DNA of 64,000 nucleotides. Origin: Alphaproteobacteria bacterium. GTDB taxonomy: Bacteria; Pseudomonadota; Alphaproteobacteria; GCA-2731375. This document shows positions 1 to 64,000 of the stretch, one piece after another. The DNA lies in contig CBDDPY010000002.1 of assembly GCA_965232515.1 (NCBI GenBank), positions 4,128,001-4,192,000 on the forward strand, given 5' to 3'. The position numbers and the translations under genes are program-made. The notes under the pieces were generated by a model that was not told the origin of the DNA, made no database searches, and was given only the letters and a program-made list of their open reading frames with translations. How positions within the stretch are numbered: the first letter of the stretch is position 1; each line of letters begins with the position of its first letter.

Positions 1-768
1 GCCGCCACAAACGACCTTGGCGTTTAGTGCCCGAACCGTCGTCTCGGTCAGCACCTCGCTTTCCAAGCAAGGCGCGAGGATATCGACGTCCAGGCGATAG
101 AACTCGTCCAGCGACACAGGAACCACACCATAGGCCCCGGCCGCCTGCGCCAACGCGACCTCGTCGCGATCGGCCGCGAAGACATCGGCACCGTCGGCGA
201 TCAGATGCTTGCAGAGATGCCAGCCGGTGCCGCCGATGCCGAGAACGGCCACGCGCAGGCCGGTCAGTTGGCGGCGGCCCAGACGGAAGACGGCGGCGGC
301 CCGGATTGCCTGATAGACCCCGAAGCCGACCGCCGGCGCTGCCTCGCCGCGACGGCCCGGCAGGTCAACCACATGCGTGGTCTGCCGCCGGATCACCGAC
401 ATGTCGTCCAGGGTGAGGCCAACGCCCCGGCCGCACACGTAAGCCCCGCCCATACGGTCGACGGCCCGTCCGAAGGCCTTGAGCAACGCCTCCGACTTGT
501 CCCGCGCCGGGTCACCGATAACCATTGCCGCGCCACCGCCCATCGGCACGTCGGCCAGCGCGCATTTATAGGTCATGGACCGGCTGCGCCGCAGCACCTC
601 GGACAAGGCGTCGGCCGGCGCCTCATACGGCTGCATACAGACGGCGCCACTGGCCGGTCCGAGCACTGAACTGTGAATGGCGATGACGGCGCGAAGGCCG
701 GCGGCCGGATCGGTTATGAAGCCGACGAACTCATGATCGGCGAACTCGGGTCGTTCGAACACCAGCAT
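1..768 (-). CDS. Glu/Leu/Phe/Val dehydrogenase family protein (runs off left edge; catalytic residues degenerate)
   Basis: Absent from the ORF track. Manual translation from ATG at 768 (RBS GGGAGG): MLVFERPEFADHEFVGFITDPAAGLRAVIAIHSSVLGPASG...MTYKCALADVPMGGG...VAVLGIGGTG...DILAPC...KVVCGG, matching LeuDH/ValDH architecture. Confidence 0.85.
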   Translation of the reverse strand, partial: MLVFERPEFADHEFVGFITDPAAGLRAVIAIHSSVLGPASGAVCMQPYEAPADALSEVLRRSRSMTYKCALADVPMGGGAAMVIGDPARDKSEALLKAFGRAVDRMGGAYVCGRGVGLTLDDMSVIRRQTTHVVDLPGRRGEAAPAVGFGVYQAIRAAAVFRLGRRQLTGLRVAVLGIGGTGWHLCKHLIADGADVFAADRDEVALAQAAGAYGVVPVSLDEFYRLDVDILAPCLESEVLTETTVRALNAKVVCGG

Positions 769-836
769 GACGGCCCTCCCAAACCAAGCAGGTCAGTCAT
801 AGCACCGCATCCCGCGGCGGCGCTGTGAAGCCCGTC

Positions 837-2000
837 TCACGTCAAGGCGCGGCGCACGCGGGCACCGATGCCGGCCAAACGCTCGGTCGGTTCGTTGCTG
901 AAGGCCAGTCGGACATAGCGATTGCCATGCGTCTCGCCCCAATTTGTCATCGGCATGACGGCGACGTGGCCCAGCTCCAGGAGCCGCTGCGCGGCCGCGG
1001 TGGCGTCGTGCCCCATCGCCGCCACGTCCAGCAGCATCGACCAGCCGCCGGCCGCCGGAATCAACGGCAGTCCGTCGAGTTCGGCCACGATGACGTCACG
1101 GCGACGTTGCAACTCGGCGACCGCTGCCGTGAGATCCGCGTCCGCCGCATGCAATGCCGCGGCCGCGGCGGCTTGGGCGATGCCCACCGGCACCGCGACA
1201 TCCGACATGGAGACCCGGCCGAGGTCGGGCATGACCCGCGCCGGACCGACAATCCAGCCGACACGCCAGCCGATCATGCGGTATTCCTTGGACATCGAAC
1301 CGACGGTGATCGTGCGTTCGGCCATCCCGGACAGCGCGGCGGGGTGCAGATAGGGACGGCCGTCGAACAGAATCCGTTCCATCGCGGCGTTGTAGATCAG
1401 CCAAAGCCCGCGTTCGTGGCAGAGCTCGGCGATCACCCGCCAGTCATCGGCCGACAATACGGCGCCAGTCGGCATGGCGGGGTTCATCAGGAACATGGCC
1501 CGGGTACGCGGTCCGATGGCCGCCCGCAACGCCGTCTGGTCGAGCCGCCAACCGTCTTGTGCCGGCACCAGGGGCACGCAGCGTGGCACGCCGCCACTCA
1601 GACGCACGCGGTTCAGCATGCCGATATCCGTCGGATCGGTGACAACGACCTCGGCCCCTGTCGGCACCAGCGCCATCAGGGCAATCAGACAACCCGACAT
1701 GCCGCCCGCCGTCACCACACAGTTCCGTTCGGCGTCGTAGTGATGGCCGGACAGCATGCCGACATGCCGCGCGATCGCCTGACGCAGGCCGAACTGGCCC
1801 AGAAACGGCAGGTATCGGTTCGCGCTGGCCTCGTCCACGGCGGCGCGGGTCGCCGCGACGGCCACCGCCGGCGGTCGCAGATCGGTATTCAGGTTCTCCA
1901 GACGCAGCAGATCGGGATGTTCGGCGGCGGCCCGGTCGGCCGCCGCGCCGACGGTGTCCAGGCCTAGCGGCCGGATATGTTGCAATCGCTCGACATCCAT
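837..2000 (-). CDS. PLP-dependent aminotransferase class I/II
   Basis: NPAMPTG and GSMSKEYRMIGWRVGW (PLP lysine), C-terminal YVRLAF; start trimmed to MDVERLQH after GGGAGAG. Confidence 0.85.
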   Translation of the reverse strand: MDVERLQHIRPLGLDTVGAAADRAAAEHPDLLRLENLNTDLRPPAVAVAATRAAVDEASANRYLPFLGQFGLRQAIARHVGMLSGHHYDAERNCVVTAGGMSGCLIALMALVPTGAEVVVTDPTDIGMLNRVRLSGGVPRCVPLVPAQDGWRLDQTALRAAIGPRTRAMFLMNPAMPTGAVLSADDWRVIAELCHERGLWLIYNAAMERILFDGRPYLHPAALSGMAERTITVGSMSKEYRMIGWRVGWIVGPARVMPDLGRVSMSDVAVPVGIAQAAAAAALHAADADLTAAVAELQRRRDVIVAELDGLPLIPAAGGWSMLLDVAAMGHDATAAAQRLLELGHVAVMPMTNWGETHGNRYVRLAFSNEPTERLAGIGARVRRALT

Positions 2001-2230
2001 CGACAATCTCTCCCGGCCGGACCCGACCCGGGCACGCAAGTCCTCTACGTACGGGTTAAGGCAAACAGATGCAGGCACGGCGGCCGTACCGAAATAGGCG
2101 GCAGCGGTTTCCATCGGATGTCGGCCCAGGACGAAAAGTGTTTCGATTGTTTCCGACGGACGCGCGCTGGGCGCGCACCGAGCGTTCAACAAGCCGGCAA
2201 GATCCGGCGAGCCTTCGAAGGAGCATTTGC

Positions 2231-2854
2231 ATGTACAAGCTGTACTGGTCGCGAAACACCGGCGCCTTCGCGCCCCAGGCCATGCTCGAGGAGATCGGCG
2301 CCGGCTACGAGAAGATTGTCGTCGATACCCATACCGACGCCCACCGCACGGCCGCGTTCCTGGCGGTCAATCCCATGGGCCAGATCCCGGCGCTGGTGTT
2401 GCCGGACGGCACGCTGCTGACCGAATCGACGGCCATAGTGCTGCAGCTCGGCGACCGTCATCCCGAGGCCGGACTACTGCCGGCGATCGGCAGCGCCGAG
2501 CGGGCGGCGCTCTACCGCTGGCTGCTGTTCATGTCGACGAACATCTACGACGCGGCGCTGCGTTACTATTACAGCGACCGCTACACCACCGATTCCAATG
2601 GCGCCGACGGCGTCAAGGCAGCCGCCGTCCGGGACATGGACCGCCATTGGGCGATCCTGGCGGCCGCGCTGACCACCGGTCCGTACCTGCTGGGCGATCG
2701 GTTCGGCGCCGGCGACATTTATCTGACCATGCTGGCCACCTGGCATCCGGACAGGGCGCGGCTGTTCGCCGAGCAACCATCCATCAAGGCCGTCTTCGAT
2801 CTCGCGGCGGCACGACCCGCGATCGCCAAGGTGCTGGCCGAACATGCGGGCTAA
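2231..2854 (+). CDS. Glutathione S-transferase family protein
   Basis: FLAVNPMGQIPAL...LTESTAI, GPYLLGDRFGAGDIYL; RBS AAGGAG before ATG 2231. Confidence 0.9.
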   Translation: MYKLYWSRNTGAFAPQAMLEEIGAGYEKIVVDTHTDAHRTAAFLAVNPMGQIPALVLPDGTLLTESTAIVLQLGDRHPEAGLLPAIGSAERAALYRWLLFMSTNIYDAALRYYYSDRYTTDSNGADGVKAAAVRDMDRHWAILAAALTTGPYLLGDRFGAGDIYLTMLATWHPDRARLFAEQPSIKAVFDLAAARPAIAKVLAEHAG

Positions 2855-2875
2855 TTGTTGGCTTGGAGGTGAAGG

Positions 2876-3003
2876 TGGCGGGCGGGAGCACGCAGCCGGT
2901 CGGTGGCCGTGCCAAAAGGGGGAGTGGGGGGTCACCTTTCACCCGGCCAACCGGCCCGATACCCACGGTCTCCCGCCGCGCCATATGAACGACAGACGTT
3001 CAT
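2876..3003. ncRNA. Candidate structured RNA (long imperfect rod plus small hairpin)
   Basis: Nested complementary segments 2876-2888/2970-2983, 2895-2909/2944-2955, 2915-2919/2935-2939; hairpin ATGAACG/CGTTCAT 2985-3003; intergenic. Confidence 0.3.
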
Positions 3004-3339
3004 CTCTCTCGTGCTACGGGGGTCGCAACAACGCCCCGCGCAGGTCAACAGGTAAGGCGGCGAGTTTTCTGCTTTGTGTCCGGCGGGGCCGGATAAGGTT
3101 TCAATTGTTTCAGTGGCGGGCCGACAGCGCCGGATTTCATCCCCAAAACGGTGCCGTGGGCGGCGCCCGCGGGCATCCCCCAGGATCGTCGCGAAACATC
3201 TGTTACCAAAATCCAGATATCGAGAAATCGGCCTGAAATCTGACCTCCCTATCTAAGTGGCCTTAAGAGACGTGCGGCGTGGCCGACCGGCGCGGAAAAC
3301 AGCCGGCGGCCCAACCGCACTTGAGAGGAGAACAAGGTC

Positions 3340-3663
3340 ATGTCCGCCTATTTCGATATGGACCGAAATGGCAACCCGAATGGCACGGCGCGAGCCCCGT
3401 TCATGGAGCTGGTGGCGCCGTTTCAATTCATCGCCGACGGTCTGATCGCCGGCATCAATTATGCCGTCGACACCACGCATAAGGCTTCGATCGAAGCCGC
3501 CAAGCGCCGCCGGGCGCGTCAAACCATCGACCGGCTGCAACGGCTCGACAACCATATGCTTCGCGACATCGGCATCAACCGCAGCGACATAACGCGGATC
3601 GGCTTCGAGGCCAGCAACACCGACGACGGTGTCTGGCGGCATCCCGGCCGGTCCGGAAAGTAA
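3340..3663 (+). CDS. DUF1127 domain small protein
   Basis: RRARQTIDRLQRLDNHMLRDIGINRSDI signature; RBS GAGGAG. Confidence 0.85.
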   Translation: MSAYFDMDRNGNPNGTARAPFMELVAPFQFIADGLIAGINYAVDTTHKASIEAAKRRRARQTIDRLQRLDNHMLRDIGINRSDITRIGFEASNTDDGVWRHPGRSGK

Positions 3664-3883
3664 CGCCTGTCGTGGGTGTCGATGGGAACAGGCGGTCGTG
3701 CCGCACATTTGAACGGCACGGCCGCTTTCGGTTGCACGGCGATATCGGTTTGGGGGCGGCACGCTGACGGCGGCCGCAAGGCCGGTATTCCTGAACTAGA
3801 CAAGGGACGGTATTAGAATGACCATGGAGATCGCACCTGTGTTCGCCCCCTCGGGCCACACACGGGAAGACAGCAGGGACGAG

Positions 3884-4606
3884 ATGGCGACAAAGACGCG
3901 TATTCTGGTCGTCGACGACGAAGCCGACATTCGCGAAACCCTCGACGACTACTTGAAGATCCACGACTTCGAGGTCACGGTCGCCGACGGCGGCGAGGCC
4001 GTGCGGCAGCTCATCGAGGACGGCGCCGAAATCGACGTGGTCCTGCTGGACATCAACATGCCGGGCGAGGACGGCCTGTCGCTGGCGCGATTCCTGCGCG
4101 AACGCGCCGATGTCGGCATCATCATGCTGACGGCCGTCGGCGAAACCGTCGACCGCATCGTCGGCCTGGAAATGGGCGCCGACGATTATCTGGTGAAGCC
4201 GGTCGACCTGCGCGAGCTGCTGGCCCGGATCCGGGCCGTGACGCGGCGGCTGCAGGCGGAAGCCGAGGCCGAGCCCGCGGCCGGCGACGGCACCGAGGAG
4301 ATCGCCTTCGGCCGCTGCCGGCTGAACCTCGACTCGCGCAAGCTGTTCGACGCCGAGCGCAACGAGATCCCGATCACCAGCATGGAATTCGACCTGCTGA
4401 AGGCCTTCGCCGACCATCCGAACCGGGTGCTGAACCGGGACCAGCTGCTGGACCTGGCGCACAACCGGGACTGGGAGCCGTTCGACCGCAGCATCGATAT
4501 CCGCATCGCCCGCATCCGGCGCAAGCTGGAGGTCGATCCCAGCAAGCCGGAGGTCATCAAAACAGTTCGCGGCGCCGGCTACATCTACGTCCCGCCCGGC
4601 CGCTAA
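3884..4606 (+). CDS. OmpR-family response regulator (orphan)
   Basis: ILVVDDE, LLDINMPGEDG, GADDYLVKP, winged helix FDRSIDIRIARIRRK...KTVRGAGY. Confidence 0.92.
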   Translation: MATKTRILVVDDEADIRETLDDYLKIHDFEVTVADGGEAVRQLIEDGAEIDVVLLDINMPGEDGLSLARFLRERADVGIIMLTAVGETVDRIVGLEMGADDYLVKPVDLRELLARIRAVTRRLQAEAEAEPAAGDGTEEIAFGRCRLNLDSRKLFDAERNEIPITSMEFDLLKAFADHPNRVLNRDQLLDLAHNRDWEPFDRSIDIRIARIRRKLEVDPSKPEVIKTVRGAGYIYVPPGR

Positions 4607-4621
4607 GCGTTTAGCGCCGGT

Positions 4622-5023
4622 TCAATCTTCCAGATAGGCCGTGCATTTCAGCTCGACCCGCAGGCCCGGCATCGAGAAGCGCTTCACCTCGAAGCCGGTC
4701 CAGGTCGGGTAGTTGCGGACCATGTAGCGGTCCTTGACCTGCATGAACAGCGGCAGGTCGGTCATGTCGGTGTGGTAGGAGACCAGCTCGACGACATCGT
4801 CGAAGCCGGCGCCGGCCGCGTCCAGGACCAGCTTCACGTTCTCGAAGGCTTGCGCGAACTGCGCTTCCGGATCCTCGATCACATTGAGGTCCCGGTCGCG
4901 GCCGACCTGGCCGGCGATGTAGAGGTGATTGCCGACCCGCACGCCGGGCGCGTAATGGTAAGTCTCGTAGATGTTCTCCATGCCCGGCGGGATGATGGTC
5001 TGTCGCTTGGCCGGCATCGGCAC
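4622..5023 (-). CDS. RidA/YjgF family protein
   Basis: YAPGVRVGNHLYIAGQVG...FENVKLVL...LRVELKCTA. Confidence 0.88.
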   Translation of the reverse strand: MPMPAKRQTIIPPGMENIYETYHYAPGVRVGNHLYIAGQVGRDRDLNVIEDPEAQFAQAFENVKLVLDAAGAGFDDVVELVSYHTDMTDLPLFMQVKDRYMVRNYPTWTGFEVKRFSMPGLRVELKCTAYLED

Positions 5024-5030
5024 GCTCCCT

Positions 5031-5807
5031 TCAGTTGGCGGTGATCCGCAGGTTCTCGGCGTACTGTGTCATGGCAGCCGAGATGATGATCTTGTCCGTG
5101 CCGACCACGAAGCAGCGCACACCGCGTTCGTACCATTCGCCGAGCTGCCGCCGCGCCTCGACCGGATTGGGGTCGAAGACCGGCATCATCACCGGCACGC
5201 CCTGCTCCTGCGCGCGTCGGACCATGTAGTCGACGGCGTCCTGCACTTCGGCGCGGCGGTAATCGCCCTCATAACCGAGCGACACCGACAGGTCGAATGG
5301 GCCGATCAGGAAGCCCATGACATCGGGCACCCGGACGATGTTGTCGAAATCGTCGAGGCCGGCCTGGGTTTCGACCAGCAGCACGACGCCGGTCTCGCTT
5401 TCGACCCGGCGCACATAGCTCTGCCAGTCGCGGATGAAATGCCCGCCCGCCCGAACACAGGGGCAGGCGCCACGATTGCCGCGCGGCGCGAAGCGGCTGG
5501 CGCCGACGGCGATCTCGGCGTCTTCCTGCGAGCCGACGCCCGGAATGACGACGGCCGTGGCGCCGGCGTCAAACGCCTTGGTGATCATCACGGGATCGTT
5601 GGCCGGCAGGCGAATGGTCGGCGTGGTGCGGACGGCGTCGCAGGCCCGGAACATGTTTTCCGCCGTCTCCAGACCGAAATAGCCGTGCTCGGCATCGACG
5701 ATGGCGAAGTCGAAACCGCTGAGCCCAATCATGTCGACGATCTCGGCGCTGGCGACCTGGGCCCAGGTGCCCAGCACCAGGCGATCGGGTTCGAACAGAT
5801 GGGTCAT
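5031..5807 (-). CDS. HpcH/HpaI aldolase family protein
   Basis: GFDFAIVDAEHG, LVET, IGPFDLS motifs. Confidence 0.9.
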   Translation of the reverse strand: MTHLFEPDRLVLGTWAQVASAEIVDMIGLSGFDFAIVDAEHGYFGLETAENMFRACDAVRTTPTIRLPANDPVMITKAFDAGATAVVIPGVGSQEDAEIAVGASRFAPRGNRGACPCVRAGGHFIRDWQSYVRRVESETGVVLLVETQAGLDDFDNIVRVPDVMGFLIGPFDLSVSLGYEGDYRRAEVQDAVDYMVRRAQEQGVPVMMPVFDPNPVEARRQLGEWYERGVRCFVVGTDKIIISAAMTQYAENLRITAN

Positions 5808-5829
5808 CTCTCAGTCTCCCTTCAGCGGT

Positions 5830-7857
5830 TCAATCGCGATAGCAGACGGCCTCGACCGCCGCGGCGATGTCGCGGCCGTCGGGCATGTAGTCGCGCTCCA
5901 GCCGGTCGTTGTAGGGCACCGGCATGTCGGGCGCGCCGACCCGCCCCACCGGCGCGTCGAGCCAGTCGAAGGCCTGCTCCATGATCGTCGCGGCGATCTC
6001 GCCGCCGATGCCGCCAAAGCGCACGGCCTCGTGCACGACGACGGCGCGGTTCGTCTTCTTCACGCTCTCGACGATGGTGCCCATGTCCAACGGCTTGACC
6101 GTGCGCGGATCAATGATCTCGACGGAAATACCCTGTTTCTCCAGCCGGGCGGCGGCCTGCTCGGCACGTTCGACCATGGCCATCAGGGCCACAACGGTTA
6201 CATCCGTGCCTTCGCGCACGATGCGCGCCTGCCCCGGCGCGATCTCATAGGCCGCTTCCGGCACCGGCGCCTCGCCGCCCAGATAAAGCAGCTTGTGCTC
6301 CAGGAACACGACCGGGTTGTCGGAGCGGATCGCCGCCGTCATCAGGCCCTTAGCGTCGTAGGGATTCGACGGCGCATAGACCTCGAGCCCCGGCACGTGC
6401 GCGAACCAGGCCTCGAGCGATTGACAATGCTGGGCCGCGAGACGGATGCCGGCGCCCTGCGGCCCGCGAAACACGATCGGCACCTTGGCGGCGCCGCCCA
6501 GCATGAAGCGGGCCTTGGCGGCCTGGTTGACGATGGCGTCCATCATCAGCGAGACGAAATCGAAGAGCTGGATCTCGACGATGGGCCGCAGACCGCGCAA
6601 AGCCGCGCCGACGCCGCAGGCCGAGATCGCGCCTTCGGAGATCGGGGTGTCGCGCACGCGCTCCGGCCCGACCGCGTCGCGCAGGCCCACCGTCAGGCCG
6701 AAGATCCCGCCGATGGCCGAGACATCCTCGCCGATCAGGATCACGCGCTCGTCCCGCTCCATCTCCTGCCGGAACGCCTCGTTGATGGCCTGCACATAGG
6801 TGAGTGTGCGTTCGTCCGGCGGCGGCGCGGCCGCGATCTCGCGGGCCGGCGCCGTCACCTTCGTGCGCGCGGTTTCGATGTCGGGCTCGGGTTGCGCCGC
6901 GGCCCAGTCGATGGCGGCCTCGACCTCGTCCTCGACGCTGCCGACCATGGCCTCGTAGTCGGCTTCGGCCATGCCGCCGGCCGATATCGCGCGGTCGCGC
7001 AGCCGGATCAGCGGATCGGCCGACTTCCAGCCTTCCTCCTCGGCCTCGCCCCGGTAGCTCGGCAGGTTGGCGCGCATGGAATGGTCGTCCCAGCGATAGG
7101 TCAGCGCCTCGATCAGCGACGGCCCCTTGCCGGCCCGCGCCCGCAGCGCCGCCCGCTCAACCGCGTCGAACACGGCCATGGCATCATTGCCGTCGACGCG
7201 AGCGTTGGCGACGCCGTAGCCGTCGGCGCGCGCCGCGACGGACGGTCCGGCGGTGACGCTGGCCGACGCCGTCGACAGGCCGTACTGGTTGTTCTCGCAG
7301 AAGAAAATCAGCGGCAGCGACCAGACCGCCGCCAGGTTCATGGCCTCATGAAAGATGCCCTCGTTGGCGGCCCCGTCACCGAAGAAGGCAATGCCGATGG
7401 CGCCCGTGTCCTTCAGCTTCTCGGCCAGCGCCGCGCCGGTGCCGAGCCCCATGCCGGCTCCGACGATGCCATTGGCGCCGAGGATATTCGCCTCGAAGTC
7501 GGCGATGTGCATGGAGCCGCCGAGCCCGTAGCAATAGCCCTCGGCCTTGCCCATCAGTTCGGCGAACATGCGGCGCATGTCGGCGCCCTTGGCCAGCGTG
7601 TGGCCGTGTCCCCGATGATGCGTCAGCAGAAAATCACGCGGCTCCAGCGCCCGGCACGCGCCGACGGCAATCGCCTCCTGTCCCACCGAGGAATGCGCCG
7701 TGCCCTTGATGACACCGCTCAGGAACAGCTCCTTGGTCCGCGTCTCGAACCGGCGGATGCGCAGCATCAGGTGCAGCATTTCCTTCAGGTCGTCCGGACC
7801 CAGGCGATTGCCGGGCGCGGGTTCAGAGACGGATTGCAGAACGCTGACATCGGACAT
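5830..7857 (-). CDS. 2-oxoacid/acetoin dehydrogenase E1 alpha-beta fusion (ThDP-dependent)
   Basis: HSSVGQEA, GGSMH, GDGAANEG...CENNQY (ThDP motif), then beta part DTPISE, AAQHCQS, DPRTVKPLD. Confidence 0.92.
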   Translation of the reverse strand: MSDVSVLQSVSEPAPGNRLGPDDLKEMLHLMLRIRRFETRTKELFLSGVIKGTAHSSVGQEAIAVGACRALEPRDFLLTHHRGHGHTLAKGADMRRMFAELMGKAEGYCYGLGGSMHIADFEANILGANGIVGAGMGLGTGAALAEKLKDTGAIGIAFFGDGAANEGIFHEAMNLAAVWSLPLIFFCENNQYGLSTASASVTAGPSVAARADGYGVANARVDGNDAMAVFDAVERAALRARAGKGPSLIEALTYRWDDHSMRANLPSYRGEAEEEGWKSADPLIRLRDRAISAGGMAEADYEAMVGSVEDEVEAAIDWAAAQPEPDIETARTKVTAPAREIAAAPPPDERTLTYVQAINEAFRQEMERDERVILIGEDVSAIGGIFGLTVGLRDAVGPERVRDTPISEGAISACGVGAALRGLRPIVEIQLFDFVSLMMDAIVNQAAKARFMLGGAAKVPIVFRGPQGAGIRLAAQHCQSLEAWFAHVPGLEVYAPSNPYDAKGLMTAAIRSDNPVVFLEHKLLYLGGEAPVPEAAYEIAPGQARIVREGTDVTVVALMAMVERAEQAAARLEKQGISVEIIDPRTVKPLDMGTIVESVKKTNRAVVVHEAVRFGGIGGEIAATIMEQAFDWLDAPVGRVGAPDMPVPYNDRLERDYMPDGRDIAAAVEAVCYRD

Positions 7858-7878
7858 GACGATCGAACCCCGTTGTTA

Positions 7879-9195
7879 TCAGCCGTAAGCCAGCGTCGGC
7901 AGCCAGAGCGCGATCTGCGGGAACGTCGCGACCAGCACCAGCGCCAGCACCTGCAGGCCGATGAACGGCCATTGCGCGGCGAAGATGTCCTGCAGCGTCA
8001 CCTCGGGCGGCGCCACGCCCTTCAGGTAAAAACAGGCCGGGCCGAATGGCGGCGTCAGATAGGCGATCTGCATGGATAGGTTGAAGAGAATGCCGAACCA
8101 GATCGGATCGTAACCCAGCGCCTGCAACGTCGGCAGGAAGATCGGCATGGTCAGGAACAGGATGCCGATCCAGTCGAGGAAAAAGCCGAGCGCGATGAAG
8201 ACCAGGATCATCGTCGCGATGATGATGGTCGGTTCGGTCGAGACGCCGGCCAGCGCGGCCTTGGCGAAGGCGATGCCGCCGAGCAGGTTGTAGACACCGA
8301 TCAACGCGTTGGTGCCGAACACCAGCCAGAACACCATGCCGCAGGCCTTCAGCGACTGGATCAGCGCCTCGCGGATCATCCGGAACGACAGCTCGCGTCG
8401 GACCCAGGCCGCGAGGATGGTGCCGACCACGCCGACGGCGGCGGATTCGGTGATCGAGGCGAAGCCGGCATAGATCGAGATCAGCACCGAGCCGGCGACC
8501 AGCAACGGCAGGGCGACGCCTTTCAGCAGCGCCAGCTTCTCGGCCAACGGCATGTCGCGGTCAGCGACATCGACGGGCGGGCCGAGCACCGGGTTCAGAC
8601 GGCAGCGGACGAGAATGTAGACGACATAGAAACTGGCCAGCATCAGGCCCGGCAGCACCGTTGCCAGGAACAGGTGCGAGATCGAGACCTGCGCCGTGAT
8701 GCCGTAGAAGATCAGGATGATTGACGGCGGGATCATGGTGCCGAGCGAACCGCCGGCGGTGATGGTGCCGATGGCCAGGCGCTTGTCGTAACCCAGCTTC
8801 AGCATCTGCGGCAGCGCCACCAGGCCCAGCAGCACGATCTCGCCGCCGATGATGCCCGTCGTGGCGCCCAGGATCACGGCGACGCCGATCGTGATCACCG
8901 CGACGCCGCCCTTCAGCTCGCCGGCCCAGACATGGAAGGCGCGGTAGAGATCGCGGGCCACGCCCGAACGCTCCATGATCGAGGCCATCAGCACGAACAT
9001 CGGCACCGCGACCAGCGCGAAGGAACCGAGGAACTCGGCCGTGCGGCTGCCGAGGATGAACAGGCCACCGGTACCGAAATGCGTCACCGCCAGCACCACG
9101 GCGATGGCGCCCGAGACGAAAGCGAGCGGCACGCCGATCATCAACAGGCCGACCATGGCCAGCACGATCAGCAGCGACAGCGTGCCGATGTCCAT
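7879..9195 (-). CDS. TRAP transporter large permease (DctM)
   Basis: GGSLGTMIPPS, YLTPPFG, many TM segments; start MDIGTLS overlaps the dctQ stop. Confidence 0.92.
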   Translation of the reverse strand: MDIGTLSLLIVLAMVGLLMIGVPLAFVSGAIAVVLAVTHFGTGGLFILGSRTAEFLGSFALVAVPMFVLMASIMERSGVARDLYRAFHVWAGELKGGVAVITIGVAVILGATTGIIGGEIVLLGLVALPQMLKLGYDKRLAIGTITAGGSLGTMIPPSIILIFYGITAQVSISHLFLATVLPGLMLASFYVVYILVRCRLNPVLGPPVDVADRDMPLAEKLALLKGVALPLLVAGSVLISIYAGFASITESAAVGVVGTILAAWVRRELSFRMIREALIQSLKACGMVFWLVFGTNALIGVYNLLGGIAFAKAALAGVSTEPTIIIATMILVFIALGFFLDWIGILFLTMPIFLPTLQALGYDPIWFGILFNLSMQIAYLTPPFGPACFYLKGVAPPEVTLQDIFAAQWPFIGLQVLALVLVATFPQIALWLPTLAYG

Positions 9196-9713
9196 CAGTC
9201 GGTCTTGCCGTCTGCGGTGCGCGACCGGAACAGCAGCCAGAGCTGACGGAGGATGACGATCAGGAACAAAACCGCGCCCAGCAATAATGCGAACTTCACG
9301 AAAGCCGGCGCCGGCGTGTTCCACGAGGTGCCCGACCGCTCGGGTGTCCAACTGCCGTTGGCGGCGAACCTGAACAGCGTGCGCTGCGTGATCGACCACA
9401 TCGCCACCGCGAGGCCGCCGAGATAGATCGTGCCGGCAATCAGACTGACAAACTCAGCCAAGCGGCGACCGCGCCGCGGCATGCGGTCGGCCAGGAACGT
9501 GATGCGCATGTGCGACCGGTCGGCCATGCAATAGGCGCCGCCGAAGATGAAGGCGACGGCCGCGACGATGCCGGCCAGTTCGTGCGCCCAGAATGTCGGC
9601 GCGTTCAGCCCGTAGCGAACAGCCACCTCGTAGGCCATCATCACGGCGATCGCCAGAAAACCCCAGGCGAGGCCGTGGCCGACGGCGAGTGCAAGGCGGT
9701 CAATCCAGCGCAA
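9195..9713 (-). CDS. TRAP transporter small permease (DctQ)
   Basis: YEVAVRYGLNAPTFWAHEL, HMRIT; 4 TM; between DctP and DctM. Confidence 0.88.
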   Translation of the reverse strand: MRWIDRLALAVGHGLAWGFLAIAVMMAYEVAVRYGLNAPTFWAHELAGIVAAVAFIFGGAYCMADRSHMRITFLADRMPRRGRRLAEFVSLIAGTIYLGGLAVAMWSITQRTLFRFAANGSWTPERSGTSWNTPAPAFVKFALLLGAVLFLIVILRQLWLLFRSRTADGKTD

Positions 9714-9790
9714 CGTTTTGCGCCCCCTGTCGTGGCCGAACGGCGAAGGGGCGCGGCGTCACCGCGCCCCCGCACATTCGCTAACCGTAC

Positions 9791-10795
9791 TCAGAGCAGG
9801 CCGATCTTGGCCATATACGCCTTGTGGCTGTCGACGATCGCCTGGGCCTCGCCGCTCTTGGCGCCCCAGTCCTTCCACACATCGAGCAGCATGGTCCGGA
9901 ACTTCGCGGCATCGGCCTCGCCGAACTCGATGAGGGTCACGCCCAACTCGTCGACAGCCTTCTTGGTCGCCGCGGCGTCTTCGGCGGTCAATGTCGACTT
10001 CAGGGTCGCCGACAGTTCGTTGCAGGCGGCCTCGAACTTCTGTTGGGCATCGGCCGACAGGCCGTCCCACTTGGCCTTGGACACCGACATCTCGGTCACG
10101 GCCATCGAATGCCGGGCCAGGATCGAGTATTTCGCCTTGTTGTGCATGCCGAGCGCGACATTGAGGCCGATATTGGCGAGGTCGGTCGCGTCCAGCACGC
10201 CGGTCTCCAGTGCGTTCACGGACTCGCCGACGCCCATGGTCACAAGCGACGCGCCCGCGCGCGTCAGCAGGTCCGACGGCGTGCCGCCCGGCGCCCGCAT
10301 CTTCAGGCCCTCGAAATCCTCGACCGATCGGATCGGCTTGGTCGATGGGATCTGCTCGGGCGGCCAGTAAATCGAGCAGATGAAGTGCAGGTCGTATTTG
10401 GCGTAGAGCTCGCGCGCGAGCTTCAGACCGCCGCCCTCGGTGAACCAACCGTCGCGCATTGCCGAATCGGGATAGGCCGCGAGCGTGTCGCCGAGCACCG
10501 CCATCGCCGGATCCTTGCCGGCGAAATAAGTCGGCGCCGTGTACTGACCGTCGAGCAGGCCGTTCTGGATCGCATCGATGGTTTCGGTCGCGCCGACCAC
10601 GGCCCGGCCCGGCAGCACGGTGATATCGACCTCGCCGTTGGTCGCGGCTTTCAGGTCGGCCGCCATGGCTTCAAACGCCTTGGTGGTCGACGCGTTGGCG
10701 CCGAGAAAGGTCTGCATCTTGAAGCTTTCGGCCTGCGCCGCGCCGGCCACGAGCACGGCGCACGCGGTCGCCAGCAGAGTGTTCCTGATATGCAT
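9791..10795 (-). CDS. TRAP substrate-binding protein (DctP)
   Basis: Signal peptide ...AQA, DFEGLKMRAPG, ALETGVLDA. Confidence 0.92.
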   Translation of the reverse strand: MHIRNTLLATACAVLVAGAAQAESFKMQTFLGANASTTKAFEAMAADLKAATNGEVDITVLPGRAVVGATETIDAIQNGLLDGQYTAPTYFAGKDPAMAVLGDTLAAYPDSAMRDGWFTEGGGLKLARELYAKYDLHFICSIYWPPEQIPSTKPIRSVEDFEGLKMRAPGGTPSDLLTRAGASLVTMGVGESVNALETGVLDATDLANIGLNVALGMHNKAKYSILARHSMAVTEMSVSKAKWDGLSADAQQKFEAACNELSATLKSTLTAEDAAATKKAVDELGVTLIEFGEADAAKFRTMLLDVWKDWGAKSGEAQAIVDSHKAYMAKIGLL

Positions 10796-10840
10796 GTTGT
10801 CCTCCCTGTTCGGATGTCCGATTTGATTTTTCGCCGTTCC

Positions 10841-11722
10841 CTAGGCCGCCATGCCGAGGATCTCCCGCGTTTCGTCGAGCGTCGCGACCTCGCGACCCAG
10901 CGCTTCGGCCTGTTCTCGGACGATCCGGATCAGTTCGGCGTTCTTGGGATTGCCGATGTTGGAATAGGGGTAGTCGCCAAGCCCGATGGAGATGTGACCG
11001 CCCTCGCGGATGATCTTCTCGGACAGCTTCAGCAGGTCGCCGTTGAAGTTGCAGACCGTCCACTCGATCCGCTTGTCCTGTGGCAGGAAGGCGGTGTGCG
11101 CATCGAGCCCCTGCGGCGTGCCCGGATGCCCCGCCAGCATGATGCCGTCGGTCAGGCAAAAGCACATGTAGGCCGGCTCGGGGATCAGACCCATGTCCAT
11201 GAAGGCGACCGACTGACGGGTAAAGCTGACGTTCCAGGACACCAGATACTGCTTCAGGCCGGCGGCGGTGATGTGTTCCGCGAAATACTCCAGCGTCTCG
11301 GTGTCGTTCCGGTAGACCAGATCCTTGGTGTCGTAAGCAGTTTTGCCGGGATTGTACCAATCGACATTGACGCTGCCCATGTCCATCGGCGCGAAGTCTG
11401 GCCGGGTGCGTGGATCCTGCGCCATGGTCATGACGTTGTGCAGCCGCTCCTCCGGACCGGCGCCCAAGGTCACGTAGCCGAGCGTCGGGTGAATCAGGAT
11501 GTCCGACATCTCATGGATCCGGCGCATCGTGTCCTGATAGGTCCCGAGGCGATGGTCGGGCGAGCCGTCGTCGTTGCGCGCATGGAAATGAACGATGGTG
11601 GCGCCTTCTTCGCGGCATTCCGCGGCCGCGGCGGCAATCTCGGCCGGCGTCCAGGGCACGTGCGGGTTCTCGGACCGCATCATGTATTCGTTCACGCGCG
11701 CTTCGATGATCAGCTTCTGCAT
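10841..11722 (-). CDS. 3-keto-5-aminohexanoate cleavage enzyme family (DUF849/BKACE)
   Basis: NPHVPWTPAEIA, GATIVHFHAR, GGHISIGLGD. Confidence 0.88.
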   Translation of the reverse strand: MQKLIIEARVNEYMMRSENPHVPWTPAEIAAAAAECREEGATIVHFHARNDDGSPDHRLGTYQDTMRRIHEMSDILIHPTLGYVTLGAGPEERLHNVMTMAQDPRTRPDFAPMDMGSVNVDWYNPGKTAYDTKDLVYRNDTETLEYFAEHITAAGLKQYLVSWNVSFTRQSVAFMDMGLIPEPAYMCFCLTDGIMLAGHPGTPQGLDAHTAFLPQDKRIEWTVCNFNGDLLKLSEKIIREGGHISIGLGDYPYSNIGNPKNAELIRIVREQAEALGREVATLDETREILGMAA

Positions 11723-11746
11723 CCGTGCCTCCCTTGGCCATCGCTC

Positions 11747-11893
11747 AAGATATATATATCTTTCGAATTTATGGCATATGTAATGATATATACGGTCAGT
11801 GAGTCAAGGATCTCATAATTCAAGGTTACGCACGCCTGGCAAACCGACCGAAGCAACACGGTTGGGTTGGCTCGTGAATAGGTATATATATAC
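11747..11893. promoter_or_regulatory. AT-rich divergent promoter with TATATA palindromes
   Basis: Perfect palindromes AAGATATATATATCTT (11747-11762) and GTATATATATAC (11882-11893). Confidence 0.45.
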
Positions 11894-11899
11894 AGTCTT

Positions 11900-13555
11900 A
11901 TGACCGAGGCCCGCGACGATACGACGAAGCGGTTGGCGGCGGCGGAAGCCCGTATCGCCGAGCTGGAATCGCGGCTGCAATCGACATCACCGGCAGATCC
12001 AGTGCTGCCCGTGTCGGAAGAGCTGTTCCGGCGCATTCTCGATCGCCTGCCCGGCAATGTCGTGCGCCGGGTTCTGCATGCCGACGGCCGCATCACTTAT
12101 CCGTTTGTCAGCGAGGGACTGTACGAAACCTTCGGCATCAAGCCGGAAGCGGTCACCGGACAGGGCGATGCCCGGTTCGACTGGATTCACCCTGACGACC
12201 GCGATGCCTGGGTGGCGGCCCTGCACCACTCGGCCAGGACCCTGACACCGCTGGACTACGAGAACCGCGTGATGTCGCCCGGCGGCGAGATACGCTGGGT
12301 GCGCTCGCTCGGCAAGCCGCAGCGCTTGCCGTCGGGCGACGTCGTCTGGGACGGCATCGCGCTCGACGTGACCGACCGGCGCGCGGCGGAGGAGGCCATG
12401 CGCGCGGCCAAGGACGAAGCCGAGCAGGCCAATCAGGCGAAGTCGAAGTTTCTCGCCGCCGCCAGTCACGACCTGCGTCAGCCGCTGCAGTCGCTGCGCT
12501 TCCTGCTCGCGGCGACCACGGCGCAGGCCCGCGACGACGGTGTGCTCGCCAATCTCGACCGCATGACGCACTGCCTGGACTCGCTCGACGGCATCCTCGA
12601 GGCGCTGCTCGACATCTCCAAGCTGGACGCCGGCGTGGTCACGCCGACAACAGGCCCGATCCCGGTCGCCAAGCTGTTCCGGCGACTGGAGCGGGAGTTG
12701 GCGCCGCTCGCCGAAGCCAAGCGGCTCGACCTGCGGGTCATGCACAGCGGCGCCGTGGCGGCAAGCGACGCCGCGCTGCTGGAAACGATTCTGCGCAACC
12801 TGCTGTCGAACGCCATCAAGTATACCGAGACCGGTCGCGTGCTGATCGGCTGCCGTCGGCATGGTGATGGCCTGCGCATCGTTGTTGCCGATACCGGCAT
12901 CGGCATCGCGCCGGCGCAACAGCAGGCGATCTTCGAGCCATTCCACCAGATCGACAATGTCGCGCGCGATCGCAGCATGGGGCTGGGCCTGGGGCTTGCC
13001 ATCGTCGCCCGGGTGGCGCAACTCCTGGGTCACGAGATCGGTCTGTCGTCGGCGCCGAGCCGGGGCGCCCGGTTCTGGATCGACGTACCACGCGCGGCCG
13101 CGACGGATCGGGGTCATGACGACGCCCGGTCCGCGGCCGCGCCCGCGACCGTCGTCGACGCCATCGCCGGCGCCCGGGTGCTGTTGGTTGAAGACGAAGC
13201 CATGGTGGCTGAATCCGTGCGGCAATTGCTGCAGACCTGGGGTTGCCAGGTGAGCGCGGCCATCGACACGGCGGCGGCGCTGGCGGCAACCGCTGCATCG
13301 GCCGACGCGCCCGACCTCATCATCGCCGACTACCGGCTGCCCTGCGCCGCGCGTGGCAGCGATGCGATCGGCGCCGTGCGCACCCAAACCGGCCGCGACA
13401 TCCCGGGTATCATCCTGACCGGCGATACGGCGCCCGAACGCCTGCGCGAAGCACAGTGCAGCGGCTATAACCTGTTGCACAAGCCGGTGCGGCCGGCGCG
13501 GCTGCGGGCGCTGATGAACCTGTTGCTGACCGACCGACACAGTGGAGTCCCTTGA
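11900..13555 (+). CDS. Cytoplasmic PAS hybrid sensor histidine kinase
   Basis: PAS (WIHPDD), H-box SHDLRQPL, N-box NLLSNAIKY, DTGIG, GLGLGL, C-terminal receiver (LLVEDE, ADYRL, HKP). Confidence 0.92.
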   Translation: MTEARDDTTKRLAAAEARIAELESRLQSTSPADPVLPVSEELFRRILDRLPGNVVRRVLHADGRITYPFVSEGLYETFGIKPEAVTGQGDARFDWIHPDDRDAWVAALHHSARTLTPLDYENRVMSPGGEIRWVRSLGKPQRLPSGDVVWDGIALDVTDRRAAEEAMRAAKDEAEQANQAKSKFLAAASHDLRQPLQSLRFLLAATTAQARDDGVLANLDRMTHCLDSLDGILEALLDISKLDAGVVTPTTGPIPVAKLFRRLERELAPLAEAKRLDLRVMHSGAVAASDAALLETILRNLLSNAIKYTETGRVLIGCRRHGDGLRIVVADTGIGIAPAQQQAIFEPFHQIDNVARDRSMGLGLGLAIVARVAQLLGHEIGLSSAPSRGARFWIDVPRAAATDRGHDDARSAAAPATVVDAIAGARVLLVEDEAMVAESVRQLLQTWGCQVSAAIDTAAALAATAASADAPDLIIADYRLPCAARGSDAIGAVRTQTGRDIPGIILTGDTAPERLREAQCSGYNLLHKPVRPARLRALMNLLLTDRHSGVP

Positions 13556-14190
13556 TGCGGGTGCTGATCGCCGACGACCACAGTCTGTTCCGCGAGGGAC
13601 TGGAGCAGTTGCTGATGCAACTCGACGCCGACATGACCTTTGCGCATGCCGCCGATCTGGCCGAGGCAGAGGCGGACCTGCGCGCGGCGGAGGACGACTA
13701 CGACCTTGTCATCATCGATTGGCGCATGCCGGGCATGGACCGGCCCGGCGCGTTCCGGCATTTGCGCGAGACCAGACCCGACACGCCCGTCGTTGTGATT
13801 TCAGCCTCGGAGGAACCGGCCGATATCGAGGCCGCCATGCAGGCCGGCGCCTCCGGCTATATCCCGAAGTCCTCGAACGCACAGGTCACGTTGGGCGCGT
13901 TGCGGTTGATCCTCGACTCCGGCGGTATCTACGTGCCGCCGTCGCTGCTAAGAAACGGCCAGGACGCGCCGGAGACACCGCCGCCGACACGCCGCGACGG
14001 CCGGCCGGTTCTGACCCGACGTCAGGTCGAGGTGTTGCGCCTCATCGCCGATGGCAAATCGAACCGCGAAATCGCCGCGGCGCTCGACATCACCGAAGGC
14101 ACCGCCAAGGTGCACGTCGCGTCGATCATGAAATCGCTGGGGGTGCGCCGGCGCGCCGACGCGGTGATCCGGGCTGCCGCCATCCTCTGA
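13555..14190 (+). CDS. NarL/LuxR-family response regulator
   Basis: VLIADDH, DWRMPG, LTRRQVEVL...GKSNREIA; overlaps the kinase stop (TGATG). Confidence 0.92.
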   Translation: MRVLIADDHSLFREGLEQLLMQLDADMTFAHAADLAEAEADLRAAEDDYDLVIIDWRMPGMDRPGAFRHLRETRPDTPVVVISASEEPADIEAAMQAGASGYIPKSSNAQVTLGALRLILDSGGIYVPPSLLRNGQDAPETPPPTRRDGRPVLTRRQVEVLRLIADGKSNREIAAALDITEGTAKVHVASIMKSLGVRRRADAVIRAAAIL

Positions 14191-14205
14191 CGGTCAGCCG
14201 CGCCG

Positions 14206-15771
14206 TCAGTCGTCGTCCGACTCGTCGTCGCTCCAGTCCGCCGTCGAGACGCGGCCGCGTTCGGCGCCGGTGTCGTCATCGACACAGACCATGCTGACGT
14301 CATAGCCCCAAAGCCGGCGGGCGTGTTTCAACACCTCGTCGCGGGACTTTTCGGCCAGCGGAATGCCCTTGCGCATGGCATGACGCAGATGCAGCTGACG
14401 GTCGCGTTTGAGATCGACGTCGATGACCTGGATATCTGGATCGATGACGCCGGGATCGTAGCTGCGGGCCAGCATCTCGCGCACCTGCCGGTAGCCGTCC
14501 TCGTCGTGAATGCCGGACACCATGAGATGGCTGTCGTCGGCATCGTCGGTCAGCGCGAACAGCTTGAACTCGCGGATCAGGCGCGGGCTTAGATATTGCA
14601 GGATGAAGGATTCGTCCCGGTAATTGGCCCAGGCATCCTTCAAGGTGCCGCGCCAGTCGCCGTTGCCGGCGATCTCGGGGAACCATTCCTTGTCTTCCGG
14701 CGTCGGCTCCATGCACATGCGCTTGATGTCCTGCATCATCGAGAAGCCGAGCGCATAGGGATTCAGGCCGGAATAGCGCGGGTCGTCGAAGTCGGCCTGG
14801 AACACCACGTTGGCGTGGCTGTGCAGGATCTCCAGCATGGTGCCTTCGGTCAGCAGGCCGCGGTCGTACAGCTCGTTGGCGATGTAGTGGTGCACGAAGG
14901 TGGCGCAGCCCTCGTTCATCACCTTCGTCTGACGCTGCGGATAGAAGTACTGCGCGATCGTGCGCACGATCCGCAGCACCTCGCGCTGCCACGGCTCCAG
15001 CACCGGGCTGTTGCGCTCGATGAAGAACAGCACGTTCTCTTCCGGCAGCTTGTGCTGCCGCATGCGTTCGGCCAGCTCCTTCTCCAGCTCGGTTTCCTGC
15101 GCGCCGTCGTGCAGTTGCGGCACCGTGCGCCAGAGATCGCTGAAGGTGCGGTCCTTGTAGTCCTGGGCTTCCTGGGCCCGCGCTTTCAGCTCGCGGCTGG
15201 TCAGCTCGCGCGGCCGGCGATAGCGGAACACCGCCTGATCCATCAGCGCATGCGCGGCATCGAGCGTGTCCTCGACCGCCTCCATGCCGGCCTTTTCCTC
15301 GCAGGTGGCGATGAAAGCCTTGGCGTACTGGAAGTAGTCGAGCACGCCGTCGGCATCGGTCCACTGCCGGAAAAGGTAGTTGTTCTTGAAGAAGTGGTTG
15401 TGGCCGAAGGCGGCGTGCGCCATCACCAGCGTCTGCAGCGCCATGGTGTTCTCTTCCATGACGTAGCTGATGCAGGGATTGGAGTTGATCACGATCTCAT
15501 ACGCCAGGCCGGTATAGCCCTTGCGGTACATCTTCTCCTCGCGGGCGAAGCGCTTGCCGAAGGACCAGTGCGGGTACATCAACGGCATGCCCAGCGAGGA
15601 ATAGGCGTCCAGCATCTGCTCGGACGAGATGATTTCGATCTGATTGGGATAGACGTCGAGGCCGAGGTCGTTCAACGCCACGTCCTCGATCGCATCGAAG
15701 GCGGCCGACAGCCGTTCGAAGCTCCAATCGGGCTCCTCGAACAACGGCTGCGTCTTACGCTTGGCGCCCAT
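14206..15771 (-). CDS. ycgB: SpoVR family protein (YcgB)
   Basis: YPNQIE, HWSFGK, LAYEIVINS, HNHFFKNN, TKVMNEGCA. Confidence 0.92.
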   Translation of the reverse strand: MGAKRKTQPLFEEPDWSFERLSAAFDAIEDVALNDLGLDVYPNQIEIISSEQMLDAYSSLGMPLMYPHWSFGKRFAREEKMYRKGYTGLAYEIVINSNPCISYVMEENTMALQTLVMAHAAFGHNHFFKNNYLFRQWTDADGVLDYFQYAKAFIATCEEKAGMEAVEDTLDAAHALMDQAVFRYRRPRELTSRELKARAQEAQDYKDRTFSDLWRTVPQLHDGAQETELEKELAERMRQHKLPEENVLFFIERNSPVLEPWQREVLRIVRTIAQYFYPQRQTKVMNEGCATFVHHYIANELYDRGLLTEGTMLEILHSHANVVFQADFDDPRYSGLNPYALGFSMMQDIKRMCMEPTPEDKEWFPEIAGNGDWRGTLKDAWANYRDESFILQYLSPRLIREFKLFALTDDADDSHLMVSGIHDEDGYRQVREMLARSYDPGVIDPDIQVIDVDLKRDRQLHLRHAMRKGIPLAEKSRDEVLKHARRLWGYDVSMVCVDDDTGAERGRVSTADWSDDESDDD

Positions 15772-15809
15772 ACCTAACCTGCCTCCGTCCGTTGCCGGCG
15801 GGCCACCGC

Positions 15810-17120
15810 TCAGACCTGCTCGACCTGCTTGGCGAACAGTTCGCGGAAAGCCGGATAGATGTCACCGGGCTTGGCGATGCGCTTCATTTCGAAGTTCTGC
15901 CATTGCTCCTTCACGGTCCGATAGGCCTGCCACAAGGCCGCGCCGGACTCGGAATCGCCGAACAGGCCCATCTCGCGCTCGTCGATGATCTCGACATAGG
16001 TGAAGTACTGGCAGACCGGCATCAGCTCCTGATGCAGCAGGGCGACGCAACGTTCACTGTCGCCGGAGAAGTTCTCGCCGTCCGACGCCTGGGCGGCATA
16101 GATGTTCCAGGTGTCGGTCGGATAGCGGTCGGCGACGACCCCGGCCATCTCGCGCAACGCCGTGCTGACCACCGTGCCGCCGGTCTGCGGGCTGTAGAAG
16201 AAGGTTTCCTCGTCAACCTCGGAAGCTTCGTGCGTATGCCGGATGAAGACGACGTCGACATGCTCGTAGCGGCGCTTCAGGAACATGTGCAGCAGCACGA
16301 AGAAGCGCTTGGCCAGATCCTTTTCGCGCTGCCCCATGGAGCCGGAGACGTCCATCAGGCAGAACATGACGGCGTTGGTGTTCGGCTCGGGCCGTTGTTC
16401 GTTATAGCGGTAACGCACGTCGAACGGATCGATGAAGCCGACGACCTTGCGCCGCCGCTCGAGCCCCTCGAGCTCCTCGATCAGCGCTTTCAGCTTTTGC
16501 TCGTCCTCGTCGGTCCGGCCGGTCTTGGCCTCCAGCGCCGTAATCTGCCGGCGCAGGTCCTCGAGCGTCGAGTTCTTCGGCCGGGCCAGCGCGATTCGAC
16601 GCCCCAGGCTATTGCGCATGGTGCGCGCGACATCCAGGTTCGACGGGTTGCCGACCCGGCTGAAACCGGCACGATGACGCGTGAAAGAGACGATCTCCTT
16701 CAGCGTCGTCTTGACCAGGTTCGGCAGCTCCAGATCCTCGAAGAACAGATCCAGGAATTCCTCGCGCGACAGCGCGAACTGGAATTCGTCCTCGCCGTCG
16801 CCCTGGTCGGTGGCCTTCTTGCCGCCACCACCCTCGCCCTGTTGCGGCTTCGGGATGCGGTCGCCGGTCTCGAACTCCTTGTTGCCGGTGAACACCCGCT
16901 CGCGGATGCCGCCCTTGCTGCTGTGACTGAAGCGCGGCTCGCCGATGCCCTTGGTCGGGATCGTCACGGTCTCGCCACTGGCGACATCCGTGATCGAGCG
17001 GTCCCGCACCGACTTGTTGACGACCTCTTTGATCTGGGCGCGGGCCCGTCGGATAAAGCGCTGGCGGTTGCCCAGGCTTTTGCCCTTGGGATTTTGCCGC
17101 CGATCGATGAACTGGTGCAT
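15810..17120 (-). CDS. yeaH: YeaH/YhbH (DUF444) vWA-like protein
   Basis: IDRRQNPKGKSLGNRQRF, MDVSGSM, GGTVVS, QASDGEN. Confidence 0.92.
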   Translation of the reverse strand: MHQFIDRRQNPKGKSLGNRQRFIRRARAQIKEVVNKSVRDRSITDVASGETVTIPTKGIGEPRFSHSSKGGIRERVFTGNKEFETGDRIPKPQQGEGGGGKKATDQGDGEDEFQFALSREEFLDLFFEDLELPNLVKTTLKEIVSFTRHRAGFSRVGNPSNLDVARTMRNSLGRRIALARPKNSTLEDLRRQITALEAKTGRTDEDEQKLKALIEELEGLERRRKVVGFIDPFDVRYRYNEQRPEPNTNAVMFCLMDVSGSMGQREKDLAKRFFVLLHMFLKRRYEHVDVVFIRHTHEASEVDEETFFYSPQTGGTVVSTALREMAGVVADRYPTDTWNIYAAQASDGENFSGDSERCVALLHQELMPVCQYFTYVEIIDEREMGLFGDSESGAALWQAYRTVKEQWQNFEMKRIAKPGDIYPAFRELFAKQVEQV

Positions 17121-17135
17121 GGCCTCTGGCCGGGC

Positions 17136-19070
17136 TCAGCCCGCCTTATTCACGCGCATGTACCATTCGACGAGACGCCGGACCTGACGCTGGGTGTAGC
17201 CGCGCTCGACCAGACGCGAGACGAAGTCGTTGTGTTTCTTCTCCGTTTCGCTGTCCTTCTTCGAGCCGAAGCTGATCACCGGGAGCAGATCCTCGACCTG
17301 ACCGAACATCCGTTTCTCGATGACGTCGCGCAGCTTCTCGTAGCTGGTCCAGGACGGGTTCTTGCCGTCGTTCTGGGCCCGCGCACGCAGCACGAACTTC
17401 ACCACCTCGTTGCGGAAGTCCTTCGGATTGGCGATGCCGGCCGGCTTTTCGATTTTCGCCAGCTCGGCGTCCAGCACCTCGCGGTCGAACAGCTGACCGG
17501 TATCCGGATCCTTGTAGTCCTGCTCCTCGATCCAGGCATCGGCATAGGCGATGTAGCGGTCGAACAGGTTCTGCCCATACTCGGTATAGGATTCGAGGTA
17601 GGCCTTCTGGATCTCGTTGCCGATGAACTCGGCATACTTCGGCGCCAGGTCGGCCTTGATGAACTCGAGGTACTGGTCCTCTGTCTCGCGCGCGAACTGC
17701 TCGCGCTTGATCGCCTGCTCCAGCACATACATCAGATGCACCGGGTCGGCCGCGACCTCCTCGATGTCGTGGTTGAAGGTCTCGGACAGCACCTTGAAGG
17801 CGAACCGCGTGCTGACGCCGGTCATGCCTTCGTCGACGCCGGCCGCGTCGCGGTATTCCTGCATCGACTTGGCCTTCGGGCCAGTGTGCTTCAGGTTCTC
17901 GCCGTCATAGACCCGCATCTTGGCGTAGAGCGTCGAGTTCTCGTGCTCGCGCAGGCGCGTCAGCACGCTGAAGCGGCTCAGGATTTCGAGCGTTTCCGGC
18001 GCGCAGGGCGCGTCGCCGAGCTGACTTTCCCGCAACAGCTTGTGATAAATCTCGGCTTCCTCGGTGCCGCGCAGACAATAGGGCACCTTGACCACGGAAA
18101 TCCGGTCGAGGAAGGCCTCGTTGTTCTTGTTGCTCTTGAACTGCTGCCATTCGGCCTCATTCGAGTGCGCCAGGATGATGCCCTGGAACGGGAAGGCGCC
18201 AAAGCTCTCGGTGCCGAGATAATTGCCTTCCTGCGTGGCGGTCAGCAGCGGGTGCAGCACCTTGATCGGCGCCTTGAACATCTCGACGAATTCCAACAGT
18301 CCTTGAGTCGTTCGGTTCAGGCCGCCGGAGAAGCTGTAGGCGTCGGGGTCGTTCTGGCTGAAATGCTCGAGCTTGCGGATGTCGAGCTTGCCAACCAGGG
18401 CGGAGATGTCCTGGTTGTTTTCGTCGCCGGGTTCCGTCTTGGCGACGCCGACCTGACGCAGCTTCGACGGCATCATCTTGACGACGGCGAACTTCGAGAT
18501 ATCGCCGTCGAATTCGTCCAGGCGCTTGACCGCCCAGGGCGACATCAAGCCATTTAACCGGCGCCGCGCGATACCGTACTTGTCTTCAAGCAGATCGCCC
18601 ATGCGCGCCGGATCGAACAGACCGAGCGGCGATTCGAACACCGGGCTGACCTGATCGCCGGCTTTCAACACGTAGATCGGGTTCTTTTCCATCAGCAGCT
18701 TCAGACGCTCGGCCAGCGTCGATTTGCCGCCGCCCACGGGGCCGAGCAGATAAAGCACCTGCTTGCGCTCTTCGAGGCCCTGCGCGGCATGCTGGAAGTA
18801 GCCGACGATCCGCTCGATCGTCTGCTCCATGCCGTAGAAGCCGCTGAATGCGGGATAGCGCTTGATGGTTCTATTGAGGAAAATGCGGCCCAATCGCGAG
18901 TCCGAACTGGTGTCGATCAGTTCAGGTTCGCCGATGGCGTCGATCATGCGTTCCGCCGCCGAGGCGTACATCAGGGGGTGGTCGCGGCACCCGAGCAGAT
19001 AGTCGTGCAGACTCATCTCCTCGGAGGCTTCACGCTGATAATTTTCCGAATATGCTTCGAAAACGTTCAT
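17136..19070 (-). CDS. prkA: PrkA/YeaG family AAA+ serine protein kinase
   Basis: GPVGGGKS, EPGDENNQDIS, EFVEMFKAPIKVLHPLLTATQE. Confidence 0.95.
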   Translation of the reverse strand: MNVFEAYSENYQREASEEMSLHDYLLGCRDHPLMYASAAERMIDAIGEPELIDTSSDSRLGRIFLNRTIKRYPAFSGFYGMEQTIERIVGYFQHAAQGLEERKQVLYLLGPVGGGKSTLAERLKLLMEKNPIYVLKAGDQVSPVFESPLGLFDPARMGDLLEDKYGIARRRLNGLMSPWAVKRLDEFDGDISKFAVVKMMPSKLRQVGVAKTEPGDENNQDISALVGKLDIRKLEHFSQNDPDAYSFSGGLNRTTQGLLEFVEMFKAPIKVLHPLLTATQEGNYLGTESFGAFPFQGIILAHSNEAEWQQFKSNKNNEAFLDRISVVKVPYCLRGTEEAEIYHKLLRESQLGDAPCAPETLEILSRFSVLTRLREHENSTLYAKMRVYDGENLKHTGPKAKSMQEYRDAAGVDEGMTGVSTRFAFKVLSETFNHDIEEVAADPVHLMYVLEQAIKREQFARETEDQYLEFIKADLAPKYAEFIGNEIQKAYLESYTEYGQNLFDRYIAYADAWIEEQDYKDPDTGQLFDREVLDAELAKIEKPAGIANPKDFRNEVVKFVLRARAQNDGKNPSWTSYEKLRDVIEKRMFGQVEDLLPVISFGSKKDSETEKKHNDFVSRLVERGYTQRQVRRLVEWYMRVNKAG

Positions 19071-19707
19071 GACCGTCCTCCATCAATGGGTGAACGGGTC
19101 GATCGCCAAACTACGGCCGCGCAAAGCATTGCAAATATGTCCTCTTCAGCCTCTCGTTCCTCGCTCTTCCTCCCCCGGTGTCCCAAGTTGTGCATTTGCC
19201 AATTCTTGGCTTATGTCACCCTGCTTTTGTTTGACCCTTCTTAAATGTAGCGTCTCATTGGAACACGGCTACCCTGGTCCATTCAAATTTTCATCACGCA
19301 TTAGCGGTCGGTTGTGCGCCAACCAAGGCGGCGCGCCAATCGCAACCGAAAGATGCAGAGAAAGATTTGACGCACGAAATCAACGGGTTGATCCGCCGGT
19401 CTTGAGGCGGCGTCGAACGCCGGATTGACTCGACCGTCGCGGCGACGTGCAGGCGTCGGCGTGTAATCAATTCGTCATCATTGCAAGCATGCAACACACA
19501 ATCGCGGTGATTCGCCGTCTGGCGCTGGGTTTCGTTGGCGCGCGACGAATTTTCTGCTGCAACGATCTTGGCTGTTTGGGGATGCGAACCGGCGGTGATA
19601 TCTCGCCGCGCGCCGTCATCGGCATCGAGCCGCGGCGCGTCGTGTCGAGATATGTCGTCTGCGTATCGCATTTTTTCCCTAGCCAATGAAGTGTCGTGCC
19701 GGAGTGC

Positions 19708-19723
19708 TTAAATAACGGTTAAC
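19708..19723. promoter_or_regulatory. CtrA-type binding site
   Basis: TTAA-ATAACGG-TTAAC is an exact TTAA-N7-TTAA(C) match in an intergenic region. Confidence 0.55.
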
Positions 19724-19899
19724 CATGTCACTAAATTCGAGAATATGATCGCCAACGCGTAGATGTGATGCGTCAACCGCCGTCCTAACAATTACGCGGC
19801 ACTGTCGATGTCGATCCGAAAAAGTCGACATCGATCGCAAGTGAAGCAGGACAATTTGGGAGGTCCGGGCGGCGATCAGATGGCGGGGATTTGCGTTCG

Positions 19900-21216
19900 A
19901 TGAAACATCAGCGCCCGGAAGATCTGCGGCCCGAGATCGCGCTGCTGCTGGCCTGCGCCCGAAGTACCTACGACGACGACGCCAGGGCGCGTATTGCCGG
20001 CCTGTTGCGAACCCCGCCGGACTGGACCTACCTGGTGCAAACCGCGATCGATCACGGCGTTTCGCCGCTGTTGTGTCGGGCCATGCTGCAGGTATTTCCC
20101 GATGCCGTGCCTGATGATGTGCGGGCGGCCGCAGGAACGCATCTCGACGATAATGACGCCGACAACCGTTCGCGTACATCTGAGCTGTTGCGCATCCTTG
20201 CGGCGCTGGCGCAACGGAACATTCCGGCCATTCCGTTCAAAGGCCCGGCCGTGGCCGAACGGATCTACGGCGACTTGTCGCTGCGGCGGTTTCGCGATCT
20301 GGACTTCTTGCTTCGCGAATCCGACATCGACGCCGCGCTCGACGTGCTGCGGCAACTGGATTATCCGACCGAGACCGGCTTCGTCTCGGCGCGCGATCCA
20401 GCCTTTCGCCTGACTCCGGCGCAAACCCAAGCGTTCCGCGACTATGCCGGCGAGTACATCTTCTACAAACGCGACCAAAGCGTGGTGATCGAGCCGCACT
20501 GGCATTTCGCGCCCGCCACCTTGAGCGTCGACATCGACTATACGGCGTTGTGGCGCCGGACGTTCGATGCCGACCTGGCCGGCGCAACAGTCCGCACGCT
20601 GACGCCCGAAGACGAATTGCTGGTGCTTTGCGTCCACGGCTCGAAGGAAATCTGGACGCGCCTGCAATGGATCTGTGACGTCGCCGAACTGATCCGCGCC
20701 TATCCCGGCCTCAATTGGGTCGCAACGCTGCAGCGGGCCGAACGGCAGGGCTGCGAGCGCATGCTGTTGCTGGGACTGTCGCTGGCGCATCGGTTGCTGC
20801 AGGCGCCGTTGCCGCCGACGGTGCGCAAGCTGACCGAGCAAGCGGCCGTAAACGTGCTGGTGCGGGATGTCGAACGCGCGCTGTTCGCCGACCGCGACGC
20901 GCCGACGTCGATCTATTCGGTGTCACTGTTCCGGGTTCGGATGCGCGAAAGACTGCGCGATCGTTGGCGTTACGTCTGGCGCACGATCACCACGCCGCGC
21001 ATTCAGCATTTCGAGATGGTCGCCTTGCCGGATGCGTTGTTCTTCGGCTACGTGCCGGTCAAGCTCGTACACGACTATGTGCTGCTGCCGCTCTGGCTGC
21101 TGGCCAAGCGGGTGCGCGCGGCCATCCTGTCGACCGCAAATCGACCCGTGCAGGAACCGGTGGCCGACCGGACGCCGCCGCCGCGTGACGGCCGACGTCC
21201 GGTTAAACCAACCTAA
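19900..21216 (+). CDS. Nucleotidyltransferase family protein (NTP_transf_5-like)
   Basis: FKGPAVAERIYGDLSLRRFRDLDFLL (KG...R..DxD), IEPHW, LCVHGSKEIWTRLQWICDV. Confidence 0.88.
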   Translation: MKHQRPEDLRPEIALLLACARSTYDDDARARIAGLLRTPPDWTYLVQTAIDHGVSPLLCRAMLQVFPDAVPDDVRAAAGTHLDDNDADNRSRTSELLRILAALAQRNIPAIPFKGPAVAERIYGDLSLRRFRDLDFLLRESDIDAALDVLRQLDYPTETGFVSARDPAFRLTPAQTQAFRDYAGEYIFYKRDQSVVIEPHWHFAPATLSVDIDYTALWRRTFDADLAGATVRTLTPEDELLVLCVHGSKEIWTRLQWICDVAELIRAYPGLNWVATLQRAERQGCERMLLLGLSLAHRLLQAPLPPTVRKLTEQAAVNVLVRDVERALFADRDAPTSIYSVSLFRVRMRERLRDRWRYVWRTITTPRIQHFEMVALPDALFFGYVPVKLVHDYVLLPLWLLAKRVRAAILSTANRPVQEPVADRTPPPRDGRRPVKPT

Positions 21217-21223
21217 CGCGGCG

Positions 21224-21403
21224 TCAGACCTGACCGTTTTGGCCGTACGGCACCGTGGCCGTGCCGGCCGCGGCCTGCTTGGCCTTGGCCGAAAGCAGCA
21301 ACGCGACAGCCGGTGCCGTCGCCGCGGCGACGCCTGCCTTTTTCAGGAATTTCCGACGGTCGCTGTCATGCGACGTCTCGGGGGTCTTTTTGCTGTCCGA
21401 CAT
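21224..21403 (-). CDS. 59-aa peptide with twin-arginine leader; putative RiPP-like precursor
   Basis: MSDSKKTPETSHDSDRRKFLKKAGVAAATAPAVALLLSAKAKQAAAGTATVPYGQNGQV; strong RBS GAGGAG; dedicated sigma-54 promoter. Confidence 0.8.
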   Translation of the reverse strand: MSDSKKTPETSHDSDRRKFLKKAGVAAATAPAVALLLSAKAKQAAAGTATVPYGQNGQV

Positions 21404-21532
21404 AACGTTCTCCTCACCATTACTTTTGTTGTTTTGGCTTCTCGGCAATACGCGCCAAAAAAACGCTGCACGATCCGATTGCAAGGTCCAGCACAGCTCC
21501 AAACCAAACCCAACAACATCAAGTACTGAAAC

Positions 21533-21549
21533 AGCAATTTCCGTGCCAA
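21533..21549 (-). promoter_or_regulatory. Sigma-54 (-24/-12) promoter of the small peptide gene
   Basis: Minus strand reads TTGGCACGGAAATTGCT, matching TGGCAC-N5-TTGCW. Confidence 0.8.
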
Positions 21550-21600
21550 TACAATTAACCTCAAAAATGCCGGATTTCTGGATTTTGGCAAAGGTGCGAC

Positions 21601-21636
21601 TGTAAAGAATTCCGACAATCGTCGGTATTCTTTACA
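21601..21636. promoter_or_regulatory. Inverted repeat; putative twin enhancer (UAS) for a sigma-54 activator
   Basis: TGTAAAGAATTCCGAC-AATC-GTCGGTATTCTTTACA: 16-bp arms, one mismatch, 52-87 bp upstream of the -24 element. Confidence 0.55.
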
Positions 21637-23179
21637 TGGCGTCGCGATTCAGATGTTCAGCAAGGCGAAGCGCGAGCGCCACCAACGTCAGCGTCGGATT
21701 TGAGCAGCCTGCGGTCGGAAACACGGCACTGCCCGCGACATAAAGGTTGCCGATACCATGCACGCGGCAGTTCGCATCGACCACGCCCTGCCGCGGGTCA
21801 TCATGCATTCGCAAGGTGCCGATGTGGTGGCCGCTGTTGACCGAGCGGCGCAACCAGGTTTCGCTGCTGACATCGACCTGCACCCGACCCGTGCCGGTTC
21901 GGCCCGCCTCGAGGCCGATAAGTTCGTGGGTCCGGCGAATGCTCCGGACCTCACGCTCGCCCAAACGCCAATCGACCCGCGCCTGGCGCAGGCCGAGGCT
22001 GTCTCGGGTATCGGCAAGCGTGACACGGTTGTCCGGGTTCGGCGCCGGCTCGACGCGGCTGTGGAAGTTAAGGAAACCGACGGGCGGGCGGCCGCCGACG
22101 ACTTTGCGGAACAACGCGCGCCCGACACCGTCAATATCGCCGGCGACATTGCGGACATGCGCGCCCAGATCTTCGGGCAGGCTGCCGTCGCCAACGGCGT
22201 CGACGATCGATTTCAACGACGCCACGCCGGCGGAGCGCTGGCCGACGGCCTGCAGCACGACGGTGATGTTGAGCAGCTCCTCCCGGCGTTGTACGCCGGC
22301 CGGCAGGATCAAGATGCCGTGGAACCTGCGATCGACGTCGTAGGCGCGCACGGCCATATCCGGGTCGCTCGGCGCCATGCGGCTTGAGGCCAGCAGCCGA
22401 TGGTCGGTGAAGAAGCGCCCGACGAGATCGCCGCCGTTGCCGAGACCGCCACGCCGGCGCCGGTCCGACAACAGCATCAACCGCGCGTTCTCGATGGCGC
22501 CACAGGCCAGGACGTAGCGATGGCCGGTCACCCGGAAACCGATGCCGGAAAGCGTGGCGCACCGCAGTCCGGTCGCCCGCGCGGCCGTGTCATCGGTCTC
22601 GATCTCGACGACGTTGGCGTGCAGATAGACCGTCACGTTGTCGGCGCGAACCAGATCTTCCCGATAGGCCTGGCCGAAGCGCGTCGGCGGACCCCGCCGA
22701 TAGATCCCGGTCTGAATTCGCGCCGGATCGAACGGCAACGGCGCATCGTCATCCTGGCCGGGCCAGGAGGAATTGCCGTAATCGAATGAACCGGTCTCGC
22801 AGATCGCTTCGGCGCGCCGATAGTAGGGAACCAGCGCGTCGCGGCCGAACGGCCAACCGCTATGCGGCACCCAGGGACGCGCCTCGAAATCGATCTCGTC
22901 AAAGGGACGGCAATTGCCTTCCCAATGGTTGGTGCTGCCGCCGAAGTAGCGCAGGCGGGTGGCGTCCAGCGGATCGTATCTGTCATCGACGACCTCGCCG
23001 GCATAGAGTGCCTGGGTCTCGGCCGCGAACTCGAAGCCGCCGCTTTCCAGCACGACCACGCGATGCCGGGTGCCGGCCAGTTCACGGGCGATACTGATCC
23101 CGGCCGCGCCCGCGCCGACGACAACGATATCGGCATCGATGATGGTGCCCGCCGGCAGGCTGCGCGCGTCGAGGATCAA
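21632..23179 (-). CDS. GMC-family FAD-dependent oxidoreductase
   Basis: VVVGAGAAG, FGGSTNHW, LACGAIENARL, HHIGTLRM, GSAVFP..G.SNPTLT; TTG start abuts the upstream stop. Confidence 0.9.
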   Translation of the reverse strand: MILDARSLPAGTIIDADIVVVGAGAAGISIARELAGTRHRVVVLESGGFEFAAETQALYAGEVVDDRYDPLDATRLRYFGGSTNHWEGNCRPFDEIDFEARPWVPHSGWPFGRDALVPYYRRAEAICETGSFDYGNSSWPGQDDDAPLPFDPARIQTGIYRRGPPTRFGQAYREDLVRADNVTVYLHANVVEIETDDTAARATGLRCATLSGIGFRVTGHRYVLACGAIENARLMLLSDRRRRGGLGNGGDLVGRFFTDHRLLASSRMAPSDPDMAVRAYDVDRRFHGILILPAGVQRREELLNITVVLQAVGQRSAGVASLKSIVDAVGDGSLPEDLGAHVRNVAGDIDGVGRALFRKVVGGRPPVGFLNFHSRVEPAPNPDNRVTLADTRDSLGLRQARVDWRLGEREVRSIRRTHELIGLEAGRTGTGRVQVDVSSETWLRRSVNSGHHIGTLRMHDDPRQGVVDANCRVHGIGNLYVAGSAVFPTAGCSNPTLTLVALALRLAEHLNRDAM

Positions 23180-24397
23180 CTACTCGAGCGCCCGGATCAG
23201 CGCAACGGCGTCGTCGAGAGACGACATCGGCAGCGCATAACACTCGACGCCGGCGGCCCAATCGACCATCGCCTTGACGCGCTCGACGTTCAGCGGCGCC
23301 GGGATCGCCAAGCACTCGTCCATCATCCGGTGCAGGGCGGCCACCTTGCCGATCGGTTCCAACGCCGTTTCGGCATCGGCCGCATAGCGCGGGAAGATCA
23401 GGCGACGCACGGGCTGCGCCGCATTTGACGTGGGCCGCATGTCGGCCGGCGGCGACAGGTATCGCACGACCTTGCCGTCCCCGCGGTGGTGCGTTTTCAA
23501 GTCGGCGAGTTCGGGATAATAGGGCGTCATCAGATCCCAGCCCTCGCGCTTGAAGCACATCGACAGCGGCACGGGCACGGCCTGGAACGTGGATTCCGAC
23601 AGCAGCGCGACTTCGTCGGAGAAGTACTTGAACCCTGCGCGGCAGAGCGCGGCCGTCAGCGACGACTTGCCGCTGCCGGGCGCGGCGGGCAGCAGCGTGC
23701 AGGCCCGACCGTCACTGACCACGCCGGCGTGGATATTCAAAAAGTAGTCGGCGCCGCGCAGTGACAGCTGCCAAATCAAGCCCTTCACGATCGGCGCCAG
23801 TTGGTCGTAACGCGCGCAGCGGCAAAACGGTGATTGGTCGAGATAGATCAGATGCCCGTCGCGGGTCGCCACGATGTCGACCAAGCTGTCGGCCGGCGCA
23901 GTCGCAACGGCGAGATGCGCGATCGCCGTATGGACCCATTCGATCTGCGCCGGCTCGTTGCAACGCACCTCGACGCGATGATCCAGCAGCGCATAGTGCC
24001 GGCGCTCGGCGCTTGGCACGGCCGCGAACGGCGGCAGGCCGCCATCCGCTTCGAGCGCCGGCGGCGCGGGCACTTCCGGCTCGCGTGGATTGGCGCCCTG
24101 CAACAGACCCAGCGTGCGCCACTGCGCCAGGATATCGGCCACATGCCGTTCGGCCTCGCTGTCGGCGAAGCCGAACGTCGCCGACATCGCCGTCGCGATC
24201 GCCGCCGGTGAGACGCCTTCCTCCAACTGGCACCAAACATAGGTCGCCGTCGTGTTGAGCGCGTAGATCTCCTGCGCCGCGTCGGCGTAGAGCAGCCCTT
24301 CATCACCGAGGATGAAGAGATGCACGTCGTCGCCTGGTCGAACCGCCGCGGTCACGGGCACGCTCCCGCCATTTCTTGGTTTTTCGCTCCGGCCCAA
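23180..24397 (-). CDS. PqqD/RRE domain fused to HPr-kinase-related P-loop kinase
   Basis: N-term LLYADAAQEIYALNTTATYVWCQLEEG...VADILAQWRTLGLL (PqqD-like); C-term IHAGVV...PAAPGSGKSSLTAAL...FSDEVALL; start uncertain. Confidence 0.85.
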   Translation of the reverse strand: MGRSEKPRNGGSVPVTAAVRPGDDVHLFILGDEGLLYADAAQEIYALNTTATYVWCQLEEGVSPAAIATAMSATFGFADSEAERHVADILAQWRTLGLLQGANPREPEVPAPPALEADGGLPPFAAVPSAERRHYALLDHRVEVRCNEPAQIEWVHTAIAHLAVATAPADSLVDIVATRDGHLIYLDQSPFCRCARYDQLAPIVKGLIWQLSLRGADYFLNIHAGVVSDGRACTLLPAAPGSGKSSLTAALCRAGFKYFSDEVALLSESTFQAVPVPLSMCFKREGWDLMTPYYPELADLKTHHRGDGKVVRYLSPPADMRPTSNAAQPVRRLIFPRYAADAETALEPIGKVAALHRMMDECLAIPAPLNVERVKAMVDWAAGVECYALPMSSLDDAVALIRALE

Positions 24398-24572
24398 CCT
24401 AATAGGCCGGAGAAGCTTGTAAATAGGCTAACGGCCGAGCCATTCGGCGCGGTGGCGACAAACGCAATCGTGATTTGGTCCGGCGCGACACGATCGGAAA
24501 AGATATCGCTCAGGCGGGGCCGGGCGAAGGTGGCGGCGGCATGTCCGTTGCGACCGTAGATGGGACCTGATC

Positions 24573-24908
24573 ATGAGAGCTTGGAAATTCTCGCCTGTCA
24601 TCCTCATGGCCCTTGCCCCGTTCGGCGACGGCGCGCTCGCGACCGGCGACCGCGATGCGCGGGCCTGTCTCGACGCCAGCCGATCGCACGTCGAGCGGCT
24701 GCCAGTACAAAGCGGCGACGTCACCGGCGTCACCATTGTCCCGCGCTTGGATCTGCATCGCGAGGGCCCGTATCTGGTCGGCTACGAAGCCTATGTCAGG
24801 CTGCAATCGTGCACCGGCTCACTGGTCCTTAACCTGAACGAGGACTGCAGCTTCCGCGACGCCTACACCCGTGGCGCCTGCAAGATCCAGGGCCTGCCGG
24901 ATTACTGA
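24573..24908 (+). CDS. Small exported protein with four cysteines
   Basis: Signal-like N-terminus, 4 Cys, fills the gap between the kinase and nudC. Confidence 0.65.
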   Translation: MRAWKFSPVILMALAPFGDGALATGDRDARACLDASRSHVERLPVQSGDVTGVTIVPRLDLHREGPYLVGYEAYVRLQSCTGSLVLNLNEDCSFRDAYTRGACKIQGLPDY

Positions 24909-25819
24909 GACGGCGGGTCCAGCCAGTCCAGGACCAGGCGGCGGCTGATCGAGTCGGCCGGCGGCAGAATCAGATCGCCGGCGTCGACGGCGGGGCCGAT
25001 CTCGTCGCGATGATACCAATCCGCCTCGGCGATCTCCTCGCCGTCGACCTTGATGTTGGTGGTCAGCGCCGTCGCGGTAAAGCCGACCATCAGCGACGAG
25101 GGAAACGGCCAGGGCTGAGAGGAATGATAACGGACCTCGCCAACCTCGATTCCGGTCTCCTCCGCCACTTCGCGCCTGACGGCATTCTCCAGACTCTCGC
25201 CGGGCTCGACGAAGCCGGCGATCGTCGAGCGACGCGGCCTCGGCCAGATCCGCCGACGCGCCAGCAGGCACCGGTCGCCGTCCGTCACCAGCATGATCAC
25301 CGCGGGGTCGGTGCGCGGAAAATGCAGCTTGCCGCATGTCTTGTCCTGGCAACGGCGCACATGGCCGGCGCGCTCAGCCCTCGTCGCCGTGCCGCAGGCG
25401 CCGCAAAAGGCGTGCGTGGCATGCCAATGCGCCAGACCGCGGGCCAATGCCAACAGAGCAGCGTCGCGGTGCGCCATGTCCATGGCGGCATCGCGCAGAT
25501 CGACCAGACGGCCGTCCGCCAGCAATCCGTTTTCGGCGTCATCGATGTCCGACAGGTCGATGGCGAAATGCGCCGTCTCGCCGTCCACGCCGAGCAGCAT
25601 CGGCACGCGCTTCTCCAACAGCGGCGCGACGGTTTTCAGCGCGAGGCCGATCGGCCGGGGCCGCGTCTCCGCGCTGATGAAATTCTTCAGCCGCCAAAGC
25701 GGGTAAAACCGGCTGCCGGGATCCGACAGCTTGGCGTTGACCCAGTCCGGATCCTCGCGGGCCGCGGCGGCGCGGTCCCAGGCCGGGTCGACGTAATGAT
25801 TGTCCCGAGGACCCGGCAT
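24902..25819 (-). CDS. nudC: NAD(+) diphosphatase NudC
   Basis: Zn ribbon FCGACG, FPRTDPAVI, Nudix box AGFVEPGESLENAVRREVAEETG, SQPWPFPSSLM. Confidence 0.93.
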   Translation of the reverse strand: MPGPRDNHYVDPAWDRAAAAREDPDWVNAKLSDPGSRFYPLWRLKNFISAETRPRPIGLALKTVAPLLEKRVPMLLGVDGETAHFAIDLSDIDDAENGLLADGRLVDLRDAAMDMAHRDAALLALARGLAHWHATHAFCGACGTATRAERAGHVRRCQDKTCGKLHFPRTDPAVIMLVTDGDRCLLARRRIWPRPRRSTIAGFVEPGESLENAVRREVAEETGIEVGEVRYHSSQPWPFPSSLMVGFTATALTTNIKVDGEEIAEADWYHRDEIGPAVDAGDLILPPADSISRRLVLDWLDPPSQ

Positions 25820-25820
25820 C

Positions 25821-26450
25821 TCAGGACGCATCCGGGTTGATGCCGGCGGCCATCGCCATGCGCACCAGGTGCGAGAGGCTCTTGGCCTGGGTCTTCTCCA
25901 TCACGCGGGCACGGTGGTTCTCCACGGTGCGCGGGCTGATGCCGAGCTCGTAGGCGATGATCTTGTTCGGCTGACCGATCACCAACTTTTCCAGGACCTC
26001 CCGTTCGCGCGGCGTCAGCTGCTGCAGACGCGCCGCGACTTCATCCGAACGCCGGTCGCTGGCAACGGCAGCCGTTGGCGGCGGCGCCGTGAGCGCGGCC
26101 TCGATCCGCTCCAGGATGGTCTCGCCGTTGAACGGCTTTTCGATGAAGTCGGCGGCGCCGGCCTTCATCGCCTTGACCGCCAGCGGCACATCGCCGTGGC
26201 CGGTGATGATCAGCACGGGCGGCGGGCGGTCGATCTTCTGCAGGCGCTGCAGGATGGAGATGCCATCCATGTCGGGCAGGCGGACGTCAAGCACGATACA
26301 GGCGGCATCCGACGGATCGAAGCCGGCGAAAAACGCGGCGCCCGAGGCAAAGGTGGCGATCCGCCGACCGATACCTTCGATCAGCAGCGTCAGCGAGTGC
26401 CGGATCGATTGATCGTCGTCGACGACATAGATCTTGTCGGCGTCCGACAT
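25821..26450 (-). CDS. FixJ-like response regulator
   Basis: IYVVDDD, ITGHGDVPLAVKAMKAGAADFIEKP, LTPREREV...NKIIAYELGISPRTVENHR. Confidence 0.92.
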   Translation of the reverse strand: MSDADKIYVVDDDQSIRHSLTLLIEGIGRRIATFASGAAFFAGFDPSDAACIVLDVRLPDMDGISILQRLQKIDRPPPVLIITGHGDVPLAVKAMKAGAADFIEKPFNGETILERIEAALTAPPPTAAVASDRRSDEVAARLQQLTPREREVLEKLVIGQPNKIIAYELGISPRTVENHRARVMEKTQAKSLSHLVRMAMAAGINPDAS

Positions 26451-26582
26451 GTCTGTTCCCTCCCGGCGGCTCGCACTGCTCCGACCCCCATTCGTCATCG
26501 TCACCGACGGCGCTGCCCCTAGCCCGTCTGGGTAAGATTACGCAGGTATTATCCCCGATTCATCCCGTTAATCTGAATCGCT

Positions 26583-26725
26583 ATTTACTTCCTTGGGCGC
26601 CGGGCATTCGGACCTTTCCCTCCCGCCCGGTTGCCCATGTTGCGTAGAACGGGTTCCAGAATTGCGACCCCCAGTTCGGTAGCCCGTGGTTGCGGCGGTT
26701 CCTTGGAACCGCCGCTTCTTTTTTT
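26583..26725 (+). ncRNA. Candidate trans-acting sRNA (three hairpins, C-rich loops, intrinsic terminator)
   Basis: Hairpin 26594-26637 with loop ...CCTTTCCCTCCC, hairpin ~26649-26687, terminator; no plus-strand CDS upstream. Confidence 0.55.
26692..26725 (+). terminator. Rho-independent terminator
   Basis: GCGGCGGTTC-CTTG-GAACCGCCGC followed by TTCTTTTTTT. Confidence 0.85.
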
Positions 26726-26859
26726 GACCACGCCATGCCGCCGCGCCTGATGCAGGCTATTCGCCCAAATAGACATACGAAATATGTCGACAAAATCGTC
26801 GGCTTATTGCTGTTATGCTCAAAGTGACAACGTTAGACACAATAATAAGGGGGATTGCG

Positions 26860-27324
26860 GTGCGGTTTTTCGCGGTTCTTTTCATCGCCGTTACGATGCT
26901 TGCCGGTCCTGTTGTCATTGGCACGGCCAAAGCACAGGACGCAACCATCGGGCACATCAAGTCGGTCAAGGGCGAGGCCAAGGCGATGCGCGCCGGCGGC
27001 GACGTGGCGCTCGCCGTCGGCGATCCGGTCTATCGCGAAGATGTGCTGGAAACCAGCACCGGCGGCGCGCTCGGCGTCATCTTTCTCGACAACACGATCT
27101 TGTCGCTCGGGCCGCGGACGACGGTCACGCTGCGCGATTACGAATTCGAGCCGGCGACGGAAAAGATCTCGTTTCTGGCCAGGATCACGCGCGGCACCCT
27201 GCTGTACGTGTCCGGCGTGATCGCCAAGCTGTCCCCCAGCGCGGTCTCGATCGAAACGCCGGTCGCCACGGTCGCCGTCCGCGGCACCCGCTTCCTGGCG
27301 CAGGTCAAGGACGACGGCGGCTGA
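26860..27324 (+). CDS. Exported stand-alone FecR-domain protein
   Basis: Signal peptide (...AKA), IGHIKSVKGEA, FLDNTILSLGP, IETPVATVAVRGTRF; start uncertain (GTG 26860 or ATG 26815). Confidence 0.85.
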   Translation: MRFFAVLFIAVTMLAGPVVIGTAKAQDATIGHIKSVKGEAKAMRAGGDVALAVGDPVYREDVLETSTGGALGVIFLDNTILSLGPRTTVTLRDYEFEPATEKISFLARITRGTLLYVSGVIAKLSPSAVSIETPVATVAVRGTRFLAQVKDDGG

Positions 27325-27384
27325 CGCCGCGATCGCCGACAAATCCGTCTATCGCAGGTTATTGAATTGGGGGATGCGTATCCG

Positions 27385-28008
27385 ATGAGCCGACATATCC
27401 GGACTCCCGCACGGCCGCTCGGCACCCTGTTGCTGATGTTGTGCCTGCTACCGGCCTGCAGCCGGCTGAACGACAACCTTTTCGTGCTGCTGGAAGACGC
27501 CGACGGCCAGGTCGGCTCGATCGAGGTCTCGAACGACAGGGGCAGTCAGACCATCGACCAGACCGGCCAGGCGGTCGCCCTGCGCAGCGCCAACAGCACG
27601 CCGAGCGACGTATTCACCGTATCGCAGGACGATATCGACGAACGCTTCCGCGACGCGCTCGCCGCCGAGCCTGAAAAGCCCGTCAACTTCGTGCTCTACT
27701 TCAAAACCGGCAGCACCGACCTGCGGTCTGAATCGGCCGAACAATTGCCCCAGGTGCTGCAGGTCATCGCCAACCGGACGGCGCCGATCGTCGCCGTGGT
27801 CGGCCACACCGACACCGCCGGTTCGGCCCGCATCAACGCCGCGCTCGCGCTGGACAGGGCGCAGGAAGTGGCGAAGATCCTGACCGGCATCGGCATTCCC
27901 GCCGACCGCATCGAGATCACCTCGCACGGCGAGAACAATCTGCTGATCCCCACCGACGACAACGTCGCCGAGCCGCGCAACCGGCGGGTCGAGATTACGG
28001 TTCGCTAG
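27385..28008 (+). CDS. OmpA-family (peptidoglycan-binding) lipoprotein
   Basis: Lipobox LLPAC, LYFKTGS, VGHTDTAGS..IN..LALDRA, EPRNRRVEI. Confidence 0.9.
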   Translation: MSRHIRTPARPLGTLLLMLCLLPACSRLNDNLFVLLEDADGQVGSIEVSNDRGSQTIDQTGQAVALRSANSTPSDVFTVSQDDIDERFRDALAAEPEKPVNFVLYFKTGSTDLRSESAEQLPQVLQVIANRTAPIVAVVGHTDTAGSARINAALALDRAQEVAKILTGIGIPADRIEITSHGENNLLIPTDDNVAEPRNRRVEITVR

Positions 28009-30094
28009 CGCCACCGGCCGGCACCGTAAAGCGGAACTCGGTGCCGCCGCCGGGCGCGTCGGTTGCCCACAGATGGCCGTCATGGGCCTCGACGATCGAG
28101 CGGCAGATCGCCAGGCCCAGGCCTAATCCTTTCGACTTTGTGGTGACGAACGGCTCGAACAGGCGCTCCTTCAACTCGTCGTCGAGCCCGCTGCCGGTGT
28201 CGCCGACCGCGACCTCGATGGCGCCATCGGGCGTCGCGGCGGTCGCGAGGCTGATACGCCGGACCGGCGCGCCGTCCATGGCCTGAACCGCGTTGCGGAT
28301 CAGGTTGACCACGACCTGCTGGATCTGAATGCGGTTGACCATCGCCGGCGGCAGGCCCTCGGCCAGGTCGCTGATGAACGCGACATCCCGCGACATGGGC
28401 TCCGACAGCGCCAGCTCGGCGGCCTCCATGACCACGGCATTGACGTCTTCCGGATGGCGCGAGACCTCACCCTCATCGACGAGCTCGCGCAGGCCGCGGA
28501 TGATGCCGGTCGCGCGTTCGGCATCGCCGCTGATCTGGCGCAGGGTATCACCGACCGGCCCCGATGACTGGCCGTTCTGCCGCTTCAGGGCGTTCCGGGC
28601 GGCGTCGGCATAAACCATGATCGAGGTCAGCGGCTGGTTCAGCTCGTGCGCGATGGCCGACGAGAGCTGGCCCATGGCGCTTTCCCGCGCGGCGTTCTGC
28701 AGCTCGGTTTGCAGCTGCCGCAGCTCGACCTGGCGCGCCCGGTCGCGCAGCGCGGCATTGAGCGCCAGCGCCTGCCGCCGCCGCTCCTCGCCGATCAGCG
28801 CGCTGCTCACCAGCGTCAGGAAGATCAGCAGCGCGGTGGCGACGGGGTAGGTCGCGTCCAGCAGCAGGCGGAGCTCGGCATAGCTGAACCAGGACGCCGC
28901 CAGCGTGCCGGAAACCAGCGTCAGGAACAGCAGGATGGACCAGCGCGCCTTCAGCAACGGCTGGCATATGACCAACAGCAGGCCGATGGCGATAGCGGCC
29001 AGCAGCTCCAACGCCCCGGCGAAGTTCGCCGGCCGGTGCAGCGCTTGGCCTGAGAGGATGTTTTCGACCGCCTGGGCGTGGATCTCGACGCCGGCCATCG
29101 AGGCGCCGACCGGCGTCGCCGCGATATCCAACAGACCTGTCGACGTGGTGCCGATCAGCACGATCTTGTCCGCGAACCGCGCCGGCGCCACCGCGCCGCG
29201 CAGCACCGCCGCCGCCGACACGAAGCGGTCGGCGTCATGCCGCGAAAAGTTGATCCAAAGCCGGCCCCGCTGATCGGTCGGCACCGAAAGCCGCCCGACG
29301 CCGACGCCGCTGACGCCGGCGACATCGGCGTCGACCGTCAGCAGGTTCTCGCCCAGCCGCACGCGCAGCACCTCGAGCGCGAAGGCCGGCCGCATGGTCT
29401 CGCCAACCAGCGACAGCAACGGCAGCCGGCGCAGCACGCCGTCGCGTTCCAGGTCCAGGCTGACGATGCCGCGGCCGGTCGCCGCGTCGGCCAGTTCGTC
29501 GATGCTGCGCAGCAGCCCGGCATAGGCCGGCACGAACGGCGTCGGATCGCCTCGCAGGATAACCGGCGTCGCCGGCAGATCGACGGTCTCCTCCGATGCC
29601 GGACCGCCCGGTCGGACGGCGATGCCCATCACCACCGGCGCGCGTCGGAAACTCTCGGCCAGAACGGCATCGTTCGACGGCAGGGCCGCGAGCCGCTGCC
29701 GCGTGGCGGCATCAAGGCCGGGCAGGTTCTTGACGAGACTCTGCGGCGACAGCCGGTCGCGCTCCGAGAACAGGATATCGATGCCGATGACGCTGGCGCC
29801 CTGCGTCGCGATGGTCGATATCAGCTCGGCCATGACACCGCGCGACCATGGCCACTGCCCCAATTCGGCAAGACTGGCGTCGTCGATGTCGACGATGACC
29901 ACGGGCCGCTGGTCGACATGGCGCGGTTGGATTTCCTGATAGAAATCGAAGAACCGGACCCGGGCGCCCTCGATCGGCGCCGGATCGACAATGCGCAGCC
30001 CCGTCAGAGCGATCAGCAACAGCAGCGCGACCCAACGCGGTCGCCACCAAGACGTGGCGACGGGTGTCAGATCGTCAGGTTCGTCAGACGCCAT
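27995..30094 (-). CDS. CHASE2-domain sensor histidine kinase
   Basis: VVIVDIDDASLAELGQWPWSR, DGVLRR, GVEIHAQ (CHASE2), 3 TM, AHELNQPL, NLIRNA, FVTTK..GLGLGL. Confidence 0.92.
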   Translation of the reverse strand: MASDEPDDLTPVATSWWRPRWVALLLLIALTGLRIVDPAPIEGARVRFFDFYQEIQPRHVDQRPVVIVDIDDASLAELGQWPWSRGVMAELISTIATQGASVIGIDILFSERDRLSPQSLVKNLPGLDAATRQRLAALPSNDAVLAESFRRAPVVMGIAVRPGGPASEETVDLPATPVILRGDPTPFVPAYAGLLRSIDELADAATGRGIVSLDLERDGVLRRLPLLSLVGETMRPAFALEVLRVRLGENLLTVDADVAGVSGVGVGRLSVPTDQRGRLWINFSRHDADRFVSAAAVLRGAVAPARFADKIVLIGTTSTGLLDIAATPVGASMAGVEIHAQAVENILSGQALHRPANFAGALELLAAIAIGLLLVICQPLLKARWSILLFLTLVSGTLAASWFSYAELRLLLDATYPVATALLIFLTLVSSALIGEERRRQALALNAALRDRARQVELRQLQTELQNAARESAMGQLSSAIAHELNQPLTSIMVYADAARNALKRQNGQSSGPVGDTLRQISGDAERATGIIRGLRELVDEGEVSRHPEDVNAVVMEAAELALSEPMSRDVAFISDLAEGLPPAMVNRIQIQQVVVNLIRNAVQAMDGAPVRRISLATAATPDGAIEVAVGDTGSGLDDELKERLFEPFVTTKSKGLGLGLAICRSIVEAHDGHLWATDAPGGGTEFRFTVPAGGASEP

Positions 30095-30164
30095 ACGGAG
30101 TGTCGCCTGCGACGCGCCGACACGGCCGTTACCGTGGGTGCGGGCGTCGCGCGGGTCGATGCCG

Positions 30165-30356
30165 TCAGCCTGAGTTCTGCAGGTCGGCGATCTTCTTGTC
30201 GGTGTTGTACTGGCTGAGCGCGTAGACCGCCCAGATCGCGGCCGGTACCCAGCCGATCAAGGTGATCTGCAGGATCAGGCAGATGACGCCCGCAATCGGG
30301 CGACCGATCGTGAAGAACAGCAGCCACGGCAGTAGCAAGGCGATAAGAAGTCTCAT
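30165..30356 (-). CDS. YqaE/Pmp3 family membrane proteolipid
   Basis: MRLLIALLLPW...ICLILQITLIGWVPAAIWAVY; RBS GGAG. Confidence 0.85.
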   Translation of the reverse strand: MRLLIALLLPWLLFFTIGRPIAGVICLILQITLIGWVPAAIWAVYALSQYNTDKKIADLQNSG

Positions 30357-30473
30357 GATCTCACTCCGGTCGACCCACCGAGCAATGAGAAAGCGACACA
30401 GTCGTCGCCTCGCGCGCCGCAGCCCGGTTCGTAATCGCAACACGCCCGGTCATATGACCGGCCGAAAATCCAT

Positions 30474-30516
30474 GCCGGCGCGGACGGCGGCCGTCAATGC
30501 CGCCGTCCGCGCCGGC
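30474..30516 (-). terminator. GC-rich stem-loop after the OmpA lipoprotein gene
   Basis: Perfect 18-bp inverted repeat with 7-nt loop, 6 bp past the stop. Confidence 0.65.
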
Positions 30517-30522
30517 TTGAAT

Positions 30523-31410
30523 CTACTCGAAGATGATTTCGACGCGCCGGTTCTTTTCTTCCGGCTGCCCGTCGGCCGTCACCCGAAGCGGCTCGCGCTC
30601 GCCCTTCGGCTGTATCAGCAGCTTGTCCTTGGGCACCAGACCGCCGACCAGCATCTGCTCGACCATCTCGGTGCGCATTGCCGAGAGCTTCTCGTTATAA
30701 GCCGCCGAACCGGCACGATCGGCATGCCCGGTGACCCGGATGCTGGCCGGCTTGGCGAGCTGATAGTCGGCGATCGCCTGGTTGAGGATCTCACGCGACT
30801 TTGCGGTCAGCTCCGCGCTATCAAGATCGAAGAAGACGATGTACATGCCGTCGACGTCCGGCTTCGGCGCGGCCGCCGGGGCCGGGGCCGGTTGCGGCTT
30901 GGGCGCGGCAGCGACCTGCGCCGCCGGCGCCACGGCCGCCGTGACCTGGGCCATGGCTTGCTCGAAATCAGCGCGGCAGCGCGCGATATCGTCCGGCTGG
31001 AAGTTCTCTTCCTGCTCCTGCATCCAGCAGTCGAACATCACCTGCGCCCGGGCGGCCTGATCGGGAATCGTGTCCTTGGCGCCACGCCCATAGGCTTCGA
31101 TCAGCTGCTGCCGTGCGTCGGCCAGGTCGCCCTCCGTGCCTTGCGGTAGGTTGCGGGCATCCATGGCTTCCGGATCGACTCCGCTGCCGGACCCGGCGGC
31201 GGTCGCCCGCATGGCGAAGGTATCGGAATCCTGATAATCGCCCTCGGCAAACTCGGATTTCGCCAGATCGATGTAACCCGCGTACAGGCCACGCTCGAAA
31301 TCCGACCCGCCGGCCGAGACGCGCTCCGCATTCTGCAGTTCCATGCCAGCGCAGGCGGCAAGCGATAGCATTGCCATGCCGGCGACTGTCGTTCGTAAAA
31401 TGGTCTTCAT
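30523..31410 (-). CDS. OmpA-family lipoprotein
   Basis: Lipobox LAAC, helical domain with FDCW...C, Pro/Ala linker, VFFD...GHADRAGS..YN..LS..R...NRRVEI. Confidence 0.9.
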   Translation of the reverse strand: MKTILRTTVAGMAMLSLAACAGMELQNAERVSAGGSDFERGLYAGYIDLAKSEFAEGDYQDSDTFAMRATAAGSGSGVDPEAMDARNLPQGTEGDLADARQQLIEAYGRGAKDTIPDQAARAQVMFDCWMQEQEENFQPDDIARCRADFEQAMAQVTAAVAPAAQVAAAPKPQPAPAPAAAPKPDVDGMYIVFFDLDSAELTAKSREILNQAIADYQLAKPASIRVTGHADRAGSAAYNEKLSAMRTEMVEQMLVGGLVPKDKLLIQPKGEREPLRVTADGQPEEKNRRVEIIFE

Positions 31411-31525
31411 TGGTCATCCCCTCGCTAGTGGTAAGCGACCCCCGTCTCCGATTGGCTCTCCGATCGACGGCGACTTCCGACGCTCGCCATCGTCCGGTCT
31501 AAAACGCTCAGGTTTCGGGCGGCTA

Positions 31526-32353
31526 TCAGCCCGCCGCCGCCTGCGCCATATGCACAACACGCTGCGGAAAGGGGATCTCGATGCCATCGGCGTCGAGCCG
31601 TTCCTTGATCGCCTTGGTCATATCGAACTTCACCGCCCAATAATCAGCGGCATTGCACCAGACGCGTACAATCAGGTTCACCGAACTGTCGCCGAGCTCG
31701 CCGACCACCACCATCGGTTCCGGATCGTTGAGCGCACGATTGTCGGCATTGATCACTGACCGGACGGCGGTCATGGCCTTGCTGATATCGTCGCCGTAGC
31801 CGATGCCGATCAGAAAATCGACGCGGCGCTGTGGGTGGAAGCTGTAGTTCATGACCGACGAGCCCCAGACCGCGCTGTTCGGGATCAGGATCTGAATGTT
31901 GTCGGGCGTGGCCATCTCTGTGACGAACAGCGAGATCGCCTTGATCGTGCCGGCATGGCCGCCGGCCTCGACATAGTCGCCGACCTTGAACGGGCGGAAC
32001 AGCAGCAGCATGACGCCGGCGGCAACGTTGCTGAGGGTGCCCTGCAAGGCCAGGCCGATGGCCAAACCGGCCGCGCCGAGCACGGCGATCAGGCTCGCGG
32101 TCTGGATTCCGAACTGCGACAGTACCGCCAGGCCGGTGAAGATCAGAACGAGATACTTGGCGAAACTCGCGAAGAAACCGCGCAGGGTAACGTCGAACTT
32201 CTCGACCTTGCCGAGGCCCTTATCCACCGCCCGGTAGACCCAGCCCGACACGATCCAACCGACGATCAGGATGACGATCGCGCCGATAACATCAAGGCCG
32301 TAGGTAGTGATCAGGCTGACGACCTGATCGGCGATCTGCTGCGCATCCGACAT
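31526..32353 (-). CDS. mscS: Small-conductance mechanosensitive channel
   Basis: LGAAGLAIGLALQGTLSNVAAG, RPFKVGD, IPNS, GIEIPFPQ. Confidence 0.93.
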   Translation of the reverse strand: MSDAQQIADQVVSLITTYGLDVIGAIVILIVGWIVSGWVYRAVDKGLGKVEKFDVTLRGFFASFAKYLVLIFTGLAVLSQFGIQTASLIAVLGAAGLAIGLALQGTLSNVAAGVMLLLFRPFKVGDYVEAGGHAGTIKAISLFVTEMATPDNIQILIPNSAVWGSSVMNYSFHPQRRVDFLIGIGYGDDISKAMTAVRSVINADNRALNDPEPMVVVGELGDSSVNLIVRVWCNAADYWAVKFDMTKAIKERLDADGIEIPFPQRVVHMAQAAAG

Positions 32354-32739
32354 GCTGCCTGCCCTCACCCGCTGTTGATGCCCCGACCCGCAAGTTTTCT
32401 TGTTTGCGCGGGCCGCCCCGTTACTTGATCCCTGAAAAGCACAAATCAGTTTGCCCCGCAACAATTCGGTTCAATAGTGGGGAAAACTACCTATTCGCCA
32501 AATTGTCCACGCGAATTTCTATTCGCGAATGGCGATGAATTTCTTTCTAATACGAGTTGCCGTTTGGCGGGCATTTGCCGCGGATTCCCGGCGCGACGTA
32601 TGGCTATCGCCTGGCACGGCCGCAAGGACGCCTGCGCCACCGCGAAGGCCGCTTCAATGGTGTAACAAATTGAGGGCGATTGCCGGCGCGGGACCGTTCC
32701 TTTCGGAACGATCCGGCGACCGACAAAAGGTCGCGGCTG

Positions 32740-33339
32740 TTACTGTAGTCGGACCTGGGCGTTGTTCCGTCTGGCTTCCAGCTTGTCCAGTTCGACCTGC
32801 CTGGCTGCCTCGGCCTTTTCCATCTCGGCCGGGCAGTCCTTACCGCCTTCGACCCGATTGCACTCGTCCCGCACGGTCAGCATCGCGGTGTCCCACTTCT
32901 TCATCAGCATATCGCGACGGTTGTCGTACCAGGCGTCGCGGGCGGCGAGGTCCTCGAACTCACTGGGCTCCAGCACGACGGTGACCCTGGGCGGATACTT
33001 CTGACCGGCGCCGCGGGCCGCATCGATGGCAATACCGACGACGCCGCCAAGCAGGATGTTGCCGAGAATCCAGCCGTCCGCGGCCGTGTCCATATCCTCC
33101 GTGGTCGGCAGGTAGCCGTCGGCGCTGCAGGTCAAGGTGATCGGCGCCGCCTTCGCCGGCAGTTCCAGGCTGGTCGGTGTATCGACGACCTGGACGAAGT
33201 CGTTGCCGTTCAATTCGCAACTGGCGACTTTCGGCACGGTCTCGATCGATGTCATGGTGTCGTCGTCGCTGACGACGCTGGCGCAGTTGGCGAGAATTGC
33301 GGGAACGAAACCAAGCACAAGAAAACGCGGAAACTTCAT
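32740..33339 (-). CDS. Hypothetical lipoprotein
   Basis: Lipobox LANC-AS, GNILLGGVVGIAIDAARGA..KYP motif, helical C-terminus. Confidence 0.75.
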   Translation of the reverse strand: MKFPRFLVLGFVPAILANCASVVSDDDTMTSIETVPKVASCELNGNDFVQVVDTPTSLELPAKAAPITLTCSADGYLPTTEDMDTAADGWILGNILLGGVVGIAIDAARGAGQKYPPRVTVVLEPSEFEDLAARDAWYDNRRDMLMKKWDTAMLTVRDECNRVEGGKDCPAEMEKAEAARQVELDKLEARRNNAQVRLQ

Positions 33340-33512
33340 CATGACCCCCCAACGAATCGTGTCACAGGAGGGTCAGCATATCGTCAGAGTAGATATAGCA
33401 ATAGAAAAAACGCTCAACCTAAGGTGCATTTGCCCTTGAACGGGGAGCGATGGGCGTCGTGCCGATCGCGGACGGCAACCGGCGGCCCGGCCAGGATCAA
33501 ACCGACCGACGG

Positions 33513-33896
33513 TCAGCGCGCCTGCTTCAGCTCGAATAACCCGCCGCAGCCGAACGCGGTATCGAACTTGCCCTTGCCGGCGCCCGACGTCGCGTCGATC
33601 GAGCCGCGGAAGTTTGCGAAGCTGCTCTTCATCACGACGACGCCACCTTCGTTCACCGTGCCGTCGATATTGATCCAGCCGTAGTGTCCGGCCTTGAACC
33701 GGCCAACGATCGCCGGCCCGTGCACCTCGAAGTCCAGGTCGAGCGACGAAACGCCATCGCATTCATTGATGTCGCCACCCATCAGGCCTTCACCCATCCA
33801 TCGACCGTCGAGTTCGGTGGATGCCGCCGGCAGGGCGATAATCGACTGCAACAGAAGCGCAGCGACAGCCGCGGGTACATAGGCAGTTCGAGCCAT
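33513..33896 (-). CDS. Hypothetical exported protein
   Basis: Signal peptide, LDGRWMG...C...CGG beta-rich pattern; RBS GGGAG. Confidence 0.65.
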   Translation of the reverse strand: MARTAYVPAAVAALLLQSIIALPAASTELDGRWMGEGLMGGDINECDGVSSLDLDFEVHGPAIVGRFKAGHYGWINIDGTVNEGGVVVMKSSFANFRGSIDATSGAGKGKFDTAFGCGGLFELKQAR

Positions 33897-33989
33897 GGAT
33901 CCGCTCCCGATAGTTGCGGCATCCATGTTACGCGCGAACGGACAGCGTACGCTAGTCGGCGGGCGGGACGCCCGGATGGACCAGGCCGA

Positions 33990-34208
33990 CTATTCCTCGA
34001 TATCCGCGTCGCCGAGCGCCTTGGCCAGATAGTGGTTTTCGAAATCGGCCGGCGACAGATGCGTCAGCAGATCCGTCGAGCCGACCCATTGACAGCCATC
34101 GTGATCGAGCCGTCCCGGCAGCCGTAGCCCCCAGCTCTCACTGCCGGCGTCAAAAAACAACTCAAGTCCATAGCCCCCCGCAATGCGTTTCGCTTCGCTT
34201 GTCGTCAT
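33990..34208 (-). CDS. Hypothetical 72-aa protein
   Basis: RBS GAGAAGGA before ATG; protein-like composition. Confidence 0.55.
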   Translation of the reverse strand: MTTSEAKRIAGGYGLELFFDAGSESWGLRLPGRLDHDGCQWVGSTDLLTHLSPADFENHYLAKALGDADIEE

Positions 34209-34394
34209 CGTCCTTCTCGACCCTGCCCGTGATTGCGTGACACGCCGTTCCGCAAGTTACGTCGGCAACGATGACAACGATGTAACGGCCCGCCGTTCCA
34301 GCAATTGCCCCGCTGCCACAGATCCATAGATGGGGTGCCACGGGGCAACCGCCAGTCGCCTTCTATTTGCCACTCTGTTGACGTTTGCGTGAGC

Positions 34395-34528
34395 GCCGAT
34401 GCCGACGCCTAATCACGCGAAGCCGCGACGTCCCCCGATGGCGTTGACGGTCGGCCCGCCTGATCCCCCCTCGCAACATCAGGCGGGCCTTCTTGCCATG
34501 GGCCGCCGGTAGACGGCCCTTTTCTGTT
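34395..34528 (+). ncRNA. Candidate sRNA or cis-regulatory leader
   Basis: Perfect 12-bp stem 34453-34489 with C-rich loop, imperfect upstream stem, terminator-like GGGCCG/CGGCCC-TTTTCTGTT. Confidence 0.4.
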
Positions 34529-34792
34529 AGTAAAAACGAATTTCGCTGGTAGAATTTCGGCAAATGGACGGCTGCGCCGGGGACCATGCCGCGCGACCGA
34601 GGGGGATTGCCATATCGGCGGCGCGGGTCAGCGTCCGCGACATCGGCACGTCTGCCGGATGTCAGTTCCTTCGGCCAACCGGAACCGCGCAGCGGTAAGC
34701 AATAACGCGAATTCGGCGTCTACGGCGCGATAACCGCGCCTCGGGACGCCGATATGTCGGTCGATCGAACGGCCACGGAGGGAGGAAACATC

Positions 34793-35818
34793 ATGCAACG
34801 TAATCATCTCACCGCGCTTGCCGGCGCCATCGCCGCCGTCGGCATGCTGGCGTCCGCCGCCGTCGAGGCGGCGGATCCGATCCGCTGGCAGGTGCAGACG
34901 CTCTGGCAGGCGGGCAACATCAACCAGAAGGCCTTCGAGACCTTCGCCAAGAATGTCGAGGTCGCGAGCGGCGGGCGGCTGATCATCGAGGCCCTGCCGG
35001 TCGGCGCTATCGTCTCGGCCAACGAGGCGGCGGACGCGGTGCGCGACGGCCTGCTCGACGGCCAGCACTCGAACGAAGGCTATCTCGCCGGCAAGGAGCC
35101 GGCCTTTTCCGTCCTGGTCGACATGAACATGGCCTACGACTCGCCGGAACAGCAGATCATGTGGTTCAAGTTCGGCGGCGGCGAAGAGCTGGCGCGCGAG
35201 CTGCTGGCAAAGTGGAACCAGCATTATCTCGGACCGGTGAGCTGGGGCGCGGAATCGATCCCGTCAAAGATGCCGCTGGCATCCGTCGCCGACTTCAAGG
35301 GTATCAAGATGCGGGCGCCGGAAGGCATGGGCGCCTCGATCTGGCGCAAGGTCGGCGTCGGCGTCTCGACGCTGCCCGGCACCGAGGTCTACACGGCCCT
35401 GGAGCGCGGCAAGATCGAGGCCACCGATTGGGGCTCGCTCGCCATGAACGACGACCTCGGCTACGACAAGATCGCCAAATACGCCATCTATCCTGGCATC
35501 CATTCCCAGCCGATGGCCTGCGGTCTCTGCATCCGCAAGGACAAGTGGGACGCGCTGCCGGACGACCTGAAGCGGATCGTCGAGCTGGCGGTAACGCAGC
35601 TGCGCGAAGACATGTTGCTGACCAACCGCCTGCGCGACATGGAGGCGGCGGCGAAACGCGATCCCGAGACCCTGGTGTCCTGGTCGCCGGAAGCCCGCGC
35701 GGAGCTGCGCGGCATCGCCCGGGACGTCTGGCAAGAGTGGGGCAGCAAGAGCGAAATGGCCGACAAGATCTATCAGAGCCATGTCGCCTGGATGAAGAAG
35801 ATCGGCCTGCTGCAATAG
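34793..35818 (+). CDS. TRAP substrate-binding protein (DctP)
   Basis: Signal peptide, DFKGIKMRAPEG, EVYTALERGKIEATDW; RBS GGAGG. Confidence 0.92.
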   Translation: MQRNHLTALAGAIAAVGMLASAAVEAADPIRWQVQTLWQAGNINQKAFETFAKNVEVASGGRLIIEALPVGAIVSANEAADAVRDGLLDGQHSNEGYLAGKEPAFSVLVDMNMAYDSPEQQIMWFKFGGGEELARELLAKWNQHYLGPVSWGAESIPSKMPLASVADFKGIKMRAPEGMGASIWRKVGVGVSTLPGTEVYTALERGKIEATDWGSLAMNDDLGYDKIAKYAIYPGIHSQPMACGLCIRKDKWDALPDDLKRIVELAVTQLREDMLLTNRLRDMEAAAKRDPETLVSWSPEARAELRGIARDVWQEWGSKSEMADKIYQSHVAWMKKIGLLQ

Positions 35819-35930
35819 CCGCACGTCACCGTGACGGCGCCGGCCCGTCCGGCGCCGTTTCGACCCCGTTCGGGGCCGGGTCCTCGTGGCCCGGTCCCGC
35901 GCGCTTCGCGCATCGCCCCGGTGAGGTTTC

Positions 35931-36416
35931 GTGAATCCGACCAATCCCATCGACCGGCTGTCGATTCGTATCGGCAACGCCTTCAGCTACGTGTTCCTGA
36001 TTGCCGTCGCGCTGACCTGCTTCGAAGTGATCATGGACTATGTGTTCCGGTCGCCGACGATCTGGGTGCATGACTCGACCATCATGCTCAGCTCGATCGG
36101 TTTCCTGTTCGGCGGCGCCTATGCGTTGCAGCAGCATGCGCATATCCGCATCACCAGCCTGTACGAGCGGTTCTCGCCGGGCGCGCAGCGGATCTGCGAC
36201 ATCATCGGCCTGGTGCTGGCGCTGTTCTATCTCGCCATCCTGGCCTGGAAGACGGGCGTGCAGGCCTTCGAGTCGATCACGATCATGGAGCGCAGCGGGC
36301 GCGCCTGGAACGTGCCGATGCCGGTCGTCATCCGCTCGGCCCTGTTCCTCGGCACCGTTCTGCTGATCGCGCAAGCGCTTTCCAATCTCTGGGCGCTGCT
36401 GACGCGGGCCCGTTAG
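35931..36416 (+). CDS. TRAP small permease (DctQ)
   Basis: FEVIMDYVFRSPTIWVHD, HIRIT. Confidence 0.88.
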   Translation: MNPTNPIDRLSIRIGNAFSYVFLIAVALTCFEVIMDYVFRSPTIWVHDSTIMLSSIGFLFGGAYALQQHAHIRITSLYERFSPGAQRICDIIGLVLALFYLAILAWKTGVQAFESITIMERSGRAWNVPMPVVIRSALFLGTVLLIAQALSNLWALLTRAR

Positions 36417-36420
36417 CGCC

Positions 36421-37746
36421 ATGGATATGAGCATCGAGCTGATCTCGATCCTGATGCTCGCCACCATGGCGGGCCTGATGATCATCGGTATGCCGCTGGC
36501 CTTCGTCACCGGTTTCGTCGCCGTCGTCTTTTGCCTGATTTTCCGGGATGCCAACAGCCTGGTGATCGCCGCCAGCCGCACCTACGGCTTCGTCAACACC
36601 TATGTCCTGGTGGCGGTGCCGATGTTCATTCTGATGGCCTCGATCCTCGAGCGCTCGGGCGTCGCCCGCGATCTCTACGACGCGCTCAAGGTCTGGGCCG
36701 GCCCGATGCCGGGCGGCGTGGGCGTGATGACGCTGCTGGCGGCCGTATTGATGGCGGCGATGACCGGCATCATCGGCGGCGAGATCATCCTGCTGGGGCT
36801 GGTCGCGCTGCCGCAGATGCTGCGGCTCGGCTACGACCGCAAGCTGGCCATGGGCATCGTCTGCGGCGGCGGCTCGCTGGGAACCATGATTCCGCCCAGC
36901 ATCGTGCTGATTTTTTATGGCCTCACCGCCAACGTCTCGATCGGCGATCTGTTCATCGCGACGCTGATCCCGGGTCTGATGCTGGCCGGCATCTACACCG
37001 CTTATGTGATTCTGCGCTGCTCTCTCAATCCGGCCATGGGACCGCCGGCACCGCTCGAGGAACGCGCCATCCCGGCGATCGAGAAGCTGCGCATGCTGAA
37101 AGGCGTGCTGCTGCCGATCATGGTCGGCGTTTTGGTGCTGGGCAGCATCTATACCGGCGCCGCCTCGGTCAGCGAAGCGGCCGGCGTCGGCGTCGCCGGC
37201 GTCATCCTGTCGGCCTGGCTGCGCGGCGAACTGAGCTGGCAGATGCTGCGCGAGGCGTCGTACCAGACCATGTCGACCTGCGGCCTGCTGCTGTGGCTGA
37301 CCTTCGGCGCCAACACGCTGATCGGCGTCTACAACCTGCTCGGCGGTATCGCCTACCTGAAGGCCACCTTTACCGGCCTGCCGTTCGACCCGATCGTCGT
37401 CGTGCTGATCATGATGGCGGTGCTGCTCATCATGGGTTTCTTCATGGACTGGATCGGCATCATGCTGCTGACCATGCCGGTGTTCGTGCCGACGATCACC
37501 GCGCTGGGCTATGACCCGGTCTGGTTCGGCATCCTGTTCTGCATGAACATGCAGATCTCGTATCTGACGCCGCCGTTCGGGCCGGCCTGCTTCTACCTCA
37601 AGGGCGTGGCGCCGCCGGAGATTAGTCTGGACGACATCTTTCGCGCCGTGACGCCGTTCATCGCGCTGCAGGCCATCGGTCTGCTGCTTGTGCTGTTCTT
37701 TCCGGAGATCGCGCTCTGGCTGCCGTCCGTGTTTTACGGACTGTAG
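36421..37746 (+). CDS. TRAP large permease (DctM)
   Basis: GGSLGTMIPPS, NMQISYLTPPFG. Confidence 0.92.
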   Translation: MDMSIELISILMLATMAGLMIIGMPLAFVTGFVAVVFCLIFRDANSLVIAASRTYGFVNTYVLVAVPMFILMASILERSGVARDLYDALKVWAGPMPGGVGVMTLLAAVLMAAMTGIIGGEIILLGLVALPQMLRLGYDRKLAMGIVCGGGSLGTMIPPSIVLIFYGLTANVSIGDLFIATLIPGLMLAGIYTAYVILRCSLNPAMGPPAPLEERAIPAIEKLRMLKGVLLPIMVGVLVLGSIYTGAASVSEAAGVGVAGVILSAWLRGELSWQMLREASYQTMSTCGLLLWLTFGANTLIGVYNLLGGIAYLKATFTGLPFDPIVVVLIMMAVLLIMGFFMDWIGIMLLTMPVFVPTITALGYDPVWFGILFCMNMQISYLTPPFGPACFYLKGVAPPEISLDDIFRAVTPFIALQAIGLLLVLFFPEIALWLPSVFYGL

Positions 37747-37768
37747 CCGCACAGCGGGGAGAGACGAC

Positions 37769-38872
37769 ATGAACTTCCGTGCCGCCGTCCTGCACCGGAT
37801 CGACGAACCGCTCGCGATCGAGGAGGTCAAGACCACGGATCTGAAGCCGACCGACGTGCTGATCCGCAATCACGCGAGCGGCCTCTGCCATACCGATCTC
37901 GAGGTGATCCAGGGGTCGCTCGCCTATCCGCTGCCGATCATCCTGGGTCACGAAGGCGCGGGCGTGGTTGAAGCGGTCGGCGCCGATGTCACCCACGTGC
38001 GGCCGGGCGACCATGTCGTCGCCTCGTGGAACCCGCATTGCGGTCACTGCTTCTACTGCGATCAGGACCAGCCGATCCTGTGCGAGCCGTTCGGCGCGCA
38101 CCAGCCGCAAGGGCGGCTGCTGGACGGCAGCTCGCGGCTGTCGCTCGGCGGCGGACCGCTGCATCACTTCTCCATGGTCTGCTCGCACGCCGAATACAGC
38201 ATCGTGCCGGAATCCGGCGCCATCACCGTGCCGCGCGACTTTCCGTTCGACCGTGCCTGCCTGATCGGCTGCGGCGTGATGACCGGTGTCGGCGGCGTAC
38301 TCAACGTCGCCAACGCCCAGGTCGGCGAAAGCGTCGCCGTGATCGGCTGCGGCGCCGTCGGCCTGAACGCGATCCAGGGCGCACGGTTGGCCCGAGCCGA
38401 GCCGATCATCGCCATCGACACCTCCGCTGAGAAGCTTGCGCTCGCCGAGACCTTCGGCGCCACGGAGCTGATCGACGCCAGCCAAAACGAGGCGATACCG
38501 GCGGTGCAATCGCTGACCAACGGCCGCGGCGCCGACAACGTCATCGAGTGCGGCGGCAACGAGGCGGCCTTCCGGCTCGCCTTCGAGATCGCCCGGCCCG
38601 GCGCCGATATCGTGCTGCTGGGCAAGACCAACGTCGACAGCAACGTCTCGTTCCGCTGGGGCGCGATGATGGGCGAGAAGCGCATGACGCGCTCCAGCTA
38701 CGGCCGGGCGCGGCCGCGGCAGCATTTCCCCATGCTGGCCAAGCTCTATCTCGACGGCGACCTGCTGCTCGACGAGCTGATCAGCCGGCGCCTCCGGCTC
38801 GATCAGATCAACGACGGCTTCGCCGACATGGCCGCCGGCCGTATCGTCCGGGCGGTGGTGGAGATGGCGTAG
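37769..38872 (+). CDS. Zn-dependent alcohol dehydrogenase
   Basis: GLCHTD, GHEGAG, CGHCFYC...C, IGCGVMTG, GCGAVG. Confidence 0.92.
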   Translation: MNFRAAVLHRIDEPLAIEEVKTTDLKPTDVLIRNHASGLCHTDLEVIQGSLAYPLPIILGHEGAGVVEAVGADVTHVRPGDHVVASWNPHCGHCFYCDQDQPILCEPFGAHQPQGRLLDGSSRLSLGGGPLHHFSMVCSHAEYSIVPESGAITVPRDFPFDRACLIGCGVMTGVGGVLNVANAQVGESVAVIGCGAVGLNAIQGARLARAEPIIAIDTSAEKLALAETFGATELIDASQNEAIPAVQSLTNGRGADNVIECGGNEAAFRLAFEIARPGADIVLLGKTNVDSNVSFRWGAMMGEKRMTRSSYGRARPRQHFPMLAKLYLDGDLLLDELISRRLRLDQINDGFADMAAGRIVRAVVEMA

Positions 38873-38877
38873 CGACC

Positions 38878-39660
38878 TTACGGCGCCCCGCTCCAGCCGA
38901 GCTGCCGGGAGATGTCCACCGCCGCCTCGGCCAGCGCCGCGCGCACCGTTTCGACATCGGAGCCGCCGTGTAGCGGTGTCAGGATCGGCACCGTCAGCGC
39001 CGCCACGGCGGCGCCGCTGTGGTCCAGGATGGGATAGCTGATGTCGGCCATGCCGTTGATGAAGTCGCTGTCGCAGTGTTCATAGCCACGCGCATCGATG
39101 GCGGCGAGCCTGTCCAGCACCGTCTGGCGCTCGGCCCGTTTCGGCACCTGCGCCGGCAGATCCGCCAACCAACGCGTGCGCACGTCGTCGGGTTGATGCG
39201 CCAGCAACACCCGGCCCGAGGCCGACTGAAACAGCGGGAACAGGCCACCCATGCGCACCAGAAAGCCCATGGCCTCCGGGCTTTCTTCCTGCGCGACGAT
39301 CATGATCTGACGCTGATGGTGCACCGCCAGATGGCAGGACTGCTGCACCGCCGCCGCCAGCCGTCGCATGGCCGGCAACGCCGCCCGCAACAGCTGCTTC
39401 GTCGGCGCCTGGCGGTGACTCAGCTCGAACAGCCGCAGCGTCAGGTAATAGAGATCCTCCGGCCGCGTGCGATAGACATAGCCCCGCTGCTCCAACGTCT
39501 CCAGCATGCGAAAGATCTCGCTGACCGAACGGCCCAGGCGCTCGGCGATCTGTTTCTGGGTGATGCCGTCCGCCTGATCGGCCAGCAGCTCCAGGATGTC
39601 GAGCCCCTTCTCCAGCGCCGGGGCGCTGTAACGGCCATTGGTCGTGGCGCGGGCCGCCAT
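38878..39660 (-). CDS. IclR-family transcriptional regulator
   Basis: YSAPALEKGLDILELL, SVSEIFRML, SASGRVLLA. Confidence 0.92.
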   Translation of the reverse strand: MAARATTNGRYSAPALEKGLDILELLADQADGITQKQIAERLGRSVSEIFRMLETLEQRGYVYRTRPEDLYYLTLRLFELSHRQAPTKQLLRAALPAMRRLAAAVQQSCHLAVHHQRQIMIVAQEESPEAMGFLVRMGGLFPLFQSASGRVLLAHQPDDVRTRWLADLPAQVPKRAERQTVLDRLAAIDARGYEHCDSDFINGMADISYPILDHSGAAVAALTVPILTPLHGGSDVETVRAALAEAAVDISRQLGWSGAP

Positions 39661-39702
39661 TTTTTGTTCCGGCCGCATCACCCGCTCGCATTTTTATGGA
39701 AG

Positions 39703-39724
39703 GAAAGCGCTTTCATAGATAAAA
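39703..39724. promoter_or_regulatory. Operator-like palindromes in the iclR/phyH divergent promoter
   Basis: GAAAGCGCTTTC perfect palindrome overlapping TTTCATAGATAAAA. Confidence 0.45.
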
Positions 39725-39843
39725 TATATAGCCTGGTCGGTGCGTGTGCCCAGCGGCGGCGGAGATTAGGCAGACGCCGCCGCCGTGGCAAGACACGACC
39801 GGCCGAAACGAACGTTTGACGACGCGATTGGACGGAGGAAACG

Positions 39844-40710
39844 ATGACGGCAAGCCTGTCGGCCGAGGCGGTGCAAGCTTACGAGCGGGACGGCTACTAC
39901 TTTCCGCTTCGCGTCATGCCGGCCGACCGGATGGCCGAGCGTTACGAGCGCATGCAGGCGTTCGCCGCGGCGCATCCGGGCGAGGCCAAGCGCGCCTTCG
40001 GCGCCAAGTGCCACCTGCTGTTCCCCTGGCTCTACGACGTCGTCGCCGACGACACGATCCTGGACGCCGTCGAGTCGGTGATCGGGCCGAACATCCTCTG
40101 CTGGAGCTCTGGTTTCTTCAACAAGGATGCGCACGATCCGGCCATCGTCAGCTGGCATCAGGATTCGACCTATTGGGGCCTCGACCCCATGGACATCATC
40201 ACCGCCTGGGTCGCCTTCACGCCGAGCACGATCGACAGCGGCTGCATGCGCGTGATCCCCGGTACCCATACTGTGGGCCAGCTACGCCACGAGGATACCT
40301 TCGCCGAGCACAACCTGTTGAGCCGCGGGCAGGAGATCGTCGACGACATCGATGTGTCCAAGGCGGTGGACATCGAACTGCAGCCGGGCGAGATGTCCCT
40401 GCATCACGTGCGCATCGTGCACGGCTCCGGCCCCAACCGGACCGACATGCCGCGCTTCGGGCTGACCATCCGCTACATCCCGACGCATGTGCGCCAGCAC
40501 GGCGGCCGCACCACGGCGACGCTCGTGCGCGGCGTCGACGACGACAACCACTTCGACCCCGAGCCTCGGCCGACCGCCGACTACGACGAGGCCGCGCTCG
40601 CCTTCCACACCGACGCCATCGAACGTGTCGAGCGCATCCTCTACGAATCCGCCACCGAAACCGGCCGCCGCACGACCGGTGCGGCAGCGACACCGCCACC
40701 GGCGGAGTAA
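39844..40710 (+). CDS. Phytanoyl-CoA dioxygenase-family Fe(II)/2OG oxygenase
   Basis: WHQDSTYW (HxD), GCMRVIPGTH, HGSGPN...R. Confidence 0.9.
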   Translation: MTASLSAEAVQAYERDGYYFPLRVMPADRMAERYERMQAFAAAHPGEAKRAFGAKCHLLFPWLYDVVADDTILDAVESVIGPNILCWSSGFFNKDAHDPAIVSWHQDSTYWGLDPMDIITAWVAFTPSTIDSGCMRVIPGTHTVGQLRHEDTFAEHNLLSRGQEIVDDIDVSKAVDIELQPGEMSLHHVRIVHGSGPNRTDMPRFGLTIRYIPTHVRQHGGRTTATLVRGVDDDNHFDPEPRPTADYDEAALAFHTDAIERVERILYESATETGRRTTGAAATPPPAE

Positions 40711-40717
40711 CGGCGCG

Positions 40718-41074
40718 CTACTGCTTCTTCGCTGACCGCACCGCCGTCCGGCAACGTTTGAGGGCGGCATCCGCCGCCTTGGCGGTGTCGGTGCAGGCGG
40801 TGACGAGGTGGCGGCACTGGCTGACGGTGCGGCGGGCGCAGGCGCCCGTGCCCGCCTGGCGGCCGTAGCGGCCGAGGGTGTAGCTGGAATGGCCGGTGTT
40901 GCAGGCCTTCGCATCGGCGCGCAGCCGGTCGACGATTTTCTGGTAGCCGGCGTAAAGCGCCGTGCAGGCGCTGGCGTCGGTTGGTCGAAGCGGATCGGGC
41001 GGCAGGGCAATCTCTTCCGCATGCGCGAGGCCGGATGCAAAACAGATCAGCCCGGCCGCAGCCCAACGCCGCAT
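40718..41074 (-). CDS. Small exported Cys-rich protein
   Basis: MRRWAAAGLICFASGLAHA signal; six Cys in the mature part; starts 2 bp after the desaturase stop. Confidence 0.6.
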   Translation of the reverse strand: MRRWAAAGLICFASGLAHAEEIALPPDPLRPTDASACTALYAGYQKIVDRLRADAKACNTGHSSYTLGRYGRQAGTGACARRTVSQCRHLVTACTDTAKAADAALKRCRTAVRSAKKQ

Positions 41075-41076
41075 GG

Positions 41077-41925
41077 TCAGACGGTCGGCTGGCCGTGTTG
41101 GCGCACGACCGGGGTGGCGTCGGCGGGACCGCGGAAAGGCTGTACCAGCATTTGGTCGAGGCGCTGGTCGCGTGGCGTGCGGAAGCGTTCGAGGCCGATT
41201 GTCATGCCGGCATGGCCGGCCGCCGGCTGCGCGCGATAAGTGCCGAACAGGCGGTCCCAGACCGACAGGTTGAAGCCGAAGTTGCTGTTGGTCTCGCGCG
41301 GCACCACGGAATGGTGGACACGGTGCATGTCGGGCGTGACGAACAACGTGCGTAGCGTGCGGTCCAGGCCGGCAGGCAAGCTCACGTTGCCGTGGTTGAA
41401 CATGGCCATGCCGTTCAACACCACCTCGAAGATCAGCACGGCCAGCGCCGGCGCGCCCAGCGCCACGACGACGAGGAATTTCAAGCCCATCGACAGCAGG
41501 ATCTCGATCGGGTGAAAGCGCGCCGCCGTGGTGACGTCGAAGTCCTGGTCCGCGTGGTGCATGCGGTGCAGCCGCCAGAACACAGGCACGGCGTGAAAGA
41601 CCACATGCTGAAGATAGATCGCCAGATCCAGCAGCACGACGGCGAGCAGCACCGCGAGCCAGGCCGGCAGCGCCACGACGTTGAACAGACCCCAGCCCTG
41701 CTGCGCGGCGAAGACGGCGAAGCCGACGGCAGCGGTCGGCAGGCCGATGCGCACAATCACGGTGTTCAGCGCGAAGATGCCGAGATTCGACGGCCAGCGC
41801 GTCAGGCGCGACAGCGACAGCCGCCGGCGCGGCGCCAGCAGCTCCCACAACAGCATCGATGCGAACACGGCCGCGAAGCAGGCGAGCCGCACCGTGGGCT
41901 CGTGCATCAGGATCGTCTCGGTCAT
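41077..41925 (-). CDS. Sterol desaturase/fatty-acid hydroxylase family protein
   Basis: His boxes HVVFH, HRMHH, HRVHH; NSNFG. Confidence 0.9.
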   Translation of the reverse strand: MTETILMHEPTVRLACFAAVFASMLLWELLAPRRRLSLSRLTRWPSNLGIFALNTVIVRIGLPTAAVGFAVFAAQQGWGLFNVVALPAWLAVLLAVVLLDLAIYLQHVVFHAVPVFWRLHRMHHADQDFDVTTAARFHPIEILLSMGLKFLVVVALGAPALAVLIFEVVLNGMAMFNHGNVSLPAGLDRTLRTLFVTPDMHRVHHSVVPRETNSNFGFNLSVWDRLFGTYRAQPAAGHAGMTIGLERFRTPRDQRLDQMLVQPFRGPADATPVVRQHGQPTV

Positions 41926-42050
41926 CGCCCCATCAGCCTACGCCTCTACGCGGCGGTGACGCCAATAACGTTTCCCGGCGTCGATGTGATTGCATTGTGC
42001 GCGAACGCCGCTCTACACTCATATCTGTTATAACCAGTATGAAGGTTATC

Positions 42051-42482
42051 ATGACCACCAAGACCTATACTGGCGGCTGCCTGTGCGGCGCCGTGCGTTA
42101 CGAGGCGAGCGTCGCACCGGCCAACAGCCACTTCTGCCACTGCCGCATGTGCCAGCAGGCGACGGGCAACGTGTTCGCCATGTTCGTCAACTTTCCCACG
42201 GACAAGTTCCGCTTCACCGGCGCCGCGCCGAAGCGCTACCGCTCTTCGTCCTTCGCCGAGCGCGGCTTCTGCGCCGAATGCGGCACGCCGATCCTGTTTC
42301 AGTACGACAACCACAAGGATCGCATCGGCATCACGCTCGGCAGCCTCGATCATCCGGAGGTCGCGCCGCCGGAACGTCATATCGGCATGGAAAGCCATGT
42401 GCCTTGGCTCGCCATCGACGACGGTTTGCCGAGCATTGAGACCAAACTCGGCCCGGAAGTTACCGATGTGGAGATCGGCTGA
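42051..42482 (+). CDS. GFA/CENP-V family protein
   Basis: GGCLCGAVRY, CHCRMCQ, RGFCAECGT. Confidence 0.9.
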   Translation: MTTKTYTGGCLCGAVRYEASVAPANSHFCHCRMCQQATGNVFAMFVNFPTDKFRFTGAAPKRYRSSSFAERGFCAECGTPILFQYDNHKDRIGITLGSLDHPEVAPPERHIGMESHVPWLAIDDGLPSIETKLGPEVTDVEIG

Positions 42483-42683
42483 ACGCTGCCAGCCAAACTA
42501 TTTTGCGACCCGGCGAATAAAAGTCGTCGAATCACGCGTCAGAACGGTACCCGTAACCGCGAAGCTTGGTTAACATGACACTTGAATCGGCGGCGCCGCA
42601 TGACCGGCCGATTCGGGGACAGAAGGGCGGCGTCATGCGGAAGCACAAGAAACCGGGCCGCCGCCCGCAGCGGAGGCGTGTCA

Positions 42684-43256
42684 ATGTTCACCGAACCAAA
42701 CGGTGTGCAGGTGCTGGACAATTTGTTGCAGGACCTGCAGCAGGCTGAAGAGGGCGGCCGCAAGCTCGATATTCTGATTTCCTTTGTCATCGGCGAAACG
42801 CCGGCCCGGCATCGGCCGGTGATCAAGATCCTGTTGGAAGACGAAACCAAGACGGCGCTGATCTGCAAGCTGATCGGCGAAGACTTTCCCCGCTACACCG
42901 AATCGCTGGATGCGAATCTGCCGGACGAGAATATCGTCCTGTCGATGTATTCCGAGGCGCGCGGCAAGTGGGCCGCGGCGCACAAGCCGGCGAGCGGCGA
43001 GGAAGTCGTGGCTTGGGCGGCGACCGAGGCGCTGGCGCGGCGGTCGGCCGCACTGAAAGCGCGACAGGCCGCAACCGTGGAAACCAGCGCCGCCGAGCCC
43101 CCGGCGCGGGCGGCAACCACCATAGACCGCAGCGCCCGGATCGCCGAAGCGCCGCGCATCGTCCGGCCGCGGCCGGTGCCGGCGCGTACCGAACCGCCAA
43201 TTGCGCCGCCGGTTCAGGCCGATGCGGCGACAGAAGATTGGGATATCCGCTTTTGA
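42684..43256 (+). CDS. Hypothetical protein, possible phage ABA-sandwich-like domain plus disordered tail
   Basis: LDILI...PRYTESLDA...WAA...AATEALARRSAALKA; RBS GGAGG. Confidence 0.65.
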   Translation: MFTEPNGVQVLDNLLQDLQQAEEGGRKLDILISFVIGETPARHRPVIKILLEDETKTALICKLIGEDFPRYTESLDANLPDENIVLSMYSEARGKWAAAHKPASGEEVVAWAATEALARRSAALKARQAATVETSAAEPPARAATTIDRSARIAEAPRIVRPRPVPARTEPPIAPPVQADAATEDWDIRF

Positions 43257-43372
43257 TGTTTGTCACATAACACCAGCGGCCGCCGGCACTGACCCCGTGA
43301 GTCGATGCCGGCGCGGCATCGTGGGCGACCGCCGACCCGAGCCATGGCCTGAGACAGCAGGAGTTGGGGGAT

Positions 43373-44227
43373 ATGATTGATCCAGGGGCTGGTCCCGACC
43401 CTGAGGGGGACGGGCCATATGTCATCGTGGTCGGCAATGCCAAAGGCGGTACCGGCAAATCGACTACGGCCATGCATCTCATCGTCGCCCTGCTACGGCT
43501 GGGCTATCGAGTCGGCAGCGTCGACCTCGACGGCCGCCAGGGCACGCTGACGCGCTACTTGACCAATCGCGAGAACTACGCCCGCGACGCGGCGACCCCG
43601 CCACGCCTGCCGGTGCATATCTGTCTCTGCCCGTCGGAGCTGACCGACCGGACCGCGGCGGAAGCCGACGAACAGGCCCGGTTCGACGCGGCGCTGAAAA
43701 CGCTCGCCGATTGCGACTTCATCATCATCGACACGCCGGGCAGCGATTCCCATCTGGCGCGGCTCGGGCACCTGACCGCCGACACCTTGATCACGCCGAT
43801 GAACGACAGCTTCATCGACATCGACGTGCTGGCGCATATCGACCGGGAAAAGCGCCAAGTGCTGGCGCCCAGCACCTACACGCAGATGGTCTGGGAGCAG
43901 TACAACCGGCGCATCGCCAACGGCCAGACGCCAATCGACTGGATCGTGCTGCGAAATCGCCTCGCGCACATCGAGGCGCGCAACATGCGCGACATCGGCC
44001 GCCTGATGGAGCAGCTCGCCAAGCGGCTCGGCTTTCGGCTGGCGCCGGGCTTCGGCGAACGCGTGGTGTTTCGTGAACTGTTTCTGAACGGCCTCACGCT
44101 GCTCGACCTGCCGACCGACGACGCGACCGCCGATCAGAACCGCAGCCATGTCTCCGGCCGGCAGGAAATCCAGGACCTGCTGCAGGCGATCGGCCTGCCT
44201 ACGGCGCTGGGCGCGGCAACCGGCTAG
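43373..44227 (+). CDS. mipZ: Division plane positioning ATPase MipZ
   Basis: VVGNAKGGTGKSTTAMH, DTLITPMNDSFIDID, DWIVLRNRL, GFGERVVFRELFLNGLTLLD. Confidence 0.9.
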   Translation: MIDPGAGPDPEGDGPYVIVVGNAKGGTGKSTTAMHLIVALLRLGYRVGSVDLDGRQGTLTRYLTNRENYARDAATPPRLPVHICLCPSELTDRTAAEADEQARFDAALKTLADCDFIIIDTPGSDSHLARLGHLTADTLITPMNDSFIDIDVLAHIDREKRQVLAPSTYTQMVWEQYNRRIANGQTPIDWIVLRNRLAHIEARNMRDIGRLMEQLAKRLGFRLAPGFGERVVFRELFLNGLTLLDLPTDDATADQNRSHVSGRQEIQDLLQAIGLPTALGAATG

Positions 44228-44240
44228 AAGACGGTCGCGG

Positions 44241-46046
44241 CTAAGACCGCGGCAACGCGACCACGACCAGACAGTCCTGATTGCCGGCCTTGAACCGGGC
44301 GCAATAGCTTTCGGCGTTGGCGCGTGCGACGAACGGGCCGGTGCGCACGCGGACATAAGCATTGCCGCCCCGGCGGCTGTCGATGATCAGGTTCAACCCG
44401 TCCGTCAATTCGGGAAAGTCTTCCCGCAGCTCGGCCCAAAGCCGTTCGGCATGGGTCGTCGACTTCACCGAAGCGAGCTGAATGACGAAGCGGCCATCCG
44501 CCGCCATCGCGTCCGGCGTCTCGGTGCCGGGTTTGCTCAACGGCACGGGCGGTGCGTCGTCGGGCCGGTCCGGGACCAGCGCGGAGGTTTCATCCTCCTC
44601 GTCGCCGGCGCGGCTGCCCTGTTCCTCGGCCGACGGCTCGGCGGCCGATGGCGCTTCGCCGTCCGACCGCGAGGACGGCGACGGCAGCGTCACGTTGCCA
44701 TAGGCCTTCTTCACGACGATGGCGAAATTGTGCTCGCCGCCCGGCAGCGGCTCGTCGGTCTGGAACACCCACTCGCCCGCCGGCGTCGCGGTGACCGTGC
44801 CGATCGGCTCGCCATTGTCGAGCAGGATCAGCTCGGCATCCGGCGCGGCGCGGCCGACGATGATGCCGTCGCCCTCGGACGAGATGCGCACGAGGTCGAT
44901 GCTCGGCGCCGTCTCGGCGTTGCCCGCCTCGGGCACCACGCTGGGCGGCGGTGCGGCGGCCGCGGCAACCTCGGCCAGGGTATCGCGCTTGTCCGTCGGC
45001 GTCGCTGCCGGCGGCGGTGCATCGGTGTTATCGGACGCCTCGCTTTCGGGTGCCGGCGGCGTTACCGCGTCGCGGGACGCGGGCGCTTCCGGCATCGCGC
45101 GCTCGGCCGGCGCGGTGTTGTTCGGTGTCGGAGTCGACGCCGCCGGCGCCGTATCGGTCGCCGCGCCCTCGCCGGCACCTTCCGTGGCCGGCGCCTCGGC
45201 GGCCGGACCGTAGACCAGCGTCAGCACATGTCCGGCCAACCGCCGGAACTCGGCCTGCAGGCCCGGCGACTGCTGGACGGCATACCAACCGGCCACGGCC
45301 GATGCCGCAAAGATCGCGGCGGACAACAGCAACGTGCGCCCGCGACGCCGCTCGGGCATCGCCGGTTCCGCCGCGGCTAGCCGATCCGACGGCGACGCCG
45401 CCATCGGCGTCACCGGTGTCGGTTCGGCCGGCGGCGTTGTCGCGGCTGCAACGGCGGGCGTTTCGTCATCGGGTTCCGGTTCCGCCGCCGGTTCGTCGGG
45501 CGCGGCCGGGTCCGCGACAGGTGCGGCGTCAGGTTCGGATGCCGCGACTTCGGTCGAGTCGGCTTCCGCCCTGTCGGCATCGGTCCCGGCGTCCGACGGC
45601 TCGTCCGTGGTTGAGGGTTCTGCGACGGTTTCGGCCACCGTCGATTCCGACGCATGGCTCGGCACGGCGGCGTCGCCGCCGGTTTCGACGTCCGTTTCGT
45701 CTTCCGACGGCGTCTCGGCCGCCGGCGTCGGCGCCGCGTTGCAAAAATCGTCGCCGCCGGGCCGATCGTCCGACCGCGCCTCGACCGCGACCCGCAGATC
45801 GGTCAGCGCGGCTTCCGGCGCGACCTCCTCGGCGACGACGTCGCCAACACGGCTCTCCCGGTCGTCGTCGGATCGCGCCGTATCGTCGCGCGGCGGATGC
45901 AACGCCGTGACCACGGCAGTCGGTCCCGCCTGGCCGGTCGGCGGGGTGACCGAACGATAGACGTCATGATCCAGGGCGGCCGGCTTCGCCGCCCCTTTTC
46001 GCGCCAGCAACGAACTCGTCAGCGACGCCGCCTTCTCTGCGGTCAT
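44241..46046 (-). CDS. Bitopic membrane protein: basic N-terminal peptide, acidic linker, TM, Ig-like domain, SPOR domain
   Basis: ASLTSSLLARKGAAKPA; TM TLLLSAAIFAASAVAGWYAV; IDLVRISSEGDGIIVGRAAP; FVIQLAS...VRVRTGPF...C...C. Confidence 0.82.
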   Translation of the reverse strand: MTAEKAASLTSSLLARKGAAKPAALDHDVYRSVTPPTGQAGPTAVVTALHPPRDDTARSDDDRESRVGDVVAEEVAPEAALTDLRVAVEARSDDRPGGDDFCNAAPTPAAETPSEDETDVETGGDAAVPSHASESTVAETVAEPSTTDEPSDAGTDADRAEADSTEVAASEPDAAPVADPAAPDEPAAEPEPDDETPAVAAATTPPAEPTPVTPMAASPSDRLAAAEPAMPERRRGRTLLLSAAIFAASAVAGWYAVQQSPGLQAEFRRLAGHVLTLVYGPAAEAPATEGAGEGAATDTAPAASTPTPNNTAPAERAMPEAPASRDAVTPPAPESEASDNTDAPPPAATPTDKRDTLAEVAAAAAPPPSVVPEAGNAETAPSIDLVRISSEGDGIIVGRAAPDAELILLDNGEPIGTVTATPAGEWVFQTDEPLPGGEHNFAIVVKKAYGNVTLPSPSSRSDGEAPSAAEPSAEEQGSRAGDEEDETSALVPDRPDDAPPVPLSKPGTETPDAMAADGRFVIQLASVKSTTHAERLWAELREDFPELTDGLNLIIDSRRGGNAYVRVRTGPFVARANAESYCARFKAGNQDCLVVVALPRS

Positions 46047-46750
46047 ACCGGCTCCTGCCGCAGCGCGCGATCGGCCGCGGTGGCGGCCGCCGCCAGCGGA
46101 CCCGGGATCGGGAAGTGCCGGCGCGACACGTTGCCGTCAAGGCGATCCCGCAGATAGCCCCAGAGCTCGGCGATCTCGGCCGCCGAGCGCGACTTGCCCG
46201 GCAGCTCCATGACGGTGCGACCGTCGATCATGCTGCTGGCGAAATCGACGCGTTGATGAACGACCGTGGGCGCCAGCGTGCCGTGGCGCGACAGCACGGT
46301 CACGGCTTCGGCCGTGATCCGCGCGCGCATGGCGGCGCCGTTCAAGACGAATATCAAGGGCTTCCCCAAATGCTCCACCAACTCGACGGTGGCGCCGATC
46401 GACCGCAAGTCGTGCGGACTCGGCCGAGTCGGGATCACCACCAGATCGCTGACGTCGATCACATCCTTGATCAACGACGTCAGCGCCGGCGGCGTATCGA
46501 TGACCAACAGCTCGACGCCGAGGTTCTTCAGTTCGGCGATATCGTCGGACAAACGTGAGACCGCGGTATGCACGAAGTAAGGTGTCGGCGCCGATCGCGC
46601 GTTCCACCATTCGGCCAAACTACCTTGTGGGTCGACATCGACCAACGCGACCGGCCCGGCACCATCCAGCTCGGCCTGCACACCAAGGTGTCCCGCTAAC
46701 GTCGTCTTGCCCGAGCCGCCTTTACGCGAGGCAACGGCAATCACCCGCAT
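46043..46750 (-). CDS. Orphan ParA-family ATPase
   Basis: Deviant Walker A RKGGSGKTT, DVDPQGSL, IDTPP, PTRPSPHDL; 4-bp overlap with the downstream gene. Confidence 0.92.
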   Translation of the reverse strand: MRVIAVASRKGGSGKTTLAGHLGVQAELDGAGPVALVDVDPQGSLAEWWNARSAPTPYFVHTAVSRLSDDIAELKNLGVELLVIDTPPALTSLIKDVIDVSDLVVIPTRPSPHDLRSIGATVELVEHLGKPLIFVLNGAAMRARITAEAVTVLSRHGTLAPTVVHQRVDFASSMIDGRTVMELPGKSRSAAEIAELWGYLRDRLDGNVSRRHFPIPGPLAAAATAADRALRQEPV

Positions 46751-47189
46751 CTGTCGATTCTCCCTACCACGCACGAGCCGCAGTTACACCCCCGACTCGT
46801 TTTCTTGGTTCTAACCGAGTGCCCGTTCTCGATCCCAACCGAATGCCCGACAGAAAACCTACATATGCCCCTTTAATGTCACGACGTTACTATATCGGCG
46901 AATCGCGCGGAAGCATCCCGTGAAGACGAACCCAACATCACCGCGCAAATGCATCGTTCTTGACTATCGCCGATCGGCCGGAAACGCTGCGAATACCGCC
47001 ATTATCAGGCTGTTGTCGCCGCCCGAACTCGGCGACAAAAAAATTTCTCGCGACACTCGATCGTCGCCCCCGATTCCCGCGGAAACGCCAAACTGCCGTA
47101 AGCTCGATGTCAACTGATTCGCTGGACGGCGGCCAAGACCCGCATCGCGGGCCCGAGGCGCCGCCGGCTCCGATAGGGGTGGCCAGGAC

Positions 47190-48068
47190 ATGCCGGGGCC
47201 GTCGTCTCCGCAAGGTGGGATTTTGTTGCTGATGCTGTCGATCGGCATCATCACGGTCGTCGACACCATCGCCAAGTATCTGACCGTCGAGCTGCATGCC
47301 CTGCAGCTGGTCTGGGGCTACTTCCTGGGCATCGCCATCTGTCTCGTCGCCTATCTGGCGCTAAGCGGCGGCGACCGGCAACAGGCGCTGACCACCCGGC
47401 GGCTGGCGACGCAGTTGCTGCGCGCCGGCCTGCTCGTCACCTCCATCGCCGCCTTGTTCGTCGGTCTGACGCACCTGCCGATCGCCGACGCCACGGCCAT
47501 CAGCTTCATGTCGCCGCTGTTCATTACCGTCCTCTCGGTGCCGTTGCTGGGCGAGCGCGTCGGTCCCCACCGCTGGGCCGCCGTCGTCATTGGCCTGATC
47601 GGCGTGCTGGTCATCGTGCGGCCGGGCGGCAGCATCGCGCATTGGGCCGCGGCGATGCCGTTGATCTCGGCGGTGGCGTTCGCCGGCTATCAGATCGCGA
47701 CCCGATTGCTGGCGGCGACAGAATTCACCTTTACAACGCTGTTTTACACCGGCGTCGGCGGCTTCCTCTGGATCAGCCTCGCCGTGCCGTTTGTCTGGAC
47801 CTGGCCAACGCCGGCGCAGTGGGCAATCTTCGTGGGCCTCGGCGCGCTCGGCGTCGCCGCGCATCTTTGTTTGATCCGCGCCTTCGCGCTGGCGCAGGCG
47901 TCACTGCTGGCGCCATTTAACTACACCAAGCTGATCTGGGCCGCCTTGCTGGGCTACCTCGTCTTCGGCGACGTGCCGAGCCTGAACACGCTCGCGGGCA
48001 GCGCCGTGATCATCGGCGCCGGCTGCTATGTGATCTGGCGGGAGCGGCAGCTGCAGCGCGTGGCGTAA
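47190..48068 (+). CDS. DMT/EamA family transporter
   Basis: About 10 TM; LLGERVGPHRW..V.IG..GVLVIVRPG. Confidence 0.9.
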   Translation: MPGPSSPQGGILLLMLSIGIITVVDTIAKYLTVELHALQLVWGYFLGIAICLVAYLALSGGDRQQALTTRRLATQLLRAGLLVTSIAALFVGLTHLPIADATAISFMSPLFITVLSVPLLGERVGPHRWAAVVIGLIGVLVIVRPGGSIAHWAAAMPLISAVAFAGYQIATRLLAATEFTFTTLFYTGVGGFLWISLAVPFVWTWPTPAQWAIFVGLGALGVAAHLCLIRAFALAQASLLAPFNYTKLIWAALLGYLVFGDVPSLNTLAGSAVIIGAGCYVIWRERQLQRVA

Positions 48069-48083
48069 TACAGTTTCGGCCGG

Positions 48084-48350
48084 TTATTTTCGCCCGGCCA
48101 GGAACCGCACGCCGTCACCGCCGATGCGCTCGCTGTGCGGGATGCCCGCCGCCAACGAAAAGGTCTCGCCGGCCCGGCATGTCGTGTCGCCGTCCTCGGT
48201 CGTCACCGTGATCTCGCCGTCCAGCACCAGGATCATGGCGCTGAAGTCATGCACGTGCGTATCCATGATCGTGCCCGGCGCCAAATCCCTCACCTCGCCG
48301 GCCGCATAGCCCTCTTGCGCCAGCTTCGTGCGAAATTGTGCTTCGTCCAT
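48084..48350 (-). CDS. Small cupin-domain protein
   Basis: HVHDF...GEITV...GETFSL.AGIPHSE; RBS GGAGG. Confidence 0.85.
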   Translation of the reverse strand: MDEAQFRTKLAQEGYAAGEVRDLAPGTIMDTHVHDFSAMILVLDGEITVTTEDGDTTCRAGETFSLAAGIPHSERIGGDGVRFLAGRK

Positions 48351-48378
48351 CTTGTGCGGTCCTCCGGATCGGCGTCCG

Positions 48379-49677
48379 TCAGTTGGCGGCTTCGGACTTA
48401 ATCTGCGCCACGGCGTCACCGAACGCCGTCAGCGTGGCCGCGATGTCGTCATCGTCATGGGCCAGCGAGATATAGAACTTGGAATCGCCCTTCAGCAGGC
48501 CATTCGCGCGCAGCAGCTGGTTCATCCGGGCGCCCATGGCGGCGTCGGCGCGCTGCGTCGCGCGAAAATCGTCGATCTCGGCGTCGGCGAATACCACGTC
48601 GAACAACGGATCCTCGCCGATCACCCGTGACGGCAAGCCGCTCTCGGCCAGCATCTCCGCGAAGCCCTGCTTCAGCCGGCCGCCGATCGCGAACAGCTTG
48701 TCATAGGCGCCGGGCTGCTTCAGCACGTTGAGGGAGGCAAGACCGGCGACGGCGGCGACGGGATTGCCGCTCAGCGTGCCGATCTGCAGCGTGAAGCCGT
48801 CCTCGCCGACGGCATTCTTGTCGAAATGCGCCATGAAGTCCTCGCGTCCGGCGATCGCCGCCAGCGGGAAGCCGCCGCCGATCACCTTGCCCAGCGCGCA
48901 GAGGTCGGGCGTGACGCCGTAATAGGCCTGGGCGCCGCCATAGGCGAAGCGGAATCCGGTCACGACCTCGTCGAAGATCAGCGGGATCTCGTTCGCGGCC
49001 GTCACCTCGCGCAGCGCCTCCAGGAAGCCGGGCTTCGGCGGGATCAGACGCTGGAACGGCTCGACGATGACGCCGGCCAGCTCGTCGCGGTGCTGGTTGA
49101 TCAGGCTGGCGGCGAGGTCGGCGTCGTTGAACGGCGCGATCAGCACCTCGCCGCGCACGTTCTCGGGGATGCCGGCCGAGTCCGGCATCGCCTGCGGAAA
49201 GTTGCCCGGCCGCTTCGGCGCCATGCTCATCAGCGCATAGTCGCTCATGCCGTGATAGCCGCCCTCGAACTTCAGGATCTTGTCGCGCTTGCGATGCGCC
49301 CGGGCGACGCGCATGGCGTAGAGCGTCGCTTCCGAGCCGCTGCTGACGAAGCGGACCTTCTCGGCGCACGGCACGGCCTCGACGATCGCGTCGGCGAGCC
49401 GGATGCCGTGTTCGTTGTTGACGAAGAACGTCGTGCCCAGCGGCACCTGCTCCAGCACCGCGGCGGTGACGTCGGGGTGGGCGTGGCCGATCAGCATCGG
49501 GCCGGAGCCCAGCAGGTAGTCGATATATTCGTTGCCGCTGACGTCCCAGACCCGGCCGCCGCGCCCCCGGGCGATGACGGTATCGAGCGTGATGTTGCCG
49601 AAACAGCCGGCCGGCAGCACCCGGTGCGCCATCTCGACCAGTTCCCGCTCGGCGTCGCTGTGCAGTTTCTCCGTCAT
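48379..49677 (-). CDS. Class III aminotransferase (GSA-aminomutase-like)
   Basis: SSGSEAT, FEGGYHG, LIFDEVVTGFR, LGKVIGGG, GTLSGNP. Confidence 0.9.
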   Translation of the reverse strand: MTEKLHSDAERELVEMAHRVLPAGCFGNITLDTVIARGRGGRVWDVSGNEYIDYLLGSGPMLIGHAHPDVTAAVLEQVPLGTTFFVNNEHGIRLADAIVEAVPCAEKVRFVSSGSEATLYAMRVARAHRKRDKILKFEGGYHGMSDYALMSMAPKRPGNFPQAMPDSAGIPENVRGEVLIAPFNDADLAASLINQHRDELAGVIVEPFQRLIPPKPGFLEALREVTAANEIPLIFDEVVTGFRFAYGGAQAYYGVTPDLCALGKVIGGGFPLAAIAGREDFMAHFDKNAVGEDGFTLQIGTLSGNPVAAVAGLASLNVLKQPGAYDKLFAIGGRLKQGFAEMLAESGLPSRVIGEDPLFDVVFADAEIDDFRATQRADAAMGARMNQLLRANGLLKGDSKFYISLAHDDDDIAATLTAFGDAVAQIKSEAAN

Positions 49678-49817
49678 CGCGTCCCTCCCCGTGTCTTGCC
49701 GCAACATCATAAGTCAACGGGGAGCTTGCGTCATACGCGCAAGTCGGGCGAAATCGGGACTCGCCCGCCAGACCCATGCCGGCCTGAATCGCGAGCCGGC
49801 GTCATTAAGGAAACTGG

Positions 49818-50690
49818 ATGTCCGAAACGGTCTCGCCGTCCGTGCCGCGCGCCATGCTGTGGATGGTCGGCGCGCTGCTGTCCTTCGCGGCCATGGCGCT
49901 GGCCGGGCGGGAGCTGTCGAGCGAGCTGACGCTGTTTCAGATCCTGTTCCTGCGCAGCGCCATCTGTCTCTGCGTGCTGGTGCCGCTGGCGGCTCGGCTC
50001 GGCTGGGACCGGCTGGCGACGCGGCGGCCGCTGATCCATCTGGCGCGCAACAGCGTCCACTATGCGGCGAGCTATTTCTGGATGCTGGGGGTGATCTCGA
50101 TCCCGCTGGCGGAAGTCTTCGCCATCGAGTTCACGACGCCGATCTGGACGGCGATCCTGGCGGCCCTGTTCCTGCGCGAACCGCTGACCCGGATCCGCCT
50201 TGCCGCCATCGCGCTGGGTTTCATCGGCGTCATGGTGATCCTGCGGCCGGGCGCGGCGATCGTGCATCCCGCCGCCTTCGCCGTGCTGGCCGCGGCGCTG
50301 GGCTATGCCGCGGCCTACGTTTTCACCAAATCGCTGAGCGCCGACGACCGGCCGATCGTGATTCTGTTCTGGATGAACGTGATCCAGCTGGTGATCGGCC
50401 TCGTGCCGAGCGCGCTCACCTGGGTGACGCCGAGCCCGGCGCTCTGGCCCTGGGTCGCGGTAATCGGCATGTCGGGCCTGGCCTCGCACTATTGCATCGC
50501 GCGGGCAATGGCCTTTGCCGACGCCACCGTGGTGGTGCCGCTCGATTTCCTGCGCCTGCCGCTGATCGCCGTCGTCGGTTACATCGTCTATGCCGAACCG
50601 CTCGATCCCTTCGTGCTGGCCGGCGCCGTGCTGGTCGTCGGCGGCAACATGCTGAACCTGTTCGGCGACCGCTTCGCCCGTAAAGCCTGA
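49818..50690 (+). CDS. DMT/EamA family transporter
   Basis: About 10 TM; EFTTPIW, ILRPG, PLDFLRLP. Confidence 0.9.
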   Translation: MSETVSPSVPRAMLWMVGALLSFAAMALAGRELSSELTLFQILFLRSAICLCVLVPLAARLGWDRLATRRPLIHLARNSVHYAASYFWMLGVISIPLAEVFAIEFTTPIWTAILAALFLREPLTRIRLAAIALGFIGVMVILRPGAAIVHPAAFAVLAAALGYAAAYVFTKSLSADDRPIVILFWMNVIQLVIGLVPSALTWVTPSPALWPWVAVIGMSGLASHYCIARAMAFADATVVVPLDFLRLPLIAVVGYIVYAEPLDPFVLAGAVLVVGGNMLNLFGDRFARKA

Positions 50691-50700
50691 CGCCGCCTTT

Positions 50701-51564
50701 TTAGGCGGCGAGCCGACCGCCCTCGATGGTGATGCGGTGCATAAGGCGGCGGGCGCCGTGATAGTCGTTCAAGGCATAGTGCCAGGTGGCGCGGTTGTCC
50801 CAGAAGGCGATCGAGCCCGACGCCCACTGGAACCGGTAGGTATGCTCGGGCCGTGCCGCGTGCGCATAGAGCATGTTCAAGAGCGGCGCGCTCTCTGCAT
50901 CGGTCCAGCCGTCGAAGCGCAACGTGAAGCCGGGATTCACATAGAGCGCCTTGCGGCCGCTGATCGGGTGGCGGATGACGACGGGGTGCACCGCGTCCTG
51001 CGTCGCCGCCGCCTCATTGCCGAACCGATCGCCGAAATCGGCGCCCTGGTGCTTGTAGCGGGAGTCGGCGCCGAACACGTGGCGACTGGAATGCACCGCC
51101 GACAAGCCGTCGAGCGTGGCCTTCAGGCCGTCCGACAGCGTCTCGTAGGCCGCGTACATGCTGGCGAAGAGCGTGTCGCCGCCGCTCGCCGGCGTCTCGC
51201 GCGCGACCAGGATCGAGCCCAGCGCCGGTTCTTCGTCATAGCTGTGATCGGTGTGCCAGCCGCCGCCGATATTGGCCTGCTGGTCCGGCTCCTTGCGCAC
51301 CTCGGCGATGCGCGGATGGCCATCGACGGCCTTGAAGAAGCGATTGACGTTGATCGCGCCAAACCGCTCGGCAAACGCCAGATGCGCGTCCGGGCTGAGG
51401 TCCTGATCGCGAAAGAACAGCACGCCATAGTCGCCGAGCGCCTCGCGCAGCATGTCCCGCGCGTCGTCGCTCACGCCCAGCGACAGATCGATGCCCTCGA
51501 CAAAGGCTCCGACCCCGCCACCGCTCGACCGCACCTCGAACCGCGTATTCTGCACCACGACCAT
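50701..51564 (-). CDS. TauD/TfdA family Fe(II)/2OG dioxygenase
   Basis: GVLFFRDQ, WHTDHSY, GGDTLF, HPVV..HP.SGRKALYVN, WDNRATWH. Confidence 0.92.
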   Translation of the reverse strand: MVVVQNTRFEVRSSGGGVGAFVEGIDLSLGVSDDARDMLREALGDYGVLFFRDQDLSPDAHLAFAERFGAINVNRFFKAVDGHPRIAEVRKEPDQQANIGGGWHTDHSYDEEPALGSILVARETPASGGDTLFASMYAAYETLSDGLKATLDGLSAVHSSRHVFGADSRYKHQGADFGDRFGNEAAATQDAVHPVVIRHPISGRKALYVNPGFTLRFDGWTDAESAPLLNMLYAHAARPEHTYRFQWASGSIAFWDNRATWHYALNDYHGARRLMHRITIEGGRLAA

Positions 51565-52042
51565 CCCTCCAAGATCCGAAACCGGACGCCGCAGTGTAGC
51601 AGCCAGCCGGCGACAGGCGGAGACGTAATCGCGACAGGGATAGGCCAAGAGTCGGCATTTATGGCCAATGGGTTTCGCCCGGCCATCTGGCCCAATCGGG
51701 GCGTTGCTTGCACCCGCAACGTGGCGGCCGGCAGGGCGCCGATTGACCGGCATCTCGATCCTGCCGTTGCGGTGGCAATCCGGTCGGTCCTGACGCTTCT
51801 CCGACGGCATCCAATTCCCAGGATCGTCGCAATTTGCGGCGCCCCGGCAGCGGCGAGGTGCAAATATCGGTGACAGCTCTTCTCCCGTACCGATTTAGGG
51901 ACTAAAAATTCATTGGCGACGGGACGGCGGAAACGACTGTCGCAACGACTGTGGAAACGGCCGCCGATAGCGCCCGGACCGCTGGCGCATCGACGTGCGC
52001 TGCATTGCGAATTACGATTAGTCACGGGAGGGGAGAGTAACG

Positions 52043-52789
52043 ATGTCACGGGATGCCCTGGGCTGGCGCTGCAAGTTCGCCGTGGTGGCGCCGTCCACCA
52101 ACACCATCGTGCAGCCGGATATGGAAGCACTGCGGCCGGACGGCGTGACCAACCATTTCGGCCGCATCTATGTGCCCAACATGCCGGTGCATAATGACGC
52201 CGATTTCCTGGCCCTGGTCGAGGCCATCGGCGCGGAACTCTACGCCACCGTCGACCGTTGCAAGACCATGGCGCCCGACTATCTGATCATGGGCATGTCG
52301 GCGCTCATGTTCTGGGACGGCCGGGCGGCCTCGGAAAAGCGCATGCAGGAGCTGTCCGAGCATGCCGGTGTGCCGGTCTCCGCCGGATCCTTTGCCTGTG
52401 AGGCCGCGCTCAACCTTTCCGGCGCCAAGCGCATCGCGGTGATTTCACCCTATATGCCGATTTCGGACGTGAACGTGACGCGCTTTTTCGAGGACTGCGG
52501 CTTCACCGTGGCCAAGTTCGTGGGGCTGCGCTGCAACAGCCCGATCGCCATCGCCGAAGTGCAGGCCGATACCCTGCGCCAGCATTTGCTGGAAATGAAT
52601 GACGACAGCATCGACGCCATCGTCCAGGTCGGCACCAACCTTTCCATGGTTGGCCTGGCGCTCGAGATGGAACAGGAACTGGGCAAGCCGGTCATTGCCA
52701 TCAATGCCGCGACCTACTGGCACGCCCTGCGCGCTAATGGCATCAACGATCAGTTCGCCGGGCACGGACCGCTGTTCGAAATCCACTAG
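52043..52789 (+). CDS. Maleate isomerase/arylmalonate decarboxylase (Asp/Glu racemase superfamily) protein
   Basis: PSTNTIVQPD, KRIAVISPY, QVGTNL, LGKPVIAINAA. Confidence 0.82.
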   Translation: MSRDALGWRCKFAVVAPSTNTIVQPDMEALRPDGVTNHFGRIYVPNMPVHNDADFLALVEAIGAELYATVDRCKTMAPDYLIMGMSALMFWDGRAASEKRMQELSEHAGVPVSAGSFACEAALNLSGAKRIAVISPYMPISDVNVTRFFEDCGFTVAKFVGLRCNSPIAIAEVQADTLRQHLLEMNDDSIDAIVQVGTNLSMVGLALEMEQELGKPVIAINAATYWHALRANGINDQFAGHGPLFEIH

Positions 52790-52922
52790 GTCGGGTACCC
52801 CTGAACGAGACACCTGATTTCAAACCGATGTGGTTCACTGCCTCAAGCCAGAGGCGGTGATCGTGGCGCGGTGCGAATTGGCGGATTTCGAGTGGTCGGT
52901 GACCTGGACGTGCGAACAAGAG

Positions 52923-52997
<75 letters not shown>

Positions 52998-53068
52998 ATT
53001 CCGGGTCGCGGCGCGGCGGAATGTACTGGCAAGCGGGTGCGCGCGCAACTGTCGTAGCAGCGCGCGAT

Positions 53069-54643
53069 CTAGGCCCTCCGGGCGGGCGGGATGGGTTCGA
53101 CGTCGGCGGGTTTGGGGCGGGGGCCGTTGTCGGCGATAGCTTCGTCGCCGACGGGCATGGCGTCTGGCGTCGGGATGGGTTCGTCGAGGGGTTTGTCGTC
53201 GACGGGGACCGGCGGGGCGGCGATGGCGCCGTCGGTCTGCGCGGCCTCGGGCGGCTCGGGCGTCAGCAGCGCGGGCGGCGGCGTGGGCGGGGTTTCCGCC
53301 GGCTTTTCTTCGGCGATCTGCGCCGGCGGTTGCGGCATCAGCAGAACGGGCGCGGCCGTGGGCGGCCGGCGCCAGGCGAAGCTGTCGAAGTTGCCACAGT
53401 TCGGGCAGTGGGTGGTCCAGGTCGCGGCCTGGTGGCCGCAGCTGTCGCAGACCCAGGTCGGGTCCGGCGCCGCCGTCGTCATCCGGCGCAGCCATTCCCG
53501 CGCCGCGCCGGCATCGTCGTCGCCGCGTTCGGCCAGCTCGGCCATCAGCCGGCAGACCCGCGCGGTCGGGCTCTCCTCGGCGAGCTCGGTGAGCTGCTTG
53601 CGGGCGAGATCGAAATCGTCGGCCGCCAGCGCCGCTTCCGCCAGCATCAGCTTGCTGGTCGCCGGGCTCGGACGCAGGGCGGCGACGCCGTGCAGCCGTT
53701 TCAGGCGCGCGTCCGGCTGCTCGTCCGGCTCCAGCGCGGCGAAGGCCTTGGCCAGCTCCGGATGCGGCTCCTGCTTCCAGCCGTCCTCCAGCATCTTGCG
53801 CGCCTTGCGGCGTTCGCCGGCGGCGAGGTGCAGGCTGGCGGTGAGCGCCGTCGCCGGCGCGAATTTCGGATCGTGGCGGTGCGCCTTGCGGGCGAGATCG
53901 AGGGCACGGCGCACTTCGCCCGCGGCCTGCGCCGCCTGCGCCTGCGCGAACAGCACGACCGCCCGCCGCCGGGCCGCCTCGGCCTGGCTCACGACCTTGC
54001 GCTTGGCCGCGTGTTCGAGCGTGCGCTCGGCCGCGGTCCATTGCCGGGCGCCGGCCTGGAGCGCGAACAGCTCGGTCAGCACCCACTGCGTGTCCGGCCG
54101 CAGCTTGAAGGCGCGCTCGGCCAACTGCAGCGCGGCGACATCGTCGCCGGCGCGCCGGGCCAGCACCAGCAAGCCGCGCAAGCCGAGGAACTCGGTCTCG
54201 GGCCGTTCGAGCATGGCCGAGAAATAGCCCTTGGCCGCGGTCTCGTCGCCGTCGAGCTGGGCCGCCTGGGCCGACAGCAGCAGCGTCAGCGGCGGCTCGT
54301 CCAACAGCGCGTCGGTGCGCCGGGCGAGCTTGCGGGCTTCGGCCGCGTCGCCGGCCGCGACGGCCACCAGGCCGCGCGTCAACGCCTGATAGCCGCGGCG
54401 CTTGCGCGCCTCGCCGCGCGAGGCCCAAAACACCGCCGGCCCGCCCAGGACCCAACGCCAGAGACGATAGGCAACCAGCACGATGCCCAGCACCAGCAAC
54501 AGACCCAGCACCAGGACGGCGAAGCTGGTCTCGATGCGGTAGCCGCGCCAGTCGAGCGTCAGCGCGCCGGGATTGTCGGCGAACCAGGCGGCGCCCGCCG
54601 CCAGCGCCGCCAACACCAGAAACAGAACAATGGCGCGCAGCAT
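53069..54643 (-). CDS. HemY_N/TPR membrane protein (alphaproteobacterial HemY-like, Orf52-type)
   Basis: WFADNPG.L.LDWRGYRIETS, LLLSAQAAQL.GD, TEFLGLRGL, C-terminal CDSC...CPNC. Confidence 0.88.
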   Translation of the reverse strand: MLRAIVLFLVLAALAAGAAWFADNPGALTLDWRGYRIETSFAVLVLGLLLVLGIVLVAYRLWRWVLGGPAVFWASRGEARKRRGYQALTRGLVAVAAGDAAEARKLARRTDALLDEPPLTLLLSAQAAQLDGDETAAKGYFSAMLERPETEFLGLRGLLVLARRAGDDVAALQLAERAFKLRPDTQWVLTELFALQAGARQWTAAERTLEHAAKRKVVSQAEAARRRAVVLFAQAQAAQAAGEVRRALDLARKAHRHDPKFAPATALTASLHLAAGERRKARKMLEDGWKQEPHPELAKAFAALEPDEQPDARLKRLHGVAALRPSPATSKLMLAEAALAADDFDLARKQLTELAEESPTARVCRLMAELAERGDDDAGAAREWLRRMTTAAPDPTWVCDSCGHQAATWTTHCPNCGNFDSFAWRRPPTAAPVLLMPQPPAQIAEEKPAETPPTPPPALLTPEPPEAAQTDGAIAAPPVPVDDKPLDEPIPTPDAMPVGDEAIADNGPRPKPADVEPIPPARRA

Positions 54644-56106
54644 CAGCCGCCACCAAGCTGCGCGATGGCGCGGGCCTGCAGACCGTCGAGCGCCGCCATG
54701 GCGTCGAGATGCGCCTGCGCGTCGGCAAGCCAGGGCGCCGCGGCCTCGGCGCCGCCGCCCTGGAGCGCGGCGAGCTCGTTCACGGCCGCGGCGAGATCGC
54801 CGGCCGCCAGGTGACCTTCGGCGCGGGCGACGAGCGCATCGACGGTGTCGCCCTCGGCGTCGCCGATGCGGCGCACCTTCACCGCCGACGTCAGCCGCTC
54901 GACCGTGCGCTCGACCCAGTCGGCATCGGGATTGCGGCGCGCGGCGGCGACGATCTCGCCGGCTTCGCGGGCAAAGCGGCCGCGCAGCTGCCGCACGGTC
55001 GGCACGCCGTCGGCGGCCCATTGCTCTAGCGCCGCCAGTGGTGCTGCCGTTTCGGCGTCACCGACGCCATCGGCGAGACGCGTGGACGCGGCGAGCTCGT
55101 CGGCAAAACCGCCACCGCGCTCGACCGCGCCCCGCAGCTGCGAGAGCGCCAGCACGAAGGCGTCGCGGCGATCGCCCGGCGTCGCGCGACCGGCGGTCGC
55201 CTCGACCTCGGCCATACGCCCGGCCAGCGCCTCGATGCGGTCGGCCGCCGGCTGCAGCGCGGCCAGCTGGCCGGCGAGTGTCTCGATGCGGCCTTCCAGC
55301 TCCAGGCCCATTGTTCTGAGACCGGCAATCTCGTCCGATGCGCCGTTCGCGTGGCCCACTGCCGCGAGGCGCGATTCCATGTCGTCGAGCCGGTCCAGCA
55401 GCGGCGCGAGGTCGATCCCGCCATCGCCGCTGACGGTGACCGGCGGACGATTCGCGATCGCGTCGATGCGGCTGGCGAGAACGGCGATACGTTCCTCGAT
55501 AATGCTGGTGTCCGGCTCCGGCGGCGGCGCGTCGGCGAGCGCGTTGACCCGTGTCTCCAACCCCGACAGGGTCTTGTCCATCAAGTCGACCTGCGTCAGC
55601 AGGCGGGTCATCTGAGGGTCCGGCTCGGCCGGCGCCTGCAACGCCGCGACCGCCTCTTCGAGCGTCGAGAGTTGCGACTGCAACGCGGCGAGGCGCTCGG
55701 CAGTGGCGTCGGTGTCGCGGCCGGTCAGGCCCGGCGGCAACAACGGCGACAGCACCGGCCAGGTGGCGGCGCCGATCAGGAAGGCGATCAGCACGACGAG
55801 CAGCCAGCGGCCGACGCCGCCGGATTTCTTCACCTCGGCCGGCTCGGGTTCCGGTTCCGGTGGCGACGCCTCGTAAGATGCCGCCCCGTCGTCCGTGGAC
55901 GCGGCCTCTACCGGCTCGGCTTCGAGGATTTCGGCCTCGGTCGCCTCGGCCCGGTCATCGATGTCGACCAGATCGTCGACCTCCGCATCGTCGGCGTCGC
56001 GGTTGGACCAGGGGCCGGCCTCGGTCTCGGTCGGCGATCCTTGGTCCGGTGTGGCGGAGCCGCTCTCCGTCTCCGGCGTCGCGTCGTCGTCTTTGCGATC
56101 GGTCAT
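54643..56106 (-). CDS. Mitofilin-domain protein (alphaMic60/COG4223)
   Basis: Acidic N-terminus, single TM, coiled coil, C-terminal GVPT...L...VKVRR...ARAE..L..GDL..A; position between hemD and hemY-like. Confidence 0.85.
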   Translation of the reverse strand: MTDRKDDDATPETESGSATPDQGSPTETEAGPWSNRDADDAEVDDLVDIDDRAEATEAEILEAEPVEAASTDDGAASYEASPPEPEPEPAEVKKSGGVGRWLLVVLIAFLIGAATWPVLSPLLPPGLTGRDTDATAERLAALQSQLSTLEEAVAALQAPAEPDPQMTRLLTQVDLMDKTLSGLETRVNALADAPPPEPDTSIIEERIAVLASRIDAIANRPPVTVSGDGGIDLAPLLDRLDDMESRLAAVGHANGASDEIAGLRTMGLELEGRIETLAGQLAALQPAADRIEALAGRMAEVEATAGRATPGDRRDAFVLALSQLRGAVERGGGFADELAASTRLADGVGDAETAAPLAALEQWAADGVPTVRQLRGRFAREAGEIVAAARRNPDADWVERTVERLTSAVKVRRIGDAEGDTVDALVARAEGHLAAGDLAAAVNELAALQGGGAEAAAPWLADAQAHLDAMAALDGLQARAIAQLGGG

Positions 56107-56109
56107 GCG

Positions 56110-56823
56110 TCAGGCCTTCGGTTCACGCAACAGGTCGAGCAGATCCGCCTGGGTCGGCCGGATCGCCACGCTGATGTCCCGCCACGGTACGACCCCCGCC
56201 GCGTCGGCAACGGCCTGGCTGAGACAGAGCGCCGTCACTCGCCGGCAGGCCCCGGCCAGACCGGCCGCTTCGGCGAGCCTAACAAACGCGGCGGCGCTGC
56301 GGGGAGAGAAAAACAGCGCCCCTTCCAGCTGTCCGTCTTGCAGCGCGGCGCGGCAGGCCGGGCTCAGCGCGGTGGCTTTGCGGGCCTCATACAGCACAGC
56401 CCGGTCGACGGCAAATCCGGCCGCGCCGAGCGACGCCGACAGGTCGCCCGCGACCGCCGAACCGGCGACATGCACGAGCCGGCCGGCGGCCGGGTCGAGC
56501 CGCGCGCTGACCAATTCGGTCAACGCTTCGACATCGCCGTCGGCCGAGGCGACATCCGCGAAACCGGCGGCCCGCGCGGCACGGGCGGTGGCGTCGCCCA
56601 CGGCACAAACCGGCAGATCACGGCGGGCGGTGGCGGCGGCGAGCGCGCGGGCGCCGTTGGCGCTGGTCAGCAGCACGGCCTGCACGCCATCGAGGTCGAG
56701 GGCGGCGGCCGGCATCGGGCGGATCTCGAGCATGGGCTCGATCAACACCTCATGGCCGGCCCGACGCAGCTCGGCGGCGAGCGGTTCGGAGTCGTCGCGC
56801 GGCCGGGTCAGCAGCAGGCGCAT
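56110..56823 (-). CDS. hemD: Uroporphyrinogen-III synthase
   Basis: LLTRPR, LTSANGA, AVGDATA, FFSPRSA. Confidence 0.93.
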   Translation of the reverse strand: MRLLLTRPRDDSEPLAAELRRAGHEVLIEPMLEIRPMPAAALDLDGVQAVLLTSANGARALAAATARRDLPVCAVGDATARAARAAGFADVASADGDVEALTELVSARLDPAAGRLVHVAGSAVAGDLSASLGAAGFAVDRAVLYEARKATALSPACRAALQDGQLEGALFFSPRSAAAFVRLAEAAGLAGACRRVTALCLSQAVADAAGVVPWRDISVAIRPTQADLLDLLREPKA

Positions 56824-57749
56824 CAATCGCTGAAGAAATCGGGCCCGGCGCGGCGGCGCAGTTCGTCGCCGGCGTCACGGCCCAGGTCGACAACGTCGGC
56901 CGGCGCGCCCCGGCGCTCGACCTCGAACGACCGGCTGCCGTCTGGTGTCAGGATCTGACCCTGGAACGACACCTCGCCGTCGAGCACGGCCAGCGCCGCG
57001 ATCGGCGTGCGGCAGGAACCGTCGAGGGCGGCGAGAAAGGCGCGCTCGGCCATCACACAGGTCACGGTGTCGGCATGATTGAGCGGCGCGAGGCGGGCGG
57101 CGATCACGGCATCGTCGCGCCGGGTCTCGATGCCGATGGCGCCCTGGGCGACCGCCGGCAGCATCGTATCGGTCGGCACCACGGCGGTGATCTTGTCGGC
57201 GAGGCCGAGCCGGTTCAGCCCGGCGCAGGCGAGCAGCGTGGCGTCGACCGCGCCGGCGGCGAGCTTTTTCAGGCGTGTGTCGACATTGCCGCGGAACATC
57301 ACCACCTGCAGGTCCGGCCGGCGGTGCCGAAGCTGGGCCTGGCGTCGGAGCGAGGACGAGCCGACCACGGCGCCTTGCGGCAGCGCGTCGATGCTCTCGG
57401 CGGTCTCGGACAGGAAGGCGTCGCGCGGATCCTCGCGCTCCAGCAGGCAGGTGATGGCGAGGCCGTCCGGCAGCCGGGTCTCGACGTCCTTCATGGAATG
57501 CACGGCGAGATCGATCGTGCCGGCGAGTAGCGCCTCCTCGATTTCCTTGGTGAACAGGCCCTTGCCGCCGACCTCGGCGAGCGGCCGGTCGCGGATGCGG
57601 TCGCCCGTCGTGCGGATGATCTCGATGGCGACGCTGGCGTCGTCAAGGTCGGCATGCGCCGCCAGCAGCCGGGCTTTCACCTGGTTCGCCTGGGCCAGCG
57701 CCAGCGGGCTGCCGCGCGTACCGATACGGATGGCCGGTTGTTCGGACAT
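56823..57749 (-). CDS. hemC: Hydroxymethylbilane synthase
   Basis: [49 protein letters not shown]. Confidence 0.96.
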
Positions 57750-57796
57750 GGCCGGAGTGCTAAGGGCTGGCAATCGAATAGGCAAGAAGTTTGGGC

Positions 57797-58840
57797 ATGA
57801 TCGTCCTGGGCATCGAAACCAGCTGCGACGAGACGGCGGCGGCCGTGGTGACGGACGCTCGGCTGATCCGCGCCAATGTCGTGCTGAGCCAGATCGACGA
57901 GCACCGGCCCTATGGCGGCGTGGTGCCGGAGATCGCGGCGCGGGCGCATGTCGAACATCTCGACCGGCTGATCGCGCAGGCGCTCGCGGAAGCCGATGTG
58001 ACGCTCGCCGATCTCGACGGCATCGCGGCGACGGCGGGCCCGGGCCTGATCGGTGGCGTGATGGTCGGGCTGGTGACGGCGAAAGCGCTGGCGCTCGCCG
58101 CCGACAAGCCGCTGATCGCGGTCAATCACCTGGAAGGGCATGCGCTGACGGCGCGGCTCACCGACGACGTGGCGTTTCCGTATCTGCTGCTGCTGGTCTC
58201 GGGCGGGCACTGCCAGTTGCTGGTGGTCGAGGATGTCGGCCGCTACCGACGGCTCGGCACCACCATCGACGACGCCATCGGCGAGGCCTTCGACAAGACG
58301 GCGAAGCTGATGGACCTGGGCTATCCCGGCGGCCCTGCGGTGGAGAAGGCGGCGGCATCAGGCGATCCGAAGGCCGTACCGCTGCCGCGGCCGATGCGCG
58401 GACGGCCGGGGTGCGACTTCTCGTTCTCGGGCCTGAAGACGGCGGTGCGGCATGCGCTCGCCGGCCCGACCCCGCCGACGCCCGCCGACATGGCGGCGAG
58501 CTTCCAGGCCGCCGTCGCCGACGTGGTCGCCGACCGGGTGACGCACGCGGCCGAGTTGGCGCGGACGCGGCACCCCGGTCTTGAGACCCTGGTGGTGGCG
58601 GGGGGCGTGGCCGCGAACCAGGCCCTGCGGACGCGGCTGACCGAGATCGCAGATGACCTGGGCCTGCGCCTCGCGATCCCCGCACCTGATCTGTGCACGG
58701 ACAACGCGGCGATGATCGCCTGGGCCGGGATCGAGCGGCTGCGGCGGGGGCTGACCGATCCGCTGGACGCGCCGGCCCGCGCCCGCTGGCCCTTGGACGC
58801 CAATGCCAAGCCGGCACCGTTCGCGGGGGTGAAGGCTTAA
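57797..58840 (+). CDS. tsaD: tRNA N6-adenosine threonylcarbamoyltransferase
   Basis: [47 protein letters not shown]. Confidence 0.96.
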
Positions 58841-58968
58841 GGGGGGGTGTCGCGCCGGGGAGACGGCGGAACAACCCCATGCACAGGGCGCGTCAAGGAA
58901 AGAGAATGGCGGAAATCCGGGCCGCTTCGACGCTGCCGGAAATGTCGAAATAAGGACCGGCCTGAACG

Positions 58969-59988
58969 CTATTTCAGGTCTTCGATATCGCCGTAGTGCA
59001 GGTCGTCGTCGAGCTGGGCGACCTCGAGCCGGCGCACGCGCTCGAGCGTCATCTCGATGAGCTGCCGGTTGAAGTTGATGAGATCGGCGACCAGACCGAC
59101 CAAAAACGCGATGAAGCCCATGACCACGAAGGCGCCGCCGAGGATCAGCGACTGGATATGCCCGCCGCCCTCGCCGATGGCGTAGAAATAGACGAAACGC
59201 AGGATCGGGATGGCGCCGATCAGGCCGATCACCAGGCCGAGATAGAAAAACACCCGCAGCGGCTGGTACATCGCATACATGCGGATCATCGTGACCAGCG
59301 AACGTTCGATAAAGGCCGGGATACTCTTGAACAGGCGCGATTCGCGGGTCTTGGGGTTGGTGCCGACCGGCACCGACGAGACGGCCAGATGCTTCTTACC
59401 GGCCTGGATCAGCATCTCGATGGTGTAGCTGAAGCTGGAGACGATGTTGAGCTGCATGGCGGCGTCGCGCGAGATCGCGCGAAAGCCGCTGACGGCGTCC
59501 GGGATGGTGGTGCCGGAGGCGGCGCGCACGGCCGAGCTGCCGAGCTTCTGCAGCTTCTTCTTGGCCCAGGAGAAATGCGCGACCTTGTGGGTCTCGCGGT
59601 CGCCGACGACGATCTCGGCTTGGCCGTCGATGATCGGCCGGATCAGCTTGGGGATATCGCCGCCGGCATACTGATTGTCGCCGTCGGTGTTGACGATGAT
59701 GTCGGCGCCAAGGCGCAGGCAGGCGTCGAGTCCGGTGCGGAAGGTGCGCGCGAGGCCGCGGTTGTTGCGGTGGCGGACGATGTAGTCGACGCCGAGCCCG
59801 CGCGCCACTTCGACGGTGCGGTCGGACGAGCCATCGTCGATGATCAGGATCTTGACGGCGCCGACGCCGGCGATATCGCGCGGGATATCGGCCACCGTCT
59901 CGGGCAGCGTGTGCTCTTCGTTGTAGCAGGGGATCTGAACGAAGACCGTCGGTTTCCGAACCGGTTCGACGGCCGCTGGCTGAGACAT
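58969..59988 (-). CDS. GT2 glycosyltransferase (DPM-synthase-like, C-terminal TMs)
   Basis: IPCYNEE, IDDGSSD, NTDGDNQY, DAVSGFRA. Confidence 0.9.
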   Translation of the reverse strand: MSQPAAVEPVRKPTVFVQIPCYNEEHTLPETVADIPRDIAGVGAVKILIIDDGSSDRTVEVARGLGVDYIVRHRNNRGLARTFRTGLDACLRLGADIIVNTDGDNQYAGGDIPKLIRPIIDGQAEIVVGDRETHKVAHFSWAKKKLQKLGSSAVRAASGTTIPDAVSGFRAISRDAAMQLNIVSSFSYTIEMLIQAGKKHLAVSSVPVGTNPKTRESRLFKSIPAFIERSLVTMIRMYAMYQPLRVFFYLGLVIGLIGAIPILRFVYFYAIGEGGGHIQSLILGGAFVVMGFIAFLVGLVADLINFNRQLIEMTLERVRRLEVAQLDDDLHYGDIEDLK

Positions 59989-60175
59989 CAGGTGCAGTTC
60001 CTCGACCCCGGGACGGCCCACTGCCTGTCCGCGTTCACGGGGGTGTGTGTTTTACGGGCCGGAAACTAACATAGGGTAATTCGCGCTTCCAACCGATGGT
60101 AAGCAAACGGTAAACAGTCGCAGCGCAGGATATCCGGACCGGCGATCGCCGGAACCAGCCACAGGCCGTTTTACG

Positions 60176-61489
60176 ATGATCGAACGAGTACGCCGTCAGC
60201 TTCGCGGCGAGATCGCCCGCGGCGCGATCGGCACCTTTGGCCTGAAGGGCTTTCAGACCAGTGTCATGTTTCTGATCAGCCTGAGTCTGGCGCGGCTGCT
60301 GGGCCCCGACGGCTACGGCGCCTATTCCTTCGCCATGTCCTGGGTGAATATCCTGCTGGTGCCGGCCATGTTGGGGCTGCAACCGCTGCTGGTCCGCAAT
60401 ATCGCCGCCTATCAGACCAAACAGGAATGGGGGCTGATGCGCGGCCTGCTGCGGCGCACCTACCAATGGGTGACGCTGGCCTCGCTGACCGTCGTGTCTC
60501 TGGCATTCCTGGTGACATGGCTGCTGTCGAGCCAGATGGAACCGGAAATGCTGCATGCGGTCTGGGTGGCGCTGGCGCTGGTGCCGGTGCTGGCGCAACA
60601 GCGCGTGCGGCAGTCGATCATGCGCGCGCTGCGCCACGTGGTAACCAGCCAGGTGCCGGAGGTCGTGGTTCAACCGCTGCTGTTCGGCGCCTTCCTGGCG
60701 TCGAGTTTCCTGGTCGCCGGCTATGCCTTGACGGCCCCCAACGTCGCCGGCCTGCGCACGGGCGCGGCGATCATCGCGCTGGCCGTGATTTTGATCTGGT
60801 TTCGCAGCGTGCTGCCGAAGGACATCCGGCGGCATGCGCCGCTTTATCGCGACGGACCGTGGTTTCGCGGCAGCCTGTCGATGCTCTGGCACAACGGTAT
60901 GGCCGTGTTCATCATGAACATCGGCACGATTCTCGTCGGCCTGATGGCCGGCGCCGAATCAGCCGGCATCTACAGCCTGGCCAATCTGATCGCCAACCTG
61001 ATCGCCTTCGCCATGGCGTCGATCGACGCACCGCTGGCGCCGTCATTGTCCCGCCTCTATGTGCGGGACGACATGGCCGGCATGCAACGGCTGGTCACGA
61101 AAGCGGCGCGGGCCGCGCTGTTGGCGACGCTCGGCATGACGATCATCTTCGCCATCGGCGGCGAGTGGGCGCTGTCGCTGATCCATCCGCGATTTGCGAC
61201 GGGGTACGAAACCCTGTTGATCCTTTGCACCGGAAAGCTCGTTTTATCGTCGCTTGGCTCGGCAGGCGCCGTCCTGGTCACCACCGGCGATCAACGGAGT
61301 TTGGCGGTCGCCACAACAATTTCAGCCTTGCTGACGACGTCGCTCTGCTTTCTGTTGATACCGATCTGGGGCATCAACGGCGCAGCCGTCGCCGGGATCT
61401 GCGGGCCGTTGGTCACCAAGTCCTACAACGCATTTCGCGTCTATCGCCGGTTGGGACTGAATACGACGGCCATCGGCTCGCTTTCCTAG
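60176..61489 (+). CDS. Polysaccharide flippase (Wzx/MOP family)
   Basis: LARLLGPDGYGAY, 12+ TM, LIPIWGINGAAVA. Confidence 0.88.
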   Translation: MIERVRRQLRGEIARGAIGTFGLKGFQTSVMFLISLSLARLLGPDGYGAYSFAMSWVNILLVPAMLGLQPLLVRNIAAYQTKQEWGLMRGLLRRTYQWVTLASLTVVSLAFLVTWLLSSQMEPEMLHAVWVALALVPVLAQQRVRQSIMRALRHVVTSQVPEVVVQPLLFGAFLASSFLVAGYALTAPNVAGLRTGAAIIALAVILIWFRSVLPKDIRRHAPLYRDGPWFRGSLSMLWHNGMAVFIMNIGTILVGLMAGAESAGIYSLANLIANLIAFAMASIDAPLAPSLSRLYVRDDMAGMQRLVTKAARAALLATLGMTIIFAIGGEWALSLIHPRFATGYETLLILCTGKLVLSSLGSAGAVLVTTGDQRSLAVATTISALLTTSLCFLLIPIWGINGAAVAGICGPLVTKSYNAFRVYRRLGLNTTAIGSLS

Positions 61490-61572
61490 TCGCCGGCCTA
61501 TGGCACGAGCGGGACGCACGCGCTCGCTTCAACATCAGCATCGCCTGGCGCCTCAGGCATCCCGCTCGGCGG

Positions 61573-62298
61573 TCAATCGGGCCGGCGAAGCCGCGGCTTC
61601 TCGGCCAGCACACTGATCGCCAACGGGTAGACGCGCGACCCACGGAGGAAGCCACTGGTCACCAGACATACGGCGCCAGCCAGCCGGGACAGCACGATAA
61701 GCGGCAACAGCAGATACTTCTGACGTCGGGTGACCCGGAAGAAACCACCACGGCTGGTGTGCTGCAACATCAGCGCGACGATACTGAAGTAATTGCCCAG
61801 GCATTCGACTTTCTTGATCTCGAAGTCGCGGAACAGATCGACAAGACCGCTGGGCGTGTAGCGGACGTAGTCGTCCGGCGCACCGTGTATCGGGAACAGA
61901 AACGGTATCGTGATGAATATCCTGCCGCCTGGCTTCAAGGTCCGGTGGACCTCCCTCAACGCCACACGACGGTCGGCGATGTGCTCAAAAACCGAGAGCG
62001 CCGCGTAGTTCTCGACCGACTCGTCAGGCAGATCGATGTCCATGGCGTCCATGAAGATATAGCCGTCCTCTTCGATCATGTTGGCGAGCCGATATTTATC
62101 CGGGTCGCTGGCGAAACCGGCATAACTGTGACCCTTCACCGCGCCGATTTCGATAATGCCGCCTTGCAGATGGCGGTAACCGTCCCTGATGGAGGCGTCC
62201 TGCAGCATGCGCGCCGGCGTCCGCGCGCCGGTCAGGTACGCGATTACATCACTGAGCGCGATCCTTGAATGCCGCTCCTCGATCGTTTGCCCGGACAT
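61573..62298 (-). CDS. Class I SAM-dependent methyltransferase
   Basis: IIEIGA, VFEHI...EVHRTLKPGG, PFLFPIHGAPDDYVRYT. Confidence 0.85.
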   Translation of the reverse strand: MSGQTIEERHSRIALSDVIAYLTGARTPARMLQDASIRDGYRHLQGGIIEIGAVKGHSYAGFASDPDKYRLANMIEEDGYIFMDAMDIDLPDESVENYAALSVFEHIADRRVALREVHRTLKPGGRIFITIPFLFPIHGAPDDYVRYTPSGLVDLFRDFEIKKVECLGNYFSIVALMLQHTSRGGFFRVTRRQKYLLLPLIVLSRLAGAVCLVTSGFLRGSRVYPLAISVLAEKPRLRRPD

Positions 62299-62476
62299 CA
62301 GCAACCTACTCCTACGACAGCTTCGAAGTTCGGCCGGACCGGCGCGCCAGGGCATCGTGCATACCCAACCGCGACCGGCGATCGCGAATACGCCCTGCAT
62401 ACCCCGAAATGCCCTGGTTCGCGACCGACGCCATTGGCCAAAAAAAGGCCACTTTATCGACACTCGAACTGGTCAG

Positions 62477-63601
62477 ATGAAACCCGCATCGTTGCTCGTT
62501 AGAGACCGTACGGTGCAAGCAATGGCAATCAATTCGCCGATTCCCAGTTTGGCTTCTTTGATAAGGCTTCCCAATTCGGAAGGTTTCGTTCGACGGTTTA
62601 CCGGTGAAATCGATCGATCGCGCAACAACGACGATGCGAGAAGCCGTTATCGCGATAAGTTGTCGAACGCCATTCAGCGGCGGTACTACGCGGCACTGAG
62701 ATTTCGCCATCAGCACATCACTTGGCGTGCGCACCCGGCGTCGGCCGTCCAGCCCAAATCGCCCGGTATCCTGATCATCTCGCTGCCGCGCAGCGGTTCG
62801 AGCTGGGTCGGGTCGATCCTTGGCGCCGCCGGCAATGCCATCTATCTGCGCGAACCGCTCAATCAGAGCTATCTTGCCGCCGGCGGCAACGGCACGGTGT
62901 TTCCTGTCGACGACACCCGGCTGCCGCCCGGCTATGCCGACGCGGCCCGCGCCGCGTTCCTCGCCCAACCGACGTTCGACACCGGCATCGCGCCGCATCC
63001 GCAGCAGTGGACGGGCGGGGATCGCAACCGCCGACGCGTGGTCGTCAAGGAGGTCAATCCGTTCGTTTGCGATTGGCTGGCCCGAGCCTACCGGCCGCGC
63101 ATCGTCCTGTTGCTGCGCCATCCGGCCGCGATCGCGCAAAGTTATCATCGCCTGGGCTGGGATCTGTCCTATGCGCCCCTTGGCATCGACCCGAAGGAGT
63201 CGTTCTGGATCCGGCACGGCGACTTTCAGGCCCGGACGCTGAAACATGTCTTGGCGTTCAGCGCCCGCTACCAAGACATCAAGGTCGTGCGTTACGAAGA
63301 CATCTGCGCGGATCCCGTCGCGCAGTTCCGCGCGCTGTTCGACTACGGTCAAATCGCGTGGGATGGCGATATCGAACAGCGGATCCGGCGGCAGAGCACC
63401 AGCAACGATGATCCGTCGAGCTATGCGACCTCGCGGTTCAGCAACACGATGGCCGGTTCCTGGCGACAATCCCTTAGCCCCGTAGAGATCGCCAATGTCC
63501 GGCGCGGCTACTCGCGGCAGATACTGCCGTGGTACCAAACCGACGCGGATTGGGATGGAATTCGGAGCTCGGGCGAAGATAAACGTCGCTCCAGCAGATA
63601 A
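62477..63601 (+). CDS. PAPS-dependent sulfotransferase family protein
   Basis: 5'-PSB loop SLPRSGSSW, REP, 3'-PB LLRHP....S, VRYED; start uncertain. Confidence 0.82.
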   Translation: MKPASLLVRDRTVQAMAINSPIPSLASLIRLPNSEGFVRRFTGEIDRSRNNDDARSRYRDKLSNAIQRRYYAALRFRHQHITWRAHPASAVQPKSPGILIISLPRSGSSWVGSILGAAGNAIYLREPLNQSYLAAGGNGTVFPVDDTRLPPGYADAARAAFLAQPTFDTGIAPHPQQWTGGDRNRRRVVVKEVNPFVCDWLARAYRPRIVLLLRHPAAIAQSYHRLGWDLSYAPLGIDPKESFWIRHGDFQARTLKHVLAFSARYQDIKVVRYEDICADPVAQFRALFDYGQIAWDGDIEQRIRRQSTSNDDPSSYATSRFSNTMAGSWRQSLSPVEIANVRRGYSRQILPWYQTDADWDGIRSSGEDKRRSSR

Positions 63602-63682
63602 CGGAACAAATCACCTGCCAGTTTCGCCGACCAATACCAAGGGCGGGATGATTTTGACGGATCGAATTTGCCCGATCTGCAG

Positions 63683-64000
63683 TTATTGGCGAACCTTCCG
63701 GGCCAAATGCCCGGGAATTTTCGCGACACCGTGCAGCGCCCGCCAAACGTTATATGGCGCGTATTGCAGATAAAGATCGGGATGAACGATATCGAGCCGA
63801 ACACCGTCGCCAAACAAATCCTGCGGCAGTGACCCGCTGATTTTTGTGTAGGCGTCGCCGGTCGCGTAAACGAGCGTATTCTGCCGATACCAGTAAGGTA
63901 TTCGATCGTCGTTCCAGATTGCCGGCCTGACAATGTCCAACGGTCGATAATCGTTTCTTGCGAACTTTTCGGCCCAATAGCTCTGCCATTGCTCGTTAAT
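63683..64000 (-). CDS. Probable methyltransferase, C-terminal part (gene enters from the right edge)
   Basis: Frame open to the edge: INEQWQSYWAEKF...RPAIWNDDRIPYWYRQN, typical of glycan-locus class I methyltransferases. Confidence 0.7.
   Translation of the reverse strand: MNEQWQSYWAEKFARNDYRPLDIVRPAIWNDDRIPYWYRQNTLVYATGDAYTKISGSLPQDLFGDGVRLDIVHPDLYLQYAPYNVWRALHGVAKIPGHLARKVRQ

What the first reader, a model, noticed from the sequence alone, without database searches (positions are those of the whole stretch)
19900..24397. Candidate undescribed RiPP-like system: RRE-kinase + nucleotidyltransferase + GMC oxidoreductase around a Tat-leader peptide
Seen: a PqqD-like domain fused to an HprK-like P-loop kinase, directly abutting a GMC flavoenzyme, then a 59-aa peptide gene; a nucleotidyltransferase converges on the peptide with a 7-bp gap. 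Established: PqqD/RRE domains bind precursor leaders. HprK-like kinases and NTP_transf_5 enzymes tailor some lasso peptides (paeninodin/pseudomycoidin-type clusters), and a PqqD + HprK-related kinase + nucleotidyltransferase cassette of unknown role is recognised in TIGRFAM (HPr-rel-A). No lasso cyclase, B2 peptidase, radical SAM or YcaO gene is in this window. Inference: the enclosed peptide is the substrate. Its Thr/Tyr-containing core could be phosphorylated, then nucleotidylated or glycosylated, oxidised by the GMC enzyme, and exported.
Basis: partly seen in the sequence, partly recalled or inferred. Interest (0 to 1): 0.9.

Follow-up and report, generated by a model that had tools for sequence, protein, structure and literature searches.

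The report
Tat-leader peptide modification cassette
A small exported peptide is encoded beside a peptide-binding kinase and a nucleotidyltransferase that probably decorate it before export; this is a Gram-negative, Tat-exported cousin of peptide systems first described in 2026.

Summary
Window 19891-24397 encodes an NTP_transf_5 enzyme, a 59-aa peptide with a twin-arginine (Tat) signal, a GMC flavoenzyme and a PqqD(RRE)-HprK-like kinase fusion.

The fusion, the transferase and the peptide recur together. A peptide HMM hits 18 of 24 genome loci and 27 of 41 metagenome loci; many misses are cut contigs. The GMC gene is in 1 of 24 and 0 of 41, so it is a lineage-specific extra.

The peptides share a fixed-length Tat leader ending K-x-A-x-A, then a variable core. 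The core composition tracks the accessory enzyme: MNIO or YcaO, JmjC, or GMC here.

A complex model pairs the RRE beta-strand with leader residues 31-38 (score 0.83; best control 0.00). It shows likeness to solved RRE-leader complexes, not binding.

Best reading: a RiPP-type cassette that modifies the peptide before Tat export. The chemistry is inferred only.

Closest published kin are the linear polyphosphorylated peptides of Bacillota (PMC13381572). Differences: fused RRE-kinase, Tat leader, no dedicated peptidase or exporter.

Earlier notes of this scan describe like cassettes on other DNA.

Verdict: new variant of a known kind; interest 0.7.

The parts
19891..21216 (+). NTP_transf_5 nucleotidyltransferase-fold enzyme, 441 aa from the first TTG
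   Evidence: PF14907 E 1.8e-57. KG...R-D-L-D-F-L...E-P-H-W motifs are conserved with 12 relatives. A homologue lies in 17 of 24 fusion loci. Triple fusions NTase-PqqD-kinase exist (P0148, P0153, P0218).
21224..21403 (-). 59-aa precursor peptide including its stop codon. Residues 1-46 are the Tat-type leader (21266-21403). Residues 47-59 are the predicted core GTATVPYGQNGQV (21227-21265).
   Evidence: TIGR01409 19.3 bits against cut-off 16.7. D-R-R-K-F-L-K motif and Shine-Dalgarno site. The family HMM scores it 1e-18 as the only strong hit in the 7.39-Mb genome. Fixed spacing Pro0/K+11/A+13/A+15.
21404..21631 (-). 228-bp AT-richer spacer between the GMC gene and the peptide gene
   Evidence: Sequence. 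One weak terminator-like hairpin at 21625-21612, no better than chance (7 found against 5.7 expected), and no consensus promoter on this strand. Regulation is unresolved.
21632..23179 (-). GMC-family FAD oxidoreductase, 515 aa, no signal peptide; a lineage-specific accessory gene
   Evidence: PF05199 2.6e-22, PF01266 9.7e-14. Best solved relatives are the FAD-glucose dehydrogenase alpha subunit 6a2u_B (5.6e-25), the fructose dehydrogenase large subunit and pyranose oxidases, over the C-terminal domain only. The start abuts the fusion's stop. That junction is also bridged by contigs of relatives at about 87-99% identity (records 14 and 21).
23180..24397 (-). PqqD/RRE-kinase fusion, 405 aa from the first TTG. 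A 391-aa form starting at residue 15 is on record (P0001). RRE is about residues 17-102 (24092-24349). The PEPCK/HprK-like P-loop part is about residues 108-405 (23183-24076).
   Evidence: Invariant H223-A-G-V, G241-x-G-K244 and S260-D-E262 in 18 sequences. 588 cluster representatives at E<=1e-30.

Best explanation
This is a RiPP-type peptide-modification cassette of a widespread, unpublished family in Pseudomonadota and Acidobacteriota. The 59-aa product is a precursor whose conserved 'leader' is a real-looking Tat signal: RRKFLK, an h-region TAPAVALLL, then a c-region K-Q-A-A-A. In the cytoplasm the PqqD/RRE domain of the fusion binds the h-region as an added beta-strand. The attached HprK/PEPCK-like P-loop kinase then phosphorylates a hydroxyl residue near the start of the core. 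I favour Tyr53; Thr48 and Thr50 are alternatives. The NTP_transf_5 enzyme then extends that group, with a sugar by analogy to PsmN or with a nucleotide. In this lineage the co-translated GMC flavoenzyme may oxidise the added sugar or a side-chain alcohol. After release the peptide leaves through Tat. Housekeeping signal peptidase I cuts after A-A-A46 and frees a modified 13-mer, GTATVPYGQNGQV. Shown here: gene content, conserved synteny, leader architecture, folds and a supportive complex model. Inferred: every chemical step, the modified residue, export and cleavage.
For: Domains and folds. Synteny: peptide HMM hits in 18 of 24 genome and 27 of 41 metagenome fusion loci; NTase in 17 of 24. 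Specificity: in the six-frame translation of the whole genome the HMM gives one strong hit (1e-18, this peptide). The next hit (4.8e-5) lies beside another HprK-like kinase and an NTP_transf_5 gene. Leader: among 45 unique complete peptides, K at +11 in 34, A at +13 in 33 and A at +15 in 35, counted from the invariant Pro. The first Tyr lies within +15 to +26 in 36 of 45; 2000 tail shuffles gave mean 19.3 and maximum 29. Cores vary and track the accessory enzyme. All 11 peptides from the 10 JmjC loci that have a peptide carry at least 5 Asp. Eight peptides from 7 MNIO/YcaO loci are 40-93% Gly+Ser+Cys. MNIO (PF05114, 157.7 bits), YcaO (210 bits) and a SagB-like nitroreductase are known RiPP enzymes. 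Single proteins fuse NTase, GlcNAc-transferase or MNIO to PqqD-kinase. Complex model: ipSAE 0.83, 0.83 and 0.22 (median 0.83); best of 3 controls 0.00. That mark was reached by 58 of 80 solved complexes and 2 of 110 mismatched pairs. The runs share at least 51% of contacts and the partner's pLDDT is at least 55. Fusion residues 43-48 pair with peptide residues 31-38. TatC (241.9 bits) and bacterial signal peptidase I (166.1 bits) are in the genome. Precedent: LppK phosphorylates core Ser3 of a linear precursor held by an RRE, and the leader is removed by a signal-peptidase-type enzyme (PMC13381572, section 7). PsmN adds hexoses to a phosphoserine (PMC8498205, passages read).
Against: There is no biochemical evidence for any step. 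Kinase-family scores are below the curated cut-offs, and no HprK match appears by sequence in the PDB. In the published LPP system the S3T and S3Y variants were not phosphorylated and the NTase was inactive in the test host (PMC13381572, section 7). A Tyr target and NTase activity are therefore guesses. Nine of 45 peptides lack the nearby Tyr. Six of 24 genome loci gave no HMM hit; L022 has only a variant peptide, and L012, L013 and L019 have ample flank. The core, residues 48-59, is not confidently placed in the complex model, and one of three runs scored 0.22. RRE-leader complexes are solved, so the pass may reflect likeness only. Related sequences are not independent, so the shuffle test overstates. 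The GMC link rests on operon position in one narrow clade.
Confidence: 0.7

Rival explanations
1. The three-gene system is real, but the GMC oxidoreductase is an operon passenger that acts on an unrelated small alcohol or sugar and never touches the peptide.
For: A GMC homologue is present in 1 of 24 genome loci (L026, 4.5 kb away across two opposite-strand genes) and in 0 of 41 metagenome loci. Its best solved relatives are free-sugar dehydrogenases and oxidases.
Against: Its start abuts the fusion's stop, and it lies between the fusion and the peptide gene. That junction is kept in relatives at about 87-99% identity. GMC genes also follow the NTase in 4 of 56 kinase-only HPr-rel-A-type loci (L040, L052, L053, L061). 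Other clades carry a different tailoring enzyme at this position.
Confidence: 0.3
2. The small ORF is a Tat 'hitch-hiker' subunit that carries the signal-less GMC enzyme to the periplasm, as the gamma subunit does for FAD-glucose dehydrogenase. The kinase and NTase would serve something else.
For: The best solved relatives of the GMC are the alpha subunit of Burkholderia cepacia FAD-GDH and the fructose dehydrogenase large subunit. The GDH alpha subunit needs a Tat-signal small subunit for secretion (PMC6719666, passages read). The GMC has no signal peptide and the peptide gene follows it.
Against: Peptide homologues sit beside the fusion or NTase in 44 loci that have no GMC hit (17 genome, 27 metagenome) and in L026, whose GMC lies 4.5 kb away. 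The predicted mature part is 13 aa and hypervariable, whereas the mature gamma subunit is a 121-aa five-helix protein (PMC6719666). The peptide matches no Pfam family beyond a Tat-signal model. The match to the GDH alpha subunit covers only residues 371-513.
Confidence: 0.05
3. The kinase and NTase act on a non-peptide substrate such as an exopolysaccharide or lipid intermediate. The Tat peptides would be co-regulated secreted partners rather than substrates.
For: Canonical HPr-rel-A operons and the genome's third system lie among exopolysaccharide or PEP-CTERM-type glycosyltransferase genes. NTP_transf_5 has no defined reaction. The canonical systems pair with Tat proteins of about 200 aa rather than with peptides.
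Against: The fused domain is an RRE whose closest folds are lasso B1 proteins solved with leader peptides (Z 14.5 and 13.7). The model docks the leader there. MNIO and YcaO enzymes, which act on peptides, are adjacent or fused. Related kinases phosphorylate peptides (PMC13381572; PMC8498205).
Confidence: 0.1
4. The Tat-like stretch is only an RRE recognition leader. The peptide is not a Tat substrate and stays in the cell or leaves another way.
For: The h-region (A-P-A-V-A-L-L-L) is more conserved than signal peptides usually are. That fits a binding motif.
Against: The full Tat grammar is kept: RRxF[LV]K, an h-region of about 17 residues, a basic residue in the c-region and A-x-A at fixed spacing. 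TIGR01409 scores above its cut-off. No dedicated exporter or peptidase gene lies in the cassette, and the genome has no SipW-type peptidase.
Confidence: 0.1

Closest known systems
Linear polyphosphorylated peptide (LPP) clusters of Bacillota (Popov et al., Nat Commun 2026, PMC13381572; outline and sections 6-7 read)
   Same: Lasso-less set of RRE + HprK-like kinase + uncharacterised NTP transferase. Linear precursors with a conserved N-terminus and a variable C-terminus. Modification near the start of the core (Ser3 in LppA). Leader removal by a signal-peptidase-type enzyme.
   Different: Here the RRE and kinase are one protein. The leader is a Tat signal, not the YxxPxVLxHQxIxFETxxS motif. 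There is no SipW-like peptidase (none in the genome) and no MsbA-like exporter in the cassette. The hosts are Gram-negative. Accessory enzymes include GMC, MNIO, YcaO and JmjC. The likely target residue differs.
HPr-rel-A system (NCBIfam TIGR04352 HprK-related kinase A + TIGR04353 PqqD chaperone, with an NTP_transf_5 gene)
   Same: Same three enzyme types. Also paired with a Tat-signal product directly upstream (L086, L040, L042, L051, L053).
   Different: PqqD and kinase are separate there and the Tat product is about 185-218 aa. The window's fusion scores below both cut-offs. The same genome has a true member at 365 bits.
Paeninodin/pseudomycoidin lasso tailoring (HPr-kinase homologues and the nucleotidyltransferase PsmN; review PMC8498205, passages read)
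   Same: An HprK-like kinase phosphorylates a precursor Ser. An NTase-like enzyme adds one or two hexoses to the phosphate.
   Different: No lasso cyclase or B2 peptidase is here. The target there is the C-terminal Ser; the window peptide ends in Val.
Tat hitch-hiker small subunits of FAD-dependent sugar dehydrogenase complexes (PMC6719666, passages read)
   Same: A small Tat-signal product encoded beside a signal-less GMC-type enzyme whose closest solved relative is such an alpha subunit.
   Different: The mature part is 13 aa against 121 aa. The peptide family travels with the RRE-kinase and not with GMC genes.

Membership tests
LPP family (PMC13381572) | Discrete RRE, HprK-like kinase and NTP transferase without a lasso cyclase | tested here: met
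   PF05402, TIGR04352 (below cut-off) plus an HprK/P fold at Z 11.6, and PF14907. No cyclase in the window. The RRE is fused, not discrete.
LPP family (PMC13381572) | Archaeal-type (SipW-like) signal peptidase I in the cluster | tested here: not met
   TIGR02228: 0 matches in the whole genome, which is 96% complete.
LPP family (PMC13381572) | MsbA-like exporter in the cluster | tested here: not met
   The flanking genes are prkA/DUF444/spoVR on one side and nudC/response regulator on the other. No transporter lies in 19070-24902.
LPP family (PMC13381572) | Precursor leader with the YxxPxVLxHQxIxFETxxS motif | tested here: not met
   The leader is RRKFLKKAGVAAATAPAVALLLSAKAKQAAA.
HPr-rel-A system (TIGR04352/TIGR04353) | Kinase scores at or above the TIGR04352 cut-off (200 bits) | tested here: not met
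   104 bits. The genome's true member scores 365 bits.
HPr-rel-A system (TIGR04352/TIGR04353) | PqqD part scores at or above the TIGR04353 cut-off (35 bits) | tested here: not met
   19.7 bits.
Lasso peptide cluster | Asn-synthetase-like cyclase and B2 transglutaminase-like peptidase | tested here: not met
   No PF00733 match inside the window. No PF13471 match in the genome.
RiPP recognition element (PqqD-like wHTH) | Three-strand, three-helix fold with a leader-binding groove between beta3 and alpha3 | tested here: met
   TbiB1 Z 14.5, rmsd 1.3, 84 aligned; TfuB1 Z 13.7. Profile hit to 5v1u at 5.4e-8. In the model the leader strand lies on residues 43-48 and 85-96.
Twin-arginine signal peptide | RRxFLK-type motif, h-region, AxA c-region; TIGR01409 above cut-off | tested here: met
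   19.3 against 16.7 bits. Motif and spacing. Actual export was not testable.
HprK/P-type P-loop kinase | PEPCK-like fold with Walker A and an acidic catalytic motif | tested here: met
   1ko7_B Z 11.6, 3tqf_B Z 11.4, 1jb1_A Z 11.0; PEPCK 1ii2_B Z 15.8. Invariant GSGK and SDE. The equivalence of SDE to the HprK acidic motif is recalled, not computed. Activity is not testable with these tools.
Tat hitch-hiker small subunit of FAD dehydrogenase complexes | Folded mature subunit of about 120 aa that binds the catalytic subunit | tested here: not met
   The predicted mature part is 13 aa. No Pfam family beyond a Tat-signal model. The family occurs without GMC genes.
GMC oxidoreductase | FAD Rossmann motif plus the GMC C-terminal domain | tested here: met
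   PF05199 80.3 against 24.6 bits. PF00732 21.6 against 23, just under. GAGAAG at residues 22-27.

The most novel reading that the evidence does not exclude
A Tat signal peptide doubles as a RiPP leader. The RRE grips the signal's h-region, so modification and export are coupled: the peptide cannot engage TatBC until the kinase, the NTase and the accessory enzyme have finished and let go. That would be a RiPP counterpart of the Tat proofreading chaperones. It would define a large family of Tat-exported modified peptides in Gram-negative bacteria, many carrying a modified Tyr near the new N-terminus.
Probability: 0.35. Interest if true: 0.85.

Novelty: new variant of a known kind. Interest (0 to 1): 0.7.

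Why it matters
It gives a likely substrate, and a mining handle in the leader HMM, to an enzyme trio that databases list without a function. It extends the kinase/NTase peptide chemistry just published for Bacillota to Pseudomonadota and Acidobacteriota. I found no paper in the held library that describes a natural Tat-signal RiPP leader or the HPr-rel-A system (searches; one search was judged from 25 of its 67 listed titles). If the RRE really binds the signal's h-region, it links peptide tailoring to export control. The RRE-kinase also appears as a scaffold that recruits MNIO, YcaO, JmjC, GlcNAc-transferase or GMC enzymes, so many unknown products can be predicted. At least 588 cluster representatives match at E<=1e-30.

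Tried and rejected
- **Sequence searches of the PDB.** The kinase part alone and the family profile gave no HprK hit. Only the fold comparison did.
- **Promoter and terminator scan.** Nothing above chance, so I make no claim about a separate peptide promoter.
- **Variant peptides.** A relaxed motif search in 13 loci without an HMM hit found none beside the fusion.
- **Near relatives.** The fusion was found in 1 of 32 same-family genomes, 0 of 1 same-genus and 0 of 28 from other families of the class. That one locus, L085, had only 1.5-kb flanks and showed no peptide, NTase or GMC.
- **Reads.** Only assembled contigs were laid, so transcription, transcript ends and levels cannot be told. RNA-library contigs at 95-99% identity cover most of the region, but DNA carry-over is not excluded.
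- **Earlier notes.** Look-ups by place and by sequence gave nothing.
- **Remote machine.** Searches failed because it was busy, and the same requests later succeeded.
- **Core anchoring.** The regex mis-set two peptides (L088, L119). By eye their Tyr lies at +20 and +19, so the count of 36 of 45 stands. The rule cut several cores too late (L008, L020, L023, L025, L115, L119, L120, L124), which shortens them.
- **Supplements.** Supplementary data of PMC13381572 could not be seen. They may list Gram-negative or fused examples.

Full report
**Observation.** The four genes are as described.
- The + strand ORF 19891-21216 is an NTP_transf_5 protein (PF14907, E 1.8e-57).
- On the - strand lie three genes. 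The PqqD-kinase fusion is at 24397-23180 (PF05402 at 2.3e-9; TIGR04352 at 7.3e-30, 104 bits). The GMC oxidoreductase is at 23179-21632 (PF05199 at 2.6e-22). A 59-aa ORF follows a 228-bp spacer at 21403-21224.
- The small ORF has a GAGGAG ribosome-binding site 7 nt before its ATG and passes the Tat-signal model TIGR01409 (19.3 against 16.7 bits).
- The fusion's stop abuts the GMC start. The NTase and peptide genes converge with 7 bp between their stops.
- No YcaO, SagB-like, MNIO or JmjC gene is in the window. No Asn-synthase or radical-SAM match lies inside the window's coordinates. The genome has no lasso B2 match at all.
- The flanks are unrelated: prkA/DUF444/spoVR on one side, nudC and a two-component system on the other.

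**The fusion protein.** An AlphaFold model from 18 aligned relatives is confident (pLDDT 90.4).
- Residues 17-102 superpose on lasso B1 RREs solved with their leaders (TbiB1: Z 14.5, rmsd 1.3, 84 aligned; TfuB1: Z 13.7).
- Residues 217-405 superpose on HPr kinase/phosphorylases (1ko7_B: Z 11.6, rmsd 2.5, 124 aligned; 3tqf_B: 11.4; 1jb1_A: 11.0).
- Residues 108-405 as a whole superpose on PEP carboxykinase (1ii2_B: Z 15.8; Foldseek agrees).
- H223-A-G-V, G241-x-G-K244 and S260-D-E262 are invariant in the alignment, as expected for an active P-loop kinase. The mapping of S-D-E to the HprK acidic motif is my recollection.
- The scores for TIGR04352 and TIGR04353 are below their cut-offs, so it is not an HPr-rel-A member. 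The same genome holds a true one at 365 bits.

**Comparative genomics.** The fusion family is large. 312 proteins passed E<=0.001 among the 8000 candidates scored. 588 50%-identity representatives match at E<=1e-30.

I fetched 24 full-length relatives from species genomes (L004-L027; Alpha- and Gammaproteobacteria and Acidobacteriota by record titles). I also fetched 41 from metagenomes (L088-L128). L121 repeats L021, and the L127 peptide equals that of L024.
- An NTase homologue lies in 17 of the 24.
- A small ORF with the same leader lies beside the fusion or the NTase. An HMM built from 18 of these peptides hits 18 of 24 genome loci and 27 of 41 metagenome loci at E<=1e-3.
- L022 has a variant peptide. 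Many misses are contigs that end within about 200 bp of the fusion. L012, L013 and L019 have flanks and no peptide.
- The GMC gene is not conserved. It appears only in L026, 4.5 kb away, and in 0 of 41 metagenome loci.
- Contigs of close relatives at about 87-99% identity do bridge the GMC/fusion junction (records 14 and 21). The insertion is therefore fixed in a narrow clade.
- Among relatives of the host the cassette is patchy: 1 of 32 same-family genomes.

**The peptides.** I anchored 45 unique complete peptides on the invariant Pro of the h-region.
- Lys sits at +11 in 34, Ala at +13 in 33 and Ala at +15 in 35. This is a fixed-length Tat signal with a basic c-region and an A-x-A site.
- In the window the site falls after A-A-A46 and leaves the core GTATVPYGQNGQV.
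- The first Tyr falls at +15 to +26 in 36 of 45. Shuffled tails gave mean 19.3, sd 2.8 and maximum 29 of 2000. Relatedness inflates this contrast.
- Beyond that point the cores are hypervariable.

Core composition follows the neighbouring enzyme.
- Eleven loci carry an MbnB/TglH/ChrH-type MNIO between the peptide and the fusion. Three also carry YcaO, and four carry a SagB-like nitroreductase.
- Eight peptides of seven of these loci are 40-93% Gly+Ser+Cys.
- Eleven loci carry JmjC-type enzymes. All 11 peptides from the 10 of them that have a peptide carry at least 5 Asp.
- Single proteins fuse NTP_transf_5, a GlcNAc-type glycosyltransferase or an MNIO to the PqqD-kinase.

A conserved leader, a variable core and interchangeable tailoring enzymes are the usual signature of a RiPP family.

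**Binding model.** The full fusion and the peptide, each with its alignment, scored ipSAE 0.83, 0.83 and 0.22 (median 0.83). The best of three controls scored 0.00.
- The mark was reached by 58 of 80 solved complexes and 2 of 110 mismatched pairs.
- The runs share at least 51% of contacts. The partner's pLDDT is at least 55.
- Fusion residues 43-48 (the RRE's third strand) pair with peptide residues 31-38 (PAVALLLS). Residues 85-96 and the kinase-domain residues 352-369 also touch the peptide.
- The core itself is not confidently placed.
- RRE-leader complexes are solved, so this supports likeness rather than proving binding.

**Mechanism.** The steps are given under the best explanation. All chemical steps are inferred.
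- Export is plausible because TatC and a bacterial signal peptidase I are present, while no SipW-type peptidase or cassette exporter exists.
- The precedents are LppK, which phosphorylates Ser3 of a linear core while an RRE holds the leader, and PsmN, which adds hexoses to a phosphoserine (PMC13381572, sections 6-7; PMC8498205, passages).
- Against a simple transfer of that chemistry: LppK did not accept Thr or Tyr, and LppN was inactive in the test host.

**The GMC enzyme.** Its best solved relatives are the alpha subunit of FAD-glucose dehydrogenase, the fructose dehydrogenase large subunit and pyranose oxidases. The match covers the C-terminal domain only. The GDH alpha subunit is exported by a Tat hitch-hiker subunit (PMC6719666, passages).

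I therefore weighed the idea that the small ORF is such a subunit. I reject it, because the peptide family travels with the RRE-kinase without GMC genes, and its mature part is 13 aa against 121 aa. Sugar-oxidising relatives make oxidation of an NTase-added sugar the most economical role. The GMC may also be a passenger.

**Comparison and novelty.** The nearest published system is the LPP family of Bacillota. Three of its defining features are absent here: the SipW-like peptidase, the MsbA-like exporter and the YxxP-type leader. The RRE is fused instead of discrete. I file the cassette as a new variant, not a member.

No paper in the held library describes a natural Tat-signal RiPP leader or the HPr-rel-A system. 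Supplements were closed.

Earlier AI notes of this scan report like cassettes in at least 32 other genomes, including a fused form, and some cite the same 2026 paper. I reached the reading before I saw them, and they are not independent evidence.

Noticed in passing
L086 (own genome C2:6225000-6242000), 6480-9569, - strand: A canonical HPr-rel-A operon in the same genome: a 218-aa Tat-signal protein, PqqD_rel_X (55.6 bits), HprK_rel_A (365 bits) and an NTase-like gene, followed by lgt. The same order, a Tat protein of about 185-218 aa first, is seen in L040, L042, L051 and L053.
   Followed up: partly
L087 (own genome C2:5674000-5689000), 4669-8462, - strand: A third related system: a discrete PqqD-like ORF (8046-8462), a 273-aa HprK-like protein, a 55-aa Tat-like peptide (6978-7145, ending QASNQS), a SunS-like GT2-TPR protein and an NTP_transf_5 gene (133 bits). 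It lies next to PEP-CTERM-type glycosyltransferase genes.
   Followed up: partly
P0148, P0153, P0218; P0172, P0097, P0240, L009:5020-7236; P0157, P0193: Single proteins fuse NTP_transf_5, a PF11397 GlcNAc-type glycosyltransferase or an MNIO (PF05114) to the N-terminus of the PqqD-kinase.
   Followed up: partly
L017, L018, L107, L108, L111, L118, L124: Acidobacterial loci put an MNIO, and in three cases YcaO plus a SagB-like dehydrogenase, beside Tat-leader peptides with Gly/Ser/Cys-rich cores that resemble linear azole-peptide precursors.
   Followed up: partly
L011, L015, L104, L110, L113, L119, L120: A subfamily of longer cores shares a conserved acidic motif ([HA][IVA]LDD[FY][TS][FY]GN, usually followed by [DSN][HR]ED[IVL]D). 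Where the contig is long enough it is accompanied by one or two JmjC-type genes.
   Followed up: no
window 24573-24908 (+): A 111-aa ORF with a hydrophobic N-terminus and no Pfam family lies between the cassette and nudC. Whether it is a real gene was not tested.
   Followed up: no
window 14206-19070 (-): A prkA / DUF444 (yeaH-like) / spoVR-like three-gene block lies directly upstream of the cassette, separated by an 820-bp region of lower G+C.
   Followed up: no
window 25821-30094: A FixJ/LuxR-type response regulator, a FecR-domain protein, an OmpA-family protein and a CHASE2 histidine kinase are clustered here. No link to the cassette was seen.
   Followed up: no

Follow-up and report, generated by a model that had tools for sequence, protein, structure and literature searches.

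What would a twin-arginine (Tat) signal peptide export if its passenger were only thirteen residues long? This question is raised by a small gene in the window, by which we mean the whole stretch of 64,000 nucleotides that was analysed. Translation of 21224-21403 on the minus strand yields 59 residues, followed by a stop: MSDSKKTPETSHDSDRRKFLKKAGVAAATAPAVALLLSAKAKQAAAGTATVPYGQNGQV. The gene and its parts are laid out as follows.

21224..21403, minus strand: putative precursor gene, ATG start, 59 codons plus stop (stop 21224-21226)
21410..21415, minus strand: ribosome-binding site GAGGAG, six bases 5' of the ATG, read from the sequence
21341..21361, minus strand: twin-arginine motif, residues 15-21, from the translation and TIGR01409
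21287..21337, minus strand: Ala-rich h-region, residues 23-39, carrying a near-invariant T-A-P-A-V-A-L-L-L-S-A block
21266..21286, minus strand: basic c-region with an AxA-type end, residues 40-46, from the translation and the AxA rule
21227..21265, minus strand: variable tail (putative core), residues 47-59, from the comparison of close relatives
21404..21631, minus strand: 228-base spacer separating the oxidoreductase and peptide genes, with a lower G+C of about 0.52-0.55

The original prediction had described a Tat-like signal (DRRKFLK, an Ala-rich h-region, KAK and AAA) with a 13-residue passenger, and each of these elements is present on the minus strand. The twin-arginine consensus, of the type S/T-R-R-x-F-L-K behind a polar n-region, fits residues 15-21 with Asp at its first place, and the other landmarks are a Pro-containing stretch at 29-36, KAK at 40-42 and AAA at 44-46. 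All three features of a Tat signal, a weakly hydrophobic h-region, a basic c-region and an AxA site, are found in the peptide. The peptide reaches 17.6 bits with TIGR01409, the Tat-signal model of NCBIfam, and so just exceeds the cut-off of 16.7; this generic model is the only one in Pfam and NCBIfam that the peptide passes; neither collection holds a model dedicated to the peptide family, and TIGR02811 and TIGR04117 match below threshold. The passenger length of thirteen residues follows from the AxA rule and from the invariance of Ala46 in the family alignment A1, which together predict a cut after Ala46; a cut after Ala41 is the alternative and would leave an 18-residue tail.

The small ORF is a real, conserved gene and more than a chance reading frame, since the identical protein is already on record as a called, unnamed protein and since the peptide belongs to a family of 985 protein clusters. 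Its third-position G+C (GC3) of 0.80 falls in the range of its three neighbours, 0.78-0.83. Rfam gave no match across 19500-25000, and a scan for promoters and terminators 5' of the ORF returned nothing useful on the minus strand, the sole promoter-like site lying on the opposite strand; the 228-base spacer may contain the peptide gene's own promoter or its 5' UTR. Three RNA-library runs from a single study gave contigs over parts of 19500-25000, at a depth of about 2.5-6 and with possible DNA carry-over; these include 20820-21284 and 21409-21623 and do not span the whole of the small ORF. The sole difference within the ORF in these contigs is C>T at 21251, synonymous by reading.

A word-based search recovered eight relatives of 56-91 aa. 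When a profile built from 13 members (A1) was run against 1.84 billion representative sequences, the family widened to the 985 clusters at E<=0.001, with 147 at <=1e-10. Four of the best 150 A1 matches were already part of the query alignment. Lengths run from 49 to 156 aa in 149 of the 150, the exception being an unrelated repeat protein of 1360 aa. The doubt that accompanied the original prediction, that the ORF might be the 5' remnant of a longer Tat substrate, is thereby removed, since the relatives are equally short.

Conservation within the family was read from 149 parsed members (150 sequences under 400 aa minus one that did not fit the pattern). The paired arginines are kept in 147 of these, with KR in the other 2, and both the F-L-K that follows them and the basic c-region are retained in the family. 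A Pro lies exactly 15 residues past the first Arg in 146/149 members, and the T-A before it and the A-V-A-L-L-L after it are 66-99% conserved, with 85-99% for the P-A-V-A-L-L-L block. Across the parsed members, the conservation of the Pro block is far above what a signal peptide, or export, would require. An AxA site is present in 136/149 members by a rule of our own, not a trained predictor, which takes the best A-x-A-like site no more than 16 residues past the h-region. The tails are hypervariable, with a median length of 18 residues (quartiles 13 and 26, range 6-108), and some relatives carry just 3-9 residues past the predicted cut. Among six close relatives of the window's peptide, identity amounts to 31-32 of 32 in residues 15-46, 9-14 of 14 in residues 1-14, and 6-11 of 13-16 in the tail. 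For four leader copies, three from G275 and one from G107, pN is below pS in 6/6 non-independent pairs, with ratios of about 0.17-0.47. These ratios indicate that the leaders of the relatives are under purifying selection, which speaks for the family and not directly for the window's copy.

The window's tail has Thr at +2 and +4, Tyr at +7 and no Ser, and both Thr48 and Tyr53 are kept in its close relatives. Across the family, Ser-Gly or Tyr-Gly occurs within the first 15 tail residues in 90/149 members; 2000 shuffles within the tails gave 33.0 +/- 4.4 and never more than 51. A slight bias towards P-x-G-like tails is possible in the observed count, as the A1 search profile held the tail columns of its 13 sequences. 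The position of this [S/Y]-G pair in the tails peaks at +4.

A short gene, a conserved leader, a variable core and frequent paralogues, the general marks of a RiPP precursor, are thus combined in this family. The paralogues that the original prediction had called for, with a conserved leader and a variable core, are missing from the window's own genome, where the gene is a single copy and the next matches (E >= 0.028) fall on the signal sequences of long proteins of ordinary kinds, but they do occur in other genomes as tandem or multiple sets whose leaders are near-identical and whose tails differ:

G275: three in tandem
G226: two in tandem
G128: six, of which three are tandem Cys-rich copies
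G031: four
G160: three in tandem, divergent
P0093 cluster: seven on a single 4.3-Mb contig, with no differences before the tail begins and divergence from there on

No obvious maturase was found among the scanned neighbours of the Cys-rich G128 copies. A search for related loci with A1 gave 7 loci, 2 of which are ordinary Tat-signal binding proteins of Trueperaceae; the corresponding search yielded one irrelevant locus when the query was the kinase protein alone, and none with P0093.

The genes around the peptide gene include three enzymes.

19891..21216, plus strand: PF14907 (NTP_transf_5) nucleotidyltransferase (Pfam 1.8e-57), convergent with the peptide gene
21632..23179, minus strand: GMC-family FAD oxidoreductase, 515 aa (Pfam GMC_oxred_C 2.6e-22)
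23180..24397, minus strand: fusion of a PqqD-type RRE (residues about 20-100) and an HprK-like P-loop kinase (residues about 187-404, Walker A GSGKS), 405 aa
Further out: NudC, a FixJ-type regulator, a CHASE2 histidine kinase, an OmpA-family protein, an MscS channel, a hybrid histidine kinase and a PrkA/DUF444/SpoVR trio

The fusion and GMC genes abut on the same strand upstream of the peptide gene, in the order fusion, GMC, spacer, peptide, and the stop codons of the nucleotidyltransferase and peptide genes are 7 bases apart. By eye, an N-terminal signal is absent from all three enzymes.

The fusion protein matches Pfam PqqD at 2.3e-9 and TIGR04352 at 7.3e-30, the latter under the cut-off of that model. 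A profile of 12 fusion proteins (A2) matches the lasso proteins TbiB1 (1.2e-9) and TfuB1 (1e-8) over positions 15-95, and HPr kinase (2.9e-5) in the P-loop region. The AF2 model of the fusion has a mean pLDDT of 90.4 and shows three strands and then three helices in residues 25-95. Its N-terminal domain superimposes on 5v1v_A (TbiB1 with a leader peptide) with a target-normalised TM of 0.91 (2.0 A, 86 columns) and on 6jx3_B with a TM of 0.89, while its C-terminal part matches the PEP carboxykinase/HPr kinase fold. As modelled, the RRE domain of the fusion is structurally closest to the lasso B1 leader-binding proteins, which have been solved with leader peptides.

We searched 401 genomes of the class with the peptide profile and with the fusion protein. 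At E<=1e-5 the profile matched in 15 genomes, or 13 when G185 and G311, whose matches are ordinary long binding proteins by inspection, are set aside. A near-full-length fusion was found in 12/401 (G000, G100, G128, G160, G212, G274, G275, G280, G292 with two genes, G297, G301 and G427). The peptide (E<=1e-5) is present in 10/12 of the fusion genomes and in 3/389 of those without the fusion, in a sample of related, non-independent genomes in which the linkage spans at least nine families. Of the 11 genomes that hold both, 10 have a peptide gene no more than 2 kb from the fusion gene; in G128 the two are on different contigs. The original prediction had tied the peptide to an RRE-containing enzyme, and this genetic tie is borne out by both the co-occurrence and the adjacency. 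In G160, three divergent peptide genes lie just upstream of the kinase and are recognised weakly by the profile (E 0.08-1.5), and in G280, on a 5.5-kb contig, no peptide gene was found. The peptide occurs without a fusion gene in G107 (3.2-kb contig), G188 and G226. The link is not obligatory, given the orphan peptides of G226 and G188 and the distant copies of G128. G270 enters the tallies with a match to the kinase domain only, and none of the conclusions depends on it.

The locus was also said to lack a dedicated protease or exporter, and this has held up: the scan of ORFs within about 10 kb, four of which matched no Pfam family, turned up no family of peptidases or exporters, and the ORFs scanned at the G275 and G100 loci likewise gave none. 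The genome does contain tatC. The Tat pathway tolerates bulky cargo. An Asn-synthetase-like macrolactam cyclase was not found among the ORFs scanned around the locus, and the lasso B2 protease family PF13471 has no match in the whole genome (96% complete). A lasso peptide was considered as the product and rejected on the absence of PF13471 from the genome. With no B2 protease in the genome, and no cyclase or ABC exporter seen in the locus, the product should be linear.

We consider it probable that the 59-residue product matures into a linear, kinase-modified peptide, with the Tat signal doubling as the leader that recruits the enzymes, and with Tat and signal peptidase I replacing the missing exporter and protease. 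On our analysis, the locus is best read as a proteobacterial system related to the pathways for linear polyphosphorylated peptides (LPPs) and lasso peptides. From what is observed, namely the gene, its family and conservation pattern, the genetic linkage and the enzyme folds, we infer the binding, the chemistry, the export route and the cleavage as follows. The PqqD-type RRE of the kinase fusion would bind the Pro-centred block of the h-region in the cytoplasm, and the HprK-like kinase domain would then phosphorylate a hydroxyl-bearing residue early in the tail, which would be Thr48 or Tyr53 in this peptide and part of a Ser-Gly or Tyr-Gly pair in most relatives. The PF14907 nucleotidyltransferase, together at this locus with the GMC oxidoreductase, would elaborate the phosphate or the attached group. 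The modified peptide would exit by the general Tat system, and signal peptidase I would cut past the AxA site to release a roughly 13-residue modified peptide in the periplasm or beyond. The related pathways of Bacillota have a leader peptidase and an ABC exporter of their own, whose place general machinery would take here. The peptide is the likely substrate of the pair formed by the RRE-kinase and the nucleotidyltransferase, and the locus offers no other candidate substrate.

The alternative that fares best, although we regard it as unlikely, is that the peptide is exported or membrane-anchored and is left unmodified by its neighbours, for example as a signal, a bacteriocin-like peptide or a signal-anchor mini-protein, with the kinase and the nucleotidyltransferase acting elsewhere. 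Such a peptide could do without the fusion gene, as the orphan copies of G226 and G188 do; it could have a tail as short as 3-9 residues, and the hydrophobic segment is indeed the most conserved part. The orphan genes, and tails that would be very small for a product in some relatives, count against a modified precursor. However, an unmodified peptide does not explain why peptide and fusion gene co-occur (10/12 vs 3/389) and lie within 2 kb of each other in 10/11 genomes, why the adjoining enzyme has a peptide-leader-binding domain by both fold and profile, or why hydroxyl-Gly pairs are over-represented early in the tail. The conserved AxA site also implies cleavage rather than anchoring.

A modified precursor requires a recognition element, and the Pro block is the candidate. 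The RREs of lasso and LPP systems bind (Y/W)xxPx[L/V/I/F/A], a Pro-containing hydrophobic leader motif, and the original prediction had seen in TAPAVALL a loose likeness to (Y/W)xxPxL. In form, the conserved block matches the P-x-[L/V] half of the motif. The aromatic half is missing from the type-1 leaders, where this position is Ala, Val, Leu or Ile in 146/149 and aromatic in none; this absence is a further point against the preferred reading. In the divergent leaders beside the kinases of G160 and G212, by contrast, the same part of the h-region reads Y-x-A-P-A-[V/M], and the likeness gains weight from these relatives in which the Tyr is truly present. We propose the T-A-P-A-V-A-L-L-L-S-A block as the RRE-binding element.

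If the leader is an enzyme handle, it need not also be a working Tat signal: its Tat-like appearance might be a by-product of RRE recognition, with the product remaining in the cytoplasm or leaving by another route (Sec, or an unlinked exporter). The leaders bound by lasso and LPP RREs do centre on a Pro-containing hydrophobic motif, and the Pro block appears far more conserved than export alone would need. It would then be hard to see why the full Tat architecture has been kept, with RR in 147/149 members, F-L-K, a basic c-region and AxA in 136/149, and why the peptide passes the TIGR01409 cut-off; no other exporter was found in the scanned loci. We therefore think it improbable that the leader serves the enzymes alone, and retain the preferred reading of a signal with both roles.

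The neighbouring nucleotidyltransferase would act after the kinase in the preferred reading, and its homologues flank the kinase or the peptide gene in G275, G100, G031 and L076 and recur, more distantly, in G274 and G301. Its model has a pLDDT of 64.9, and the best structural matches are weak (E about 1e-3) and comprise ANT(2'')-Ia, LnuA and MenT-type enzymes. On these weak matches, the fold appears nearest to O-nucleotidyltransferases, which place a nucleotide onto a hydroxyl. Homologues of the GMC oxidoreductase with 49-55% identity neighbour a peptide gene in G031 and the kinase gene in G128; in G100, the gene before the kinase encodes a different GMC enzyme. Peptide-kinase loci without a GMC gene are found in G275, L076, G301, G297, G292, G274, G427, G212 and G160, a distribution that marks the oxidoreductase as an accessory member of the cluster. 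Its nearest solved relatives are the catalytic subunit of FAD glucose dehydrogenase and the large subunit of fructose dehydrogenase (E 5e-25, C-terminal third), and these relatives are sugar dehydrogenases and oxidases.

This kinship suggests another role for the peptide, that of a minimal Tat hitch-hiker partner which carries the signal-less GMC oxidoreductase across the membrane. FAD glucose dehydrogenase is exported with a small subunit that bears a Tat signal of 47 residues and a folded, helical mature part of 121 residues, as given in the available text of PMC6719666. The window's peptide resembles this subunit in having a Tat signal of about 46-47 residues and a gene beside that of a signal-less GMC enzyme (directly upstream here, and next to the peptide gene in G031). 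It differs in its mature part, which comprises 13 hypervariable residues rather than a folded domain of 121, and in that the GMC link holds in some relatives only, the GMC gene being absent from most peptide-kinase loci; the cytochrome subunit gene and the Cys cluster were not seen at the locus. A hitch-hiker is very unlikely on this evidence. That the ORF is non-functional, a chance frame or the decayed 5' end of a longer Tat substrate, can draw on its shortness and on a gene status that is read from the sequence for this copy, yet it is close to refuted by the ribosome-binding site and gene-like GC3, by hundreds of equally short relatives with a single long protein among the best 150 matches, and by the purifying selection estimated for the leaders of relatives.

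If the peptide is a kinase-modified precursor, as we prefer, the closest published analogue of its locus among the systems considered is the LPP cluster of Bacillota (LppA/K/B/S/D/N; PMC13381572, as far as its text was available), which the original prediction had not named. In LPP clusters, one to three precursor genes encode peptides that are conserved at the N-terminus and highly variable at the other end, the leader peptidase is a signal-peptidase-I homologue, and Ser3 of the core is polyphosphorylated, the transferase having been inactive in the heterologous host (PMC13381572, available text). The two systems share an RRE, an HprK-like kinase and an NTP transferase (uncharacterised in LPP) without a lasso cyclase, and they would share a hydroxyl target at the start of the core and signal-peptidase-I chemistry for leader removal, the latter two being predictions for the present locus. 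In other respects they differ. The RRE is fused to the kinase here and is a discrete protein in LPP as described; the leader is a Tat signal here and YxxPxVLxHQxIxFETxxS there, with only the P-x-V part in common; counterparts of the archaeal-type SpI-like LppS and the MsbA-like LppD were not found in the locus as scanned; and a GMC oxidoreductase is present, in an alphaproteobacterial host. Popov et al. 2026 (PMC13381572) describe LPPs as restricted to Bacillota, and the main text of their paper, in its available form, uses none of the words 'Tat', 'twin-arginine', 'signal peptide' or 'Proteobacteria'.

The phosphosite also bears on the comparison. The LPP site is Ser3 of the core; the window's tail has no Ser, with Thr at +2 and +4 and Tyr at +7, and the [S/Y]-G peak of the family lies at +4. 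According to the available text of PMC13381572, LppK accepts neither Thr nor Tyr in place of Ser3. In the Bsf cluster, the kinase phosphorylates core Ser3 of BsfA, and BsfK is strongly stimulated by the B1 RRE and accepts Thr at the Ser3 site, though not Tyr (PMC10368454, available text). The lack of Ser in the window's tail thus sits uneasily with the preferred reading, since Tyr is rejected by both BsfK and LppK and Thr is accepted by BsfK alone, in so far as these sources describe it.

Phosphorylated and phosphoglycosylated lasso systems provide a second comparison. HprK-like kinases phosphorylate linear lasso precursors, and in pseudomycoidin a PF14907-type enzyme adds hexoses to the phosphate (PMC8498205, available text). 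Like paeninodin, pseudomycoidin and Bsf, as described in PMC8498205 and PMC10368454, which have a kinase K, an RRE B1 and a nucleotidyltransferase N, the present locus combines an HprK-like kinase, a B1-like RRE and a PF14907 nucleotidyltransferase; unlike them, it has no PF13471 in the genome and no cyclase or ABC exporter seen in the locus, and the leader is a Tat signal. The HPr-rel-A system (TIGR04352 kinase A and TIGR04353 PqqD chaperone) is a more distant relative, its two components being fused here; the cut-offs of its models are not reached, with 104 bits against 200 for TIGR04352 and 19.7 against 35 for TIGR04353.

Bufferins and other MNIO-modified peptides show that a precursor can carry an ordinary export signal, as these have a Sec signal and are exported and cleaved by housekeeping machinery (PMC11626156, PMC12452194; available text). 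They are built on MNIO and DUF2063 with Cys chemistry, and their signal peptide is dispensable for modification, as described in these sources, whereas the present signal is a Tat one and seems to contain the recognition element itself. The bufferin authors argue that bulky modifications suit Sec poorly, and this argument from pore size makes Tat routing attractive (PMC11626156, available text).

If the preferred reading is correct, linear phosphorylated peptides would extend from Bacillota to Proteobacteria, and the peptide would be the first natural Tat-routed modified-peptide precursor found in our search of the open-access literature, which returned no Tat-type RiPP leader. A leader that is both export signal and enzyme handle would be a compact design, free of a dedicated protease or pump, with a possible use in engineering the secretion of modified peptides. 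We also put forward, tentatively and as a possibility short of probable, a broader proposal. The Tat h-region would itself be the RRE-binding motif, and the RRE would act as a proofreading chaperone as well, masking the signal until the tail has been phosphorylated or decorated and then handing the peptide to Tat. The gene would belong to a large, undescribed alphaproteobacterial class on the order of a thousand clusters at 50% identity, with many core types (Ser/Tyr-Gly, Cys-rich, Gly/His-rich and self-cleaving S74 fusions) and no need of a dedicated protease or exporter.

A complex prediction for the full fusion (A2) with the peptide (A1), run without controls, scored 0.22 against a mark of 0.32. 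On a maximum-likelihood tree, the groups of fusion proteins match three leader subtypes with the fewest possible changes (none of 200 shuffles was as low; support 69-100%), a match for which co-inheritance alone could be enough, as well as co-evolution.

A second leader subtype of the peptide family is distinguished by Cys-Gly-Lys-Phe after the RR motif, Pro-Pro within the h-region, and tails rich in Gly, Asn and His. Its members were found at six loci, one per genome:

L021, genome G188
L022, genome G301
L025, genome G297
L027, genome G292
L028, genome G274
L044, genome G427

A tail block resembling N-N-G-F-G-N-G-G-G-D-G is common to four of these (G188, G297, G274 and G427), while the tails of G301 and G292 are Gly/His-rich and lack the block. 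The gene for the fusion of a PqqD-type RRE with an HprK-like kinase adjoins the peptide in five of the six cases, some of which also have nucleotidyltransferase genes; a search of G188 with the fusion protein of the window found no fusion gene.

HprK-like kinases were also seen as stand-alone proteins lacking a fused RRE. Two of these lie downstream of small ORFs whose products have a Tat-like N-terminus and Cys in the tail, and a further HprK-like gene is present in the window's own genome:

L060:345-902 (G033), small ORF upstream of an HprK-like kinase gene
L063:655-936 (G142), small ORF upstream of an HprK-like kinase gene
G000:C2:6232588-6233226, outside the window, second HprK-like gene encoding the kinase domain only (E 2.3e-19 against the window's fusion)

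The position of the two small ORFs beside unfused kinases suggests that the theme of a Tat-leader peptide with a kinase may extend to unfused cassettes.

Tail variation is pronounced in paralogue arrays. Seven paralogues (P0093 and P0170-P0175) are encoded on a single 4.3-Mb contig; their leaders and first nine or so tail residues are identical, and beyond this point they diverge into differing Cys-rich ends. Three tandem copies with Cys-rich tails, which hold several C-x-x-C-like pairs, occur at L039:9430-10488 (G128). These copies show weak, sub-threshold similarity to TIGR04117, a radical-SAM target family, and no maturase for them was seen among the neighbouring genes scanned. In three metagenomic relatives of 136-149 aa (P0054, P0057 and P0115), the Tat-like leader and short tail of the family are followed by a Peptidase_S74 domain (E 6e-6 to 1.5e-8), a self-cleaving intramolecular chaperone; its joining to a signal-peptide mini-protein is an odd fusion.

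The nucleotidyltransferase of the window (19891-21216) ends in a long, highly conserved hydrophobic and aromatic helix at residues ~381-416, given by the structure model and containing invariant alignment columns, which could be a membrane-association element. A homologue in a Rhodospirillales MAG (L076:5293-6437) adjoins a kinase and peptide and is recovered by tblastn as two pieces in different frames, which may reflect a frameshift or an assembly error.

Other genes in the window flank the peptide cluster:

14206-19070, minus strand, PrkA, DUF444 (YeaH-like) and SpoVR gene trio
25821-30094, FixJ-type response regulator and CHASE2 histidine kinase, just upstream of NudC and the peptide cluster

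The trio appears to be unrelated to the cluster; the FixJ-type regulator and CHASE2 kinase are possible candidate regulators.
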